Positions 1 to 64,000 of a DNA stretch of 64,000 nt are shown piece after piece. Origin of the DNA: Candidatus Binatia bacterium. GTDB lineage: Bacteria > Desulfobacterota > Binatia > UBA9968 > JAJDTQ01. Position 1 is the stretch's first letter; each line of letters opens with the position of its first letter. The stretch lies in assembly GCA_963666515.2 (NCBI GenBank), contig OY762897.2:3296001-3360000 (forward strand), read 5' to 3'. The position numbers and the translations under genes were made by a program. The notes under the pieces were generated by a model, which did no database searches, was not told the origin of the DNA, and worked only from the letters and a program-made list of their open reading frames with translations.

Positions 1-635
1 CGGGCCGCATCCGCGCCAATCTCCGGGAGGCGTCGAAGTTCTTGCGGGAGGCCGGCTGGGGCATCGACAAGACCACCCGCAAGCTCACCCACAAGGCCGG
101 CGGCCGGACCATGGAGTTCGAGATCCTGCTGGTGAGCCCGCTGTTCGAGAGAATCGTCCTGCCCTTCAAGAAGAACCTGGCCCGGCTCGGCATCGCCGCG
201 GCCGTGCGCACGGTGGACAGCGCCCAGTACCGGCGCCGGCTGGACGACTTCGACTTCGACGTGGTGATCGGGAGCTGGGGCCAGTCGCTGTCGCCGGGGA
301 ACGAGCAGCGCGACTTCTGGGGCTCGGACTTCGCCGGCCGGCCCGGCAGCCGCAACCTCATGGGCATCGAGGACCCGGTGGTGGACGCCCTCATCGAGGG
401 CGTGGTCAAGGCGCCGGACCGCAAGAGCCTGGTGACCCACGTGCGCGCGCTGGACCGGGTGCTCCAGTGGGGCCACTGGGTGATCCCCCAGTGGCACATC
501 CCCTACGATCGCCTGGTCTACTGGGACCGGTTCGGCCGCCCCGAGGTCACCCCCACCCAAGGGGTGCAGTTCGACACTTGGTGGATCGACACCGGGAAGG
601 CCGAAGCGCTGGAGGCAAAGCGCAAGGGCGGTTAG
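1..635 (+). CDS. yejA: Peptide ABC transporter substrate-binding protein, YejA-like (C-terminal part; starts upstream of window)
   Basis: [29 protein letters not shown] and DTWWID motifs typical of YejA; directly upstream of yejB/yejE/yejF. Confidence 0.85.
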
Positions 636-657
636 CGGCCGACCGGCCCCTCCCCTC

Positions 658-1773
658 ATGTTCGCGTACATCATACGCCGGCTGCTGCTGATCGTGCCGA
701 CGCTGATCGGGATCATGGTGCTGAACTTCGTGATCATCCACTCGGCGCCGGGGGGGCCGGTAGAGCAGCTCCTGGCGAAGCTCCAGCAGACCGACGTGTC
801 CGCCACCGAACGGTTCAGCGGCGGCGGCGACCAGCGGGAGGTGGAGTCCTCGGCCCAGCAGTCGCGGGACGCGGGGAGCGGCACGGCCGGCAGGTATCGC
901 GGCGCCCGGGGCATCGATCCGGAGTTCATCAAGGAAATCGAGCGGCAGTTCGGCTTCGACAAGCCGGCCCACGAGCGTTTCCTGCTCATGATGGGCAACT
1001 TCCTGCGCTTCGACTTCGGCGACAGCTTCTTCCGCGACCGCTCGGTGGTGCAGCTCGTGGTGGACAAGTTGCCGGTATCCATCTCGCTGGGACTCTGGAC
1101 CACACTGCTGGTCTACCTGGTCTCCATTCCCCTGGGGGTGGCCAAGGCGGTGCGCGACGGCTCGCGCTTCGACGTCTGGAGTTCCGGCGCGGTGATCATG
1201 GGCAACGCGGTGCCGGGGTTCCTGTTCGCCATCCTGCTGATCGTGCTGTTCGCCGGCGGCCGCTACCTCGACTGGTTCCCGCTGCGCGGCCTGGTGTCGG
1301 ACAACTGGAGCGACCTGGGCTTCTGGCAGCGCATCACCGACTACCTCTGGCACATCACCTTGCCGGTGGTGTCCATGGTCATCGGCGGCTTCGCCGGCCT
1401 CACCATGCTCACCAAGAACTCGTTCCTGGACCAGATCAACCAGCAGTACGTGATGACCGCCCGGGCCAAGGGGCTGAGCGAGCGCCGGGTGCTGTACCGC
1501 CACGTGTTCCGGAACGCCATGCTCATCGTCATCGCCGGCTTTCCCGGCGCCTTCGTCGGGGTGCTGTTCACCGGTGCGCTCCTGACCGAAGTGATCTTCT
1601 CGCTGGACGGGGTCGGCCTGCTGGGTTTCGAGGCGGCCATCAACCGGGACTACCCGGTGATGTTCGGCACGCTCTACTTCTTCACCCTGCTGGGGCTCGT
1701 GATGAAGCTGGTGGAGGACCTCACCTACGTGGTGGTGGATCCGCGCATCGACTTCGAGAGCCGGGAGACCTGA
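658..1773 (+). CDS. yejB: Peptide ABC transporter permease YejB
   Basis: [16 protein letters not shown] start, [28 protein letters not shown]-like loop, DPRIDFESR end. Confidence 0.9.
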
Positions 1774-1822
1774 CCGCGCGCCCGGACCCGCCCGCCGGAA
1801 ACCAACGCACTCTGCTGCCCGC

Positions 1823-4612
<2,790 letters not shown>

Positions 4613-5383
4613 CGACGCCCTCGGGAAGGTCCTGGACGAAGTGGGACTCCGGCAGGGTGACGTTCAGTTCGGGTTTGTCGTAGCGGATCTGGTAGGAGCG
4701 CCGAAGCGGCGGGGTCTCCAGCGTTATCTTCAGCGGGAAACGCCCGAACGGCGTGTCGGAGAGGTCCTCGAAGGTCGCGACGTACCAGGGCTTTCCGGAC
4801 GGCCCGATGCGTTGCCAGCGGACGGGCGCGGTGACCTCCGCATCGAAGGTGAGGACGTCGGTGCTACCGTCCGCGCGGACGCGCCGCAACGCGAGCGCTC
4901 CGGCGTCCCAGGACGCTTTCGCATCGACCGGCGGAAGGCCCATCATCAACGCCACCATTTCGTCCAGCTCCAGGAGCATCTGGGTGGCGCGGTACAGGTT
5001 CTGCCGGGAAGCTTTGCCGCGGTAGAACCGCGCCTTGGAGGGCAGGAAACCGGTGACCTCGCCGTCGTCCACCGTGAGGATCAGCGCCGCGCCCACGACG
5101 GAAAACGCCTCGAACCTCAGCCGGCCGGGCCTGCGGACCAGCACCGCGGCATTGAACGCGCCTCTCCCGGCGCCGGTCCGGTAGCTGATCCGCGCCAGGC
5201 TCCGCAGCGACCGGAGCGCCTTGTCCCGTTCGCCCAGGAGCGCGGCAAGGCGGGGGTTGGGACCTTGGGGCTGGGGCACGGGCTTCGGCTCGGGAGCGCT
5301 CTCCTGGACCGAGCAACCCGCCAGCAGGCCGGCGACGCACAGCCCCGCCGCCATCGTGCGGATTCGTTTCCACTGCGACCGCT

Positions 5384-7105
5384 TCAAACCCCTCGCTCCA
5401 ACTCCGCGATCTTCGACCGGATCCGCTGCACCTGCTCGTCCTCGGTGGCCGACTTCAGCGCGTCGCGATAGCTCCGCAACGCCTTGCCGGGCTTGCCGAC
5501 CTTGAGATAGGCGTCGCCGAGGTGCTCGATGATGACGGGGTCGTCCACCACCAGGTGCACGGCCTTCTCCAACTGCTCGATGGCGCGCCGGTAGTCGCCC
5601 TTCTGGTAGTAAACCCAGCCGAGGCTGTCGATGTAGAAACCATCGTTGGGCGCGATCTCCAGCGCGCGGATGATGAGCCGTTCCGCCCGGTCCAGCTCCA
5701 CGCCCATGTCGGCGTAGGTGTATCCCAGGTAGTTCAGCGCCGCAGCGTAGTCCGGGTTCAGCTCGATGGCCTTCTGCATGTACTCGATGGTCTTGTCCTT
5801 GTTCTTGCTCTCGTCGTAGAGCGCTCCCAACGCGAAGTGCACGCGGTCGCTTCCCGGATCCAGCTCGACCACCGTGTGCATGGCCTCGATGGCATTGGGG
5901 TAGTCCTTGGCCTGACGGTATATCTCGGCCAGAAAACGGAACAGCTCCTTGCGCCGCCGGTCGTCCTTTTCGATGGCGGCGCGGATGGCGGCCACCGCCT
6001 CGGAATACTTCTCCTGTTTCTCGTAGAGCGAAGCGAGCTGCACCCGGGAATCGACGAAATACTCGCTGTCTGCGGCGACGTGCCGGAACTGGCGCGCCGC
6101 CCCCCCGGAATCCTCCAGCCGGCTGTAGGTCAGGCCCAGGAAGAACCGTACACGGTCGTCGTCAGGCCGCTCCGCGAGGGCCAGATTGAACTCCGTGACC
6201 GCGGCCTCCAGGTTGCCGAGCTCGTAGTGGACCAGCGCCACCTTCATCCGGGCCACGCCGGGCGCGGCCTCCCGGGAGCGCAGGCGGTCGAACTCGGCGC
6301 GCGCGCCCGCCAGGTCCCGGTCGCCCGAGCGAAGGGCCTCGACGCGGCTGCCGGCCCAGCCGTTGCGCGGATCGGCCTTGAGGAGCTTCTCGTAGGTCTC
6401 CAGCGCGGCGCCGGGGCGGCCGCGGAACTCGCGGACCAGTCCCAGTTCCGTGAGCAACGGCACCGACGACGGGTGCAGCTTGAGGGCCGTCTCGTAGCTC
6501 TTTTCCGCGTCCGCCAGCTCCCCGGACTCCGCCAGGGTCCGTCCAAGGTAGTAGTGGCCCAACGGCGATACGGGATTGCGTTTCGCGTACCGCTCCAGGT
6601 GCTCCCGCGCGGGTTCGTATTGCGCCCGGTCGAAATGGATGGCGCCAAGGTAGAGGAGTGTCCGGGCGTCGTCCGGGTCGGTTTCCAGCAGCTCCCGGTA
6701 CACCCGGATTGCCTCCGATACCTTTCCCGAGGCGCTGTAGAGCCCGGCCAGCAACCGGCGGCTTTCCCGGTCCTCGCCATCGAGCCGCACCGCGGCCTCC
6801 GCCTCGCCCAGGGCGTTGTCGATCTCGCCGAGGCCGAGATGGGACCTGGCCAGACGCGCGCGCAGGAAAGCGCTGGAGGGATCGTGACGGGCCGCCGCCT
6901 CGTAGTGCTCGTGGGCCGCGTGGGAATCGCCGGCAAGCAGGTCCATCCGAGCCCTCAGGTATCGGTACATGGCCTGGGCTTCCGGCGGGACCGTTACCGC
7001 CTCCGCGTTTGCAAGGGGACCGGGCGATGGCTCGGAAACCGGCTCGGCGGGACCGCAACCCGCGAGCAGCAGTGCGAAAACGATTCCCCAGCCAAGGTTG
7101 CGCAT
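5384..7105 (-). CDS. TPR-repeat lipoprotein
   Basis: Lipobox LAGC, many TPR repeats, C-terminal ALNYLGYTYA...YIDSLGWVYY...EHLGD motif. Confidence 0.85.
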   Translation of the reverse strand: MRNLGWGIVFALLLAGCGPAEPVSEPSPGPLANAEAVTVPPEAQAMYRYLRARMDLLAGDSHAAHEHYEAAARHDPSSAFLRARLARSHLGLGEIDNALGEAEAAVRLDGEDRESRRLLAGLYSASGKVSEAIRVYRELLETDPDDARTLLYLGAIHFDRAQYEPAREHLERYAKRNPVSPLGHYYLGRTLAESGELADAEKSYETALKLHPSSVPLLTELGLVREFRGRPGAALETYEKLLKADPRNGWAGSRVEALRSGDRDLAGARAEFDRLRSREAAPGVARMKVALVHYELGNLEAAVTEFNLALAERPDDDRVRFFLGLTYSRLEDSGGAARQFRHVAADSEYFVDSRVQLASLYEKQEKYSEAVAAIRAAIEKDDRRRKELFRFLAEIYRQAKDYPNAIEAMHTVVELDPGSDRVHFALGALYDESKNKDKTIEYMQKAIELNPDYAAALNYLGYTYADMGVELDRAERLIIRALEIAPNDGFYIDSLGWVYYQKGDYRRAIEQLEKAVHLVVDDPVIIEHLGDAYLKVGKPGKALRSYRDALKSATEDEQVQRIRSKIAELERGV

Positions 7106-7268
7106 GATATTTTCCGGAACGGAAAATGCACAAGATAGCTATCACAGGCGCCGGGACCGGTCAACGACGGACGCGATCCGGCATCGTCACCGGCAGAGGG
7201 AGGTCGCAGGGCAACTGCTTGAATTCCCTGGATGATATTCTATCTTCCTATCAAGGCTACGGAATTGA

Positions 7269-9299
<2,031 letters not shown>

Positions 9300-9308
9300 C
9301 GGGCGGGG

Positions 9309-9384
9309 GGACGGCGGCGGGACAAGCCCCCGGATGACGAAGGGCGGACCCAACGTCATCCGGGGGCTTGTCCCGCCGCCGTCC
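9309..9384. repeat. Perfect 31-bp inverted repeat with 14-nt loop (REP-like palindrome) between ligA and rsmI
   Basis: ggacggcggcgggacaagcccccggatgacg at 9309-9339 and its exact reverse complement at 9354-9384. Confidence 0.85.
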
Positions 9385-9429
9385 GTAGAGGATGAAAACC
9401 GGCCTGCATGACCGGGCATTGGCTGGAAC

Positions 9430-10251
9430 ATGCTGTACGTGGTGGCAACGCCAATCGGGAACCTGGAGGACGTCACGTTGCGGGCGTTGCGCGTGCTGCG
9501 GGAGGTGGACCTCATCGCTGCGGAGGACACCCGCCACACCCGGAAGCTGCTGGAACGGTACGACATCGACACGCCGCTGACGAGCTACCACGACCGCAAC
9601 GAACGGACCAAGGCCGCCGCGTTGGTGCGGCGGCTGGAGGTGGGCGAGAGCATCGCGCTGGTGTCGGACGCGGGCACGCCGACGATTTCGGACCCGGGCT
9701 ACCACCTGATCCGGGCAGCGGTGGAGAGGGGTATGCCGGTGACCCCGGTGCCGGGGGTGTCCGCGGCCACCGCGGCGTTGAGCGTGTGCGGGTTGGCCAC
9801 GGACCGGTTCGTGTTCCAGGGGTTCCTGCCGGCGCGGCAGAGCCGGCGGAGGGAAGCGTTGCGGCAACTCCAGGGCGAGGAGCGCACCCTGGTGTTCTAC
9901 GAGGCGCCGCACCGGATCCGGCAGGCGCTGGCGGATATGCACGAGGTGCTGGGGGACCGGGCCGCGCTGGTGGGGCGCGAACTGACCAAGGTGCATGAAG
10001 AGTTGCTGCGCGGGACGCTGTCTCAACTGGCTGCGGGACCGGAAGAGGCGGCGGCGCGCGGGGAGTTCGTCATCGTGGTGGCCGGCCGCGACGGGACGCC
10101 CGAGGTGGACGAGAAGACACTGCGGGCGGAGGTCGAAAGGCTGCTTGAAGCCGGACATACGGCCAACGAGACGGCCAAAGTCCTGGCGAAGACGTTCTCA
10201 CTGGCGAAACGCGATGTCTACAAGCTAGTGCTGAAGGTGGCCAAGAGGTGA
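9430..10251 (+). CDS. rsmI: 16S rRNA (cytidine1402-2'-O)-methyltransferase
   Basis: LYVVATPIGNLED, AEDTR, VSDAGTP, FYEAPHR, RELTKVHEE motifs. Confidence 0.96.
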   Translation: MLYVVATPIGNLEDVTLRALRVLREVDLIAAEDTRHTRKLLERYDIDTPLTSYHDRNERTKAAALVRRLEVGESIALVSDAGTPTISDPGYHLIRAAVERGMPVTPVPGVSAATAALSVCGLATDRFVFQGFLPARQSRRREALRQLQGEERTLVFYEAPHRIRQALADMHEVLGDRAALVGRELTKVHEELLRGTLSQLAAGPEEAAARGEFVIVVAGRDGTPEVDEKTLRAEVERLLEAGHTANETAKVLAKTFSLAKRDVYKLVLKVAKR

Positions 10252-10301
10252 TGACGGTGGAAGAGTGACGGCACCATCAGTTGAGCCGACTCATCGTCCC
10301 C

Positions 10302-10526
10302 TCACTCGCGGTTGCCTCGTATCTCGCCTCGTAGTTCTGAAAGCTCCCGCGCCAAAGCGTGAAACTCCTTCCGCAACCCCTCCAAACCAAGCTCCAACCG
10401 GTTGATCCGGTCGTCCAACCGGTCGATTCGGCCGTCCAGCCGGTTCTCCAGCCGAACCATCACGCGCCAGTTGAATGCCACAACGGCTATCCCAACGCTG
10501 ACTATCGCGATGATCTCACCCGTCAC
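10302..10526 (-). CDS. Small membrane-anchored coiled-coil protein
   Basis: N-terminal hydrophobic helix then heptads RLENRLDGRIDRLDDRINRLE; GAGGA RBS before GTG. Confidence 0.6.
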   Translation of the reverse strand: MTGEIIAIVSVGIAVVAFNWRVMVRLENRLDGRIDRLDDRINRLELGLEGLRKEFHALARELSELRGEIRGNRE

Positions 10527-10672
10527 GTCTCGTCCTCGCAGGCCCCGTGCGATTGTGTCTCATACATAATAGTTTCGGCCTTTGCCGTCAATTCTTTAAT
10601 CATTGTTCTTCTTCAAAATAAAATATGTCCTTTCTCGGACCGGCTCCCGGCGTCCGGGCCCTTGGCGCGGGT

Positions 10673-11488
10673 CTACCTGCCCCAGTCCCGGGAATACCGG
10701 AAGTCGCGGTCGATGGTGCGGTGGGAGACCTTGGCGATGACCGGGAGGCGGCGCTTGAACTGGGAGGTCTGGATGCGGCGGGCGATGTCGTCGACGAAGT
10801 CGGGGGTGAAACCCGCGTCGATGAGTTCCGGGCGGCCGTAGCGCTGGTCCACCATCAGGTAGAGCAGCTCGTCCACCTCGCGGTAGCTGAAGCCCAGTTC
10901 GGCCTCGTCGGTCTGGCCTTCCCACAAGTCGGCCGAAGGTTTCTTGTCGACGATCGCGCCGGGAACGCCGACGGCCCCGCTCAGAGCCCAGACCTGAGTC
11001 TTGTAGAGGTCCCCCAGGGGGTTGAGGGCGGAGGCCATGTCGCCGTGGAGGGTGCCGTAGCCCAGCAGCAGCTCGGTCTTGTTGCTGGTGCCCGCCACCA
11101 GGGCGTTCCAGCGCGCGGAGTGGTCGTAGAGGATGGTCATCCGTTCGCGAGCCATCTTGTTCCCCCGGCGCTTGGGGTCGGCGTCCGGGAACCTTTCGAA
11201 ATAGGCGTCGATCTGGGGGGTGATCTCGACGGTGGCGGAGCGGATGCCGCTCTTCTCCACCACCAACCGGGCGTGCTCCAGGCTCTCGGCGCTCGAGGTC
11301 CGGTAGGGCATCATGATGCCCAGCACCTGGTCCGGACCGAGGGCTTCCGCCGCCAGCATGGCGCTGAGGCTCGAATCCACTCCGCCGGACAGGCCAACCA
11401 CCACGCGTTCGAGGCCGACCTTGCGCACCTCGTTGCGGATGAACGCCACCAGGATGCGGCGCATCAGCGAGACGTTGGTGGGGATCAT
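10673..11488 (-). CDS. nadE: NAD+ synthetase (synthetase subunit)
   Basis: [44 protein letters not shown]; start placed at MIPTNV. Confidence 0.93.
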
Positions 11489-11493
11489 CGGAA

Positions 11494-12339
11494 CTACTCG
11501 TTGCGGATCCGCTCCAGCTCGCGGATGGTGAGGTCCACGTCCTCGTCGCGCATGAGCGGGGCGCGCGTGCGCTTGCGCCGCACGACCTCGTGCGCCACGT
11601 CGCCGAAAACGAACTCCTCCTCGTAGTAGCCGGCCTTGCACACCGTGCGCCCAAAGGGGTCGAGGATGCCGGAACCGCCCCAGAAGCCCACGCCATCCTC
11701 GAAGCCGACCCGGTTGGCGTGGACCACGAAGACGCCGTAGGTCTCGGCATAGCTCCGGGTGATCAGCTCCCAGTAACGCGCGTTGTCGTCCTGGTCCGCG
11801 CCGTCGGTGACGCCCCGTAGCGGGCTGGAAGACGGACAGAGGATGGAAAGCGCCCCGTCGAGCGCCGCCAGGTAGACCGTGGAGGGGTGCCACATGTCCT
11901 CGCAGACCAGCAGCGCGAGGCGGCCGTGCCGGGTGTCGAACGCCCGCAGCCGGTCGCCCCGGGCGAAGTAGCGCTGCTCGTCGAACATGCCGTAGGTGGG
12001 CAGGTACGCCTTCCGGTGGACATGACGGACCTCGCCGTCCTCCAGGTACACCGCGGCGTTGAAGAACCGGTGGTCCCGGCTCTCCAGCACCAGTCCCGCC
12101 ACCAGCGACACCTCCCGGCTCAGTGCTTTGAGCCGCTCCATCTCCGGGCTCGACGGCCGCACCGCCACGTCCGGCACCATGTCGCGCAGGAAGTAACCCG
12201 TGAGGCTCAGCTCCGGGAAGACCACGAGGTCCGCGTCCCGGCCGGCCGCCTCCCGCACGCCGGCCTCGTAGAGGGCCATGTTCGCGGCGACGTCGCCCAG
12301 TTTCGGGTTGATCTGCGCCATGCCGACTCGGAACGACAT
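11494..12339 (-). CDS. Carbon-nitrogen hydrolase, likely glutaminase subunit of two-subunit NAD synthetase
   Basis: Nitrilase triad FPE / [18 protein letters not shown] / VCED; immediately upstream of nadE. Confidence 0.85.
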
Positions 12340-12450
12340 GAAGGGGTGGCTACCACATTTCCGCGAGGGGAGAAAGCGGCGACCGACCGGCGCGGACCCG
12401 GTCTCAGGGACTCCTGGAATTCGGCAGGGCTATTGGCTACATCAAGGCTC

Positions 12451-13521
12451 ATGGACGGGTTCAAGGACGTGGTGGCCGGGAAGGTGGCAGAGGCATTCGG
12501 CGCGGACGCGCGGGTGACGGGACTGGACGCGCTGGCCGGGGACGCGTCGTCCCGGCGCTATTTCCGGGCCCGCATCGATGCGCCGGAAGCGCCGGTTTCG
12601 GCCATCGTGATGAGCTGGAGCGACTCGGGCCTGCCGGTCTCGTCGGAGGAGCTGGCGGTGTTCAAGAAGCCGCCGGAGGAGTTGCCGTTCCTGAGCGTGC
12701 ACCGGTTCCTCGAGAGCGTCGGGGTGCGGGTGCCGGCGGTGTACGGGCAATGGGCGGAGCAGGGGCTGTTGCTGCTGGAGGACCTGGGAGACGTGAGCCT
12801 TTGGGACCGGGTGCGGGCGGCGCCGGAAGCGGATGTGATCGGGTGGTACTGCAAGGCCATCGACGAGCTGCTGGTGCTGCAGGTGGCCGGCACCAGGACC
12901 CGGGACGACCGCTGCGTGGCTTTCAGCCAGGCATTCGACCGGCGGCTTTACCTATGGGAATTCGCCCACTTCGTCGAATACGGTCTGGAGGCGGGAGACA
13001 ACGGCAGCCTGCCGAGGACGGAAAGGCGGCTCCTGGACCAGGCCTTTGAAGGCATCGCCGGGCACCTTTCCAACCGGCCGCGTGTGCTCAATCACCGGGA
13101 CTACCATAGCTGGAACCTGATGGTGCACGGCGACGCGGTGGCGGTCATCGACTTTCAGGACGCGCTGCTGGCGCCGGCGCAATACGATCTGGCGTCGCTG
13201 CTGAACGACCGGGAGACCGACCAGGTGGTCACGCCCGCGGTGGAAATGCGGCTGGTGGACTACTATATCCTGCGCCTGGAGGAATGGGGAGAGCCCCGGC
13301 CGACCCGGGACGAGTTCTGGGAGACCTACCTGCTTTCGGCCCTCCAGCGGGACTTCAAGGTGGTCGGCCGGTTCCGGTACCTCGACGTGGTCAAGGGCAA
13401 ATCCGGCTACAAGCGGTACATCGCCCCGACATTGAAACGGATCGGGAGGAACCTCCGGCGGGTGCCAGGGCTGGAACGCCTGATCCCGGTCCTGGCGGCG
13501 CACTTCGCGGATATCTCGTGA
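12451..13521 (+). CDS. amgK: Anomeric MurNAc/GlcNAc kinase (APH-family phosphotransferase)
   Basis: LAGDASSRRYFR, LLEDLGD, HRDYHSWNLM, IDFQDA, YDLASLL; GTGA overlap with murU. Confidence 0.8.
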   Translation: MDGFKDVVAGKVAEAFGADARVTGLDALAGDASSRRYFRARIDAPEAPVSAIVMSWSDSGLPVSSEELAVFKKPPEELPFLSVHRFLESVGVRVPAVYGQWAEQGLLLLEDLGDVSLWDRVRAAPEADVIGWYCKAIDELLVLQVAGTRTRDDRCVAFSQAFDRRLYLWEFAHFVEYGLEAGDNGSLPRTERRLLDQAFEGIAGHLSNRPRVLNHRDYHSWNLMVHGDAVAVIDFQDALLAPAQYDLASLLNDRETDQVVTPAVEMRLVDYYILRLEEWGEPRPTRDEFWETYLLSALQRDFKVVGRFRYLDVVKGKSGYKRYIAPTLKRIGRNLRRVPGLERLIPVLAAHFADIS

Positions 13522-14255
13522 AGGCGATGCTCTTCGCCGCGGGTCTGGGAACCCGGCTGCGGCCCCTCACCGACACCTTGCCCAAGTGCCTCGTCCCGGT
13601 CAACGGCCGACCCATGATCGACTACCCGCTGATGCTGCTGCGCCACTACGGGATCCGCGAGATCGTGGTCAACGTCCACCATCACGCCGAAAAGGTGGAG
13701 GAACACCTGGGCGACGGCTCGCGTTTCGGCGTGGACATCGTCTATTCCCGGGAACCCGTGCTGCTGGATACCGGCGGCGGCCTGCTGGGGGCGAAGCAGT
13801 TTCTGGACCAGGACACCTTCGTGATCGTGAACAGCGACGTGCTGATCGATCTGCGGCTGGACGAGACCCTGCGGTTTCACCGCGAGCACGGGGCGGCGGC
13901 CACCCTGGTGCTGCGCAAGGACCCGCTGGCGGAGGCCTACGGGGCCATCTGGACCGATGCGGAGGGAAGGATACGGAAGCTGCTGCACCATGATGCGCCC
14001 GGAGGCGGCGCCGGCGCTCTGGAGCAGTACATGTTCACCGGAGTTCAAGTGGTGGAGCCCCGGATATTCCGGTACATGGAAGGCCCCGAACCCTTCAGCA
14101 TCACCCGCACCACCTACCCGCGAATGCTCGCCAGTTCCGAGCGCCTTTGCGGCTTTCCGTTCGACGGAGAGTGGCAAGACATGGGGACCCCGGAGCGGCT
14201 GGCGGCGACGGAAATGAAATTGCGAGACGGTGGCCTCAGGCCCCACTATCTCTAA
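13518..14255 (+). CDS. murU: MurNAc-alpha-1-phosphate uridylyltransferase (nucleotidyltransferase)
   Basis: KAMLFAAGLGTRLRPLTDTLPKCL, LDTGGG, WQDMGTPE; coupled to amgK. Confidence 0.8.
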   Translation: MKAMLFAAGLGTRLRPLTDTLPKCLVPVNGRPMIDYPLMLLRHYGIREIVVNVHHHAEKVEEHLGDGSRFGVDIVYSREPVLLDTGGGLLGAKQFLDQDTFVIVNSDVLIDLRLDETLRFHREHGAAATLVLRKDPLAEAYGAIWTDAEGRIRKLLHHDAPGGGAGALEQYMFTGVQVVEPRIFRYMEGPEPFSITRTTYPRMLASSERLCGFPFDGEWQDMGTPERLAATEMKLRDGGLRPHYL

Positions 14256-14938
14256 TCGTCCTTCCTATCCCGCCGGGAATCCAGATACTCGCTGAGGCGT
14301 TGGTCCTCCTCGGCGTCGTAGAGTTCGCGGTCGACGCGGTGCAGCAGGAGTTCACCCGACTGAATGATCCGGCGTTTCTCCACGACGCCCTTACGGGCCA
14401 ATGAAATGCTTCGCCGGAGGGCGCGGCGCACGACCCCTCTGCCGTCCCAGAACTCGTCCGGGATTTCCTGGTAGCCCTCTTTCGTCGCCTTGACCAGCAA
14501 CGTCAGGCCTCCCTTGAAGCTCTCCAGGCCGGCCTCGTCGTCGCCCTGCCGCATCTGCGTCAAACCCAGGACGATCCAGCCTATCTCGTCCTCGCGATTC
14601 AGGGCCAGTGCGCGTTTCAACACTTCGAAAGACGAGCCGTACCTGCCCGCATAGTAGTAGGCACGCCCTAGCTGCGTGAGGCTGTCCTTGTACTTGGGGT
14701 TCCTGCGGACCACGTACTCAAGGTGCACGATGGCCTTCTTGACGTTCCCGCCCCGCTGTGTCTTGCCCAACTCCAGCAACGCGTCGTTGTAGTTGCCGCC
14801 GACGCCGATGCCTGGAGGCCTCCAACAGCCCGAAAGGGACGTCACCAGAATACTCGAAAACACAACCGCACCGAGCAGTCCCCAAGTCATGTGCCCGAAT
14901 CGCACCATTTGCTCCCCCATGAACCCTTGCTTCACCAA
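14252..14938 (-). CDS. TPR lipoprotein (start uncertain)
   Basis: Hydrophobic signal with LSGC lipobox followed by TPR helices (LTQLGRAYYYAGRY...ALALN). Confidence 0.65.
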   Translation of the reverse strand: MVKQGFMGEQMVRFGHMTWGLLGAVVFSSILVTSLSGCWRPPGIGVGGNYNDALLELGKTQRGGNVKKAIVHLEYVVRRNPKYKDSLTQLGRAYYYAGRYGSSFEVLKRALALNREDEIGWIVLGLTQMRQGDDEAGLESFKGGLTLLVKATKEGYQEIPDEFWDGRGVVRRALRRSISLARKGVVEKRRIIQSGELLLHRVDRELYDAEEDQRLSEYLDSRRDRKDD

Positions 14939-15030
14939 CCGTAACCGACCAAGTATCGACCGTGCCGCCGTTGCGAGTATCTATTCCACTTATCGCTGTT
15001 CGTCAAGCGAATCTGGTCTCTCTTTCGTTC

Positions 15031-15072
15031 AAACAAAAAACAGGGCCGCCCCGTGGCGGAGCGGCCCTGTTT
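15031..15072 (-). terminator. Rho-independent terminator of left porin copy
   Basis: Minus strand AAACAGGGCCGC-TCCGCCACGGG-GCGGCCCTGTTTTTT: GC stem plus U-tract just after the stop. Confidence 0.85.
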
Positions 15073-15095
15073 GCTATTCGGTTCGGGATGAACCG

Positions 15096-16478
15096 CTAGA
15101 ACTTGTATTCGATGACGAAAGTGAAGACGTTGAAAGAGTCCTTGCCGTCTTCGGTTATCACGTCCTTGAAGTTCTGGCCGGGGCAGGCGCCCTCACAACC
15201 GAAGGTATCCCACACACCGTGGATCTGCATCCAACCGCCGGGAACGTTGTAGACAACCGCCACTCCGGTGTTGGTCACGTCGGAGCTGTCGCCCGCATAT
15301 TCGACCTCGGCCGCGCTGTAGAGCGGAGCTATGTAGACACCGCCTTCACCCTTGCTTCCACCCATAATGCCGCTCTTGGGCCCCCACAGCCATACCCGTG
15401 CCGCAAGCCGAATGTCCGAAGCTTCGACATCGACGCCGCCGCCCGGATCCCTCTCATAGGTAGCGTAATTGGCGGAGAGCGACAGCCAGTTCAACGGGGA
15501 CCACCCCAAGCCGTGGGACATATACGTGATGTCATAGTTAGTGCCCGCCGTCCCCTCGATATCGATCAAGGTCGCCCTTTTCGCCAAGTTGGGGGTACGG
15601 GCTCTCACACGGACCGCATCATCAAAGGTCTTGCCATCGGAATGAGCCAATTGATCGGTATAGGCTGTGTAACCCACGCTGTACGAAAGGCTCGATACGG
15701 CGAGGCCGCCCATTTCCTTGGCATTTGCGAGAGGCTTCAGACCCAGCGCGAAACTTACGCTATTGCCGCTCTCTCCGGCCTCTGCTGCTTCGTTCTTACC
15801 GTCCTGGCCCCACGCCAGTTGCAGGTGACTGATCTTGGAAATACCCATACCGGGCAACTTCTTCCAGGACAGCACGAAACTTCCGTCTTGCTGTCCGCCG
15901 ATTCCCAAGCCATCCAGAAGCGGGCTGTCTTCCGTACGGAAAGCGCCTGCCTGCGTATTGCCACTAAAGGACGGACTGTAGCCCCAGCCGAAGCTCGGGA
16001 GCCACGGGCTCATCTTGTCGAAATTGATGTATCCGTCGCCACCGAAGCTGGTGCCAGTGCCACCCTCGTTGAGAAGCCAAGTGACCGCGTAGAACCCCTG
16101 CTGGGACGTGACGTTGATCGTCGGCCGAAAACGCCGCACGCGAAGCTCCAGGTTCTGGTAGCCCTTCTCTTTATTCTCGTTGCTCAGCCATACGCTGTGG
16201 TAGACCTGCAGCCTCTGCGTGAAACGGATGCTCCAGTTGTTGTCCGCCGCGGCGATCGTCAGACCACCACCCGGCTTATACTTGAACGACGGCCCCTTCA
16301 TCTCGGCGGCCAGTGCACTCTCCTGGTTCTGCTTCAGTTGCGCCAGTTCCCGTTCCAGGGCCTGGATCCGCGTGTCCACGTCAGACGCCTGGACCGGCGA
16401 TGCCGCCAGCGCGAGGGCTCCCGTCAAGACCACGGCGCTTGCGAGACCGAGCGCCCTTTTCAGAAACACCATATTCAT
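15096..16478 (-). CDS. Outer-membrane beta-barrel/porin-like protein, allele A (460 aa)
   Basis: AAGGAGGAGG RBS, signal peptide ending VQA, N-terminal coiled coil, ELRVRRFR motif reminiscent of OprO/OprP-type porins, C-terminal beta-signal FVIEYKF. Confidence 0.8.
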   Translation of the reverse strand: MNMVFLKRALGLASAVVLTGALALAASPVQASDVDTRIQALERELAQLKQNQESALAAEMKGPSFKYKPGGGLTIAAADNNWSIRFTQRLQVYHSVWLSNENKEKGYQNLELRVRRFRPTINVTSQQGFYAVTWLLNEGGTGTSFGGDGYINFDKMSPWLPSFGWGYSPSFSGNTQAGAFRTEDSPLLDGLGIGGQQDGSFVLSWKKLPGMGISKISHLQLAWGQDGKNEAAEAGESGNSVSFALGLKPLANAKEMGGLAVSSLSYSVGYTAYTDQLAHSDGKTFDDAVRVRARTPNLAKRATLIDIEGTAGTNYDITYMSHGLGWSPLNWLSLSANYATYERDPGGGVDVEASDIRLAARVWLWGPKSGIMGGSKGEGGVYIAPLYSAAEVEYAGDSSDVTNTGVAVVYNVPGGWMQIHGVWDTFGCEGACPGQNFKDVITEDGKDSFNVFTFVIEYKF

Positions 16479-16505
16479 GACCTCCTCCTTGGTAATCAGA
16501 GTTAT
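16042..16505 (-). repeat. Left arm of perfect 464-bp inverted repeat (RBS plus 5' end of porin A)
   Basis: Line-by-line comparison shows exact reverse complement of 16735-17198. Confidence 0.92.
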
Positions 16506-16558
16506 TGCAAACAGCGAATCTGCTTTACGCTTTCTACGTTTTTGGCGGTTTCTGTGCA

Positions 16559-16656
16559 ATTGTACATAAGTATGCTTTTCTATCAACGAAAGGGGGCATA
16601 CGTTAACTAAGTAGTACTTGAGTATTAAATCTTGGGGCGAATCTGAGAGTTGTCAA
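16559..16656 (-). promoter_or_regulatory. Candidate sigma70 promoters in the inter-porin spacer, both facing porin A
   Basis: Minus strand TTGATA(16586-16581)-16 nt-TACAAT(16564-16559) and TTGACA(16656-16651)-17 nt-AAGATT(16633-16628). Confidence 0.55.
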
Positions 16657-16734
16657 CAACGACATGAGCCCACAACCCCCACATCTTCCCTGACCCTTCT
16701 CCGCCTGGGCACCACACGAGACCCGAAGAACGCC

Positions 16735-17198
16735 ATAACTCTGATTACCAAGGAGGAGGTCATGAATATGGTGTTTCTGAAAAGGGCGCTCGGTCTCGCA
16801 AGCGCCGTGGTCTTGACGGGAGCCCTCGCGCTGGCGGCATCGCCGGTCCAGGCGTCTGACGTGGACACGCGGATCCAGGCCCTGGAACGGGAACTGGCGC
16901 AACTGAAGCAGAACCAGGAGAGTGCACTGGCCGCCGAGATGAAGGGGCCGTCGTTCAAGTATAAGCCGGGTGGTGGTCTGACGATCGCCGCGGCGGACAA
17001 CAACTGGAGCATCCGTTTCACGCAGAGGCTGCAGGTCTACCACAGCGTATGGCTGAGCAACGAGAATAAAGAGAAGGGCTACCAGAACCTGGAGCTTCGC
17101 GTGCGGCGTTTTCGGCCGACGATCAACGTCACGTCCCAGCAGGGGTTCTACGCGGTCACTTGGCTTCTCAACGAGGGTGGCACTGGCACCAGCTTCGG
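16735..17198 (+). repeat. Right arm of perfect 464-bp inverted repeat (RBS plus 5' end of porin B)
   Basis: Begins ATAACTCTGATTACCAAGGAGGAGGTCATG; identical to reverse complement of 16042-16505; first mismatch at 17199. Confidence 0.92.
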
Positions 17199-18099
17199 CG
17201 GCGACGGATACATCAACTTCGACAAGTTGAACCCGTGGCTCCCGAGCTTCGGTTGGGGCGCCAGTCCGAGCTTGGACGTTGATACGCAGGCAGGCGCTTT
17301 CCGTACTGAAGACAGCCCGCTTACGAGTGCCTTGGGCATGGGCGGAGGGCAAGACGGGAGTTTCGTGCTATCCTGGAAGAAGTTGCCGGGTATGGGTATT
17401 TCCAAGATCACCCACCTGCAAGTGGCGGTGGGCCAGGACAATCAGGAAGAATGGAAAGCGGGAGACGACGGCAATAACGTAGGTTTCGCGCTGGGTCTGG
17501 AGCCTCTCGCAAATGCCAAGGAAATGGGCGGCTTCGCCGTATCGAGCCTTTCGTACAGCTTCGGTTACCAGGCCCATACCGACACGTTGTCCTCTGTGGA
17601 AGTCGTAGCCCCCAACTTGGCGCACAAGCCGATGTTGATCAATATCGACGAGGTGAACGCCGACACCACGTATATGTCCCACGGCTTGGGGTGGTCCCCG
17701 TTGAACTGGCTGTCGCTCTCCGCCAATTACGCTACCTATGAGAGGGATCCGGGCGGCGGCGTCGATGTCGAAGCTTCGGACATTCGGCTTGCGGCACAGG
17801 TATGGCTGTGGGGGCCCACGAGCGGCATTATGGGTGGAAGCAAGTCTGAAGGCGGTATCTCCATAGCTCCGCTCTACAACGTGGCCGATATCGACTTTGA
17901 CGGCGGAAACTCCGAGGTAACCAACACCGGAGTGGCGGTCGTCTACAACGTTCCCGGCGGTTGGATGCAGATCCACGGTGTGTGGGATACCTTCGGTTGT
18001 GAGGGCGCCTGCCCCGGCCAGAAATTCAAGGACGTCATAACCGAAGACGGCAAGGACTCTTTCAACGTCTTCACTTTCGTCATCGAATACAAGTTCTAG
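16762..18099 (+). CDS. Outer-membrane beta-barrel/porin-like protein, allele B (445 aa)
   Basis: Same RBS; first 155 aa identical to allele A; divergent internal segments; same C-terminal FVIEYKF. Confidence 0.8.
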   Translation: MNMVFLKRALGLASAVVLTGALALAASPVQASDVDTRIQALERELAQLKQNQESALAAEMKGPSFKYKPGGGLTIAAADNNWSIRFTQRLQVYHSVWLSNENKEKGYQNLELRVRRFRPTINVTSQQGFYAVTWLLNEGGTGTSFGGDGYINFDKLNPWLPSFGWGASPSLDVDTQAGAFRTEDSPLTSALGMGGGQDGSFVLSWKKLPGMGISKITHLQVAVGQDNQEEWKAGDDGNNVGFALGLEPLANAKEMGGFAVSSLSYSFGYQAHTDTLSSVEVVAPNLAHKPMLINIDEVNADTTYMSHGLGWSPLNWLSLSANYATYERDPGGGVDVEASDIRLAAQVWLWGPTSGIMGGSKSEGGISIAPLYNVADIDFDGGNSEVTNTGVAVVYNVPGGWMQIHGVWDTFGCEGACPGQKFKDVITEDGKDSFNVFTFVIEYKF

Positions 18100-18117
18100 C
18101 AGTTTATCCCGCACCGC

Positions 18118-18160
18118 AAAAAAAGGGGGCCGTTCCACCTTCGGAACGGCCCCTTTTTTG
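18118..18160 (+). terminator. Rho-independent (possibly bidirectional) terminator of right porin copy
   Basis: AAAAAAAGGGGGCCGTTCC-ACCTTC-GGAACGGCCCCTTTTTTG. Confidence 0.88.
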
Positions 18161-18315
18161 GTGCCGGTCCGACCGTTTGTTCAACAATATTTGTTTTGTC
18201 AAACTCCCTCCCGAACACGACTCCTCGCGTTGAGAGCAATCCCCCCGCACCGTTTTCCCCAAGGCGCACCCTCCCGGAATGCAGGGAATGTGTCGGTATC
18301 CAATGAGCTTCCACA

Positions 18316-19272
18316 ATGACTACCGAATCCGACATTCACAACCTCGTCCTGTCATCGGCGGTTGCGCCCAACACGCGACTGGCCTACCGCAAGGGCTGGA
18401 ACTGCTTCACCGCGTATTGCGCGAAGGAACGGATCGCCGACCCGCTATCCGCCTCTCCGGAGACGGTCGCCCGCTTTCTTCTGGACTGCGCCACGCGGCC
18501 CCGTTCGGAACGAGGCACACCGTTGTCCATGGGAACGGTCTTCCTCTACAGCAGTGCCATTGCCAAACGATTCACCGACGCCGGAAGGACCGCACCCACC
18601 CATCACCCCACCGTCCGGGCGACGCTCAAGGGTCTAAGCCGTCTGAGGGGCACGGCCCCGCGGCGGGTCAAGGCATTGCGCGAGGGGCACGTGAGGGCGA
18701 TGATCGCCCAGTGTCCGAACTCGGTGATCGGGACGCGCGACGCCGCGGTCCTCGCGCTCGGTTTCGCCGCCGCCCTGCGCCGGTCCGAGATCTGTGCGCT
18801 GCACGTCGACGACGTGACCATCCTGTCGCCGCCTCAGGAACACCCCCGGCGGATGTTGCTCAGCATCCGCCGATCCAAGACCGATCCAAACGGCAAGGGT
18901 CAACCGATCGCCGTCCCGGAAGGCAAGACGGTCAAGCCCATCGACTGGGTGCAGGCGTGGCTGGCGGTATCGGGCATCACGCACGGACCGCTGTTCCGGA
19001 CCATGAAACGGGGCGGGGCGGTGCAGGAGAGACCGCTGCATCATTCCGATGTCCCGCGCCTGGTCAAGCGCTACGCAGCATTGATCGGGCTGGACCCGAA
19101 AGAGTTGTCCGGGCATTCCCTGCGGGCGGGCTTCGTCACCAGCGCCGCGGCGCACCATGCCCGGCTCGACAAGATCATGGCGGTCACCCGCCATACCAAC
19201 CCAGCCACGGTCATGGAATACATCCGTGACGCCGATGCGTTCTGCGATCACGCGGGTAGCGCATTTCTGTAA
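18316..19272 (+). CDS. Tyrosine site-specific recombinase (Cre-like phage integrase family)
   Basis: N-terminal core-binding region (APNTRLAYRKGWNCF) and full catalytic set: ALRRSE (R), RSKTD (K), GHSLRAG (HxxR), TRH (H), MEYIRD (Y). Confidence 0.92.
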   Translation: MTTESDIHNLVLSSAVAPNTRLAYRKGWNCFTAYCAKERIADPLSASPETVARFLLDCATRPRSERGTPLSMGTVFLYSSAIAKRFTDAGRTAPTHHPTVRATLKGLSRLRGTAPRRVKALREGHVRAMIAQCPNSVIGTRDAAVLALGFAAALRRSEICALHVDDVTILSPPQEHPRRMLLSIRRSKTDPNGKGQPIAVPEGKTVKPIDWVQAWLAVSGITHGPLFRTMKRGGAVQERPLHHSDVPRLVKRYAALIGLDPKELSGHSLRAGFVTSAAAHHARLDKIMAVTRHTNPATVMEYIRDADAFCDHAGSAFL

Positions 19273-19277
19273 TGTGC

Positions 19278-19328
19278 GTCCTTCGACTTCGCCTGTCCTG
19301 AGCCTGTCGAAGGGCTCAGGACGAGCGG
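19278..19328. repeat. Palindromic interspersed repeat (cttcgac...gctcaggacgagcgg family)
   Basis: Nested palindrome gtcctgagcc...ggctcaggac; related gctcaggacgaacgg copy near 24913-24927. Confidence 0.6.
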
Positions 19329-19371
19329 GTTGGTTGACATCGGGGCTGCCGGGAAGAAATAGTGTCACTTC

Positions 19372-20091
19372 ATGGCCGAGCCCATCAGGATAGTGCTGGC
19401 GGATGATCACGCCCTGTTTCGGGAGGGCTTGAAGGGCCTCCTGGCGCGGGAACGCGACCTGCTGGTGACCGCGGAGGCGGCGCGGGCGGAGGAGGTGGAA
19501 CCCGCGGTGGTGAAGGGCAACGGCGACGTGCTGCTGCTGGACCTCCGGATGCCGGGAGGGGAAGCGGTCCAGACGCTCCTGCAACTCAGGGAAAGCCGTC
19601 CGGAGACCCGGACGATGATCCTCACCGCGTACGAGGACGCGGACAGCATCGTCAACACGGCCAAGGCCGGCGCCCGCGGCTACCTCTTGAAGGACGTGGC
19701 CGCGGAGACGCTGTTCCAGGCGGTGCGCAACGTCCACGGCGGCGGCGTGTGGATCGACCGGAACCTGCCCCGGGCCGGCGATTTCGCCGCCATTGCCGCC
19801 CAGTCCAACGCCGATCCGCCGGGGGACGAGGCGGACGGGATACAGAGCCTGACCCGCCGCGAGATGGAGGTCCTGAAGCTCCTGGCCGAGGGGCTCAGCA
19901 ACGACGAGATCGCCGCCAGCACGTTCATCAGCGAGCGCACGGTCAAGGCCCACGTCACCAGCATCTTTTCCAAGCTCAAGGTCAACAACCGCGTCAAGGC
20001 CGCTCTGGCGCTCATCCGGAGAGGCCCGGCGCCACCTTCTCCCGTTGCCGCCCCCGCGCCTCGACGATCCCGCGCAACAGCGAAGCCATGA
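19372..20091 (+). CDS. NarL/LuxR-family response regulator (orphan in this window)
   Basis: LADDHALFREG, LLDLRMP receiver, LTRREMEVL...SERTVKAHV HTH. Confidence 0.92.
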   Translation: MAEPIRIVLADDHALFREGLKGLLARERDLLVTAEAARAEEVEPAVVKGNGDVLLLDLRMPGGEAVQTLLQLRESRPETRTMILTAYEDADSIVNTAKAGARGYLLKDVAAETLFQAVRNVHGGGVWIDRNLPRAGDFAAIAAQSNADPPGDEADGIQSLTRREMEVLKLLAEGLSNDEIAASTFISERTVKAHVTSIFSKLKVNNRVKAALALIRRGPAPPSPVAAPAPRRSRATAKP

Positions 20092-21368
20092 TGCCGACCC
20101 ACCGCCGCACCGTCCTCGCCTGGTGCCTCTACGACTTCGCCAATTCGGCCTTCACCACCCTGGTGGTCACGTTCATCTACTCGGCGTTCTTCACCAAGGT
20201 CATCGCCCCGGACGAGATGACGGGCACGTGGCTGTGGTCCCGGAGCGTCAGCATCACCGCCATCGCTGTGGCCCTGCTGTCGCCGCTTCTCGGCGCCCTG
20301 GCCGACCGGGGCGGCTACCGCAAGCGCTTCCTGGGGTTCTTCACCCTGGTCGCGGTAGCCGGGTCGGCCGTCCTCTACACGGCCGCGCCAGGGGAAGTGG
20401 TCAAGGCGCTGCTCTGGTTCACGGCAGCCAACATCGCCTTCGAGATGTGCGGCGTGTTCTACAACGCTTTTCTGCCGGACGTGGCGCCGCCGGACCGGAT
20501 CGGGCGCGTCTCGGGTTACGGCTGGGCCCTGGGCTACGTCGGCGGCCTGTCCGCCCTGGGGCTGGCCCTGGTGGGGTTCGTCGACGCCGAGGTCCCGTGG
20601 TTCGGCTTCGAGAAGGAGGGCTACCAGCACATCCGCGCCACCAACCTGCTGGTGGCAGGCTGGTTCGCCGTCTTCAGCCTGCCACTGTTCCTGTGGGTGC
20701 CGGAAAGCGCGGCCCGACCCGGCGTCTCCGGCTCGCTTCTGTCCGACCCCTTCCGGCGCTTGGCCCGCACCATCCGTGAGATCCGGCGCTATCCCGACAT
20801 CTTCCGCCTGTTGCTCGCCCGCCTCTTCTACGCCGACGGCCTCAACACGGTCTTCGCCTTCGGCGGGATCTACGCGGCCGGCACCTTCGGCTTCACCTTC
20901 GAGGAACTGCTGGTCTTCGGCCTGGTGCTCAACGTGGCCGCGGGCATCGGCGCCTTCGCCCTGGGGTTCGTGGACGACTGGCTGGGCGGCAAGCGCACCG
21001 TACAGATCAGCCTGCTGGGCTTCATCGCCGCCACCCTGACCGCGGTGCTCACCGGCCGGCGCGCTCTCTTCTGGACCGCCGGCATCCTCAGCGGCATCTG
21101 CGCCGGGCCCAACCAGGCGGCGAGCCGCTCGCTCATGGGCCGTTTCGTGCCCGCGCACAAGCAGAACGAGTTCTACGGCCTGTTCGCCTTCTCCGGCAGG
21201 GCCACGGCCTTTCTGGGCCCCTTTCTGCTGGGCGAGTTGACGCGCCTGTTCGGCTCGCAACGCGCCGGCATGACGGTGGTGCTGGTCTTCTTCGTCATCG
21301 GCCTCGCGCTGTTGCAGCGGGTGGACGAGGAGCGCGGAAAGCAGCCCGAGAACGGGACAGGAGATTAG
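20088..21368 (+). CDS. MFS transporter, UMF1/Atg22-like family
   Basis: AWCLYDFANSAF, YNAFLPD, GRVSGYGWALGYVGG, QAASRSL; ATGA overlap with response regulator. Confidence 0.88.
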   Translation: MMPTHRRTVLAWCLYDFANSAFTTLVVTFIYSAFFTKVIAPDEMTGTWLWSRSVSITAIAVALLSPLLGALADRGGYRKRFLGFFTLVAVAGSAVLYTAAPGEVVKALLWFTAANIAFEMCGVFYNAFLPDVAPPDRIGRVSGYGWALGYVGGLSALGLALVGFVDAEVPWFGFEKEGYQHIRATNLLVAGWFAVFSLPLFLWVPESAARPGVSGSLLSDPFRRLARTIREIRRYPDIFRLLLARLFYADGLNTVFAFGGIYAAGTFGFTFEELLVFGLVLNVAAGIGAFALGFVDDWLGGKRTVQISLLGFIAATLTAVLTGRRALFWTAGILSGICAGPNQAASRSLMGRFVPAHKQNEFYGLFAFSGRATAFLGPFLLGELTRLFGSQRAGMTVVLVFFVIGLALLQRVDEERGKQPENGTGD

Positions 21369-22099
21369 TGCTCACGCAGGAGCCTGCCGTAGCCCTCGAT
21401 ACGGTCCTGGATGCCCAGCGTGCGTAGCGCCCACCACAGGATGGCCTGGCTTCCCTGGACGACGTTGACGTCCAGTTCCTGCTCCAGCGTTTCGATGACG
21501 GCTCCGGTGGCCCAGTGGGGGGAGCCCAGGTGGATGGTGTCGATCTCCGGGTGTTCCTGCTTGAGCTCCCGGGCGAGTTGCAGGGGCACCTCGGAAGGAA
21601 TGGCGCCGACCTCGATGAACGGCACGCCGGCGAACTTCTGGCCCACCAGCGCGGTCTTGTCCGGGTCGGTGAAGCGCTCGTTGGGCAGGTGCTCGGAGCT
21701 TCCCGGCGCCGAGGCGTAGGTGACCGAGCCCACCACGCGCGCGCCCAGCGCGGCGTCGGCCTGGTGGTACGCGGTGGTGCTGTTGGTGACCGGGATGCCG
21801 AACTCCTGCTGCAGGTCCCGCATGGTGTCGTGGGCCCGTTGCGAGCCCCCGGAATAGACCACGGGTCCGCCGCCGAAGACGATGATGTCGACCTTGGCGC
21901 GGGCCATCTCCCGGACCGCGCGCACGGCGTGGTTCCAGCTTTCCTGGGCCTCCCCGGATTCGGCCGAGTGCCGGGCCACCATCAGGGTGGTCAGCGCCAG
22001 GGTGACGCCGGGCGGCGCCATCTTGTAGAACTCGCAGGGAAAGACTTCGGTGACGATGGGCGGGGAGGTGTAGCCGATGCGCGCGCGATGGCCGTACAT
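21365..22099 (-). CDS. Asp/Glu racemase superfamily protein (maleate isomerase/arylmalonate decarboxylase-like)
   Basis: YGHRARIGYTSP, EFYKMAPPGV, LEQELDVNVV..SQAILWWALR...GYGRLL. Confidence 0.75.
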   Translation of the reverse strand: MYGHRARIGYTSPPIVTEVFPCEFYKMAPPGVTLALTTLMVARHSAESGEAQESWNHAVRAVREMARAKVDIIVFGGGPVVYSGGSQRAHDTMRDLQQEFGIPVTNSTTAYHQADAALGARVVGSVTYASAPGSSEHLPNERFTDPDKTALVGQKFAGVPFIEVGAIPSEVPLQLARELKQEHPEIDTIHLGSPHWATGAVIETLEQELDVNVVQGSQAILWWALRTLGIQDRIEGYGRLLREH

Positions 22100-22188
22100 G
22101 TCTTACCTCCGCTCCTGGGCTGCGGACGGAAAGTCGGGGGTCCCGGCGCCGCGCGGGCGCCGAAACCCTCGACGGATTCAGTGCGGGG

Positions 22189-23181
22189 TTACAGACCCGC
22201 CTTGACCTTCTCGGCCACGTCCGCGGGCACCCACTTCGACCACACCGCCTCGTTGTTCTTCAGGAAGTGCTCAGCGGTCTCACGGGCGTCGGCCTTCTTG
22301 TCGGACTTCCACGCCAGCAGCTTGTTCAACACGCTGTTGGCCCAGGACACGCCTGACACGAACTTGAACGCCTCCGGCTCTCTTTCCGGGAAGTTGCCCA
22401 CCACGTAGGTCAGCACCGCGGACTTCGGGTACATGTTCGGCTTCGGATCGGCGCAGTCCTTGTCGGTGATGCACGCGTAGGTCGCAGGGTCGTGCTTCAT
22501 GCCGCCGAGCTTCACCATCGGGTACTTGCCGAGCACCGAGGTGGGCGCCCAGTAGTAGGTGAAGATGGGTTGCTTCCGCTCGTACGCTTTGGCGATGGCC
22601 GCGGCCAGGCCTGCCCCGGACCCCGGATCGAACAGCGTGAAATTGGCCTTGTCGAGCCCGTACGCCTTGAACAGGTTCTTGTTGATGATCTGGCAGGCCC
22701 AGCCCGAGGGACAGCCGTAGAAGCGGCCCTTGCCGGGCTCTTCCTTGTCCTCGAACAGGTCCGGGCGCTTCATCACCGCCTGCAGCGTGGTGAGATCGGG
22801 GTTTTCCTTGACCACGTAGTCGGGCACCCACCAAGCCTCCTCGCCGCCGTCGCTCAGGATCTCCCCGGCCTTTTTCAGCCGTCCCTCCTTCTCCGCCTTG
22901 GTCACCACCTCCTTCACCGAGTTGAACCAGATCTCCGGGGCGATGTCGGGTTCGCCCTTCTCGGTCATCGACGTCACCGTGGGCACGGTGTCGCCCGGCA
23001 CCAGCTCGGCGTCACATCCGTAACCCTTCTTGAGGATGATGGCCTCGACGTGGGCCGCCACCGCGGCCGAGTCCCAGTTCATCTCGGAGATGGTGACCTT
23101 GCCGCACTTGGCCTGGGCCGACGCGCCCAGAGCCAGCACCAGAAACGCGCCTGCCAGCAAGCCCGCTATTCGCAACTTCAT
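22189..23181 (-). CDS. Glycine betaine/proline ABC substrate-binding protein (orphan in this window)
   Basis: Signal peptide, CGKVTISEMNWDS, FYGCPSGWAC, YYWAP, WSKWVP. Confidence 0.88.
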   Translation of the reverse strand: MKLRIAGLLAGAFLVLALGASAQAKCGKVTISEMNWDSAAVAAHVEAIILKKGYGCDAELVPGDTVPTVTSMTEKGEPDIAPEIWFNSVKEVVTKAEKEGRLKKAGEILSDGGEEAWWVPDYVVKENPDLTTLQAVMKRPDLFEDKEEPGKGRFYGCPSGWACQIINKNLFKAYGLDKANFTLFDPGSGAGLAAAIAKAYERKQPIFTYYWAPTSVLGKYPMVKLGGMKHDPATYACITDKDCADPKPNMYPKSAVLTYVVGNFPEREPEAFKFVSGVSWANSVLNKLLAWKSDKKADARETAEHFLKNNEAVWSKWVPADVAEKVKAGL

Positions 23182-23317
23182 GTCATGCCTCCTTTTCTCT
23201 CTCCGTCCACGCGGTTCCCGATGGCCCCGGCGCGGACTCCAACCGCCCCCTTGTTTCAGTGCAGGGGATCCATTTATGCGGGGGATTATCTCCCAAGCGG
23301 ACGGGAGTGGCAACCCC

Positions 23318-24271
23318 TCAGACCGTCAACCCGCACCCCTCGAACGCCTCCCTGGTGCGCTCCTTCTCTTCCTCGGTAAGCTGGAGGAACGGCGGGCGGG
23401 TGGGGCCGCCGACCTGTCCCAGGAGTTCCTGCCAGTATTTCTGATGAGCATGGGGCTTGCCGCCGGGACGGGACGACGACAAGGCCTCGCGGACGGGGTC
23501 CAGGCTGTCGCGGACCTGGCGGGCCTTCTCGGCCTGGCCGTCGAAGGCGAGTTGGGTGTACTCGTGCATGCGCCGGTCGTTCGCGGTCTGGAGCAGGTAG
23601 GGCGGCGAGGAGCACAGGTAGAGTTGCCAGCCCAGCTCCACGATGTTGTCGAGCCATTCCTCCTCCGAGGCGGTGCTGACGATGAGCCGGTCTCCGGCCA
23701 GCCGGGTCAGGTCGGCGTACATGGGTCGCGGCACCGAGTACTTGATGGCCACGACGTTGGGCAGCTCGGCCATCCGCGCGCACAACTCCGGGCTCATCAG
23801 GTAGCCGGAGTCCGGGTGGCTCCACATGGCGATGCCGATGTCCACCCGGTCGCACACGGCCTTGTAGTAGTTGTAGATCGTGTCGTCCCGGTCGCTGATG
23901 AAGTGCAGCATGGGGGCGTGCACCACGATGTAGTCGGCGCCCACGGCCTCGGCGTGGCGCGCCAGCTCCACCACCGTGTCGAAGTTCTGGTCCGAGCAGG
24001 ACATGATGGTGCCGGCCTTGTCGCCGGTCTCCTCCACGGCGATCTCGAAGTTGCGCTTGCGCTCTTCCAACGACATGGAGAAGAACTCTCCCTGCTTGCC
24101 GGCGATGAACAGCCCCTGGATCGCCAGGTCGTCGATCCAGTGCCGGATGTTGCGCCGCAGCCCTTCCTCGTTGAACGAGAAGTCCTCGTTGAAGGGGTTC
24201 ATGGCCGCGGCCCAGACGCCCTTCATGTTCTCGCGGGCGTAGTCCTTGGCGTCGAGCTTCGAGTATTTCAT
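23318..24271 (-). CDS. Dihydrodipicolinate synthase/N-acetylneuraminate lyase family protein
   Basis: GKQGEFFSMSLEER, ARHAEAVGAD, NVVAIKYS (Schiff-base Lys). Confidence 0.85.
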   Translation of the reverse strand: MKYSKLDAKDYARENMKGVWAAAMNPFNEDFSFNEEGLRRNIRHWIDDLAIQGLFIAGKQGEFFSMSLEERKRNFEIAVEETGDKAGTIMSCSDQNFDTVVELARHAEAVGADYIVVHAPMLHFISDRDDTIYNYYKAVCDRVDIGIAMWSHPDSGYLMSPELCARMAELPNVVAIKYSVPRPMYADLTRLAGDRLIVSTASEEEWLDNIVELGWQLYLCSSPPYLLQTANDRRMHEYTQLAFDGQAEKARQVRDSLDPVREALSSSRPGGKPHAHQKYWQELLGQVGGPTRPPFLQLTEEEKERTREAFEGCGLTV

Positions 24272-24295
24272 GGCGGGTCCGTTCGGCCCCGGCCG

Positions 24296-24766
24296 CTATT
24301 TGCCGGCCAGCAGCTTGGGCCAGTTGACATCGCCCTTGGCGATGTTGCCCGGGATGTCCTGAGACCACTGGTCCCGGACGCCCAGGCTGTAGTTGAGGTA
24401 GAGGGCGCCGTCCACGATGCTCCACGCATCCGGGTCGATGGATGCGGTATAGCCCCGGCTCACCGCGAACGCGCAGTATCCGCCGTACCTGGGCGCGTAT
24501 TTCTCGGGGTCGGCCTTGAAGAGGCCCCTGTTCTCGGCGCTCGCGAACGACCAGGTGGCCCCCTTCCATTCCAGCCGGTGCGCCCTCTTGCCCTTAACCG
24601 GCTTTCCATCGGTGTGGTAGGCCACGGGATCGTATCCGCGGATGGCACCGCCCAGATAGGTCGAGAACACCGGGTCGAGGGCCCAGGCCGTGCCCGCGGT
24701 CCCCGCCAGGACTGCCGTGAAGAGCACGGGAATGACCGCGAGTCGGATTCGCCTGTTGAAATGCAT
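24296..24766 (-). CDS. Secreted YHS-domain protein
   Basis: Signal peptide, AIRGYDPVAY, FASAENR..F.ADPEKYAPRYGGYCAFA, IVDGALYLNY. Confidence 0.88.
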   Translation of the reverse strand: MHFNRRIRLAVIPVLFTAVLAGTAGTAWALDPVFSTYLGGAIRGYDPVAYHTDGKPVKGKRAHRLEWKGATWSFASAENRGLFKADPEKYAPRYGGYCAFAVSRGYTASIDPDAWSIVDGALYLNYSLGVRDQWSQDIPGNIAKGDVNWPKLLAGK

Positions 24767-24851
24767 GGATACCTCCGGAACCCCTGAAGGCGGTAGAGCC
24801 CATTTCAGCCCATTCCGGGCGAGTTTGCAACACGCGTTACGGATCACGATC

Positions 24852-24882
24852 ACGGTGTAGGGGCGACCCGCGGTCGTCCCCT
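24852..24882 (+). repeat. GTAG-type REP-like palindrome
   Basis: gtaggggcgacccgcggtcgtccc; 17-bp match in reverse at 44099-44115 and acggtgtaggggcg repeated at 60284. Confidence 0.65.
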
Positions 24883-24946
24883 GCACATCGCTGGGGCATA
24901 TCGCGTCGCTCCGCTCAGGACGAACGGATGCAGGAATGGAAGTGAA

Positions 24947-25023
24947 TGGTCGGGGCGACTGGATTTGAACCAGCGACTTCACGGACCCGAACCGTGCGCT
25001 CTACCAGGCTGAGCCACGCCCCG
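24947..25023 (-). tRNA. tRNA-Pro (anticodon CGG)
   Basis: CGGGGCG acceptor stem, CACGG-TTCGGGT-CCGTG anticodon arm, GGTTCAAATCC T-loop, encoded CCA. Confidence 0.96.
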
Positions 25024-25088
25024 ACACTCGGTTGGACTGAATCTCGGCTAGTCTCTAGAAACCTAACACAGGATCGGTACGAGGTAAA

Positions 25089-26528
25089 TCACGCAGCCGC
25101 CGGAAGCCTGCTCATCCGAGCGGCGAAGAAACCGTCGGTGTCGTGGCGGTGCGGGAGCGCGAGGAGGTAGCGTCCGGCGGTCATGGGGCGCATGGATTCC
25201 GGGAGGTGGGCGCCGGCGACCTCGACTGCGAAGTCGCCGTGACGCTCCAGGAAGCCCTCCACCACCTGTTCGTTCTCGACGCGGGAAAGGGTGCAGGTGG
25301 CGTAGACGAGCACCCCGCCGGGGCGCACCCGGAGGGCGGCCTGATCCAGTATCCGCGCCTGCAGCGCGGCGAGACGCCGGAGGTCCCGTCCTGTACGCCG
25401 CCAGCGGATCTCCGGGTGCGCGCGCAAGGTGCCCAGGCCCGAGCACGGTGCGTCCACCAGCACGCGATGAAAGGCGCCGGGTTCTCCGGGAAGGGCTTCG
25501 GTCGCGTCACCGACCTCGGGACGGATGCAATCGAGCCCCAGGCGGCGGGCGTTCTCGGCCAGCCTCGCGAGCCCGCGCTCCGAGACGTCGCAGGCGACGA
25601 TCTCCCCCCGGCCGTCCATCAGTTCCGCCATGTGCGTCGTCTTCCCGCCGGGGGCGGCGCATACGTCGAGCACCCGCATCCCCGGCCTGGGATCGACCAG
25701 GAGACCCACCGCCTGGGAGGCCTCTCCCTGCACCTGGCACAACCCCTGGCGGAACTCCGCCAGCTCCGCCGGCGACGCCGACCCGCGCAGGCGCACCGCG
25801 GCCGGCGACCACCCGCCGGGACGGGCATCGACCCCGCCGGCGCACAGCCGCTGCACCAGCGCGTCGCGGGTGATCCGCAGGCGGTTGGCGCGCAGCACCA
25901 GCGGCGCTTCCCGGTTGTTGGCTTCCATGAGCCGCCGGCTTTCCCCGGCGCCGAACTGCTCCCGCCACATCTCGATGAGCCACGGCGGGTGAGACACCAG
26001 GGCGGCCATTTCCTCGACGGTCCCGGACGCTGCCGCAGGGGACATCGAGCGTTCCTTGACCTCGGCAGCGTCTGCCGCAGCCATTTCCTCGGCCGTCCCG
26101 GACGCTGCCGGCGGAGACCATGCATCGCGCTCCCGGCGCGCGATCTCCCGCAAGACCGCGTTGACCAGCCGCGCCTTCCCCGGCCCGGCGCGTCTCCGGG
26201 TCAACGCCACCAACTCGTTGACGGTGGCGTAGGCGGGGACCCGATCCAGGAAGAGAAGCTCGTAGGCCCCCAGCCGGAGCAGGTTTCGGACCACCGGGTC
26301 GAGGTCGTGCAGGGGTTTCCGCAGCAGGCGGCCGAGCACCCAGTCGAGGCGCCCGCGCCAGCGCAGGACGCCGTAGACGGTGCGGGTGAGCAGCGCGCCG
26401 TCGGCCTGCGGCAGGGCCGCCTCCTCCAGCCGCGCGTTCAGCAGCACGTCGGCATAGGCCTTCCGCCGCTCGACGCGGTCCAGGATGGCGAGGGCGATCT
26501 CACGCGGGTTTGTGGTGTGCCGGGTCAC
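25089..26528 (-). CDS. rsmB: 16S rRNA m5C967 methyltransferase RsmB (start approximate)
   Basis: NusB-like N-terminus, SHP.W, VLDVCAAPGGKT, DAPCSGLG, YATCTL, TDGFF; downstream of fmt. Confidence 0.92.
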   Translation of the reverse strand: MTRHTTNPREIALAILDRVERRKAYADVLLNARLEEAALPQADGALLTRTVYGVLRWRGRLDWVLGRLLRKPLHDLDPVVRNLLRLGAYELLFLDRVPAYATVNELVALTRRRAGPGKARLVNAVLREIARRERDAWSPPAASGTAEEMAAADAAEVKERSMSPAAASGTVEEMAALVSHPPWLIEMWREQFGAGESRRLMEANNREAPLVLRANRLRITRDALVQRLCAGGVDARPGGWSPAAVRLRGSASPAELAEFRQGLCQVQGEASQAVGLLVDPRPGMRVLDVCAAPGGKTTHMAELMDGRGEIVACDVSERGLARLAENARRLGLDCIRPEVGDATEALPGEPGAFHRVLVDAPCSGLGTLRAHPEIRWRRTGRDLRRLAALQARILDQAALRVRPGGVLVYATCTLSRVENEQVVEGFLERHGDFAVEVAGAHLPESMRPMTAGRYLLALPHRHDTDGFFAARMSRLPAAA

Positions 26529-26562
26529 AAGCAGGCAGGCTTGGCGGCGTGCGGACAGGACA

Positions 26563-27513
26563 CTACGCCGGAGGTCCCTCGAACCGCGCCCCCGCTTGAA
26601 TTCCGGCGCCCCGGAGGAAGGCTGCCACCGGCAGGCGCTGGCGGCCCTCCATCTGCAACTCGGTGAGACGCAGCACGCCCGCGCCGGTGGCGACCGATAT
26701 ACCGTCCGCGCCGGCCCGCACCACGGTTCCCGGTGCGTCCGCACCCTGCGCCCGGTCCGCCGGCGCCGGCCTTGCGCCATGCACCTTGACGCGCTTGCCG
26801 CGCCAGTAGCTGAACGCCGAGGGCCAGGGGGTGAAGGCGCGGATGCGCCGCTCGATCTCCTGCGCCGGCCGCGTCCAGTCGATCATTCCGTCGTCCTTCC
26901 TGAGCATGGGAGCGAAGGTGACGGCCGAGGGGTCCTGCGGGCGCGGCGTGAGCGAGCCCCGTTCGACTCCGGCCACGGTCGCCGCCAGCAGCCGCGCGCC
27001 GACCGGAACGAGCTTGGCCTCCAGCGAGGCCGCGGTCTCGTCCGGGGCCAGGGCGACCTCTTCCGCCAGCAGGACCGGGCCGGCGTCCATCTCCGCCACG
27101 AGCTGCATGGTGGTCACCCCGGTGACCGCCTCCCCCCGGAGTATGGCCCACTGCATGGGGGCCGCGCCGCGGTACCGGGGCAACAGCGAGTAGTGGACGT
27201 TGATGCAGCCCAGGGGCGGCAGGTCCAGGATCGCCTGGGGCAGGATTCGCCCGTAGGCCACCACCACCACGAGGTCCGGACGCCAGCCCCGGAGCCGTTC
27301 CAGCAGGCCGGGATCTTTCATCTTCCGGGGCGTCAGCACCGGAATGCCGGCCTCCCCGGCCCTTCGCCGCACCGGCGAGGGTGTGGTGGCCTGGCCGCGC
27401 CCGGCGGGACGGTCGGGCTGGGTCATCACGCCCACCACCTCATGCGGGCCGCGGAGCAGGGTTTCGAGCGACGACGCCGCCGAGGCCGGCGTCCCCATGA
27501 AGACGATACGCAT
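26563..27513 (-). CDS. fmt: Methionyl-tRNA formyltransferase
   Basis: MRIVFMGTP, TQPDRPAGRG, INVHYSLLPRYRGAAP, MDAGP. Confidence 0.96.
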   Translation of the reverse strand: MRIVFMGTPASAASSLETLLRGPHEVVGVMTQPDRPAGRGQATTPSPVRRRAGEAGIPVLTPRKMKDPGLLERLRGWRPDLVVVVAYGRILPQAILDLPPLGCINVHYSLLPRYRGAAPMQWAILRGEAVTGVTTMQLVAEMDAGPVLLAEEVALAPDETAASLEAKLVPVGARLLAATVAGVERGSLTPRPQDPSAVTFAPMLRKDDGMIDWTRPAQEIERRIRAFTPWPSAFSYWRGKRVKVHGARPAPADRAQGADAPGTVVRAGADGISVATGAGVLRLTELQMEGRQRLPVAAFLRGAGIQAGARFEGPPA

Positions 27514-27535
27514 GTGTGTGGACGGGTGGCGGGAG

Positions 27536-28072
27536 TCAGATGACGACGCCGCGGTTCTCCGGCAGCTCCTTGCCGGTGCGGATGGACTTCTTGAGCTTGC
27601 GCACGTAGAGGTCGCGCTTGAGCCGGCTGATGCGGTCGATGAAGAGCTTGCCGTCGAGATGGTCGATCTCGTGCTGCAGCGCCACGGCCAGGAGCCCGTC
27701 CGCGTCGATCTCCACCTCCTCGCCGTTCTCGTCGTATCCCGACACCGCCACCCGCTCGGCCCGCCTTACCTCCGCGGTGAACTCCACCACGCTGAGGCAG
27801 CCCTCCTCGAAGACGACCTCTCCCTCGGCCTCGCGAATCACCGGGTTGACCAGCTTGATGACGTTGGCGCCGCGGTTCTCGTGATCGAGGTCCAGGACGA
27901 TGATGCGCCGGGACACCCCCACCTGGGGCGCGGCCAGACCGATCCCCGGCGCCGCGTACATGGTCTCCAGCATGTCGTCGATGAACTCGGCGACTTGGCC
28001 GGTGATGGCCTCCACCGGCCGCGCCGGCGCGCGCAGGACCGGGTCGGGAAACTTGAGAATGTCGAGGATCAT
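27536..28072 (-). CDS. def: Peptide deformylase
   Basis: GIGLAAPQVG, EGCLSV, QHEIDHLDG. Confidence 0.97.
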   Translation of the reverse strand: MILDILKFPDPVLRAPARPVEAITGQVAEFIDDMLETMYAAPGIGLAAPQVGVSRRIIVLDLDHENRGANVIKLVNPVIREAEGEVVFEEGCLSVVEFTAEVRRAERVAVSGYDENGEEVEIDADGLLAVALQHEIDHLDGKLFIDRISRLKRDLYVRKLKKSIRTGKELPENRGVVI

Positions 28073-28109
28073 GTCTTCACTGGGGGCTGCGCTGCCGTTT
28101 TCACAGGAT

Positions 28110-30335
28110 TCATAACATGTTGTACGGATCCACATCAACGTGGATACGGGTGGCCCTGCCCCTGGGCGCGAGCGCCACGGCGCGCCGGGCCAGGGCCAGG
28201 AGCGCCGGCCGGCTCTTCCCCTTCAGCAGGATCTGCCAGCGGTAGCGGTTGCGCAACCTGGCAATGGGCGCCGGCGCCGGACCGAGGATCTCCAGCGGCG
28301 CCGGCGTCCTCTCGCGCCGGAGCGCCCGGGCCAGGTCGCGGGCGCCGCGCGCCACCTTGTCCTCGTCGGTCCCGTCGAGACGCAGGTGCACCAGGTGCTG
28401 GAACGGCGGGTAGCCCAACTCGCGGCGGAACGCGGTCTCGGTGGCGAAGAACGACGGGTAGTCGTGCAGCCTGGCGTGGTCGAAGCAGTAGTGGCCCGGC
28501 ACCAGCGTCTGCACGATGACGCGGCCGGGCTGCCGCGCGCGCCCCGCCCGGCCGGCCACCTGGCTGATGATCTGGAACGTCTTCTCCGCGGCGCGGAAGT
28601 CGGGGAGGTTCAGCGAGGAGTCGGCCAGCACCACCCCGACGAGGGTGACGCCGCCCACGTCGTGTCCCTTGGCCACCATCTGGGTGCCCACCAGGACGTC
28701 GAGATCACCCTTCTCCCACGACCGGAAGATCCGTTCCTGGGCGCCCCGGCTGCCGGTGGTGTCCCGGTCCATGCGCCCGATGCGGGCCTTGGGCAAGAGC
28801 CGCCGCAGCTCGTGCTCGATCCTTTCCGTGCCGAAGCCCACCTCGCTCAGGGACAGGTTGCCGCACGCGGGGCAGGCGTCCGGCTTGCGTTGGCGGAAGC
28901 CGCAGTGGTGGCAGAACGTGCCGTTGCGCCCGAGGTGGTAGGTGAGGGTGATGCTGCAGCGCGGACACCGGAACACGAAGCCGCAGGACCAGCACTGGAG
29001 GAACGACGCGAAACCGCGCCGGTTGAGGAACACCAAGCTCTGCCGGCCGCGCTCGTGGTTCTCCTGGAGCGCGCGCAGGAGCGGGGCGGAAAAGAGCCGG
29101 TCCACGGCCGACGGCTCGGGCGCGGTCTTGACGTCGACGATCTCGACGCGGGGCATGGGCCGGGCCTGCACCCGTTCGGTGAGCTCCAGCATGCGGTACC
29201 GGCCGCTGCGGGCGTTGTGATAGCTCTCCACCGACGGCGTGGCCGACCCCAGGATCACCGGACACCCGACGATGCGTCCGCGCACCACCGCCAGGTCGCG
29301 TCCGTGGTAGCGGACCCCCTCCTCCTGCTTGTAGCTGGTGTCGTGCTCTTCATCGACCACGATGAGCCCGAGATCCCGCACCGGGGCGAAGACCGCGGAG
29401 CGGGCGCCCGCCACCACCTTCACCGCGCCGTGGGCGATGCGCCACCAGTGACGCCACCGCTCCGCCGCGCTGAGGCCGCTGTGGAGCACGGCCACGTCGC
29501 CCGGAAAGCGCCCCTCCAGACGGTCCAGCAACTGGGGGGTCAGGGCTATTTCCGGCACCAGGATCAGGCTTTGCCGGCCCTGCCGGCGCACCTGCTCCAT
29601 GGCCCGGAGGTAGACCTCGGTCTTGCCGCTGCCGGTGACGCCGTGGAGCAGCAGGGTCTCGAAGCCGCCCTCGCCGAGGCGCGGCCCCATGGCCCGGAGC
29701 ACCTGCTCCTGCTCTTCGGTGAGCACGGGAGCGCGGCCGGCGGCCGCGGCGCCGGCGGCCTTTTCCGGCCGGGGCTGCCGCTTGCGCCGGGCCTCGCGCA
29801 CGTGGCCCCGGAGCCGGTCTTCCATCGCCACGGCCCCGGCCCCGGCCAACCGGTCCAGGGCCGCCCTGACGCCCCGGCGCGGGAACAGGCGGCTCAGCGC
29901 CGCCGGCGTCATCGGTCCGCGGCGCCGCACCGCATCCAGCACCTCCCGGTCCAGGGTTCCATGGAGGCTTTCCGGTTCCCGGGCAAAAGCCGCCACCAGC
30001 CGGCTTTCGGTGCGCAGCAGCGGCGGCAACGCCGCGGCCAGCACCTCCCCCAGGGAGGCGACGTAGTAGTCCGCGGCCCAGCGGCACAAGTCCAGGAACG
30101 CCGGATCCAGGAGCGCCTCGTCGTCCAGCGCCTCGGCGACCTGCTTGACCCCGGCCACGGGTGACTTCCGCTGGAACCCCACCACCACTCCGGTGACGCG
30201 CCGCCGGCCCAGCGGCACCAGCACCCGCATACCCACTTCGAGGCGCCCGTCCAGAGCCTCGGGCACGGCATAGGTCAAAGGCTCCTGGAGCGGCGCCGGC
30301 ACCGCCACCAGGGCAAATCTGTCGCTCTGCTCCAT
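28110..30335 (-). CDS. priA: Primosomal protein N'
   Basis: GVTGSGKTEVY, DEEHDTSYKQ, Cys-rich zinc region, GTQMVAKGHD, QVAGRAGR. Confidence 0.96.
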   Translation of the reverse strand: MEQSDRFALVAVPAPLQEPLTYAVPEALDGRLEVGMRVLVPLGRRRVTGVVVGFQRKSPVAGVKQVAEALDDEALLDPAFLDLCRWAADYYVASLGEVLAAALPPLLRTESRLVAAFAREPESLHGTLDREVLDAVRRRGPMTPAALSRLFPRRGVRAALDRLAGAGAVAMEDRLRGHVREARRKRQPRPEKAAGAAAAGRAPVLTEEQEQVLRAMGPRLGEGGFETLLLHGVTGSGKTEVYLRAMEQVRRQGRQSLILVPEIALTPQLLDRLEGRFPGDVAVLHSGLSAAERWRHWWRIAHGAVKVVAGARSAVFAPVRDLGLIVVDEEHDTSYKQEEGVRYHGRDLAVVRGRIVGCPVILGSATPSVESYHNARSGRYRMLELTERVQARPMPRVEIVDVKTAPEPSAVDRLFSAPLLRALQENHERGRQSLVFLNRRGFASFLQCWSCGFVFRCPRCSITLTYHLGRNGTFCHHCGFRQRKPDACPACGNLSLSEVGFGTERIEHELRRLLPKARIGRMDRDTTGSRGAQERIFRSWEKGDLDVLVGTQMVAKGHDVGGVTLVGVVLADSSLNLPDFRAAEKTFQIISQVAGRAGRARQPGRVIVQTLVPGHYCFDHARLHDYPSFFATETAFRRELGYPPFQHLVHLRLDGTDEDKVARGARDLARALRRERTPAPLEILGPAPAPIARLRNRYRWQILLKGKSRPALLALARRAVALAPRGRATRIHVDVDPYNML

Positions 30336-30494
30336 CTTCCCGGATTATTGATGAGACGGCGTCAGAATGCCACGTCTTTGACGCTGCTGGTGGATCTCAA
30401 TCACCACGCCACGAGCAAACCTGCCGTTCGATACGATTCAGTCCCCGCCGGCGGGCGCCGGGGATTGGCCCGCGATTTGCGTCTACCACGGTCC

Positions 30495-31508
30495 ATGGGC
30501 CGCCTTTTCCCCTTTGGACGAACGCGAAGCTGGTTCGCGGTGGACGTGGGCTCCAGCTCCGTCAAGATCGCCGAGGCCGTGGGCGCGCGCGGCGGCGCGC
30601 GGGTCCTGCGGGCCGCCGTGCTCCCGACCCCGGCCGGGGCGGTGGAGAACGGGCTCGTGCGCCGGGTCGAGGCGCTTGGCAGCGCGATACGGGAATTTGC
30701 CGGACCGGCCCGCGGAAAGCCGCACCGGGCCGTGGCGTCGATCCCGGGCCGGAGGGTTATCATCAAGCGGTTGCGGCTATCCCGCCGGGACACGGCCAAC
30801 CTCGACCCGGCGGTCGAGTTCGAAGCCATGGACGCCATCCCCGAGGAGCTGGACAACGTCAACCTCGACTACCACGTCATCGGGCCGTCGGATGACGGCG
30901 ACGGGCTGGAGGTGCTGCTGGTCGCCGCCAGGAAGACCCTGGTGGCGAACTACGTCGATCTCATGGAGGCCGCCGGCCTGGTTGCGGCCGTCGTGGACGT
31001 GGACCACTTCGCCCTCCGGTCCGGCGGCGCGCGCGAAGGCGCCGACGTGCTGGTCCACGTGGGCGCGTGCACCACCACGGTGCACGTCCCCGCGGGCGAC
31101 CCTCCCGGCTACACCACGGACCTGCCTCTGGGCGGCGAGCGGTTCACCGAGAGTCTGGCCGAACGGCTTGGCGTCTCCCGTGACGAGGCCGAGGCCGTCA
31201 AGTGCAACGGGCCGTCGCCGGAGGCCGCCGGCCTGCTGAACGTCCTGTGCGACGAATTCGCCGCGAAGGTGGAGCGCAGCCTCGACCTGTTGGGCGTGCG
31301 CGGCGAGGGGACCGGACCGCGCCGGGTGTCCCTGAGCGGAGGCAGCGCGTTGCTGCCCGGTCTCGGCCCGAGCCTGACCCGAGCCCTGAAGGCCGAGGTC
31401 CGGGTCTGCGGACCCGTTTTCGGCGGAGACCGGGGATCGGAGGACATCCATGCGGGACCGGCTTTTGCCCTGGTGGCCGGTCTGCTGACGCGGAGTCCGT
31501 TCGAATAG
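30495..31508 (+). CDS. pilM: Type IV pilus assembly protein PilM
   Basis: VDVGSSSVK actin-like motif, VNLDYHVI, EVLLVAARK, VVDVD, LSGGSALL. Confidence 0.8.
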   Translation: MGRLFPFGRTRSWFAVDVGSSSVKIAEAVGARGGARVLRAAVLPTPAGAVENGLVRRVEALGSAIREFAGPARGKPHRAVASIPGRRVIIKRLRLSRRDTANLDPAVEFEAMDAIPEELDNVNLDYHVIGPSDDGDGLEVLLVAARKTLVANYVDLMEAAGLVAAVVDVDHFALRSGGAREGADVLVHVGACTTTVHVPAGDPPGYTTDLPLGGERFTESLAERLGVSRDEAEAVKCNGPSPEAAGLLNVLCDEFAAKVERSLDLLGVRGEGTGPRRVSLSGGSALLPGLGPSLTRALKAEVRVCGPVFGGDRGSEDIHAGPAFALVAGLLTRSPFE

Positions 31509-31531
31509 GCGCGTCGATGACCGTTCCGGCG

Positions 31532-32101
31532 ATGATTCGCATCAACCTGCTGCCGACGCGGCAAACGCGGGCGCAAAGACGCAGACGCCGGACGGTCACG
31601 GCCGGCGCCGCGGCGCTCTGCCTCGCCGGCGTCGCGCTGGCCGCGGTCAACGTCTCGCAATGCCGCCGGCAGGCCGCGCTGGAGTCCGGCCTGACCGAAA
31701 GCCGGCGCGTCGCCGACGGGCTTCGTATCGAGACCGAGGTCCTGAAGGAGCTGGAAGATCAGGTCCTGCGACGGCGACGGAACAACGAGGCCGTCAAGGC
31801 GTGGCTCCGGCAACGGGCGCGGCATCCCCGCATCCTGCGCGACCTCTCGGCCGCGGCGCCGGAGCGGTTGTGGCTGACCCGCTACGCAGAATCCGGGGGC
31901 ACGACGATCCTCGAAGGCCGCGCCACCGACGACGAGTCCATCGCGCGGTTCCTGCGCAGCCTCTCCCGCGTCTTCAAGAGCGCGCAGCTCATGCAAGCGG
32001 GCAAGGCCGCCGGGGAGGAGGATCTGAGGCGCTTCGTGATCCACGCCGGAGACGCGCCGGCGCCGGACGCCGCCCCGCCCCAGAGCCGGAAGGACGGTTG
32101 A
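31532..32101 (+). CDS. pilN: Type IV pilus assembly protein PilN
   Basis: MIRINLLP motif, TM helix, coiled coil, PERLWLT. Confidence 0.85.
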   Translation: MIRINLLPTRQTRAQRRRRRTVTAGAAALCLAGVALAAVNVSQCRRQAALESGLTESRRVADGLRIETEVLKELEDQVLRRRRNNEAVKAWLRQRARHPRILRDLSAAAPERLWLTRYAESGGTTILEGRATDDESIARFLRSLSRVFKSAQLMQAGKAAGEEDLRRFVIHAGDAPAPDAAPPQSRKDG

Positions 32102-32108
32102 ACCGATC

Positions 32109-33092
32109 ATGGGATATTACCTCGACCTCCTGCTCGACCGCCCCCTCGCCCAGCGCGTGGCGCTCATCGCCGGGCTGGTGCTGGCGCTTGCGGCGGCGGA
32201 CTATGCTCTGGTCCACCGCCGCCAAGCCGCCCGGATCGCCCGCATCACCGAAGACCTCGACCGCTCCCGCCTGCGGGAGGCTCGCGCACGCTCGGAGTTG
32301 CGCCGCCTGCCGCAACTCCGCCGGGAGGCCGCGGCGCTGCAACGCGAGTTGCGCTCGCGGCTTCCCCGCGGGACTGGCCCGCCGACGCCCCTGGAAGCCA
32401 TTTCAGCCCGAGCGGCCGCGGCCGGACTCGACGTGGTCCGCTTCCAACCCGGCGCCGCCCGCGCCGGGGAGCACTACACCGAGACGGTCGTGGAAGTGGA
32501 TCTCGTGGGGCGCTTCCACGACCTGCTGAGATTCTTCGAGTCGTCCGAGGAACCACGCGACCCGTTGACGGCCGCGAATCTGGCGATCGAGTCGCTACCG
32601 TCCGAGGACGGCCGCACCATGCTTCGCGTCACGCTGGAGATGGCGGCGCTCCGGATGCCCGGCCCGGAACCGGACACGGCTAAGGGGGAAAACGCGGTTT
32701 CGGAGCCCGGCACGGCCACAAGTCCGCTGCTGGGCAAGGCCGACGCCCGACTCCCGCCGCGGGACCCGTTTCAACCGTACAGGCCTCCGTCGCCGCCGGA
32801 GCCGGAGCCCGAACCGGAGGCGGCCGGGGACCAGCCGCACGAGCCCCTTCCGGCGCCGCGCTTCCACGCCGTCGGCATCGTATGGGGGACGCAGAGCGCG
32901 GTGGCCCTGGTGAAGGATGCCGACGGCTTCAGGCACCTGGTCCAACCCGGCGCCCTCCTGGACGGCCACCCCTACCGCGTCAAGGCCATCAACCCATGCG
33001 AAGTCATCATGGAAACCGCCGGCGACGATCCGGCCACCCGCGAGACCCGCCTGAAGTTGGCGCGGTGCGGCGCCTACCAGGGTTCGGAATAA
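32109..33092 (+). CDS. PilO-PilP fusion-like protein
   Basis: PilO-like N-terminus (TM, coiled coil, GRFHDLLRF) then PilP-like RDPF and GIVWG...ALVKDADG. Confidence 0.65.
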   Translation: MGYYLDLLLDRPLAQRVALIAGLVLALAAADYALVHRRQAARIARITEDLDRSRLREARARSELRRLPQLRREAAALQRELRSRLPRGTGPPTPLEAISARAAAAGLDVVRFQPGAARAGEHYTETVVEVDLVGRFHDLLRFFESSEEPRDPLTAANLAIESLPSEDGRTMLRVTLEMAALRMPGPEPDTAKGENAVSEPGTATSPLLGKADARLPPRDPFQPYRPPSPPEPEPEPEAAGDQPHEPLPAPRFHAVGIVWGTQSAVALVKDADGFRHLVQPGALLDGHPYRVKAINPCEVIMETAGDDPATRETRLKLARCGAYQGSE

Positions 33093-33156
33093 GCGTGAAC
33101 AAAGGGATTCCAACCGAAGGCCCGGTGAGGGTCCGCTCGAGGAACTCGCCTCGCCG

Positions 33157-33669
33157 TCAGTCCAGCGGCCTCCAGGCTGCCAGGCGGACCCGGTCCCGGG
33201 GCGTTGCGCCGGCGGGGTCGTGTTCCAGCAGGGCTTCGAGGGCGGCCCTTGCGTTGGCGCGCGGGCACGGGTTCGCCGCGGGATAGCACGCGGTGGACCG
33301 CAGCCGGAGCCGTGGCGGACTGGCGCCCGCCACGGGAGTGGCGACGACGGTGTAGCTGCCGCCGTGGAACCCGCGGCCGTTGTAGAGCGTGGTCGGCGTC
33401 GAGATGGCCAGGAAGTCGCGGACGCCGTCTTCGTCCGCGACTTCGTGCCGGCCGTGGACGAGTCCGGCTTCCGCGATGTAGAACACGGCTACGCTCTTGT
33501 AGTAGGCGCCGGCAATGCGGAGGTCGGTGAGAGTCGCGGTCAGGCTCGTAGCGCTCACCACCGCCAGGACCGCGATCAGCATCAGGACGGACGGGAGGAC
33601 GACGCCCTCCTCGCCTCCGGGAAGAGACCCCGCGCGCCGCTCCGTCAACCGTGCATCCCGCCGTCTCAT
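33157..33669 (-). CDS. PilX-like minor pilin
   Basis: EEGVVL...hydrophobic helix...DLRIAG...FYIAEAGL, typical of PilX N-terminal domains. Confidence 0.7.
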   Translation of the reverse strand: MRRRDARLTERRAGSLPGGEEGVVLPSVLMLIAVLAVVSATSLTATLTDLRIAGAYYKSVAVFYIAEAGLVHGRHEVADEDGVRDFLAISTPTTLYNGRGFHGGSYTVVATPVAGASPPRLRLRSTACYPAANPCPRANARAALEALLEHDPAGATPRDRVRLAAWRPLD

Positions 33670-33709
33670 TCCATTAATGATAATCGGCGGAAGCGGCGGT
33701 TCCTTTAGC

Positions 33710-34402
33710 CTAGAACTTTTCGACCCAGGGTCTCAGCTCGATGTGCGACGTCCAGGCGCTGCGGTGCTGGCGGTGAAGCTGCAGATACGTTTCCGCGATG
33801 CTGTCCGGGCTGAGCCAGGTGTCCGCTCCACGCTCGGAGTCGCGCCTGGGCGAGGCGATGCCGCCGTCGATGACGATCTGCGCCACGTGGACGTTCTGCG
33901 GCTGAAGCTCCCGCGCCATGCTCTGGGTGAGCCCGCTGAGCCCGAACTTGCCCATGGCGAAGGACGCGGAGTTGGCGTAACCCTTGACGCTGGCCGAGGC
34001 GCCGGTGAACAGGATGGTCCCGCCGCCGGTGCGGAGCATGCTGGCGGCCGCGGCCTGTCCTACCAGGAAGCCGCCGTAGCAGGTGACCATGATGGCGTCC
34101 CGGACGGCGCCGGCGTCCAACTCGGTCAGCGGTCCGCGCACCCGCGCGCTGGCGTTGTAGACCACGACGTTGGGATCCCCGAGGTCCTGCGCCACCCGCG
34201 CGAACAGGTCGTTGACCTCACCGGGGACCACCGCGTCACACCGGTAGGCGCGGCAGCCGGTGTCCTCCGACAGTCCCTGGAGCTTGTCCGGGTTGCGGGC
34301 GACGATGGCCGCCTTCATGCCTTCCCGGGTGAACAGCCGCACGAGCGAAGCGCTCAGGCCCGGCCCGCCTCCCACAACCACTGCGACTTCCTGATCTGCC
34401 AT
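33710..34402 (-). CDS. Short-chain dehydrogenase/reductase
   Basis: VVGGGPGL, ILFTGASAS, FAMGKFG, HVAQIVIDG. Confidence 0.9.
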   Translation of the reverse strand: MADQEVAVVVGGGPGLSASLVRLFTREGMKAAIVARNPDKLQGLSEDTGCRAYRCDAVVPGEVNDLFARVAQDLGDPNVVVYNASARVRGPLTELDAGAVRDAIMVTCYGGFLVGQAAAASMLRTGGGTILFTGASASVKGYANSASFAMGKFGLSGLTQSMARELQPQNVHVAQIVIDGGIASPRRDSERGADTWLSPDSIAETYLQLHRQHRSAWTSHIELRPWVEKF

Positions 34403-34420
34403 GATCTCCTCCTCGAATGT

Positions 34421-35593
34421 TCAATCGTACAGCAGCGCCTTGTCCCTGCCGGCGCCGTAGACCTCGACGCCGCCGCAGGCGATGCGCGCCACCTCGTCGA
34501 GCCCAATGCCCCGGTCAATGGCTTGCCTGACCGCGGGGCGCCCGGTCAAGAGGTCGATGGCGGGAACGTCGTCACGGAACTCGTACGGCTCGGTCCGCCA
34601 CGCGAACGATTCGGGCCACAGCTTTCGCACCGCCACCAGCACGGCAAGGCCGGTGCGGTAAGGTTCGAAGGCTTGCCGGTCGCTGACGTGCAACTGCAGC
34701 GCGCCGCAACGCTCACCCTTGAACTTGTGGAAAGCCGGCTCGATCACGCATGGGCGGAACAGGACTCCGGGCAGGTCCTGGCGCCGCAACTCCTCGGCCA
34801 GCGACGCCCCGTCGATGAAGGGCGCCCCGAACAGCTCGAAGGGGCGCGTGGTGCCGCGGCCTTCGGACAGGTTGGTGCCCTCCAGCAGGCACATGCCCGG
34901 GTAGACCAGCGCCGTGTCCGGGGTCGGCATGTTGGGCGACGGCATCACCCAGGGCAGGCCGCATTGGTCGTAGTACGCGCTCCGCCTCCATCCCTCGCAT
35001 GTCACCACGTCCAGCTCGCTGCCGATGCCGAACGTCTCGTTGTAGAGCCGTGCCAGCTCGCCCAGTGTCATGCCGTGCCGTTGCGGCACCGGGTACAGCC
35101 CGCAGAAGTTCTCCAGCCCTTCGTCCAGGCCGCCCCCCTCCACCGCGGTGCCGCCGATGGGGTTGGGCCGGTCAAGCACCACCACCCTGACCCCGCACTT
35201 CCTCGCCGCGCGCATGCACAGCGCCATGGTGGCGGCATAGGTGTAGTAGCGGGCGCCGACGTCCTGGATGTCGAACAGGAGAATGTCGAGGTCTTCCAGT
35301 TGCTCCGGCGTCGGCGCAAGCGAATCGAAGGTGGCGCCGTAGAGGCTCACGGACGGCAGGCCCGTGGCCGGATCCGTGTCGTCCGCCACCTCTACCATGT
35401 CCTGCGCCGACCCCCGCAGGCCGTGCTCGGGACCGAACAGGCAGCGCAGGTCCACTTCCGGGTGCCGGTGCAGCAGGTCGGCGGCGTGGTTGAGATCGGG
35501 GTCTACCGTCGTGGGGTTGGCCACCAGCCCCACGCGCGCGGCGCCGAGCCAACGGCGCGGGTCTTCGAGGAGCCTCTCCAGTCCGGTACGCAC
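34421..35593 (-). CDS. Exo-beta-N-acetylmuramidase NamZ family (DUF1343)
   Basis: LFGPEHG, FDIQDVGARYYTY, LDRPNPIGG, RHGMTLGE, PSPNMP, EGTNLSEGRGTT. Confidence 0.9.
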   Translation of the reverse strand: MRTGLERLLEDPRRWLGAARVGLVANPTTVDPDLNHAADLLHRHPEVDLRCLFGPEHGLRGSAQDMVEVADDTDPATGLPSVSLYGATFDSLAPTPEQLEDLDILLFDIQDVGARYYTYAATMALCMRAARKCGVRVVVLDRPNPIGGTAVEGGGLDEGLENFCGLYPVPQRHGMTLGELARLYNETFGIGSELDVVTCEGWRRSAYYDQCGLPWVMPSPNMPTPDTALVYPGMCLLEGTNLSEGRGTTRPFELFGAPFIDGASLAEELRRQDLPGVLFRPCVIEPAFHKFKGERCGALQLHVSDRQAFEPYRTGLAVLVAVRKLWPESFAWRTEPYEFRDDVPAIDLLTGRPAVRQAIDRGIGLDEVARIACGGVEVYGAGRDKALLYD

Positions 35594-35595
35594 GG

Positions 35596-36474
35596 CTAAC
35601 CCCCGCCCGCTCTGGCGTAGACCAGCAGCAGGGTGCCGATGAAGGTGAGCCCGACGCCGACGCACACCCTCAGGTTCACGGTCTCCACGTCGCGCAGGAA
35701 GATGGCCGTGAGGACCACCGTCAATACCGGGTTGGTGCTGATCAGAGGCTCCACGATGACGATGTCGCCGGCGGCGAGGGCGTAGAAGTTCGCCAGCATC
35801 CCGGTGGTGTTGCACAGGCCCGCGGCCACGAACCACGCGAACACCGAACGGGACATGGGCAACACCTTGCGCGGCCCGCCTCGGCCGTAGACCATGCCGG
35901 TGGCCAGCGCCAGCCCGGTGGTGGCGTTTACGCACGACGCCATGAGCGGCAGGTTGTCGATGAAGAAGCCGAGCTTGCGGACGCTGGCGGCGAAGGAGAA
36001 CGACAGCGCCGCCAGCAGGGGGAAGATGAAGTCCCGGCGCCGCCACTCGGCCTCTTTCTGCTCGTGGGTGCGCGAGATGACGATGACGCCGGCGATGATC
36101 AGCGTGGTGCCGAAGAAGGCTCCCAGGGTCCAGTGCTCTCCGACGATGATCACCGCGAGTATGGACGCGAACATGGGGGTGGTGCTCACCACGGGGATGG
36201 AACGCGCCACTCCCAGCCGGTCGATGGAAACGTAGACCAGCCACCGTCCGAGGCCGGAGGCGAACAGGCCGCCCACCGCGAAATACCAGATGGCGTGGGT
36301 CCAGAAGGCGGCCAGGGGCATGGAGCCCGCCACCATGACCCACAGGGTCACGAACGAGATGACGATGGAGATGGTGAACCCCGCCAGGGGATTGGACTCG
36401 GCCAGCCCGCGGCGGATCAGGATGTGGGAGACCGCGAAGCCCAGCGACGCGATCAGGGCGTAGAATATGGCCAT
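35596..36474 (-). CDS. DMT/EamA-family transporter
   Basis: About 10 TM helices in two EamA-like repeats. Confidence 0.85.
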   Translation of the reverse strand: MAIFYALIASLGFAVSHILIRRGLAESNPLAGFTISIVISFVTLWVMVAGSMPLAAFWTHAIWYFAVGGLFASGLGRWLVYVSIDRLGVARSIPVVSTTPMFASILAVIIVGEHWTLGAFFGTTLIIAGVIVISRTHEQKEAEWRRRDFIFPLLAALSFSFAASVRKLGFFIDNLPLMASCVNATTGLALATGMVYGRGGPRKVLPMSRSVFAWFVAAGLCNTTGMLANFYALAAGDIVIVEPLISTNPVLTVVLTAIFLRDVETVNLRVCVGVGLTFIGTLLLVYARAGGG

Positions 36475-36523
36475 GCGAGATGGAGATGCGCGGGCTGATG
36501 GCGGTCAGCCCGGCGGAAGACCG

Positions 36524-36751
36524 CTATTGTCCCGCCTCGTACCAGCGCGCGACGCGGATCTTGATGGCCCCGACGGGACAGTCCCACTCGCAGATGAAGC
36601 AGCCCTGGCAGTCTTCCTCGTACCTGGCGAAGGGATAGCCGTCCTTGCCGATGCGGATCACGTCCGTGGGGCAGGCGTCGTCGCAGGCCGTGCAGGAGAT
36701 GCAGACTTCCTTGTATATCTCGACCTTCGGCAGATGCAGATCTTCGGCCAT
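36524..36751 (-). CDS. 2x[4Fe-4S] ferredoxin (AprB-like partner)
   Basis: CISCTACDDACP and CQGCFICEWDCP motifs. Confidence 0.88.
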   Translation of the reverse strand: MAEDLHLPKVEIYKEVCISCTACDDACPTDVIRIGKDGYPFARYEEDCQGCFICEWDCPVGAIKIRVARWYEAGQ

Positions 36752-36753
36752 GG

Positions 36754-38508
36754 CTACGCCAGTTCCTCTTCCACCGCCTGCCCGGCGACCTTGAAGAAGG
36801 GGTGCATCGCCTTTCCGGGCCTCGGACGGTAGTGCACGTAGAACTCGTCGCGCGGGATGGGCTCGTCCCAGATCTTCAGGGCGCCGTTCTCGATGATGGA
36901 CTTGCTCAACACCAGCCACTTCTCGTTGTCGGTCTCCGGATGGTCGCGGTTGATGACCGAGCCGCGGCTCTCCTGCCGGTGCAGCAGGTAGTCCAGCACC
37001 GCGGTCAGCGCCTCGATGGAATTGCGCAGCCCCAGCACCTTCACCAAGTCGTGGGGGTCCCTGGCCATGACCTGGTCATAGGTGTCGAGGATGTCCGCGA
37101 GCCCGCGCCGCACCCGGGTGATCTTCTCGTCGTTGAGGATGACCCCCAGCTCGTGCAGCAGGTCCGCGGCCCTGCCGTGGACCTCGTCGAAGTCGGTCCC
37201 TTCCGGCTTGAGGTACTGGGTGGCGCTCCCGGAGAGCGACTCCACCTGCTGCCCGACGGCGCCCTTGAGGTCCGCGTTCCGGGCGTAGTCGGCGGCGTGC
37301 AGCCCGGCCCACCAGCCCAGCACCATGCACCAGGAGAGGTTCAGGTTGGGCGAGATGTTCATGCCGTCGCTGCTGGCGCCGGCGGCGAACAGGCCCGGCA
37401 GCGAGGTCCTGCACTGGTCGTCCACCACCGCGCCGCCGCCGTGGCTGGAGCCGTAGGTGGCCGCCAGCACCGGCAGATACGGTACCCGCTCCTTGCTGAC
37501 GTTGTACCCCCCCGCCTCGAGGGTGTTCATGATGATGGGGATGACTTCGTACAGCATGCGGATGTTCTCGGGCGGGAGCTTGGTGCAGTCGAGGTACACG
37601 GGCCCGTTGCCTTCCAGCATCTCCAGCGCCACCGCCTGTCCCAGCGACAGCCGGCGGGTGAACTCGGCCTCGGACTCCGTGAACCGCTTCATCACGTCCA
37701 CGCCCAGGCGGTTGAAGTAGCTGGTGCCCATGGTGGTGAAGTGCTCGATGCCCGGGGCGCACATGAACTCCATGGTCTGGAGGTACTTGCTGCCGCACGC
37801 CATGTTGCCCATCACCGCGCCCGCCCGGAGCTGCATGGCGACGCCGTCGCTGGTGATGTTGAGGGGCATGCCGGCGAACCATTGCCCCGGCCGCTTGTAG
37901 CCGAAGTTGAACCCGCCGGCGCACATCACCACGGACTTGGCCTCGCAGACGTGGACCTCGCGTTCCCGGCCGGAGACCCCCAGCGCGCCTACCACGTGAC
38001 CGCCGGTGGGGTGCCTGCCGTCGGAGGTCAGCAGGTCGGTGACCGACACCCGGTTGAGCACCCGGACGCCGGCCCGCAACGCCACCCCGCGCACCACCTT
38101 CATCATCGCGGTGCCGCCGCCCACGAGGCCCGCGGCCAGCCCGCCGCTGGCCGCGGCTCCCGATCCGCCCTTGCCGCGCCAGATCTCGCCGCGCTCCTTG
38201 ACGAACCGCACGCCCCAGCCGTCCAGGATCTGGAGCACGTCATGGGTGGCGTATATGGCCTCGATGGCCTTGGTCTGGTTGGTGAGCACGCCGCGGCCAC
38301 CGAGGTGGATCATGAGGTCGTCGCCCGGCATGTAGGTGATGTACGCGCCCGAAGCCAGTGCCGCGCAACCGCTCCGCCCGAACACGGACTTGTCCACCAG
38401 CAGCACGTCCGCGCCCGCCTCCCGCGCGCGGATCGCCGCCATGGCCCCGGCCGCGCCGCCGCCGATGACCAGCACGTCGGCTTGGTGATGGATCGTCTTG
38501 TAGCTCAT
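36754..38508 (-). CDS. SdhA/FrdA/AprA-family flavoprotein
   Basis: DVLVIGGGAAG FAD motif, RSGC, TSLPGLFAAG, RQESRG. Confidence 0.85.
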   Translation of the reverse strand: MSYKTIHHQADVLVIGGGAAGAMAAIRAREAGADVLLVDKSVFGRSGCAALASGAYITYMPGDDLMIHLGGRGVLTNQTKAIEAIYATHDVLQILDGWGVRFVKERGEIWRGKGGSGAAASGGLAAGLVGGGTAMMKVVRGVALRAGVRVLNRVSVTDLLTSDGRHPTGGHVVGALGVSGREREVHVCEAKSVVMCAGGFNFGYKRPGQWFAGMPLNITSDGVAMQLRAGAVMGNMACGSKYLQTMEFMCAPGIEHFTTMGTSYFNRLGVDVMKRFTESEAEFTRRLSLGQAVALEMLEGNGPVYLDCTKLPPENIRMLYEVIPIIMNTLEAGGYNVSKERVPYLPVLAATYGSSHGGGAVVDDQCRTSLPGLFAAGASSDGMNISPNLNLSWCMVLGWWAGLHAADYARNADLKGAVGQQVESLSGSATQYLKPEGTDFDEVHGRAADLLHELGVILNDEKITRVRRGLADILDTYDQVMARDPHDLVKVLGLRNSIEALTAVLDYLLHRQESRGSVINRDHPETDNEKWLVLSKSIIENGALKIWDEPIPRDEFYVHYRPRPGKAMHPFFKVAGQAVEEELA

Positions 38509-38681
38509 GATGGGTGCGCCCTGTCGGCTCCTAGTACCTAGACCAACTCACGTGCCCTGTCAAAGACCGCTCCAGATCGCCGGTACCGGACCCGCGACAA
38601 CCGGTTCTCCGGTTTTTGCTTGCGCATCCACGCGCGTCCGGTTTATGGAAATTTTCACCATTCTGTTTCGGGGAGATGCCG

Positions 38682-40583
<1,902 letters not shown>

Positions 40584-40638
40584 CGGCTCGAAGTTCGGGT
40601 TCGGACACGAGCTTACGGCGAATTTGTTGATTTTCTCC

Positions 40639-40666
40639 TTGACAAATCAGTTCGTTTGCGTATATC
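40639..40666 (+). promoter_or_regulatory. Candidate sigma70 promoter for the symporter
   Basis: TTGACA-16 nt-TATATC in an AT-rich intergenic region. Confidence 0.5.
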
Positions 40667-40845
40667 CGCATTGAAATAAGATCCTGCAACGGGATCGCTC
40701 CATGTTTGCGGTGCTGGCGTTGAAGGGGGAACTGCGCTTGCCCGACGAGCAGCCCATACCACGATTCGGTCTCGCCCCGGGACCGGGTTTCACCCACAAC
40801 ACGTTCGCCGTGCATTGGTAATCCTTTTCCCTGAAGGAGGTGCCT

Positions 40846-42804
40846 ATGTCCGCCAAGGTCATTTGGTTGTTCGCCTTCGTGATACTCTACTGGGCCTACT
40901 GCATCTATTGGGGTATCCGCGGCGCGCGGATGGCGCGAACCGCCGCCGACTACTTCATCTCGGGACGGGTGCTGCCGCTATGGGTCTTCGTGCTGGCGGC
41001 GACGGCGACCTCGTTCTCGGGCTGGACGTTCATCGGCCATCCCGGCCTGGTGTTCCGTGACGGGTTCCAGTACGCCTACGCTTCGTTCTACACCATCACG
41101 ATCCCGTTCACCGGCGTGATGTTCCTGAAGCGTCAATGGATGCTGGGCAAGCGCTACGGCTACGTCACCCCCGGCGAGATGTTCTCCGACTACTTCAGAG
41201 GCGACTTCATTCGCATTCTGACGGTGGTGGTGGCGCTGTTCTTCTCGATCCCGTACCTGGGCGTGCAGTTGCGGGCTTCGGGCTTCCTGTTCCACGTGCT
41301 CACGGACACGGCCCTGTCCATCGACGTCGGCATGTGGATGCTCTCCCTGGTCGTGTTGATCTACGTGGCGTCGGGAGGGCTGCGAGCCGTGGCCTACGTG
41401 GACACCCTGCAATGCATCCTGCTGGCGCTGGGTATCATCATCATCGGCATCATCGGCCTGGCCTATGTGGGCGGCTTCGGCGCCCTCACCGGCAAGATCG
41501 CCGAGCTGGTCCAGTACCAGGTGGCCAACAAGATCAAGATCACGCCGGACGGATACAGCCACTACGTCGCGATACCAGGGGTGATACAATTCGTCTCATC
41601 CGGTCCGTCGGCCATAGGGGGCGCCTGGACCGGCATCATGATCCTCACGTACATGTTCGCCCTCATGGGCATCCAGTCCGCGCCAGCCTTCTCCATGTGG
41701 TCGTTCTCCAACCGCAACCCGGCGCCGTTCGCGCCCCAGCAGGTCTGGGCCTCGTCCTTCGCCATCGGCTTCATCCTGTTCTTCTTCACCGCTTTCCAGG
41801 CCATGGCCGGACACTTCCTGGGCGGCAACGAGTTCATGCTCAAGGCTGGGCTCGCGGAGAACGTCATGGGCATCGACGCGGGCTACAACGCGAGCTCGGG
41901 GCTCATGGCGCAAGGGCTCCTGGTGCCCTCCATGATCAATCTCATGGCGGACGTCGCCCCCTGGCTCCTGGGCCTGCTGGCCGTGTGCGCCCTGGCCGCC
42001 ATGCAGTCCACCGGCGCAGCCTACATGTCCACCGCGGGCTCGATGCTGACGCGGGATCTCTACAAGAGATATCTCAACCCCGGCGCCGACCACGCCACCC
42101 AGGTGTGGGTGGGACGTATCGGGGTCCTCATCATCGTGCTGGCGGCCCTGATCGTGGCAACGGTTTCCACCGACGCGCTGGTGCTGCTGGGAGGCTTGGC
42201 CGTGGCCTACGGCTTCCAGATGTGGCCCGCCCTGATCGCGGTATGCTGGTGGCCCTGGCTCACGCGTGAAGGGGTGAGCTGGGGACTCCTGGCCGGGGTC
42301 ATCGCGGTGACGTTCACCGAGACCATCGGCCAGAACCTGGTGCCGAACCTGCCGTGGGGCCGCTGGCCCTGGACCATCCACGCGGCCGGCTGGGGCATCT
42401 TCTTCAACCTCGGCTTGGCCATCATCATCTCCGCGGTGACGCAGAACGCCGAGGAGTTGAAGCACCGCATGACCTACCACAACTTCCTGGCCGAGCACTC
42501 GAGCCTGCCGGAAGAGAAGCGCGGCATGGTGCCCATGGCCTGGATCGTGACCCTGGTGTGGTTCTTCTTCGCCATCGGCCCGGGCGCCGTCTTCGGCAAC
42601 ACCCTGTTCGGCGACCCCAACAACCCGGCCTCCTGGTGGGTTTTCGGCATGCCGTCCATCTGGGTGTGGCAGATCATCTGGTGGGCCCTGGGCGTCGGCA
42701 TGATGTGGCTCCTGGCCTACAAGATGGAGATGTCCATCGTGCCGAGCAAGGAAGTGGAGGCGCTCACCGAAGACATCGGTGACCGGCAGGCCGCCAGCGC
42801 GTGA
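40846..42804 (+). CDS. Sodium:solute symporter (possibly monocarboxylate)
   Basis: ADYFISGR, ATATSFSGWTF, GGLRAVAYVD, AAMQST; AAGGAGG RBS; next to acyl-CoA synthetase. Confidence 0.88.
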   Translation: MSAKVIWLFAFVILYWAYCIYWGIRGARMARTAADYFISGRVLPLWVFVLAATATSFSGWTFIGHPGLVFRDGFQYAYASFYTITIPFTGVMFLKRQWMLGKRYGYVTPGEMFSDYFRGDFIRILTVVVALFFSIPYLGVQLRASGFLFHVLTDTALSIDVGMWMLSLVVLIYVASGGLRAVAYVDTLQCILLALGIIIIGIIGLAYVGGFGALTGKIAELVQYQVANKIKITPDGYSHYVAIPGVIQFVSSGPSAIGGAWTGIMILTYMFALMGIQSAPAFSMWSFSNRNPAPFAPQQVWASSFAIGFILFFFTAFQAMAGHFLGGNEFMLKAGLAENVMGIDAGYNASSGLMAQGLLVPSMINLMADVAPWLLGLLAVCALAAMQSTGAAYMSTAGSMLTRDLYKRYLNPGADHATQVWVGRIGVLIIVLAALIVATVSTDALVLLGGLAVAYGFQMWPALIAVCWWPWLTREGVSWGLLAGVIAVTFTETIGQNLVPNLPWGRWPWTIHAAGWGIFFNLGLAIIISAVTQNAEELKHRMTYHNFLAEHSSLPEEKRGMVPMAWIVTLVWFFFAIGPGAVFGNTLFGDPNNPASWWVFGMPSIWVWQIIWWALGVGMMWLLAYKMEMSIVPSKEVEALTEDIGDRQAASA

Positions 42805-42820
42805 CCCGCGTCCAGACGCC

Positions 42821-42864
42821 AGGGACCTCCTCCGGCCCGTGCCGGAGGGGGTCCCTTTCCCTTT
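42821..42864 (+). terminator. Stem-loop/terminator after symporter
   Basis: AGGGACCTCCTCCGGC-loop-GCCGGAGGGGGTCCCT followed by TTCCCTTT. Confidence 0.65.
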
Positions 42865-42884
42865 CATCCGCGCCCGCGTGACCC

Positions 42885-43130
42885 ATGTACGCATCCTCCT
42901 CCGCCTCGCTGGTGTGGTTCTGGATCACGACGTGGCTGCTGGCGATACTGCTCTACTTTCCGGTGCACCGCCTGATCTGGGTGATGCGCGTGCGCAGGCT
43001 GGAAGCACGGACGGGCAGCAAGCCCACCGACGAAGAGATCGAGACCCTGCGGGTCAAGACACGGATCGTCGCCGGGCTCATCGTCCTCACCTTCGCCTAC
43101 CTCTTCAACCACGTCGTCTTTCGCTCGTGA
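42885..43130 (+). CDS. Small two-TM membrane protein
   Basis: Two hydrophobic helices; co-oriented with symporter and TPR gene. Confidence 0.6.
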   Translation: MYASSSASLVWFWITTWLLAILLYFPVHRLIWVMRVRRLEARTGSKPTDEEIETLRVKTRIVAGLIVLTFAYLFNHVVFRS

Positions 43131-43185
43131 ACATGGCCTCATACGGACACCCTTCGGGCCGGAGTCCCCGCGCGGGGGGAGTGAC

Positions 43186-43785
43186 GTGATCCAGACCGGA
43201 TCCAGCGTCCACCGGCTCATGGTGTGGCTCGCCGCGGCCACCGCCATCTTCGTCGGCGCCTCGGTGCTCTACGAGTACGTCTTCACCAACCACGACCAGG
43301 GGGAGCTGCACTACCGCCGGGGCAACCTGCGGCTGGAGGACGGCCTCTACCGGGAAGCGCTGACCGAGTTCGAGGAACAGCTCCGGCTCCACCCGGAGCA
43401 GGCCGCCGGCCATCTCGGCAAGGGCCTCGCGCTGATGGGACTGGCGCGGAACGACGAGGCGCTGGCCGCCATCGACCACGCCATCGCGCTGAAGCCGGAC
43501 TTCGCCGCGGCGTTCGCCAATCGCGGCATTCTCCACGACCGCTTGGGCCGGAGCGAGAAGGCGCTGGGCGACTACCGCCGGGCGCTGGCGATGGACGCCA
43601 CCCTGGCCGACGGCCCCGGCTGGATCACGCGGTTCTTCCGCAAGCAGCCCCAGGCGCCCCCCACCATCCGGGACCGCGCCGTCTACCTCGCCGAGCAGCT
43701 CAAGAAGCCCGCGGCCGAGCGCCTTCTGCAGGTGCCGGAGCTGGACGGCGCGCAACGCTCCTACAAGGTCCACGGGAAGGACTGA
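43186..43785 (+). CDS. Membrane-anchored TPR protein
   Basis: N-terminal TM and three TPR repeats (AFANRGILHDRLG). Confidence 0.8.
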   Translation: MIQTGSSVHRLMVWLAAATAIFVGASVLYEYVFTNHDQGELHYRRGNLRLEDGLYREALTEFEEQLRLHPEQAAGHLGKGLALMGLARNDEALAAIDHAIALKPDFAAAFANRGILHDRLGRSEKALGDYRRALAMDATLADGPGWITRFFRKQPQAPPTIRDRAVYLAEQLKKPAAERLLQVPELDGAQRSYKVHGKD

Positions 43786-43818
43786 ACCCGCCGCCAGGAG
43801 CCGGCCGCCCTCGGCCGG

Positions 43819-44004
43819 TCAGAATATCTCCAGGAGATCGTGGGCGAGGACCCACATGCAGTAGAACAGCGCGATGCAGCCGAAGAGCGTGTGGATCCAC
43901 TCCCGCTCGCCGTCCTTGGTGCGGAAGGTGATGCCGTGCCACGCGATCAGCGCGGTGACCACGACAAAGACCACATCGATCCATTTGTCGTCGGCGTCGG
44001 GCAT
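43819..44004 (-). CDS. Small membrane protein
   Basis: 61 aa with two hydrophobic segments. Confidence 0.5.
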   Translation of the reverse strand: MPDADDKWIDVVFVVVTALIAWHGITFRTKDGEREWIHTLFGCIALFYCMWVLAHDLLEIF

Positions 44005-44128
44005 GATAAAGAGTCCCTACGAGTTCACGGCGCCATGCTGTCCGCGTTGAAAATACTCTATTCGCTGGAGGAGCCGGAAGACAACGTCATCGCCCAGGCC
44101 GCGGGTCGCCCCTACCGAGGAACTGGCC

Positions 44129-45580
44129 TTAGGTTTCCGGGAACGGCAGGATCCCCCGGTACTTCTCGATCATCCGCTTCCGCAGCTCCCGCGGGCTGCG
44201 GCTGACCTTGGGGAAATCGTCGCGCCGGTGGAACGGACGCACCGCGTAGAACACCGCCAGCGAGTTGGTGTGGTCGCCGGAATCCCGTTTCTCAGGCGGC
44301 ATCAGCGGATCCAGCGGCGTGCTCCAGCAATTGTCCAGGATCTCGATGTCGCGGGACGGCTCGGCCCGGGTGGTCATGGCCCACATCACCTCGGAGAAGT
44401 TCGTGGGGTCGATGTCCTCGTCCACGATGACGATCCAGCGGCCGTTGCGGGTGGCCGCGGCGACGGCGCGCGCGGCCTGCTGCGCGTGTCCGGGGTACCG
44501 TTGCCGGATGGCGACCACCCGGATATAGCCCATGTGCCGGCCCACCCCCGCCACGTCCTGGATGCCGGCCCGCGCCAGGTCGGCCACGCCGCCCCGGCCG
44601 GCGCCCATCTCCAGGCCGCCCCGGCGGGCGCCCGGCCACATGGGCGCATCGCCGTGGATGATGGGGTTGTCCCGGTAGTACACGGCCTTGACCCGGATTA
44701 CCGGCTGGGGCTCGCCGGTACCGATGGTCCCTCCCGAGTAGTATCCCGGCCACTCGCCGAACGGCCCCTCGTCCCGCGACTCCACGTCCGGCGGCGGCAC
44801 TTCTCCCTCGATCGCCACCTCCGCGTGGGCCGGGATCGGCAGGCCGGCTACCGGCCCCTTGATCACTTCGACGGGCCTTTGGCGGAGCCCGCCCGCCAGG
44901 TCCAGCTCGCTCCGGCCCCAGGGAATCCGGTTGTTGGATGCGATGAAGACCAGCGGATCGCCGCCGAAGGTAGCCACCACCGGGCAGCTACGTCCCTGCG
45001 CCCAGTGGCGCTGGCAGATCTGCCGTCCGTGCTGGCCCGGACTCATCCACAGGCCCAGCAGATCGCGGTCATGGATCTGCATGCGGTAGGTCCCGGCGTT
45101 CACGAAGCCGCTCTCCGGATCGCGGTTGATGACGCAGTCGCCGGTGCCGATGTAGCGCCCGCCGTCCATGGCATGGTAGCGGGGCGCCGGGAACCGCAGC
45201 AGGTCCACGTCCGCCCCGGTCATGACGTTCCGCATCACCGGCCCGTCCGCGACCTCCGCCGGCGGGATCGGCTCCGCCTCCCGCATCTTCCGGGACGCCA
45301 TCTCGCTGAGCTTCGCCCGGGGCTCGTGGACCGGCAGCCCCAGCGCCAGGGCGGCGCGCTTGTAGGACGCGGTGAGCAGCCCCACCACGCGAAAGCCCGC
45401 GGGATATCCCCTGATCCGGTCGAACAGCAGCATGGGCGGGTCGGGGATCAGCTCGCCGGTCACCTCCCTCAGCGCGCCGATCTCCTCGTCCCAGTCCGCG
45501 TCCGCGATCTCGCGCCAGTCATCGACCTGCTTGCACGCCTCCACGAACTCCTGGAGGCCGTCGAACACTTGCTCGCTCAT
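44129..45580 (-). CDS. UbiD-family (de)carboxylase
   Basis: DGGRYIGT, NAGTYR, EGPFGEWPGYY, VDEDIDP, VMWAMTTR. Confidence 0.92.
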   Translation of the reverse strand: MSEQVFDGLQEFVEACKQVDDWREIADADWDEEIGALREVTGELIPDPPMLLFDRIRGYPAGFRVVGLLTASYKRAALALGLPVHEPRAKLSEMASRKMREAEPIPPAEVADGPVMRNVMTGADVDLLRFPAPRYHAMDGGRYIGTGDCVINRDPESGFVNAGTYRMQIHDRDLLGLWMSPGQHGRQICQRHWAQGRSCPVVATFGGDPLVFIASNNRIPWGRSELDLAGGLRQRPVEVIKGPVAGLPIPAHAEVAIEGEVPPPDVESRDEGPFGEWPGYYSGGTIGTGEPQPVIRVKAVYYRDNPIIHGDAPMWPGARRGGLEMGAGRGGVADLARAGIQDVAGVGRHMGYIRVVAIRQRYPGHAQQAARAVAAATRNGRWIVIVDEDIDPTNFSEVMWAMTTRAEPSRDIEILDNCWSTPLDPLMPPEKRDSGDHTNSLAVFYAVRPFHRRDDFPKVSRSPRELRKRMIEKYRGILPFPET

Positions 45581-45773
45581 GGTATCGCCTTGCCGCTGTC
45601 GTTCGGGTGCCGGGTTCACGAGGACTCCCCATGACCGCCCACGATGCCTATCCCATACCCGACCCGTTTACAACCGCCGGCCGGTTGCCTACCGGCCGTT
45701 CTCTGTCGTAAGAATATCGTAGTCCCGGATCGGGTGGTTCAAGGGTCCGGCAGCCACGAAAGGAGACAGGCAC

Positions 45774-46199
45774 ATGCTCAAGATCGAAGGCGTTACCCAT
45801 TGGTCCATTCCCGTGAACGACCTGGGCGAGGCGGAGAAGTTCTACGGTGATCTGCTGGGACTCAAGAACCTCGGCCGGCTCGCCAACAACGTCATGGCGT
45901 GCTTCAACGTGGGCGACCACAACATCCTCCTGTGCGAGCGCCGGGAGCTGCCGGACAAGCCGGAGGACGACCGCGTGCACCACTCCTTCACGGTCAGCCC
46001 GGAGACGTTGAACGAGGCATGCAAGGTGTTCAAGGAGAAGAAGGTGGACGTCGTGGAGCTGTACTACCGCAAGGGCGGCTACTTCCCCGGGCGGGAACTG
46101 TACTTCTCGGACCCCAGCGGCAACCGCCTGGAGCTTCGCGATCCGACCTGGAAGGACGGCATGCCCGAGCCCACCTTCGACGAAGTGGCCGGCTCGTAA
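45774..46199 (+). CDS. VOC (glyoxalase/dioxygenase) family protein
   Basis: THWSIPVNDL..AEKFY, HHSF, YFSDPSGNRLE. Confidence 0.88.
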   Translation: MLKIEGVTHWSIPVNDLGEAEKFYGDLLGLKNLGRLANNVMACFNVGDHNILLCERRELPDKPEDDRVHHSFTVSPETLNEACKVFKEKKVDVVELYYRKGGYFPGRELYFSDPSGNRLELRDPTWKDGMPEPTFDEVAGS

Positions 46200-46222
46200 G
46201 CCAAGTCAAGGAGAAACCATCG

Positions 46223-47392
46223 ATGACGCAGGTGCACCCCGACACGAGTTCCGACGATACCGTTGCTCCCGACCTGGAGGTCAAGGAATACACCTACGAC
46301 GACTGGATGGCGTCCACCGGCGTTCCGGTTCATCGGGGCTACTTCATCGAGGACCTGCGCACCGTCGAGCTGGGCTGGTGGGAGGAACGGGGCTGCGAGA
46401 GCGCCTTCATCCAGCTCGTGGGGCAGGAGGGGGTCACCTCCGCCATGGTGCAGGAGATCCCGCCGGGGCAGACCCTGCCGCCGCTGAAGTTCGCCCTTGA
46501 CGAGCTGGTCTACGTGCTCCAGGGCCACGGCGTGACCACGGTGTGGCCGGGCGACAACGGCTCCAGGACGAGCTTCGAATGGCAGCCCCGGAGCCTGTTC
46601 CAGGTCCCGCACAACTACCACCACACCATGAGCAACATGCGCGGCGACCAGCCCGTGCGGCTGCTGCGCTACAGCTACCTGCCGCTGGCCCTGTCGCTCA
46701 ACACCGACCCGTCGTTCTTCTTCAACAACCACCACGAGGGAGAAGACTTCCTGGCCGACGGCGGCCAGCTCTACTCCGAGGCCAAGCTGGTGCGCGACGG
46801 CGACCCGGCCCGCACCTGGGGCGGCCGCAGCGGCATCTTCTGGTACGGCAACTTCTTTCCCGACATGGGCTCCTGGAACAAGCTCAACCGCAGCAGCCGC
46901 CGGGGCGCCGGCGGCCACAGCGTGCTCATGACCTTCCCCAACTCCGAGATGTCCTGCCACATGTCGGTGTTCCCCTCCCGCACCTACAAGAAGGCGCACC
47001 GCCACGGCCCCGGCCGGGTCATCGTCATCCCCGCCGGCGAGGGCTACTCCATCCTGTGGGAGGAAGGGAAGGAGAAGGTGGTGGCGCCGTGGCACGAGGC
47101 CAGCATGTTCGTGCCCCCCGGCAAGTGGTTCCACCAGCACTTCAACGCCGGCGGCACCCCGGCCCGCTACCTGGCGCTGCACCCGCCCCGGCAGTTCCGC
47201 GGCCACGCCGAGAAGGTCGAGGACCGCAACAAGGACCAGATCGAGTACGCCGACGAGGACCCGCAAATCCGCGAGCGTTTCGAGGGGGAGCTGGACAAGC
47301 GCGGGCTGACCACCCTGATGCCGGACGAGGTCTACCGCAACCGCGATTTCCAGTGGACCTACCGGGACGCGGAGGCCCAGGCGGCCGGGTGA
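46223..47392 (+). CDS. Bicupin protein (gentisate 1,2-dioxygenase-like fold)
   Basis: Two cupin domains; YKKAHRHGPG and WFHQHFN metal motifs; AAGGAG RBS. Confidence 0.75.
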   Translation: MTQVHPDTSSDDTVAPDLEVKEYTYDDWMASTGVPVHRGYFIEDLRTVELGWWEERGCESAFIQLVGQEGVTSAMVQEIPPGQTLPPLKFALDELVYVLQGHGVTTVWPGDNGSRTSFEWQPRSLFQVPHNYHHTMSNMRGDQPVRLLRYSYLPLALSLNTDPSFFFNNHHEGEDFLADGGQLYSEAKLVRDGDPARTWGGRSGIFWYGNFFPDMGSWNKLNRSSRRGAGGHSVLMTFPNSEMSCHMSVFPSRTYKKAHRHGPGRVIVIPAGEGYSILWEEGKEKVVAPWHEASMFVPPGKWFHQHFNAGGTPARYLALHPPRQFRGHAEKVEDRNKDQIEYADEDPQIRERFEGELDKRGLTTLMPDEVYRNRDFQWTYRDAEAQAAG

Positions 47393-47422
47393 CCGGCGCC
47401 CGTCGCGACGAGTCGTCCGGCC

Positions 47423-48268
47423 ATGCAGATCATCGACTCCCAGGTCCACATCTGGGCTGCCGAGACCCCGGACAAGCCCTGGGACCGGGTGGACGCGGCC
47501 AAGCCGCACCGCCCGGAGCCCCTGGGGCACGAGGAGCTGCTGCGCGAGATGGACGGCGCCGGCGTCGCCCGTTGCGTGCTGGTGCCTCCCACCTGGGAAT
47601 CGGATCGGAACGACACCTCGCTGGAGGCGGCGCGCCTCCATCCCGACCGGTTCAGGGTCATGGGCCGGCTCACCCTGGACGACCCCGCGAGCCGGGAACG
47701 CATGGCCACGTGGAAGGACCAGCCCGGGATGCTGGGCATCCGCCTGACCTTCCATCGCGGCCGCTACCGCACCTGGCTGGACGACGGCGCTATCGACTGG
47801 TTCTGGGCGGCGGCCGAGCGCCACGACGTCCCGGTCATGGCGCTGGCGCCGCACCATCTGCCGCAACTCGCCGCGGTGGCCGCGCGCCACCCGGGGCTGC
47901 GGCTGTGCATCGACCACATGGGCCTCAACACCAGCCTGGTGGGCAAGCCGCTGGGTCCCATCATCGACGGCCTGATCGAGCTGGCGGCCCTGCCCAACGT
48001 GGCGGTGAAGGCCTCGGCGCTGCCGTGCTACTCCACGGAGGAATACCCCTATCCGTCGCTGCACCCGCAGATCCGCCGGGTGGTCGACGCCTTCGGGCCC
48101 CGGCGCGTGTTCTGGGGCACCGACCTGTCCCACCTGCCCTGCCCGTACCGGCAGGCGCTGACGCTGTTCACCGAAGAGTTGGACAACCTGACCGCGGACG
48201 AGAAGGAATGGATACTCGGGCGCGCCATTGCCGAGTGGCTGGACTGGCCGTTCCCCGAATCTTCGTAG
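47423..48268 (+). CDS. Amidohydrolase-2 family protein (lactonase-like)
   Basis: IIDSQVHIW, IDHMG, VFWGTD. Confidence 0.85.
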   Translation: MQIIDSQVHIWAAETPDKPWDRVDAAKPHRPEPLGHEELLREMDGAGVARCVLVPPTWESDRNDTSLEAARLHPDRFRVMGRLTLDDPASRERMATWKDQPGMLGIRLTFHRGRYRTWLDDGAIDWFWAAAERHDVPVMALAPHHLPQLAAVAARHPGLRLCIDHMGLNTSLVGKPLGPIIDGLIELAALPNVAVKASALPCYSTEEYPYPSLHPQIRRVVDAFGPRRVFWGTDLSHLPCPYRQALTLFTEELDNLTADEKEWILGRAIAEWLDWPFPESS

Positions 48269-48359
48269 CCTGCACCGCGGGAGCAAGAAGTCGCAGGGCG
48301 GATGTCAGGACCGTCCGCACCGCACTGTTGGGCGATAAAGCCCCCGGGAGAACCCTGCA

Positions 48360-49517
48360 ATGGCGAGAGCCTACCGGCACGTTTCCGCGGACAGCCATTT
48401 CGAGGCGCCGCCGGACTTCTGGCGGCACCGCATCCCCGAGAAGTACCGGGACCGGGCGTCGCGAAGGATCCGCCTCCCCAACGGCCACGACGGGCTGCTG
48501 CGGGAGGGCCGGCCGCTGGTGTACGGCGGCACCAGCTTCTACGGCGGACGGCCGCCGGAAGAGTTCAATCCCGCGGTCATCGACTTCGACGGCACGCCGG
48601 GCTGCGGCGGCGCCGAGCAGCGGCTGCGCGAGCAGGACCGGGACGGCGTCGACGCCGAGGTGCTGTACGCGCTGGAGATACGCAATCCCGCCATCCGGGA
48701 CCGGGAGGCGTTCACCGGCATCATCCATCACTTCAACGAATTCATGGCGGAGGAGTACTGCGCGGTGGACCCGGAGCGGCTGATCGGCGTCGGCATCCTG
48801 CCCAACCGCGGCGTGGAGGACGACATCGCCGAGCTGGAGCACTGCAAGCGCCTGGGCTTCAAGGCGGCTTGGCTGGCCACTTGGCCCAGCGGCCGGGGCT
48901 TCCCCTCGCCCGATGACGACCGCTTGTGGGCCGCGGCCCTGGACCTCGACATGCCGCTGACGGTGCACACCTCGTTCCCGACCAAGGTCGGCGCCCGCGA
49001 GACGCCGCTCTTCAACTACCCCCAGGAGCCTCCGGGCGAGCAACGGCCGCCCACCGACTTCGTCCAGCGACTGGCCCGGCAGGGTCCATACCACTCGGGC
49101 TCGGTGGAGGCCAGCCAGATGGTGGTGGCCGGCATCTTCGACCGCTTCCCGAGACTGCGCATCTACTGGGCCGAGAACAACGTCGGCTGGCTGCCGTACT
49201 TCTACGAGCAGATGGACCACGAGTACACCACCAACCGGTTCTGGGCCGAACGGCAGATGGGGTTGCCGCGGCTGAAGCGGCTCCCCAGCGAGTACCTCCG
49301 GGAGCACGCCTACTGGGGCTTCTTCGAGGACCACGTGGGCGTGCGGCTGCGCCATGACGTGGGCGTCGACCGCATGATGTGGGGCAGCGACTTCCCCCAC
49401 ATCGTGACCCGCTGGCCCCACTCCATGGAGCTGCTGGACTCGCAGATGGAAGGCGTGCCCCCCGACGAGCGCCAACGGATGGTGGCCGGCAACGCCGTCG
49501 AGTTCTTCCGGCTCTAG
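48360..49517 (+). CDS. Amidohydrolase-2 family protein
   Basis: SADSHF, TVHT, FDRFPRL, AENNVGW, MWGSDFPH. Confidence 0.88.
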   Translation: MARAYRHVSADSHFEAPPDFWRHRIPEKYRDRASRRIRLPNGHDGLLREGRPLVYGGTSFYGGRPPEEFNPAVIDFDGTPGCGGAEQRLREQDRDGVDAEVLYALEIRNPAIRDREAFTGIIHHFNEFMAEEYCAVDPERLIGVGILPNRGVEDDIAELEHCKRLGFKAAWLATWPSGRGFPSPDDDRLWAAALDLDMPLTVHTSFPTKVGARETPLFNYPQEPPGEQRPPTDFVQRLARQGPYHSGSVEASQMVVAGIFDRFPRLRIYWAENNVGWLPYFYEQMDHEYTTNRFWAERQMGLPRLKRLPSEYLREHAYWGFFEDHVGVRLRHDVGVDRMMWGSDFPHIVTRWPHSMELLDSQMEGVPPDERQRMVAGNAVEFFRL

Positions 49518-49591
49518 CCCGCTACCGTCCGCATCCCTCATCCCCGCAGAACAGGCTGTGTCAAACTCGCGGGGCAGATAAATTACGAATA

Positions 49592-49620
49592 CGTCATTCC
49601 GGCGAAAGCCGGAATCCAGG
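49592..49620 (+). repeat. cgtcattccggcgaaagccggaatccagg palindromic repeat
   Basis: Identical to the copy at 63645-63673. Confidence 0.8.
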
Positions 49621-49684
49621 CGCTTTTCTTCTTCGGCCGGGCGGAGTAGAGTCCCCTGCGAAATCGCAACCACCCGGAGGAACC

Positions 49685-50707
49685 ATGCTACCCGACATGC
49701 CACGAGATCAGCAGCTCGACCTGCTGCGCAAGATGCTCATGATACGGCGCGCGGAAGAGCACGTCGTCCGCTTCAACGAGGAGCACGAGGGCCTCATCCG
49801 CGGCCACTTCCACATCTACATCGGCCAGGAGGCCACCGGAGTGGGCGTGTGCGCGGCGTTGGCGCGGGAGGACTACGTCTTCAGCACGCACCGGAACCAC
49901 GGCCACGTCATCGCCAAGGGCGGCGACCCCGGCAAGGTGCTGGCGGAGGTCATCGGGCGCGAGACCGGCTACTGCCTCGGGCGCGGCGGCACCTTCCACG
50001 TGGCAGCGCCCGACCTGAACATCCTGCACACCTCCGCCATCGTGGGCGGCAGCACCGCGCTGGCCTCGGGCGCGGCGCTGGCGGCGCAGGTGCTGGAGTC
50101 CGACGCGGTCACCGTGGTCTTCTTCGGCGACGGCGCCATGGACGAGGGCGTGGCGTACGAGAGCATGAACATCGCCCGACTGTGGAACCTGCCGCTGATC
50201 TTCGTGATGGAGAACAACTACCGGCGCGCCGGAAGGGTCAATACCGACCACGCCGCCGACGACCTGCCCAACATTCCCCGCGCGCTCAACCTCGAGACCG
50301 TCACGGTGGACGGCGACGACGTGGGGCAGGTGCACGGCACGCTCAAGGAGTTGGTGCGGCGGGTCCGGGCGGGCGAGGGGCCGTTCTTCGTCGAGGCGCG
50401 CACCCACCCCTGGCCGGGGAACGACGGCGCCCATCCCGAGCTGGTGGCCGGACTGACCGACATCAACTGGGCCTGGGACGCGAGCCCGGTGCCGGAGAAC
50501 GTGCGCTCCTGGTACGCGGAGGGCGACTGCATCCTGGCCTACGCGCGGGAATTGGCGGATAGCGAAGGGTGCGACCGGGACACGGTCGTGCGGGTGGACG
50601 AGGAGGTGCGGCGCGAGGCCGACGCCGCGGCGCAGTTCGCGCTGACGAGCCCGCTGCCGCCGCCGGAGGCCGCGGTCAGGTACGCGTACGCGGGAAGGGG
50701 TGACTGA
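49685..50707 (+). CDS. ThDP-dependent dehydrogenase E1 alpha-like subunit
   Basis: GHFHIYIGQEA, HRNHGH, GRGG, FFGDGA...ENN ThDP motif. Confidence 0.88.
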   Translation: MLPDMPRDQQLDLLRKMLMIRRAEEHVVRFNEEHEGLIRGHFHIYIGQEATGVGVCAALAREDYVFSTHRNHGHVIAKGGDPGKVLAEVIGRETGYCLGRGGTFHVAAPDLNILHTSAIVGGSTALASGAALAAQVLESDAVTVVFFGDGAMDEGVAYESMNIARLWNLPLIFVMENNYRRAGRVNTDHAADDLPNIPRALNLETVTVDGDDVGQVHGTLKELVRRVRAGEGPFFVEARTHPWPGNDGAHPELVAGLTDINWAWDASPVPENVRSWYAEGDCILAYARELADSEGCDRDTVVRVDEEVRREADAAAQFALTSPLPPPEAAVRYAYAGRGD

Positions 50708-50710
50708 GCC

Positions 50711-51688
50711 ATGTCGAGAGAAATGACCCTGGGAGAGGCTTTGGTCGAGGCATTGTCCGAGGCCATGGAGCAGGATCGGCGGGTGGTGTTGATCGGCGGC
50801 GGGCTGGTGAGCTCCGGACCCGGCGCGCAACGGTTCCGCGCGGTGCGCGAGCGGCACGGCAACCGCATCAAGTCGCCGCCCATCGCCGAGCTGGGCTACT
50901 GCGGCATCGCCGCCGGCGCGGCCATGGCGGGGCTTCGGCCGCTGGTGGACATCGGCACCGCGACGTTCTCATACGAGGCGATCCCGCAGATCAACAACGA
51001 GGCGGCCATCGCCTACTCCAACTCCGGCGGCCAGACCAACGCCCCGGTCACCTACTTCATGCGCTACGGCATCCGCGGCGGCGGAGGGGTGCAGCACTCC
51101 GGCAGCCCGCAGCCCTGGTACTGGAACACGCCGGGCCTGCAGGTCGCCATGCCCGCCACCCCGGCGGACGCCAAGGGGCTGCTGCGGACCGCGCTCCTGA
51201 AGAGCCAGGACCCGACCATCTTCATGGCCCACGAGCGGCTGCTGGGCGAGCGCGGGACGGTGCCCGACGGCGAGCACGAGACCGGGTTCGGCAAGGCCGC
51301 TGTGGCCCGGGAAGGCGGCGACGTCACCATCGTGGCGACGGGCGTGCAGGTGCCCCGGGCCATGGCCGCGGCCGAGGCGCTGGCCAAGGACGGCATTTCG
51401 GCGGAGGTCGTGGACCCGCGGACGCTGGAGCCGCTGGACACCGACACCCTGCTGGCGTCGGTGCGCAAGACCGGCCGGCTGGTGGTCACCGACGAGAGCC
51501 ACGACAACTGCGGCGTCGCCGCGAACTTGGCCGCGCTGATGGCCGACCTCGCCTTCGACAGCCTGAAGGCGCCCATCAAGCGGGTCGCCATCCCGCACGT
51601 GCCGATCCCGTTCGCGGTGCCGCTGGAGGATTACGTGACGCCGACCGCGGGGCGGATCGAGGAAGCGGCGCGGTCGGTACTGGAGTGA
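50711..51688 (+). CDS. ThDP-dependent dehydrogenase E1 beta-like subunit
   Basis: PPIAE, GLRP, QHS, PADAKGLL, EVVDPRTLEPLD, SVRKTGR. Confidence 0.88.
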   Translation: MSREMTLGEALVEALSEAMEQDRRVVLIGGGLVSSGPGAQRFRAVRERHGNRIKSPPIAELGYCGIAAGAAMAGLRPLVDIGTATFSYEAIPQINNEAAIAYSNSGGQTNAPVTYFMRYGIRGGGGVQHSGSPQPWYWNTPGLQVAMPATPADAKGLLRTALLKSQDPTIFMAHERLLGERGTVPDGEHETGFGKAAVAREGGDVTIVATGVQVPRAMAAAEALAKDGISAEVVDPRTLEPLDTDTLLASVRKTGRLVVTDESHDNCGVAANLAALMADLAFDSLKAPIKRVAIPHVPIPFAVPLEDYVTPTAGRIEEAARSVLE

Positions 51689-51727
51689 ACGGGCGGAGGC
51701 GCCCGATACCGGTTCCCCGCCCCTCCT

Positions 51728-51813
51728 CTGGATTCCGGGTCAAGCCCGGAATGACGGAAAGAGTCACCCCGGACCCCGGATCAAGCCCGGGGCAAGCTTG
51801 ATCCGGGGTCCAG
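51728..51813. repeat. Composite palindromic repeat cluster between convergent genes
   Basis: ctggattccgggtcaagcccggaatgacg (variant of gtcattccgg family) plus ggaccccggatcaagc...gcttgatccggggtcc. Confidence 0.75.
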
Positions 51814-51850
51814 AGACGGGGGGCAGCGGGAGAGTCCCCTCCCGCGTGTC

Positions 51851-52603
51851 TCACACCGGCTCGGGCATCTCGGCCAGCAGCCGTCCGTAGCCCGGGATCG
51901 GCTGCCGCACGCCGAGGCGCATCTGGGTCTCCCAGCAGCGCGCGGGCAGGGCGTGCACCACCGGCACGCCCAGGTCGGCCTCCAGCGGCTGGATGATGTC
52001 CAGGGTCTTCCAGGCCGATCCCAGCATGTACAGGCACTCACCGCCCGGATGGCGGGCGAACATCTCCGTGAGCTGCCGCCGGATCTCCGAGGAGGGCACC
52101 TTGGGGACGTCCGCGAACGGCACGTCGATGCCCTCCATGCCCAGCATCTCGAACCCGGCGTCGGTCAGGTAGTCACGGAAGAGCGCGTTCAGCTCCTCCG
52201 GGAAGTAGCTGGCGCCCACGATCCGCCTCACCCCCAGGGTACGGAACGCCCGCACGTGGTTCATCCCCGAGGTCACCATCGGGATGCCGTAGCGGCTCTC
52301 CCAGGCCCGGATCGTCTCGCCTTCGCCCTCGTAACCCAGCAGCATGAACGGCGGCGCGCCGATGACCCGGATCAGGTCGGGTTTCAGGGCCGCCAGTTCG
52401 GCCGCCTTGGCCTCGTAGCCGGGAATGGACGCCCGGAACTCGGCTTGGTTGCCCTGGGTGAAGCCCATGCTCAGGTGCACGAGCCGGATGCTCGGCGGCA
52501 GCTTGGGGTCGAGCTCCTTGTCGCCCAGCACGCCGGTCCTGTTGGTGGGCCACACCGAGCCCACCAAGTGCTCCGTCCCGGAGCTTCGCGCGTCGTCTGC
52601 CAT
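51851..52603 (-). CDS. Asp/Glu racemase superfamily protein (maleate isomerase/arylmalonate decarboxylase-like)
   Basis: IGAPPF, YGIPMVTSG, LEADLGVPVV, PGYGRLL. Confidence 0.75.
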   Translation of the reverse strand: MADDARSSGTEHLVGSVWPTNRTGVLGDKELDPKLPPSIRLVHLSMGFTQGNQAEFRASIPGYEAKAAELAALKPDLIRVIGAPPFMLLGYEGEGETIRAWESRYGIPMVTSGMNHVRAFRTLGVRRIVGASYFPEELNALFRDYLTDAGFEMLGMEGIDVPFADVPKVPSSEIRRQLTEMFARHPGGECLYMLGSAWKTLDIIQPLEADLGVPVVHALPARCWETQMRLGVRQPIPGYGRLLAEMPEPV

Positions 52604-52692
52604 GATTACACTCCCGATAATGCCTTCAGTTCAACAGGATATAGCCGAACTATCATAGTACAAGGTCCGACCCTCATTGCACCGCCTTCCGG

Positions 52693-53556
52693 CTATCTTC
52701 GTCCGCCCACGGTTACGTAAGGGCTGATGGACTTCAGCTTCTTCGGGCCGATGCCGGGGATCTTCAGGAGGTCCTTCACCGCCCGGTACGGTCTCCCGGC
52801 GACGATCTTCTTCGCCGTGACCGGCCCGATGCCCGGGATTCCCTGTAGCTGGCTGCTGGTGGCGCGGTTCAGATCGACGCGCCGGTCGCCGCGAGCACGC
52901 CGGCCGGTGAGCCTGTCCCTCAATCCGCCCAGCGCCGCCCTCTTTTGCCGAAGACGCTTGCGCATCCCGACCAAGCGCTCGGGGTCCGTGGCGCGCCATA
53001 TCCCGGCGCGGTTCAACATGGCCACGGCGCGCAGGTCCCGGAGTTCGTCGAGAATTTGCCTGCTTGGCGTGCCGGCAGGGTCGGGCCGCGTCTTGCCGTG
53101 GACCCGCGCCAGCCCGTCTCGCACGAGCAGCCGTCCGAGGTAACGGCCGTCGTGGGTTTCGATGAAGGCATAGAAGCGGCCGGACGCCGAGCGGCCCAGC
53201 GCGTTCGCGTAGCTCGTATGGATCGAGAACGGCCTGGAGAGAACCTCCCGGGTGTACACGGCGGCGCGCTTGCCGAAGCGTATGACATCCTGCGGGTCGG
53301 CGAGGCCGAAATGGTGCTGCTGATCGCGTATCCGTTCCAGCTCTCCGGGGCTGGCGTAGGTGGTCTCGGGGCAGTCCACGTAGTAGAGCCGCAAGTGAAG
53401 CACCCGCTTGCCGGCCCGCGCCTTGAAGCTGTCGCCGTCGTTCATCATGCCGTGGACGAGCACCGCGTCCCTCAGGGTGACCAGTTCGCCGGCAAGGCAC
53501 GGCACGGGGGCGCATCCGAGCGCCAGCAGAAGAAGAAGGTGTGCGATCTTCGTCAT
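52693..53556 (-). CDS. Secreted thermonuclease (SNase-like) fused to ComEA-type helix-hairpin-helix domain
   Basis: Signal peptide, NDGDSF, LRLYYVDCPE, LLVRDGLAR, then VDLNRAT..QLQGIPGIGP...IPGIGPKK. Confidence 0.8.
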   Translation of the reverse strand: MTKIAHLLLLLALGCAPVPCLAGELVTLRDAVLVHGMMNDGDSFKARAGKRVLHLRLYYVDCPETTYASPGELERIRDQQHHFGLADPQDVIRFGKRAAVYTREVLSRPFSIHTSYANALGRSASGRFYAFIETHDGRYLGRLLVRDGLARVHGKTRPDPAGTPSRQILDELRDLRAVAMLNRAGIWRATDPERLVGMRKRLRQKRAALGGLRDRLTGRRARGDRRVDLNRATSSQLQGIPGIGPVTAKKIVAGRPYRAVKDLLKIPGIGPKKLKSISPYVTVGGRR

Positions 53557-53630
53557 TGCAGAAGCCGACCCGCCGCGCGGTCGGTTGACGGGCTCGCTAC
53601 CCGTTCGACGGCGTGAAGACCGGCGCCGGG

Positions 53631-53963
53631 CTACTTGGCGGTGACGTGGACGCCGCCGAAGGGTTCGGGGCGGTTGCCGTACAGCAGCAGGCGGCCCGTG
53701 CCGACGTTGGTGATCTGGTAGTAGTCCTTGGCCGGGAAGAAGACCACCTCGCCCTGCTCGATGATGCGTTCGCCACCGTTGATGTCCTTGACGCTGGCCT
53801 TGCCTTCCACCACCAGAAAGGTCTCCGGTTCCGCGTGAAAGTGCATGTCCGTGTGGTCGCCGGGCTTGAAATGCAGCATCCAGGTGCAGGACTTCTCCGT
53901 TCCGAAGAGCCGCGTGAACCGCTGCCCCGTGTCCGCCTTCTCCATAAGACTCGCGAATTCCAT
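53631..53963 (-). CDS. Cupin domain protein
   Basis: MHFHAEPETFLVVEG; GGAGG RBS. Confidence 0.75.
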   Translation of the reverse strand: MEFASLMEKADTGQRFTRLFGTEKSCTWMLHFKPGDHTDMHFHAEPETFLVVEGKASVKDINGGERIIEQGEVVFFPAKDYYQITNVGTGRLLLYGNRPEPFGGVHVTAK

Positions 53964-54142
53964 GGACGACCTCCCGTGTTCCAGGGTTCCCGGCGTTCCA
54001 TCCGGCTTCCAAGCCATTATCACAATCCGCCCGGGCTAGACAGCCGCCGGCGGACTGCTTCCGCGCTCCCACGGTTGCCTTGCCGCCCGGCAGCGTGATA
54101 CGGGCGTTAGACAAACCCCTCTGAGGAGACAGGAGAAATCCC

Positions 54143-55159
54143 ATGCGCGGCGTGATGTTCAACGGCAACCGAGAGTGCGAGATACGGGAGTTCCCGGACC
54201 CCCACGCGGGACCCGGTCAGGCGGTGGTCAAGATCCGCGCCTCGGGAATGTGCGGCACCGACCTTCACCGCTACCGCGGCGACGTGGCCATCGACGCCAT
54301 CACCGGCCACGAGCCCTGCGGCGTCATCCACGAGTTGGGCGCCGGCGCCCCGGCCGGGCTCAAGGTGGGCGATCGGGTGGTGGTGCACCACTACGAGGGC
54401 TGCGGCATCTGCGAGATCTGCGCCAAGGGCTTCGAGCAGGCCTGCCCGCACGGCCACGTCACTTTCGGCGGCGTGGACGCCCACGGCGCCAACGCCGACT
54501 ACATCCTGGTGCCGTCGCGCCTGCTGATCCATCTGCCCGAAGAGCTGTCCTTCGAGGGCGGCGCGGCCATCTCCTGCGGCACCGGCACGGCCTGGAACGG
54601 CCTCAAGAAGATCAACGTGGCCGGCGGCGACGTGGTGTCGATCTTCGGCCAGGGGCCGGTGGGACTGAGCGGGACCCTGTGCGCCAAGTACATGGGGGCC
54701 AAGGTCATCGCCGTCGACGTGGTGCCGGAGCGGCTGGAGCTGGCGCGCGGCTACGGCGCCGACCACGTCATCAACGCCAAGGACACGGATCCGGTGGAGG
54801 CTATCAAGGAACTGACCGGCGGGTTGGGATCGACCGCTGCGCTGGAGACCTCCGGCAACCCCGAGTGCCGCAGCCAGATCCTCAAGGCCATGCGCACCTT
54901 CGGGCGCTGCTGCTACGTGGGCATGGGCCCTCCGTCCACCATCAACTTCCGCGACGACGTCATCTTCAAGGTGGCCACCATCATCGGCTCGTGGACCTTC
55001 AACAAATCCGAGCTGATCGAGATCTGCCGCTTCATGGTGGAGGAGAAGGTGCCCCTGGACGACCTCGTCACCCACCGCTTCGCCCTCGACGACGCCGTCG
55101 AGGCGTTCCGCATCTTCGACAGCGCCACCACCGGCAAGTGCGTGTTCGTGCTGGACTGA
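54143..55159 (+). CDS. Zinc-binding alcohol dehydrogenase (MDR family)
   Basis: GMCGTDLH, GHEPCG, CGICEIC...C, GQGPVG. Confidence 0.92.
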   Translation: MRGVMFNGNRECEIREFPDPHAGPGQAVVKIRASGMCGTDLHRYRGDVAIDAITGHEPCGVIHELGAGAPAGLKVGDRVVVHHYEGCGICEICAKGFEQACPHGHVTFGGVDAHGANADYILVPSRLLIHLPEELSFEGGAAISCGTGTAWNGLKKINVAGGDVVSIFGQGPVGLSGTLCAKYMGAKVIAVDVVPERLELARGYGADHVINAKDTDPVEAIKELTGGLGSTAALETSGNPECRSQILKAMRTFGRCCYVGMGPPSTINFRDDVIFKVATIIGSWTFNKSELIEICRFMVEEKVPLDDLVTHRFALDDAVEAFRIFDSATTGKCVFVLD

Positions 55160-55211
55160 AAGCGGGGAAGGCTCTTTCGTCTCATAGTATGTATCGGGTA
55201 TATACCAGTGC

Positions 55212-55676
55212 ATGTTCGTGGAGCAGGTGGTTTCCACCCTCCGGCGGTCGCGGGTGCGGTTCGCCATCGCCGGGGGGCACGCCGTGGCGCTGCACGGAGC
55301 GGTGCGCGGCACCCTGGACATCGATCTGGTGTTGACGTTGTCCCGTGAAAATTTCATCGCGGCCGAGAGGGCTCTCAACCGCATGGGCCTGCGGTCCCGC
55401 CTGCCCCTCGAGGCACGCGAGGTGTTCGATTTCCGCGAGGAGTACATCCGCAACCGGAACCTCATCGCCTGGAGTTTCGTCAACCCGGCGGACCCCACGG
55501 AGATCGTGGATATCATTCTCACCGAGGACCTGGAGACGATGCAGGTGGACATGGTTCCGGTCGGAAGGCTCCGCCTGCCGGTGGTGGCGGTGGCCGATCT
55601 GATCCGCATGAAGGAGAAAAGCGGCCGGCCGCAGGACGTCGAGGATGTTCTGGCATTGAGGCGCATCAGCTCATGA
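55212..55676 (+). CDS. Minimal nucleotidyltransferase-fold protein (DUF6036-like)
   Basis: IAGGHAVALHG, RGTLDID, LIRMK..SGRPQD..D. Confidence 0.75.
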   Translation: MFVEQVVSTLRRSRVRFAIAGGHAVALHGAVRGTLDIDLVLTLSRENFIAAERALNRMGLRSRLPLEAREVFDFREEYIRNRNLIAWSFVNPADPTEIVDIILTEDLETMQVDMVPVGRLRLPVVAVADLIRMKEKSGRPQDVEDVLALRRISS

Positions 55677-55948
55677 GACCCGTACAGTACTTCACGGACG
55701 AGTATCTGGAGCAGTGCAAACGGATGAAGCCTGCCCAGATACTGCGGTTCCTGGACGAATTCCGCAGGCTTCATTCGGGGAGAGGGCGAAGCGGCAGCCG
55801 CCTCATCAGCCTCAAGGTCCCCGAGGACCTGCTGGAGGCGTTCAAGGCCAAGGCCCGGCTGCACGACGTGCGCTACCAGACTCAGATCAAGCGCCTGATG
55901 ACGGAGTGGGTGGCTCTCGCTGAGCATACTCGCGGAGCACGCGGTTGA
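55673..55948 (+). CDS. Small ribbon-helix-helix (CopG/BrnA-like) protein
   Basis: SRLISLKVPEDLLEAFKAKA...RYQTQIKRLM; ATGA-coupled to the nucleotidyltransferase. Confidence 0.7.
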   Translation: MRPVQYFTDEYLEQCKRMKPAQILRFLDEFRRLHSGRGRSGSRLISLKVPEDLLEAFKAKARLHDVRYQTQIKRLMTEWVALAEHTRGARG

Positions 55949-56189
55949 TCTCCGTTTGGTACCCACGTCCTCCTGGGGCGTTCGCCTTGAACCAAGCTAA
56001 CACGTCGGCATCCAATCTCAAGGTGATCTGTTGCTTCACCGGACGATAAAGCAGGCCGCGTTTGGTACCGGACCAGTCGAGAATCTCGGGTATGTCGGTC
56101 AGATTGATCTTCTCGTCCGGAAGGTGCGCCAGTGCTTTGATCTCTGCCTCCTGCTCCTTGTTCGGTGTTCTAGAAGTCGCCTTCTTCAT
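55887..56189 (-). CDS. brnA: BrnA antitoxin
   Basis: DIPE, YRPVKQQITLRLDADVLAWFK, GYQTEINRVLR. Confidence 0.88.
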   Translation of the reverse strand: MKKATSRTPNKEQEAEIKALAHLPDEKINLTDIPEILDWSGTKRGLLYRPVKQQITLRLDADVLAWFKANAPGGRGYQTEINRVLREYAQREPPTPSSGA

Positions 56190-56460
56190 AGGCCCTCCTT
56201 TCGTAGGCGGTGGCTTTTCGGGCACTGATGATGCGACCTACCTCTACTTCGGTTCCAGGCTCTACCCTGGGCCATGTGTGTGCCACGATCACGACGACGT
56301 TGCCTACCAGGCCGATGGTGTGCCAGCGTTCGTCGTCTGAATTCGGATCCGGCCGGTGGGCTGCCAACGGATCTTCGAACACTAGCCTGGCGGTATCGAA
56401 GCCGAGCCCGTGCTTTCGCTTGTTGGCTTGGCTCTTGTCTTCGTCCCATGTCCAGTGCAA
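56170..56460 (-). CDS. brnT: BrnT ribonuclease toxin
   Basis: WDEDK...NKRKHGLGF..A..VFEDP, ERW.TIG, RIISARKAT..ERRAY. Confidence 0.92.
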   Translation of the reverse strand: MHWTWDEDKSQANKRKHGLGFDTARLVFEDPLAAHRPDPNSDDERWHTIGLVGNVVVIVAHTWPRVEPGTEVEVGRIISARKATAYERRAYEEGDF

Positions 56461-56473
56461 TGATCAGGTCCCG

Positions 56474-56513
56474 ATTGTAACTACAATATGATAGCTACAG
56501 ACCTTCTTGTCAA
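56474..56513 (-). promoter_or_regulatory. brnTA promoter with palindromic operator
   Basis: Minus strand TTGACA(56513-56508)-17 nt-CATATT(56490-56485); palindrome ATTGTA-AC-TACAAT overlapping the -10. Confidence 0.65.
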
Positions 56514-56676
56514 CCAACGCTGCCCTCAGCCCAGAAAGGACATCTGACTCCGCCCCCTCTCAAAACATTGGCGCCCTACCCTCAACTGGTGATATCATCC
56601 GCCTCATCACGTCGAAAACGAACGGGTTCTCGCGTTCGGAGATCGTCCCCGTCTGAATCAGCCCGGAGGAACAAGG

Positions 56677-57429
56677 ATGCCCATCTGGCAAGAGTTGAGC
56701 TGGCCGCGGATCAAGGAGTGCGCGGAGAAGGGGTGCGTGGTGATCATCCCCATCGGCGTCATCGAGCAGCATGGGCATCACCTGCCGCTGGACACGGACG
56801 CGTTCTTCGCCCAGGAGATGGCCCGGGCGGCGGCGCAACGGGACCCGGAGATCCTGGTGGGGCCCACGGTGCCGTTCGGGTTCACGCCCAGCAACAAGAA
56901 CTTTCCCGGCAGCATCAGCCTCACCGCCGCCACCTGGACGGCGCTGATCCGCGAGATCGTCCGGTCGGTGCACCGCCACGGGTTCACCCGCATCGCCCTG
57001 CTCAACGGCCACGGCGGCCAGGTGGCGCTGTCCCGAGCCGCGGTGTCGGCGCTTCAGGACGAGGAAGGGATCCGCGTGGTGGTGCTCAACTGGTTCGGCT
57101 TGGTGGTCAAAGACATGGACCGGCTTTTCCCGGACGAGAACATGCCCGGAGGGCGCGTGGGCCACGCCGGCGCGGTGGAGACCTCCATCAACATGCACCT
57201 GCGAGGGGATCTGGCCGCGCAGGGCAGCCTCGAAACCCACCTCGGCCCGCAGATGCCCGACTTCGTGCGCCGGGTCGGAGGCTACATCCAGACGCCCCGT
57301 GAGGACCTGTCGCCCTCCGGGGTGATGGGCGACCCGAAACTCGCCAGTGCCGAAAAGGGCGGCGAGCTGTTCGAGTTGTGCGTGGAACGGCTGTGCGCGT
57401 TCGCGCGGGAGTACCGGGAGTCGGAGTAG
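56677..57429 (+). CDS. Creatininase family protein
   Basis: GVIEQHGHHLPLDTD, FPGSISL, NGHGG, GHAGAVETS, SGVMGDP. Confidence 0.9.
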   Translation: MPIWQELSWPRIKECAEKGCVVIIPIGVIEQHGHHLPLDTDAFFAQEMARAAAQRDPEILVGPTVPFGFTPSNKNFPGSISLTAATWTALIREIVRSVHRHGFTRIALLNGHGGQVALSRAAVSALQDEEGIRVVVLNWFGLVVKDMDRLFPDENMPGGRVGHAGAVETSINMHLRGDLAAQGSLETHLGPQMPDFVRRVGGYIQTPREDLSPSGVMGDPKLASAEKGGELFELCVERLCAFAREYRESE

Positions 57430-57542
57430 CCGCCGCGACGGGAACCGGGACCTGCCCCGCCTCCGCCCGCCGCATATCTCGCAGGCTACCGCCCAATCTG
57501 GTACACACTGGAAAGTTCCATCAGGTCACAGGGAGGAATGCA

Positions 57543-57833
57543 ATGTCGCTTCGACTCATCGTCACCATCAACGCCGTCGAGGGGAAGGGCGCGGAGCTTG
57601 CCGACGCCTATCGGGGGCGTTGCGAGGAAGTCATGAAGGAGCCGGGATGCGAGCAGTTCGAGGTGTTCCGCAGCGTGGTGAACCCGGACAAGATGGTGAT
57701 CATCGAGCGCTGGGTGGACCAGGCCGCCCTCGACGTCCACGCGCAGGTGAACACCACCCGGCCGCCGCTCAAGCCGGAGCTCCGGGCCGGCGGCACCGAG
57801 CGCGAGGACTACGAGTACAACCGCACCCGCTAG
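57543..57833 (+). CDS. Antibiotic biosynthesis monooxygenase (ABM) family protein
   Basis: EPGCEQFE, IERW...ALDVH; GGAGG RBS. Confidence 0.85.
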   Translation: MSLRLIVTINAVEGKGAELADAYRGRCEEVMKEPGCEQFEVFRSVVNPDKMVIIERWVDQAALDVHAQVNTTRPPLKPELRAGGTEREDYEYNRTR

Positions 57834-57918
57834 CATCCTGTCCGGGTCCCGTCCCCAGTGAAACACGCTCCGGGGAACGCGGGCGGCGCCCCGCTCCCCG
57901 GCAGAAAGGTCGCCGTCC

Positions 57919-59100
57919 ATGCCCGCAGCACTCGAAGGCATCAAGATACTCGACGTCACCAACTACATAGCCGGCCCCTACGCCTCGCTCCTGCTGGCCG
58001 ACCTGGGCGCGGACGTGTACAAGATCGAGACCCCCGGCAAGGGGGACCCGTTCCGCACCTGGGACAAGGAGCCCAAGGACTACAGCCCGAGCTTCTGCGC
58101 GCTCAACCGCAACAAGAAGAGCGTGACCCTGGACATGAAGGCGCCGGAGGGCCGGGAGGTGTTCCTCAAGCTGGCCGGGGACGCGGACGTCATCGTTGAG
58201 AACCTGCGCCCCGGCGTGGTGGACCGGCTGGGCATTGGCTACGACGTGGTGCGCGAGCTGAACCCGCGCATCATCTACTGCTCCATCTCCGCCTTCGGCC
58301 AGGACGGCCCGTACCGGGAACGGCCCGGCTACGACACCATCGGCCAGTCCCTGTCCGGTCTCTTGAGCGTCCTTACCGACGTCGAGAAGCCCCACGGCCC
58401 GGGGGCGGCCTTCTCCGACCACCTCGGCGGCGTCTTCGGCTGCTACGGCGTGCTGGCGGCGCTGGCGGCGCGGGAACGCACCGGCGTCGGCCAGAAGGTG
58501 GAGACCTCGCTGCTGGAGTCCACCATCTGCTTCCTGGGGCTGAGCATGACCCAGTACCTCTTCAGCGGCGAGGTGCCGAGCATGCGCAGCCGCATCAAGA
58601 CCGCCGGCGTCTACGCCCTGGTGGCGGGCGACGGCAAGCCCTTCGTCATCCACCTGTCCCATCCGCCCAAGTTCTGGATCGGCGTCACCGAGGTCATGGG
58701 GCGCCCGGACTTCCAGACCGACGAACGCACCAAGGACCGCCCGGCGCGGGCGAAGAACTACGACTTCATCTCCGAGACCTTCGGCGCGGTGGTGCAGTCG
58801 GCGCCGCGCGAGCACTGGCTCGCGGAGCTGCGCGCCCGCGACGTCCCGTGCGCGCCCATCAACAACTTCGCCGAGGTCTTCGAGGACCCGCAGGTCCGGC
58901 ACCTGGACGCCCTGTGGGACGTGGACCATCCCGAGTTCGGCCCGTTCAAGCTGGTGCGCAACGGCCTCAACCTGCTGGACACTCCCATCACCCTGAAGCT
59001 CCGCCCGCCGACGCTGGGCGAGCACAACGAGGAGACCCTGACCGCGCTGGGGTACAGCGCCGACGAGATCCGCTCCTTCCGGGAAAGAAACATCGTATGA
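57919..59100 (+). CDS. Family III CoA-transferase (CaiB/BaiF)
   Basis: LADLGADV.KIE, NRNKKS, ENLRPG, RPGYD, PTLGEHN. Confidence 0.93.
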   Translation: MPAALEGIKILDVTNYIAGPYASLLLADLGADVYKIETPGKGDPFRTWDKEPKDYSPSFCALNRNKKSVTLDMKAPEGREVFLKLAGDADVIVENLRPGVVDRLGIGYDVVRELNPRIIYCSISAFGQDGPYRERPGYDTIGQSLSGLLSVLTDVEKPHGPGAAFSDHLGGVFGCYGVLAALAARERTGVGQKVETSLLESTICFLGLSMTQYLFSGEVPSMRSRIKTAGVYALVAGDGKPFVIHLSHPPKFWIGVTEVMGRPDFQTDERTKDRPARAKNYDFISETFGAVVQSAPREHWLAELRARDVPCAPINNFAEVFEDPQVRHLDALWDVDHPEFGPFKLVRNGLNLLDTPITLKLRPPTLGEHNEETLTALGYSADEIRSFRERNIV

Positions 59101-59134
59101 CGGGCGCCGCCTCCCGGCGCCCCGGCCGCCGCCC

Positions 59135-60247
59135 ATGAGCCCGCCGTCCACGAGCCCGGGCGCCCGCGCGCTGGCGGCGCTGCGCCGGAGCGTCTCCGAT
59201 CTGCGCCAGCGCACGCCCGCCATACTCACCGCCCTGGTGGTGGGCATCCCGGCGGGATACTTCTGCGACTGGCTCAACCTGCCCATCCCCTGGATGATCG
59301 GGCCCATGGTGGCCGTCGCCGCGCTCAACCTGCTGGGCGTCTCCATGGATTCGCCGCCGTACGCGCGCCAGATGGGCCAGGTCCTGCTCGGCTCGGCGCT
59401 GTCCCTCTACTTCACCCCGCCGGTGGTAACGGCGCTGGCCGCCAACTGGGCGGTAGTCGTGCTGGCGACCCTGTCTACCTTCGTGATCGCGACGCTGGCG
59501 GCCGTCATCCTGAGCCGGGTTTCCGGGGTCGAGCCCCGCTCGACCTTCTTCGCGTCGATCCCGGGCGGCGCCATGGCCATGGCCAACCTGGCCCACCGAT
59601 ACGGCGCGCAGATCGCGCCGGTGGCGGTGGCCCACAGCCTGCGCGTCTCCATCCTCGTGCTGGTCATCCCCTTCGTCCTGACCTACGGCGGCATCCCGCT
59701 GGAGACCGGCGACTACCGGCCCGAGATCCCCCTCGACTTCGGCGTGCTGGCGCCCTGGCTGCTGGCGGGGTTCGTGCTGGGCGAGATTTCCGAGCGCCTC
59801 CACATGCACAACGGCTATCTGCTGATGCCGATCTTCTTCGGCGCGGCCTTCACGGTGAGCGAGGTGCAGCTCTCGGCGGTGCCGGAGTGGATGACGGATT
59901 TCGCCCAGCTCATGTTCGGCCTCGTGCTCGGGGCCCGCTATGAACGGGCCTTCTTCGCCCGCTACAAGCTGTTCATCCCGTTCGCGGTGCTGAGCTCCCT
60001 CTTCGCCCTGGCCGCCTCGATGGTGGTGGGGCTGGCGCTGGCCTGGGCGTTCGGGCTGCCGATCGCCACCATGATCATCTCCACCTCGCCCGGAGGCATG
60101 GCGGAGATGTCCATCACCGCCCAGGCCCTGGGCATCGGCGTCCCCGCGGTCATCGCCTTCCACCTGGCCCGCGTGGTAGTGGTGAACATGGGCACCCAGC
60201 ACATCTACGTCGGCGCCACACGCTGGCTAGGGCGCGGCCGACCGTGA
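59135..60247 (+). CDS. AbrB-family (AidB regulator-like) membrane protein
   Basis: LPIPWMIGP, FFASIPGG, HSLRV, SPGGMAEM, FHLAR. Confidence 0.85.
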   Translation: MSPPSTSPGARALAALRRSVSDLRQRTPAILTALVVGIPAGYFCDWLNLPIPWMIGPMVAVAALNLLGVSMDSPPYARQMGQVLLGSALSLYFTPPVVTALAANWAVVVLATLSTFVIATLAAVILSRVSGVEPRSTFFASIPGGAMAMANLAHRYGAQIAPVAVAHSLRVSILVLVIPFVLTYGGIPLETGDYRPEIPLDFGVLAPWLLAGFVLGEISERLHMHNGYLLMPIFFGAAFTVSEVQLSAVPEWMTDFAQLMFGLVLGARYERAFFARYKLFIPFAVLSSLFALAASMVVGLALAWAFGLPIATMIISTSPGGMAEMSITAQALGIGVPAVIAFHLARVVVVNMGTQHIYVGATRWLGRGRP

Positions 60248-60365
60248 CCCACGGACCGCCGGTGGCTTGCGCCGCGCGACGGTACGGTGTAGGGGCGGGT
60301 TGCGAAACCGTCCGCGTGCGGCCCGCGTGATCGGTCGGCACACTCTCCCAACGGCAGGAGGTATC

Positions 60366-61262
60366 ATGGAAGAGAATATCCGGTATTTCAGCGGCCCCGG
60401 CTACGGCCTGTCCGCGGTGGTCACCATCCCGGACGCCCGCGACCGGTCGCAACGCCATCCCGGCGTCATCCTGTGCCAGGGGTACGCCGGGCTCAAGGAG
60501 GCGCTGATGCCCGCGGTGGCCGAGCGCCTGGCCGCCGAAGGGTACGTGACGCTCCGTTTCGACTACCGCGGCTTCGGCGAGAGCGAAGGGCCGCGCCATC
60601 GTCTGATCCCCCTGGAACAGATCGAGGACATCCGCAACGGCCTCACCTGTCTTGGCGTGCGCCCGGAAGTGGACCCGGACCGCCTCGCCATCTGGGGCAC
60701 CAGCTTCGGCGGCGCCCATGCGGCCTACGCCGCGGCCGTGGATGAACGGGTCCGATGCATCGTCAGCGTCGTGGGCGTCGGCGACGGCGAACGCTGGCTC
60801 CGCTGCCTGCGCCGCGAATGGGAGTGGCAGGCGTTCCTGAAAGAACTGGACGACGACCGCAACCGGCGGGTGCTGAGCGGCCAGTCCCGGCGCGTGCACC
60901 CCTACCACATCATGGAGACGACTCCGGAAGGCTGGGAGTTCTGGAAGGAGACCGTGGCCGCCAATCCGGAGAGGGGCGAGGTCGAAATGCCCCTGGAATG
61001 CGCCGACGCCATCATCGAGTACAAGCCCGAGGCCGTCGCCCACGAGATCGGGTGCCCGGCCCTCTACGTCTCCGCCGAGCTCGACACCCTCACCCCGCTC
61101 GACGAGCAGTTGAACCTCTACGAAAACTCACCCGAGCCCAAGGACTACGTCGTGATTCCGGAGGTCAACCATCACGACATCTACAAGGAGCCGCACCTGA
61201 GCCACCTGCTGGACCTGTCCGCGGCGTGGTTCGACGAGCACCTGAAGGCGGTGGGCGACTAG
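60366..61262 (+). CDS. Alpha/beta hydrolase
   Basis: FDYRGFGESEG, GTSFGG nucleophile elbow, candidate Asp (ELDTL) and His (NHHDIY). Confidence 0.88.
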   Translation: MEENIRYFSGPGYGLSAVVTIPDARDRSQRHPGVILCQGYAGLKEALMPAVAERLAAEGYVTLRFDYRGFGESEGPRHRLIPLEQIEDIRNGLTCLGVRPEVDPDRLAIWGTSFGGAHAAYAAAVDERVRCIVSVVGVGDGERWLRCLRREWEWQAFLKELDDDRNRRVLSGQSRRVHPYHIMETTPEGWEFWKETVAANPERGEVEMPLECADAIIEYKPEAVAHEIGCPALYVSAELDTLTPLDEQLNLYENSPEPKDYVVIPEVNHHDIYKEPHLSHLLDLSAAWFDEHLKAVGD

Positions 61263-63571
61263 AGCGGCCTCGACCCCCGCAGCACCTCCAGCACCCGCTC
61301 CGGCCGGAGCGGCAGATCCTTCACCTTGGCGCCCCCCAGCGCGTTGGCCACGGCGTTGCCGATGGCGGGCTCCACCGGGCCGAGGGCGGCTTCGCCCATG
61401 CCCTTGGCGCCGAAGGGGCCGTCCGGGTGGGGATGCTCCACCAGGAGAGAGGTGAAGGTCTCGGGGTGGTCCTGCATGGACGGCGGCAGGTAGCTCAGGA
61501 AGGTGCAGTTGATGGGCTGGCCGTTGTCGAAGACCATCTCCTCGAAAAGCGACGAGCCCAGGGACATGAGCATGGAGCCCTCGTTCTGCAGGTGGCACTG
61601 GCGCGGGTTGATGGCCTTGCCGGCGTCCACCGCGGTGGCGAGGCGCACCACCCGCACCTTGCCGGTGTCGGTGTCCACCTCCACCTCGGCGGCACACGCG
61701 GACAGGAAGAAGAAGGCGGAAGCCTTGCCCTTGCCGGTGGCCGGATCGACGCCGCCGCGGCTCTGGAAGCCGGCGTTGCCGAACAGGCTGCCCACCGCAC
61801 CGCCGAACCGGGCGCGGAACAGGTCGCCGAAGGCGAGGCGCCGCTCGGGGACGCCGGCCACCTGCACGTGGCCGTCCCGCAACTCCAGGTCTCCGGGGTC
61901 GGCCTCCAGCTCGCCGGCGCCGATCTCCAGGAGCTGGTCCGCCACCTGGCGGGCCGCGGCGACCGCGGCGTTGCCCATGCTGAACACCGTGCGGCTGGAG
62001 CTGGTGGACTGGTCGAAGGGGGTCACGTCGGTGTCGGGCAGGGTGACGGAGACCCGCTCCCGGGGGATTCCCAGCACCTCGCTCACCATCTGCGCCAGGC
62101 TCGTCTGCACTCCCTGGCCGATGTCCACGCTGCCGGACAGGAGGGTGGCGGAACCGTCGGCGTTGAGCCGCAGGCCGGCGGAGGAATGGGAGGGCGTCAT
62201 GGTGGTCTTGATCATCACCGCCACGCCCTTGCCGCGCACCAGCGGCCCGGCCGCCCGGGGCGCCTGCTCCGCTCCGCCGCGCCACTCCACCGCCTGGGCC
62301 GCGGCCCGGAGACAGTCCTCCAGCCCCACCGCCTCCAGGGTGTCGCCGGTGACGAAGACGTCGCCGTCGTGGACCAGGTTCCGCAGGCGCATCTCCAGCG
62401 GGTCCAGCCCGAGTTGCCGCGCCATGTCGTCCATCTGCGCCTCGTAGGCCCAGCACACTTGCGGCACGCCGAAGCCCCGGTAGGGCCCGGTGGGCGGGGT
62501 GTTGGTGTAGACGCACCAGGAGGTGAGGCGCTGGTGCGGGATGCGGTAGGGTCCGCCGGACACCTCGCCGCCGTTGCGCGAGGTGGAAGGGCCGGTGAGG
62601 GCGTAGGCGCCGGTGTCGTAGACCGCCTCCACCTGCCGGGCCAGGATCGTGCCGTCGTGCTTGACGCCGGTCTTGATGCGCACCGCCGCGGCGTGGCAGT
62701 GGCCGGTGAGGAAGACCTCCTCGCGCGTGAGCTTCCACTGCACCGGCCGTCCGGCCTTGCGGGCCAGGGCCGCGGCCAGGGGCTCCAGCCGAAGGTGAAC
62801 CTTGCCGCCGTAGCCGCCGCCGACGTAGGGCACCACCACCCGCACCATGGACTGCGGCAGCTCGAACAGTTCGGCGAGCTGGACGCGGATGGACGAGGGG
62901 TTCTGCGTGGCGGAATGGACCGTGAGCTTGCCCGCCGCATCCCAGGAGGCGGTGACCACGTGGGGTTCGATGTGGCCGTGCTGGATCTTGGGGGTGGTGT
63001 AGGTGTCCTCGAAGACCAGGTCCGAGGCGGCGAAGCCCTCGTCGACGTCGCCGCGTCCGACGCTGTAGGAGGTGAGCACGTTGGCCCGGTCCTCGTAGTG
63101 GTAGTGGCCCTTGTCCAGGCGGCTCTCGGACTGCACCCGGGTCTCGTGGAGCACCGGCGCGTCCGGGGACATGGCCTCCACCGGGTCCAGCACCGGGGCG
63201 AGCGGCTCATACTCCACGCGGATGAGGTCGAGGGCTTCCTCGGCGATGTCCGGCTCTTCGGCCGCCACCGCGGCCACCACCTCACCGGCGTAACGGACAC
63301 GGTCCACCGCCACGATGGGCTGGTCCTTGACCACGGGTCCGAAATGAGAGTGGTCCGGGGCAAGGTCCGCACGGGTGAGCACCGCCGCCACGCCGGGAAG
63401 GGCCTCGGCGGCGCTTGCGTCCACGGAAACCAGCCGTGCGTGCGGATGAGGGCTCCTCAGAGCCTTGACATGGACGAGCCCCGGAAACTCCAGGTCGCCG
63501 GTGTACTGGGCGGCGCCGGTGACCTTCGCCGGCCCGTCCACCCGTGCCGCATTCTCGCCAATGTAACTCAT
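61259..63571 (-). CDS. Xanthine dehydrogenase family molybdopterin-binding large subunit
   Basis: KVTGAAQY, RSPHPHA, YVGGGYGGK, YRGFG, DIGQG, GAKGMGE. Confidence 0.92.
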   Translation of the reverse strand: MSYIGENAARVDGPAKVTGAAQYTGDLEFPGLVHVKALRSPHPHARLVSVDASAAEALPGVAAVLTRADLAPDHSHFGPVVKDQPIVAVDRVRYAGEVVAAVAAEEPDIAEEALDLIRVEYEPLAPVLDPVEAMSPDAPVLHETRVQSESRLDKGHYHYEDRANVLTSYSVGRGDVDEGFAASDLVFEDTYTTPKIQHGHIEPHVVTASWDAAGKLTVHSATQNPSSIRVQLAELFELPQSMVRVVVPYVGGGYGGKVHLRLEPLAAALARKAGRPVQWKLTREEVFLTGHCHAAAVRIKTGVKHDGTILARQVEAVYDTGAYALTGPSTSRNGGEVSGGPYRIPHQRLTSWCVYTNTPPTGPYRGFGVPQVCWAYEAQMDDMARQLGLDPLEMRLRNLVHDGDVFVTGDTLEAVGLEDCLRAAAQAVEWRGGAEQAPRAAGPLVRGKGVAVMIKTTMTPSHSSAGLRLNADGSATLLSGSVDIGQGVQTSLAQMVSEVLGIPRERVSVTLPDTDVTPFDQSTSSSRTVFSMGNAAVAAARQVADQLLEIGAGELEADPGDLELRDGHVQVAGVPERRLAFGDLFRARFGGAVGSLFGNAGFQSRGGVDPATGKGKASAFFFLSACAAEVEVDTDTGKVRVVRLATAVDAGKAINPRQCHLQNEGSMLMSLGSSLFEEMVFDNGQPINCTFLSYLPPSMQDHPETFTSLLVEHPHPDGPFGAKGMGEAALGPVEPAIGNAVANALGGAKVKDLPLRPERVLEVLRGSRPL

Positions 63572-63644
63572 AGAGAATTCTGTACTACCGTCATCAGTAC
63601 GGGAACAGTCAACGACAACCCGCTATCGTCGTTCCGGCCTCCTC

Positions 63645-63744
63645 CGTCATTCCGGCGAAAGCCGGAATCCAGGCGCGGGGAGGGGCAGACGGGAGTGAAC
63701 CTCCGCCCCACCCGTCCTGGATTCCGGCTTTCGCCGGAATGACG
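63645..63744. repeat. Inverted pair of gtcattccggcgaaagccggaatccagg repeats (REPIN-like doublet)
   Basis: 29-bp unit at 63645-63673 and exact reverse complement at 63716-63744. Confidence 0.85.
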
Positions 63745-63759
63745 ATGGCGGACGACCCC

Positions 63760-64000
63760 CTACCCCTCCGCGGCGGCCCAAAGCACACGGATGGCGGGCA
63801 GGCCCAGGAACTGGGCGCCGCGCTTCTGGCGTCCGATGCGCTCCCAGGTGTCGCCGCGGTCGGGGGTCCGGTAGATGTCTCCTTCCCCCGGCGGGCCGGC
63901 GGTGTGGCCGCGGGCCACGTCGCCGAAGGCCGCAATGATCGCGTCGCCGTCATAAGGATCGCGGGCCAGTTGCCAGCACATGCCCGGATGCGTCACCGGC
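63760..64000 (-). CDS. C-terminus of BNR/Asp-box repeat (beta-propeller) protein, partial
   Basis: IYRTPDRGDTWE Asp-box-like motif; ORF runs to the window edge. Confidence 0.55.
   Translation of the reverse strand, partial: PVTHPGMCWQLARDPYDGDAIIAAFGDVARGHTAGPPGEGDIYRTPDRGDTWERIGRQKRGAQFLGLPAIRVLWAAAEG

What the first reader, a model, noticed from the sequence alone, without database searches (positions are those of the whole stretch)
15031..19272. Putative invertible-promoter porin switch: head-to-head porin alleles, one-way promoter spacer and adjacent Cre-like recombinase
Seen in sequence: two paralogous beta-barrel genes (15096-16478 minus, 16762-18099 plus) form a large inverted repeat, each with its own terminator. 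The inner arms are identical over 464 bp, including silent sites, from 27 nt upstream of the ATG. Identity stops abruptly at a unique 229-bp spacer (16506-16734). An intact tyrosine recombinase starts about 160 bp after the right terminator, with no phage, transposon or ICE genes nearby. Established knowledge: promoter inversion switches surface proteins in Campylobacter fetus sap, Dichelobacter nodosus omp1 and Lactobacillus slpA/slpB, and FimB/FimE tyrosine recombinases invert fimS. Inference: recombination between the arms flips the spacer so that only one porin allele is expressed, giving phase variation of a major surface protein (phage receptor or host recognition). I do not recognise this porin-pair plus Cre-like recombinase combination as a described system.
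Basis: partly seen in the sequence, partly recalled or inferred. Interest (0 to 1): 0.9.

Follow-up and report, generated by a model that had tools for sequence, protein, structure and literature searches.

The report
Flip-flop promoter between two porin genes
Two alternative versions of an outer-membrane pore gene face each other across one short promoter piece that related species carry in either direction, next to a DNA-flipping enzyme, so the cell probably shows only one version at a time.

Summary
Two full-length porin genes (15096-16478 minus, 16762-18099 plus; 83% identical proteins) face each other. Their 5' ends are exactly identical over 464 bp, around a unique 229-bp, low-GC spacer. 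An intact tyrosine recombinase gene lies 216 bp downstream.

Comparative genomics supports the switch reading. The head-to-head pair occurs in 9 of the 28 genomes of the genus, always with the recombinase beside it. None of the 7 single-porin loci examined has the recombinase. The spacer carries the native porin upstream module next to one arm only. That module faces the recombinase-distal porin in 6 genomes and the proximal one in 3. Two sister species differ only by an inverted spacer. Close paralogues of the recombinase sit beside inverted specificity domains of a Type IIG restriction enzyme, and between another pair of head-to-head genes.

I call it a new variant of a known kind, the invertible-promoter allele switch.

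The parts
15038..15072 (-). Intrinsic terminator of the left porin gene
   Evidence: 16-pair GC-rich hairpin followed by a T run; read in the sequence.
15096..16478 (-). Left (TPR-side, recombinase-distal) porin allele, 460 aa. It has a signal peptide, an N-terminal helix and a beta-barrel. It is the allele that the promoter module faces in this assembly.
   Evidence: ORF and translation. It holds the position of the only porin in single-copy relatives. The fold of its paralogue matches OprO/OprP.
16042..16505 (-). Left exact arm of the inverted repeat (464 bp): 27 nt of 5' UTR with the ribosome-binding site, plus the first 437 nt of coding sequence
   Evidence: Base-by-base comparison. The wider 94% repeat is 15789-16508.
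16506..16734 (.). Unique 229-bp spacer, the proposed invertible segment
   Evidence: Identity of the arms stops abruptly here. GC is 0.47-0.51. The homologous spacers occur in both orientations among 9 genomes.
16506..16600 (-). Conserved porin upstream module (5' UTR blocks and promoter region), reading towards the left porin
   Evidence: Blocks are conserved in 13 aligned upstream regions, from pair genomes of both orientations and from single-porin genomes.
16559..16586 (-). Sigma-70-like promoter match, TTGATA-16-TACAAT (10 of 12)
   Evidence: The -10 region is conserved; the -35 is only weakly conserved among relatives.
16607..16633 (.). Conserved, partly palindromic block about 45-70 nt upstream of the -10 hexamer (about 75 nt from the inferred transcription start); candidate regulator-binding site
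   Evidence: Conserved column block in the alignment. The function is inferred.
16710..16734 (.). Conserved motif at the promoter-distal end of the spacer, abutting the other arm
   Evidence: Seen by eye at the module-distal end of 8 of the 9 spacers printed, so it travels with the spacer. Its function is unknown.
16735..17198 (+). Right exact arm of the inverted repeat (464 bp)
   Evidence: The wider repeat is 16732-17451.
16762..18099 (+). Right (recombinase-side) porin allele, 445 aa. It differs from the left allele mainly by indels and substitutions in discrete segments of the middle and C-terminal parts.
   Evidence: AlphaFold2 model and Foldseek match to OprO/OprP.
15079..15533 (.). 3' inverted-repeat arm (left); partner is 17662-18116, 455 nt at 94%
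17662..18116 (.). 3' inverted-repeat arm (right)
18126..18153 (.). Hairpin terminator after the right porin, with T runs on both sides
   Evidence: One search lists it on the minus strand. The plus-strand T run is read.
18316..19272 (+). Tyrosine recombinase, 318 aa; the proposed invertase
   Evidence: PF00589 at E 1.8e-14. R155, K188, H267, R270, H293 and Y302 are invariant in 14 aligned homologues. It is adjacent to the porin pair in 9 of 9 pair genomes.

Best explanation
This is a DNA-inversion switch that selects one of two porin alleles.

The 229-bp spacer holds the only recognisable porin upstream module: a candidate operator, the promoter and a conserved 5' UTR. In this assembly the module points at the left gene. 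That allele is inferred ON and the right one, which has no promoter of its own, OFF.

Recombination between the inverted, identical 5' arms flips the spacer and turns the right allele ON. The arms consist of the ribosome-binding site, the signal peptide, the N-terminal helix and the first strands of the barrel. I propose that the adjacent tyrosine recombinase catalyses or initiates this exchange. The site would lie in the innermost roughly 100 nt of the arms, because that is the only part kept highly identical in all nine genomes.

Repeated exchange with heteroduplex repair would keep the arms homogenised, while the variable segments beyond them stay different. I infer these segments to be surface loops. 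The outcome would be a population that is mixed for the exposed face of a major OprO/OprP-like porin. I infer this as a hedge against phages, predators or host recognition.

Shown here: the anatomy, the linkage, both orientations among species, concerted evolution of the arms, and inversion contexts for paralogous recombinases. Inferred: the switching rate, the need for the recombinase, exclusive expression and the selective agent.
For: Anatomy.

Origin of the spacer. Single-porin relatives have TPR(-) porin(-) RR(+), with the same conserved module directly upstream of the porin. Pair genomes have the second porin plus the recombinase inserted between the module and RR.

Linkage. All 9 head-to-head pairs (G000, G002, G005, G006, G007, G009, G011, G020, G042) have the recombinase next to the pair. 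None of the 7 single-porin loci has it (G003, G004, G012, G013, G015, G021, G022), nor does the tandem locus of G024.

Orientation. The module is on the TPR side in 6 genomes and on the recombinase side in 3. At least 2 changes are needed on a tree built from the flanks. Between G002 and G011 the plus-strand alignments stop exactly at the inner ends of the arms, and the spacer aligns only inverted. The long-loop allele stays on the TPR side in both.

Concerted evolution. The arms start 24-28 nt upstream of the ATG in 9 of 9 genomes. In G009 the first 200 nt are 97-99% identical, although the two alleles are otherwise as different as those of separate clades (57% against 78% identity to the query).

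Recombinase. It is catalytically complete.

Paralogues. The 83% and 67% identical paralogues abut inverted TaqI_C specificity domains of an Eco57I-type enzyme, with 112-bp and 131-bp inverted repeats. A 74% identical copy abuts a 5'-truncated silent porin cassette that converges on a full-length porin. A copy in another family of the class (61% identity, 58% by tblastn) lies inside the spacer of a different head-to-head gene pair with 593-bp arms.

No promoter match points at the distal porin in 0 of 9 spacers.
Against: Orientation follows phylogeny fairly well. All 6 pair genomes of one clade agree, and 2 changes explain everything. That fits rare events as well as frequent switching.

Arms of 464 bp of perfect identity are ample for RecA alone.

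No conserved short crossover site was found, and nothing beyond chance is shared between the porin arms and the restriction-enzyme repeats.

The sigma-70 match is conserved at the homologous position in only 2 of 9 spacers (3 of 9 have any match towards the proximal porin). The promoter is therefore defined mainly by conservation.

The spacer appears to keep a relic of the ancestral RR-side sequence. This is my own reading. A weak second promoter cannot be excluded.

More distant relatives of the recombinase (35-52% identity) lack nearby long inverted repeats in 39 of the 41 metagenome loci of at least 5 kb that I examined, out of 80 kept. Such relatives are common on viral contigs.

Two further copies of the recombinase (G023b, and the truncated G011c) showed no nearby inverted repeat.
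Confidence: 0.62

Rival explanations
1. The spacer does invert, but by general (RecA) homologous recombination between the long identical arms, as reported for Campylobacter fetus sap. The neighbouring recombinase plays no part; it would be a leftover of the event that brought in the second porin, or serve another target.
For: There are 464 bp of perfect identity. No short conserved core site was found. Orientation changes are few on the tree. The wider recombinase family is integrase-like and common on viral contigs.
Against: The recombinase has stayed intact and adjacent in 9 of 9 pair genomes across two clades, while the porins diverged to 55-80% identity. Its paralogues abut inverted repeats of only 112-131 bp in a restriction-enzyme specificity shufflon, and lie within another inverted gene pair. 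In G009 the exact tract is only 31 nt and the arm about 300 nt at 93%, which is a poor RecA substrate, yet the architecture is kept.
Confidence: 0.2
2. The two genes are ordinary divergent paralogues, both expressed from their own promoters. The orientation differences among species are neutral historical rearrangements, and the identical arms reflect recent gene conversion only.
For: The promoter elements are not strongly canonical. The spacer seems to contain a relic of the ancestral divergent RR-side region pointing at the right porin (my reading). There are no expression data.
Against: The conserved module abuts only one arm in 9 of 9 genomes. Apart from a terminal motif of about 25 nt, the distal part of the spacer is not conserved. 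No promoter-like match points at the distal porin in 0 of 9 spacers. The strict co-occurrence with the recombinase would be left unexplained.
Confidence: 0.1
3. The second porin plus the recombinase form a small integrative cassette. The recombinase's job would be integration or excision, not inversion.
For: The second porin and the recombinase are present or absent together at the same chromosomal point. In G009 the recombinase-side allele resembles porins of the other clade, which suggests transfer. Relatives are annotated as integrases.
Against: No direct repeats bracket the cassette in the repeat search of 14000-21000. There are no other mobile genes, and the site is the same in all 9 genomes. 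This reading does not explain the flipped spacers or the inversion contexts of the paralogues.
Confidence: 0.05
4. Assembly artefact: the identical arms or the spacer orientation were produced by the assembler.
For: Inverted repeats are hard to assemble. One fragmented relative (G019) has a contig that ends 478 bp beyond the recombinase gene, on the side where the porin pair lies in G000.
Against: The same structure appears in 9 independent assemblies, on contigs of 0.13-5.0 Mb. The arms differ in length and identity from genome to genome.
Confidence: 0.03

Closest known systems
Dichelobacter nodosus Omp1 locus (Moses et al. 1995; seen here only as cited in a passage of PMC4196234, and in a reference list)
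   Same: Linked, structurally variant genes for the major outer-membrane protein, with site-specific inversion proposed to give phase and antigenic variation.
   Different: It has four genes rather than two. Details of its sites and enzyme were not read here (I recall only the title and the cited summary). The present proteins are OprO/OprP-like by fold, the organisms are uncultured Binatia, and a dedicated tyrosine recombinase sits beside the pair.
Campylobacter fetus sapA promoter inversion (recalled; my search returned no primary paper)
   Same: As I recall it, a single promoter on an invertible segment is flanked by oppositely oriented homologues that share long conserved 5' regions, so one allele is expressed at a time. 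This is the closest architectural analogue.
   Different: As I recall it, that system depends on RecA, has no dedicated recombinase, uses a multi-kilobase invertible segment, and switches S-layer proteins. Here the spacer is 229 bp, a tyrosine recombinase is strictly linked, and the cargo is a porin.
Ureaplasma parvum mba/UU376 alternate phase variation (abstracts of PMC3047005 and PMC3599477 in the listing)
   Same: Alternate expression of two major surface proteins is ascribed to DNA inversion at inverted repeats, with tyrosine recombinases as candidate mediators.
   Different: The repeats there are short, the cargo is lipoproteins of a wall-less bacterium, and the recombinase is not adjacent. 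Here the arms are hundreds of bp of coding sequence.
Bacteroides invertible promoters and SusC/SusD shufflons with tyrosine invertases (PMC4747536 abstract; Nakayama-Imaohji 2009 as cited in PMC9881135)
   Same: Outer-membrane proteins are switched by recombinase-mediated inversion, and one recombinase family serves several loci.
   Different: The targets there are TonB-dependent SusC/RagA transporters with short inverted repeats.
Inverting specificity domains of restriction-modification enzymes ('epigenetic invertons', PMC7672463 abstract; Type II and Eco57I annotations enriched in PMC9881135)
   Same: Paralogues of this recombinase (83% and 67% identical) sit beside exactly such inverted TaqI_C specificity domains. 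This ties the enzyme family to inversion.
   Different: In those systems the coding sequence is swapped. In the window a promoter is re-aimed.
FimB/FimE and fimS of Escherichia coli (recalled)
   Same: Tyrosine recombinases invert a short promoter-bearing element.
   Different: As I recall it, fimS is an ON/OFF switch for one operon with 9-bp repeats. Here the choice is between two alleles, with arms of hundreds of bp.

Membership tests
Tyrosine recombinase / phage integrase superfamily (PF00589) | Profile match above the curated cut-off | tested here: met
   E 1.8e-14, 54.3 bits against a cut-off of 27.1. PHROG integrase families at 2e-19.
Tyrosine recombinase / phage integrase superfamily (PF00589) | Catalytic set R, K, H-x-x-R, H/W and the tyrosine nucleophile (the motif itself is recalled) | tested here: met
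   R155, K188, H267, R270, H293 and Y302 are invariant in the 14-sequence alignment A1. Their assignment to catalytic roles is by recalled motif order, not by a structural superposition.
Cre recombinase family specifically | Closer to Cre than to other tyrosine recombinases | tested here: not met
   Best solved relative is XerD at 8.5e-6, with Cre at 4e-5 to 1e-3; both are weak and cover the catalytic domain only. NCBIfam Xer models score far below their cut-offs.
Invertible-promoter switch (inverton) | A promoter-bearing segment bounded by inverted repeats | tested here: met
Invertible-promoter switch (inverton) | Both orientations exist in nature | tested here: met
   Among species: 6 against 3. 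The sister pair G002/G011 differs only by an inverted spacer.
Invertible-promoter switch (inverton) | Both orientations within one clonal population (reversible, frequent) | not testable with these tools
The metagenome scan returned no close relatives (best 52% identity).
Invertible-promoter switch (inverton) | Inversion depends on a dedicated recombinase | not testable with these tools
   Only linkage is shown (9 of 9 pairs), together with the inversion contexts of paralogues.
OprO/OprP phosphate-selective porins (Pfam Porin_O_P; name recalled) | Sequence-profile membership | tested here: not met
   No Pfam or NCBIfam family at E up to 0.01 for either allele. None of the 120 homologues listed (of 175 found) carries a Pfam domain.
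OprO/OprP phosphate-selective porins (Pfam Porin_O_P; name recalled) | Fold: large trimeric-porin-type beta-barrel | tested here: met
   Foldseek top hits are 4rjx, 4rjw and 2o4v at E 3e-16 to 8e-16 and TM 0.62-0.68, on a model of pLDDT 73. Ion selectivity was not assessed.
RecA-dependent sap-type promoter inversion | No dedicated site-specific recombinase; dependence on RecA | not testable with these tools
   A linked recombinase is present. RecA dependence needs an experiment.

The most novel reading that the evidence does not exclude
Within the class Binatia, one lineage of phage-type tyrosine recombinases has been domesticated as a general-purpose invertase. It is deployed in at least four designs:
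- a 229-bp flip-flop promoter between two complete porin alleles;
- an inverted, 5'-truncated silent porin cassette for swapping 3' ends;
- specificity-domain shuffling in a Type IIG restriction enzyme;
- a recombinase-carrying spacer between two other head-to-head genes, one of which matches the DUF1302 family.

In the porin design the enzyme would act on the 5' UTR and signal-peptide region. That would drive the concerted evolution of the arms. Read-through from the recombinase-side porin into the recombinase gene could make switching depend on orientation. This would be allele-exclusive expression of a classical general porin, a target class that does not appear in the systematic inversion survey I could search.
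Probability: 0.3. Interest if true: 0.72.

Novelty: new variant of a known kind. Interest (0 to 1): 0.62.

Why it matters
Programmed inversions are documented mostly in host-associated, cultured bacteria, and for pili, flagella, capsules, SusC-type transporters and restriction specificity subunits. This locus would extend the principle to a classical porin-type barrel in an uncultured lineage. The record titles of relatives read 'Candidatus Binatia'.

The design is very compact: 229 bp plus one 318-aa enzyme. The genus offers natural before-and-after comparisons, with single-porin, pair and silent-cassette genomes.

The hypothesis is directly testable with long reads that already exist for such assemblies. 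It points to strong diversifying pressure on the variable segments of this porin. It also offers a small two-state genetic switch, with a recombinase family that seems to accept very different repeat sequences.

Tried and rejected
Sigma-54 promoter. By eye I saw a GG-N10-GC match on the plus strand of the spacer. I rejected it because the GG is not conserved in G009 and G005 or in the single-porin genomes G013 and G003.

Shared crossover site. No word of 12 nt or more is shared between the restriction-enzyme repeats and the porin arms. One 11-mer is shared with only one of the two repeats, which I judge to be chance. Best approximate 12- and 14-mers were no better than shuffled controls: 91 of 100 and 100 of 100 shuffles were at least as good.

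Mapping the crossover point. I looked for shared polymorphisms between arms of species with opposite orientation. There were too few informative sites in the 5' region (0 to 29 sites per comparison, nearly all beyond nt 500), so the result is uninformative.

Within-species orientation polymorphism from metagenome contigs. Of the 41 loci of at least 5 kb that I examined (out of 80 kept), 2 had an inverted repeat of 40 nt or more near the gene, and neither was convincing.

Rfam. One sub-threshold Thr_leader match (26 bits against a gathering score of 55, E 0.079) lies on the left terminator; I take it as chance.

Literature. Searches found no paper that links Binatia/Binatota with a porin switch, and no primary C. 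fetus sap paper in the held library.

Script error. One search had an off-by-one index and its numbers are void. One search is the corrected run.

Fixed-coordinate windows. In some searches these windows are distorted by indels for G005, G006 and G042. I therefore use only the figures for the first 100 nt of those genomes.

Tree markers. The 526-aa ORF 19680-21260 (minus strand), used as one of four markers, overlaps the response-regulator gene on the opposite strand. It has no family match and may not be a real gene. It was used only as conserved sequence.

Full report
CHECK OF THE OBSERVATION

The repeat search finds an inverted repeat at 15789-16508 / 16732-17451 (720 nt, 94%). A second one covers the 3' ends, 15079-15533 / 17662-18116 (455 nt, 94%). 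A base-by-base walk outward from the two start codons gives exact identity for 27 nt upstream and 437 nt downstream. That is 464 bp, 16042-16505 against 16735-17198. On the spacer side identity collapses at once.

The spacer 16506-16734 is 229 bp. GC is 0.47-0.51 in the windows that overlap it, against 0.56-0.62 in the genes and 0.63-0.70 in the flanks.

The two proteins (460 and 445 aa) are 83% identical. Their differences are concentrated in discrete segments after residue 155. Both genes are followed by hairpin plus T-run terminators.

The ORF 18316-19272 is a tyrosine recombinase (PF00589, E 1.8e-14). It starts 216 nt after the stop codon of the right porin. The genome holds no other copy of either gene family.

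WHAT THE PROTEINS ARE

Neither Pfam nor NCBIfam recognises the barrel proteins. A word-indexed search found 175 homologues at E up to 1e-5. All 120 listed lack Pfam domains, and those with a source name are called hypothetical.

An AlphaFold2 model built on a 22-sequence alignment has pLDDT 73 and pTM 0.70. It shows a signal peptide, a long N-terminal helix and a large beta-barrel. Foldseek places it nearest to OprO and OprP of Pseudomonas (E about 1e-16, TM 0.62-0.68), followed by general trimeric porins. 'Porin' is therefore supported by fold, not by family membership.

The recombinase has all the expected catalytic residues, invariant across 14 homologues. Its nearest solved relatives are XerD (8.5e-6) and Cre (4e-5), so 'Cre-like' is not specific.

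THE LOCUS IN RELATIVES

Record titles of relatives read 'Candidatus Binatia' metagenome-assembled genomes. The genus holds 28 genomes in the collection. In 19 loci that I fetched, the flanks are conserved: kinase-like gene, nucleotidyltransferase and TPR gene on one side; LuxR-type response regulator (RR) on the other.

Seven loci have a single porin directly between the TPR gene and RR, with no recombinase: G003, G004, G012, G013, G015, G021 and G022. Nine have the head-to-head pair, and in all nine the recombinase follows the RR-side porin: G000, G002, G005, G006, G007, G009, G011, G020 and G042. G024 has a tandem porin-TPR duplication without the recombinase.

The second porin and the recombinase are thus present or absent together, at one chromosomal point in core synteny. 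A fragmented genome, G019, has the recombinase on a contig that ends 478 bp beyond the gene, on the side where the porin pair lies in G000.

ONE PROMOTER

Single-porin genomes carry a set of conserved blocks directly upstream of their porin. The same blocks lie next to only one arm in every pair genome. In the window they read towards the left porin and include the only sigma-70-like match of the spacer (TTGATA-16-TACAAT, 10 of 12).

Applying the same criteria to all nine spacers gave no match aimed at the module-distal porin (0 of 9). It gave 3 of 9 aimed at the proximal one, 2 of them at the homologous place. The promoter is therefore defined by conservation rather than by consensus.

A sigma-54-like match that I saw by eye is not conserved, and I drop it. 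The distal end of the spacer carries a conserved motif of about 25 nt of unknown role, seen by eye in 8 of the 9 spacers. I cannot exclude a weak second promoter.

BOTH ORIENTATIONS EXIST

I oriented every locus by its flanks. The module then faces the TPR-side porin in G000, G002, G007, G009, G020 and G042. It faces the recombinase-side porin in G005, G006 and G011.

In a direct comparison of the sister species G002 and G011, the collinear alignments end exactly at the inner ends of the arms. The spacer aligns only in reverse (G002 5907-7043 against G011 6997-8125). The allele with the long extra loop remains on the TPR side in both. Only the spacer has turned.

On a tree built from the flanking sequences, all six pair genomes of one clade share one orientation, and the other clade is split three to one. 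Two changes suffice. This shows that inversion happens. It does not show how often.

CONCERTED EVOLUTION OF THE ARMS

In all nine genomes the repeat starts 24-28 nt upstream of the ATG. The first 100 nt are 91-100% identical within a genome. Exact tracts range from 31 to 701 nt. For nt 1-180, identity between genomes averages 77%.

G009 is the most telling case. Its two alleles belong to different porin types (57% and 78% identity to the query), yet their first 200 nt are 97-99% identical. Homogenisation anchored at the inner boundary fits recombination that starts near the 5' end.

THE RECOMBINASE FAMILY AND INVERSION

Paralogues in the genus that lie elsewhere in the chromosome abut other inverted repeats. 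In G011 a 67% identical copy lies next to a 1295-aa Eco57I-type enzyme. An inverted spare TaqI_C specificity domain accompanies it, with a 131-bp repeat. In G012 an 83% identical copy lies next to two inverted TaqI_C ORFs with a perfect 112-bp repeat.

In G010 a 74% identical copy precedes a porin copy that lacks the first 95 codons or so and has stop codons upstream. That copy converges on the full-length porin 4.3 kb away. This is the layout of a silent cassette for exchanging 3' ends. G023 has the same layout, but other genes stand where the recombinase would be.

A sample of 401 genomes of the phylum gave 4 matches at E up to 1e-50, counting G000. One of them, G153, belongs to another family of the class. 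There a copy (61% identity, 58% by tblastn) lies inside a 2.9-kb spacer between two other head-to-head paralogues with 593-bp arms at 94%. One of these two genes matches DUF1302 at 4e-10.

Against this, two copies (G023b and the truncated G011c) showed no nearby repeat. More distant relatives (35-52% identity) mostly lack such repeats (2 of 41) and are frequent on viral contigs (167 relatives).

MECHANISM AND RIVALS

I think the locus is a two-state allele switch. The spacer with the only promoter is flipped by exchange between the arms, and the linked recombinase catalyses or initiates that exchange (confidence 0.62).

The main rival is inversion by RecA alone, with the recombinase as a bystander (0.20). 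It is favoured by the long perfect arms, by the lack of an identifiable core site and by the few changes on the tree. It is disfavoured by the strict linkage and by what the paralogues sit next to.

Static divergent expression (0.10), a mobile cassette (0.05) and an assembly artefact (0.03) fit the data less well.

One further inference is that transcription from the recombinase-side orientation may read into the recombinase gene and make switching asymmetric. Nothing tested here bears on it.

COMPARISON WITH KNOWN SYSTEMS AND NOVELTY

Switching of outer-membrane or surface proteins by inversion is established or proposed in several cases:
- Dichelobacter nodosus Omp1 (passage in PMC4196234);
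- Ureaplasma mba/UU376 (abstracts);
- Bacteroides promoters and SusC/SusD (abstract of PMC4747536; passages of PMC9881135);
- from memory, Campylobacter fetus sap and E. coli fim.

The logic here is therefore known. Four things are new:
- the very small spacer combined with very long coding arms and a dedicated tyrosine recombinase;
- the lineage;
- the use of one recombinase lineage in several designs.

My searches found no description of it. I rate it a new variant of a known kind, with interest 0.62.

LIMITS

There is therefore no evidence from reads, RNA or same-species contigs. Orientation in each assembly reflects what its assembler resolved. Promoter, operator and recombination site are inferred from conservation only.

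Noticed in passing
L064 (G011) 8772-14470 and L062 (G012) 6842-9425: Paralogues of the recombinase sit next to an Eco57I-type (Type IIG) restriction-modification gene. Inverted spare TaqI_C specificity domains accompany it, with 131-bp and 112-bp inverted repeats. It looks like a specificity-switching shufflon. In G012 transposase-like ORFs lie upstream and the large enzyme gene was not seen.
   Followed up: partly
L049 (G010) 6402-14470; L050 (G023) 6618-14440: A second design. A porin copy lacking roughly its first 95 codons, with stop codons upstream, converges on the full-length porin 4-5 kb away. In G010 the recombinase is adjacent. In G023 a DNA methylase-HNH gene and an AAA ATPase gene occupy that place, and the recombinase lies elsewhere in the chromosome.
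   Followed up: partly
L239 (G153) 6556-13753: In another family of the same class, a recombinase (61% identity, 58% by tblastn) lies inside a 2.9-kb spacer between two head-to-head paralogues with 593-bp 5' arms at 94%. One paralogue matches DUF1302 at 4e-10. The spacer also contains short GC-rich repeats.
   Followed up: partly
L061 (G042) 8810-9062: The recombinase-side porin of G042 carries an in-frame, alanine/lysine-rich insertion of about 85 residues right after the N-terminal helix.
   Followed up: no
L051 (G024) 6478-12734: G024 has a tandem duplication of the porin together with the TPR gene (two porin-TPR units in the same direction) and no recombinase. This is another route to a second porin allele.
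   Followed up: no
L045 (G002) 7210-9513; L043 (G020) 3833-6189: About 2.3 kb of extra sequence lies between the recombinase and its porin in G002, and between the TPR gene and the porin in G020. I did not annotate either stretch.
   Followed up: no
window 19372-21368: Long ORFs overlap on both strands downstream of the response-regulator gene (19680-21260 minus, 19749-21368 plus). Neither has a family match, so which one is real is unclear. A sigma-70-like match (TTGACA-18-AATAGT) at 19334-19363 precedes the regulator gene.
   Followed up: no
window 15555-15780 and 17455-17650; alignment A2: The variable middle parts of the alleles show patchy 'same-side' and 'opposite-side' sharing of polymorphisms between species. 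This suggests mosaic exchange of variable segments between copies or lineages.
   Followed up: partly
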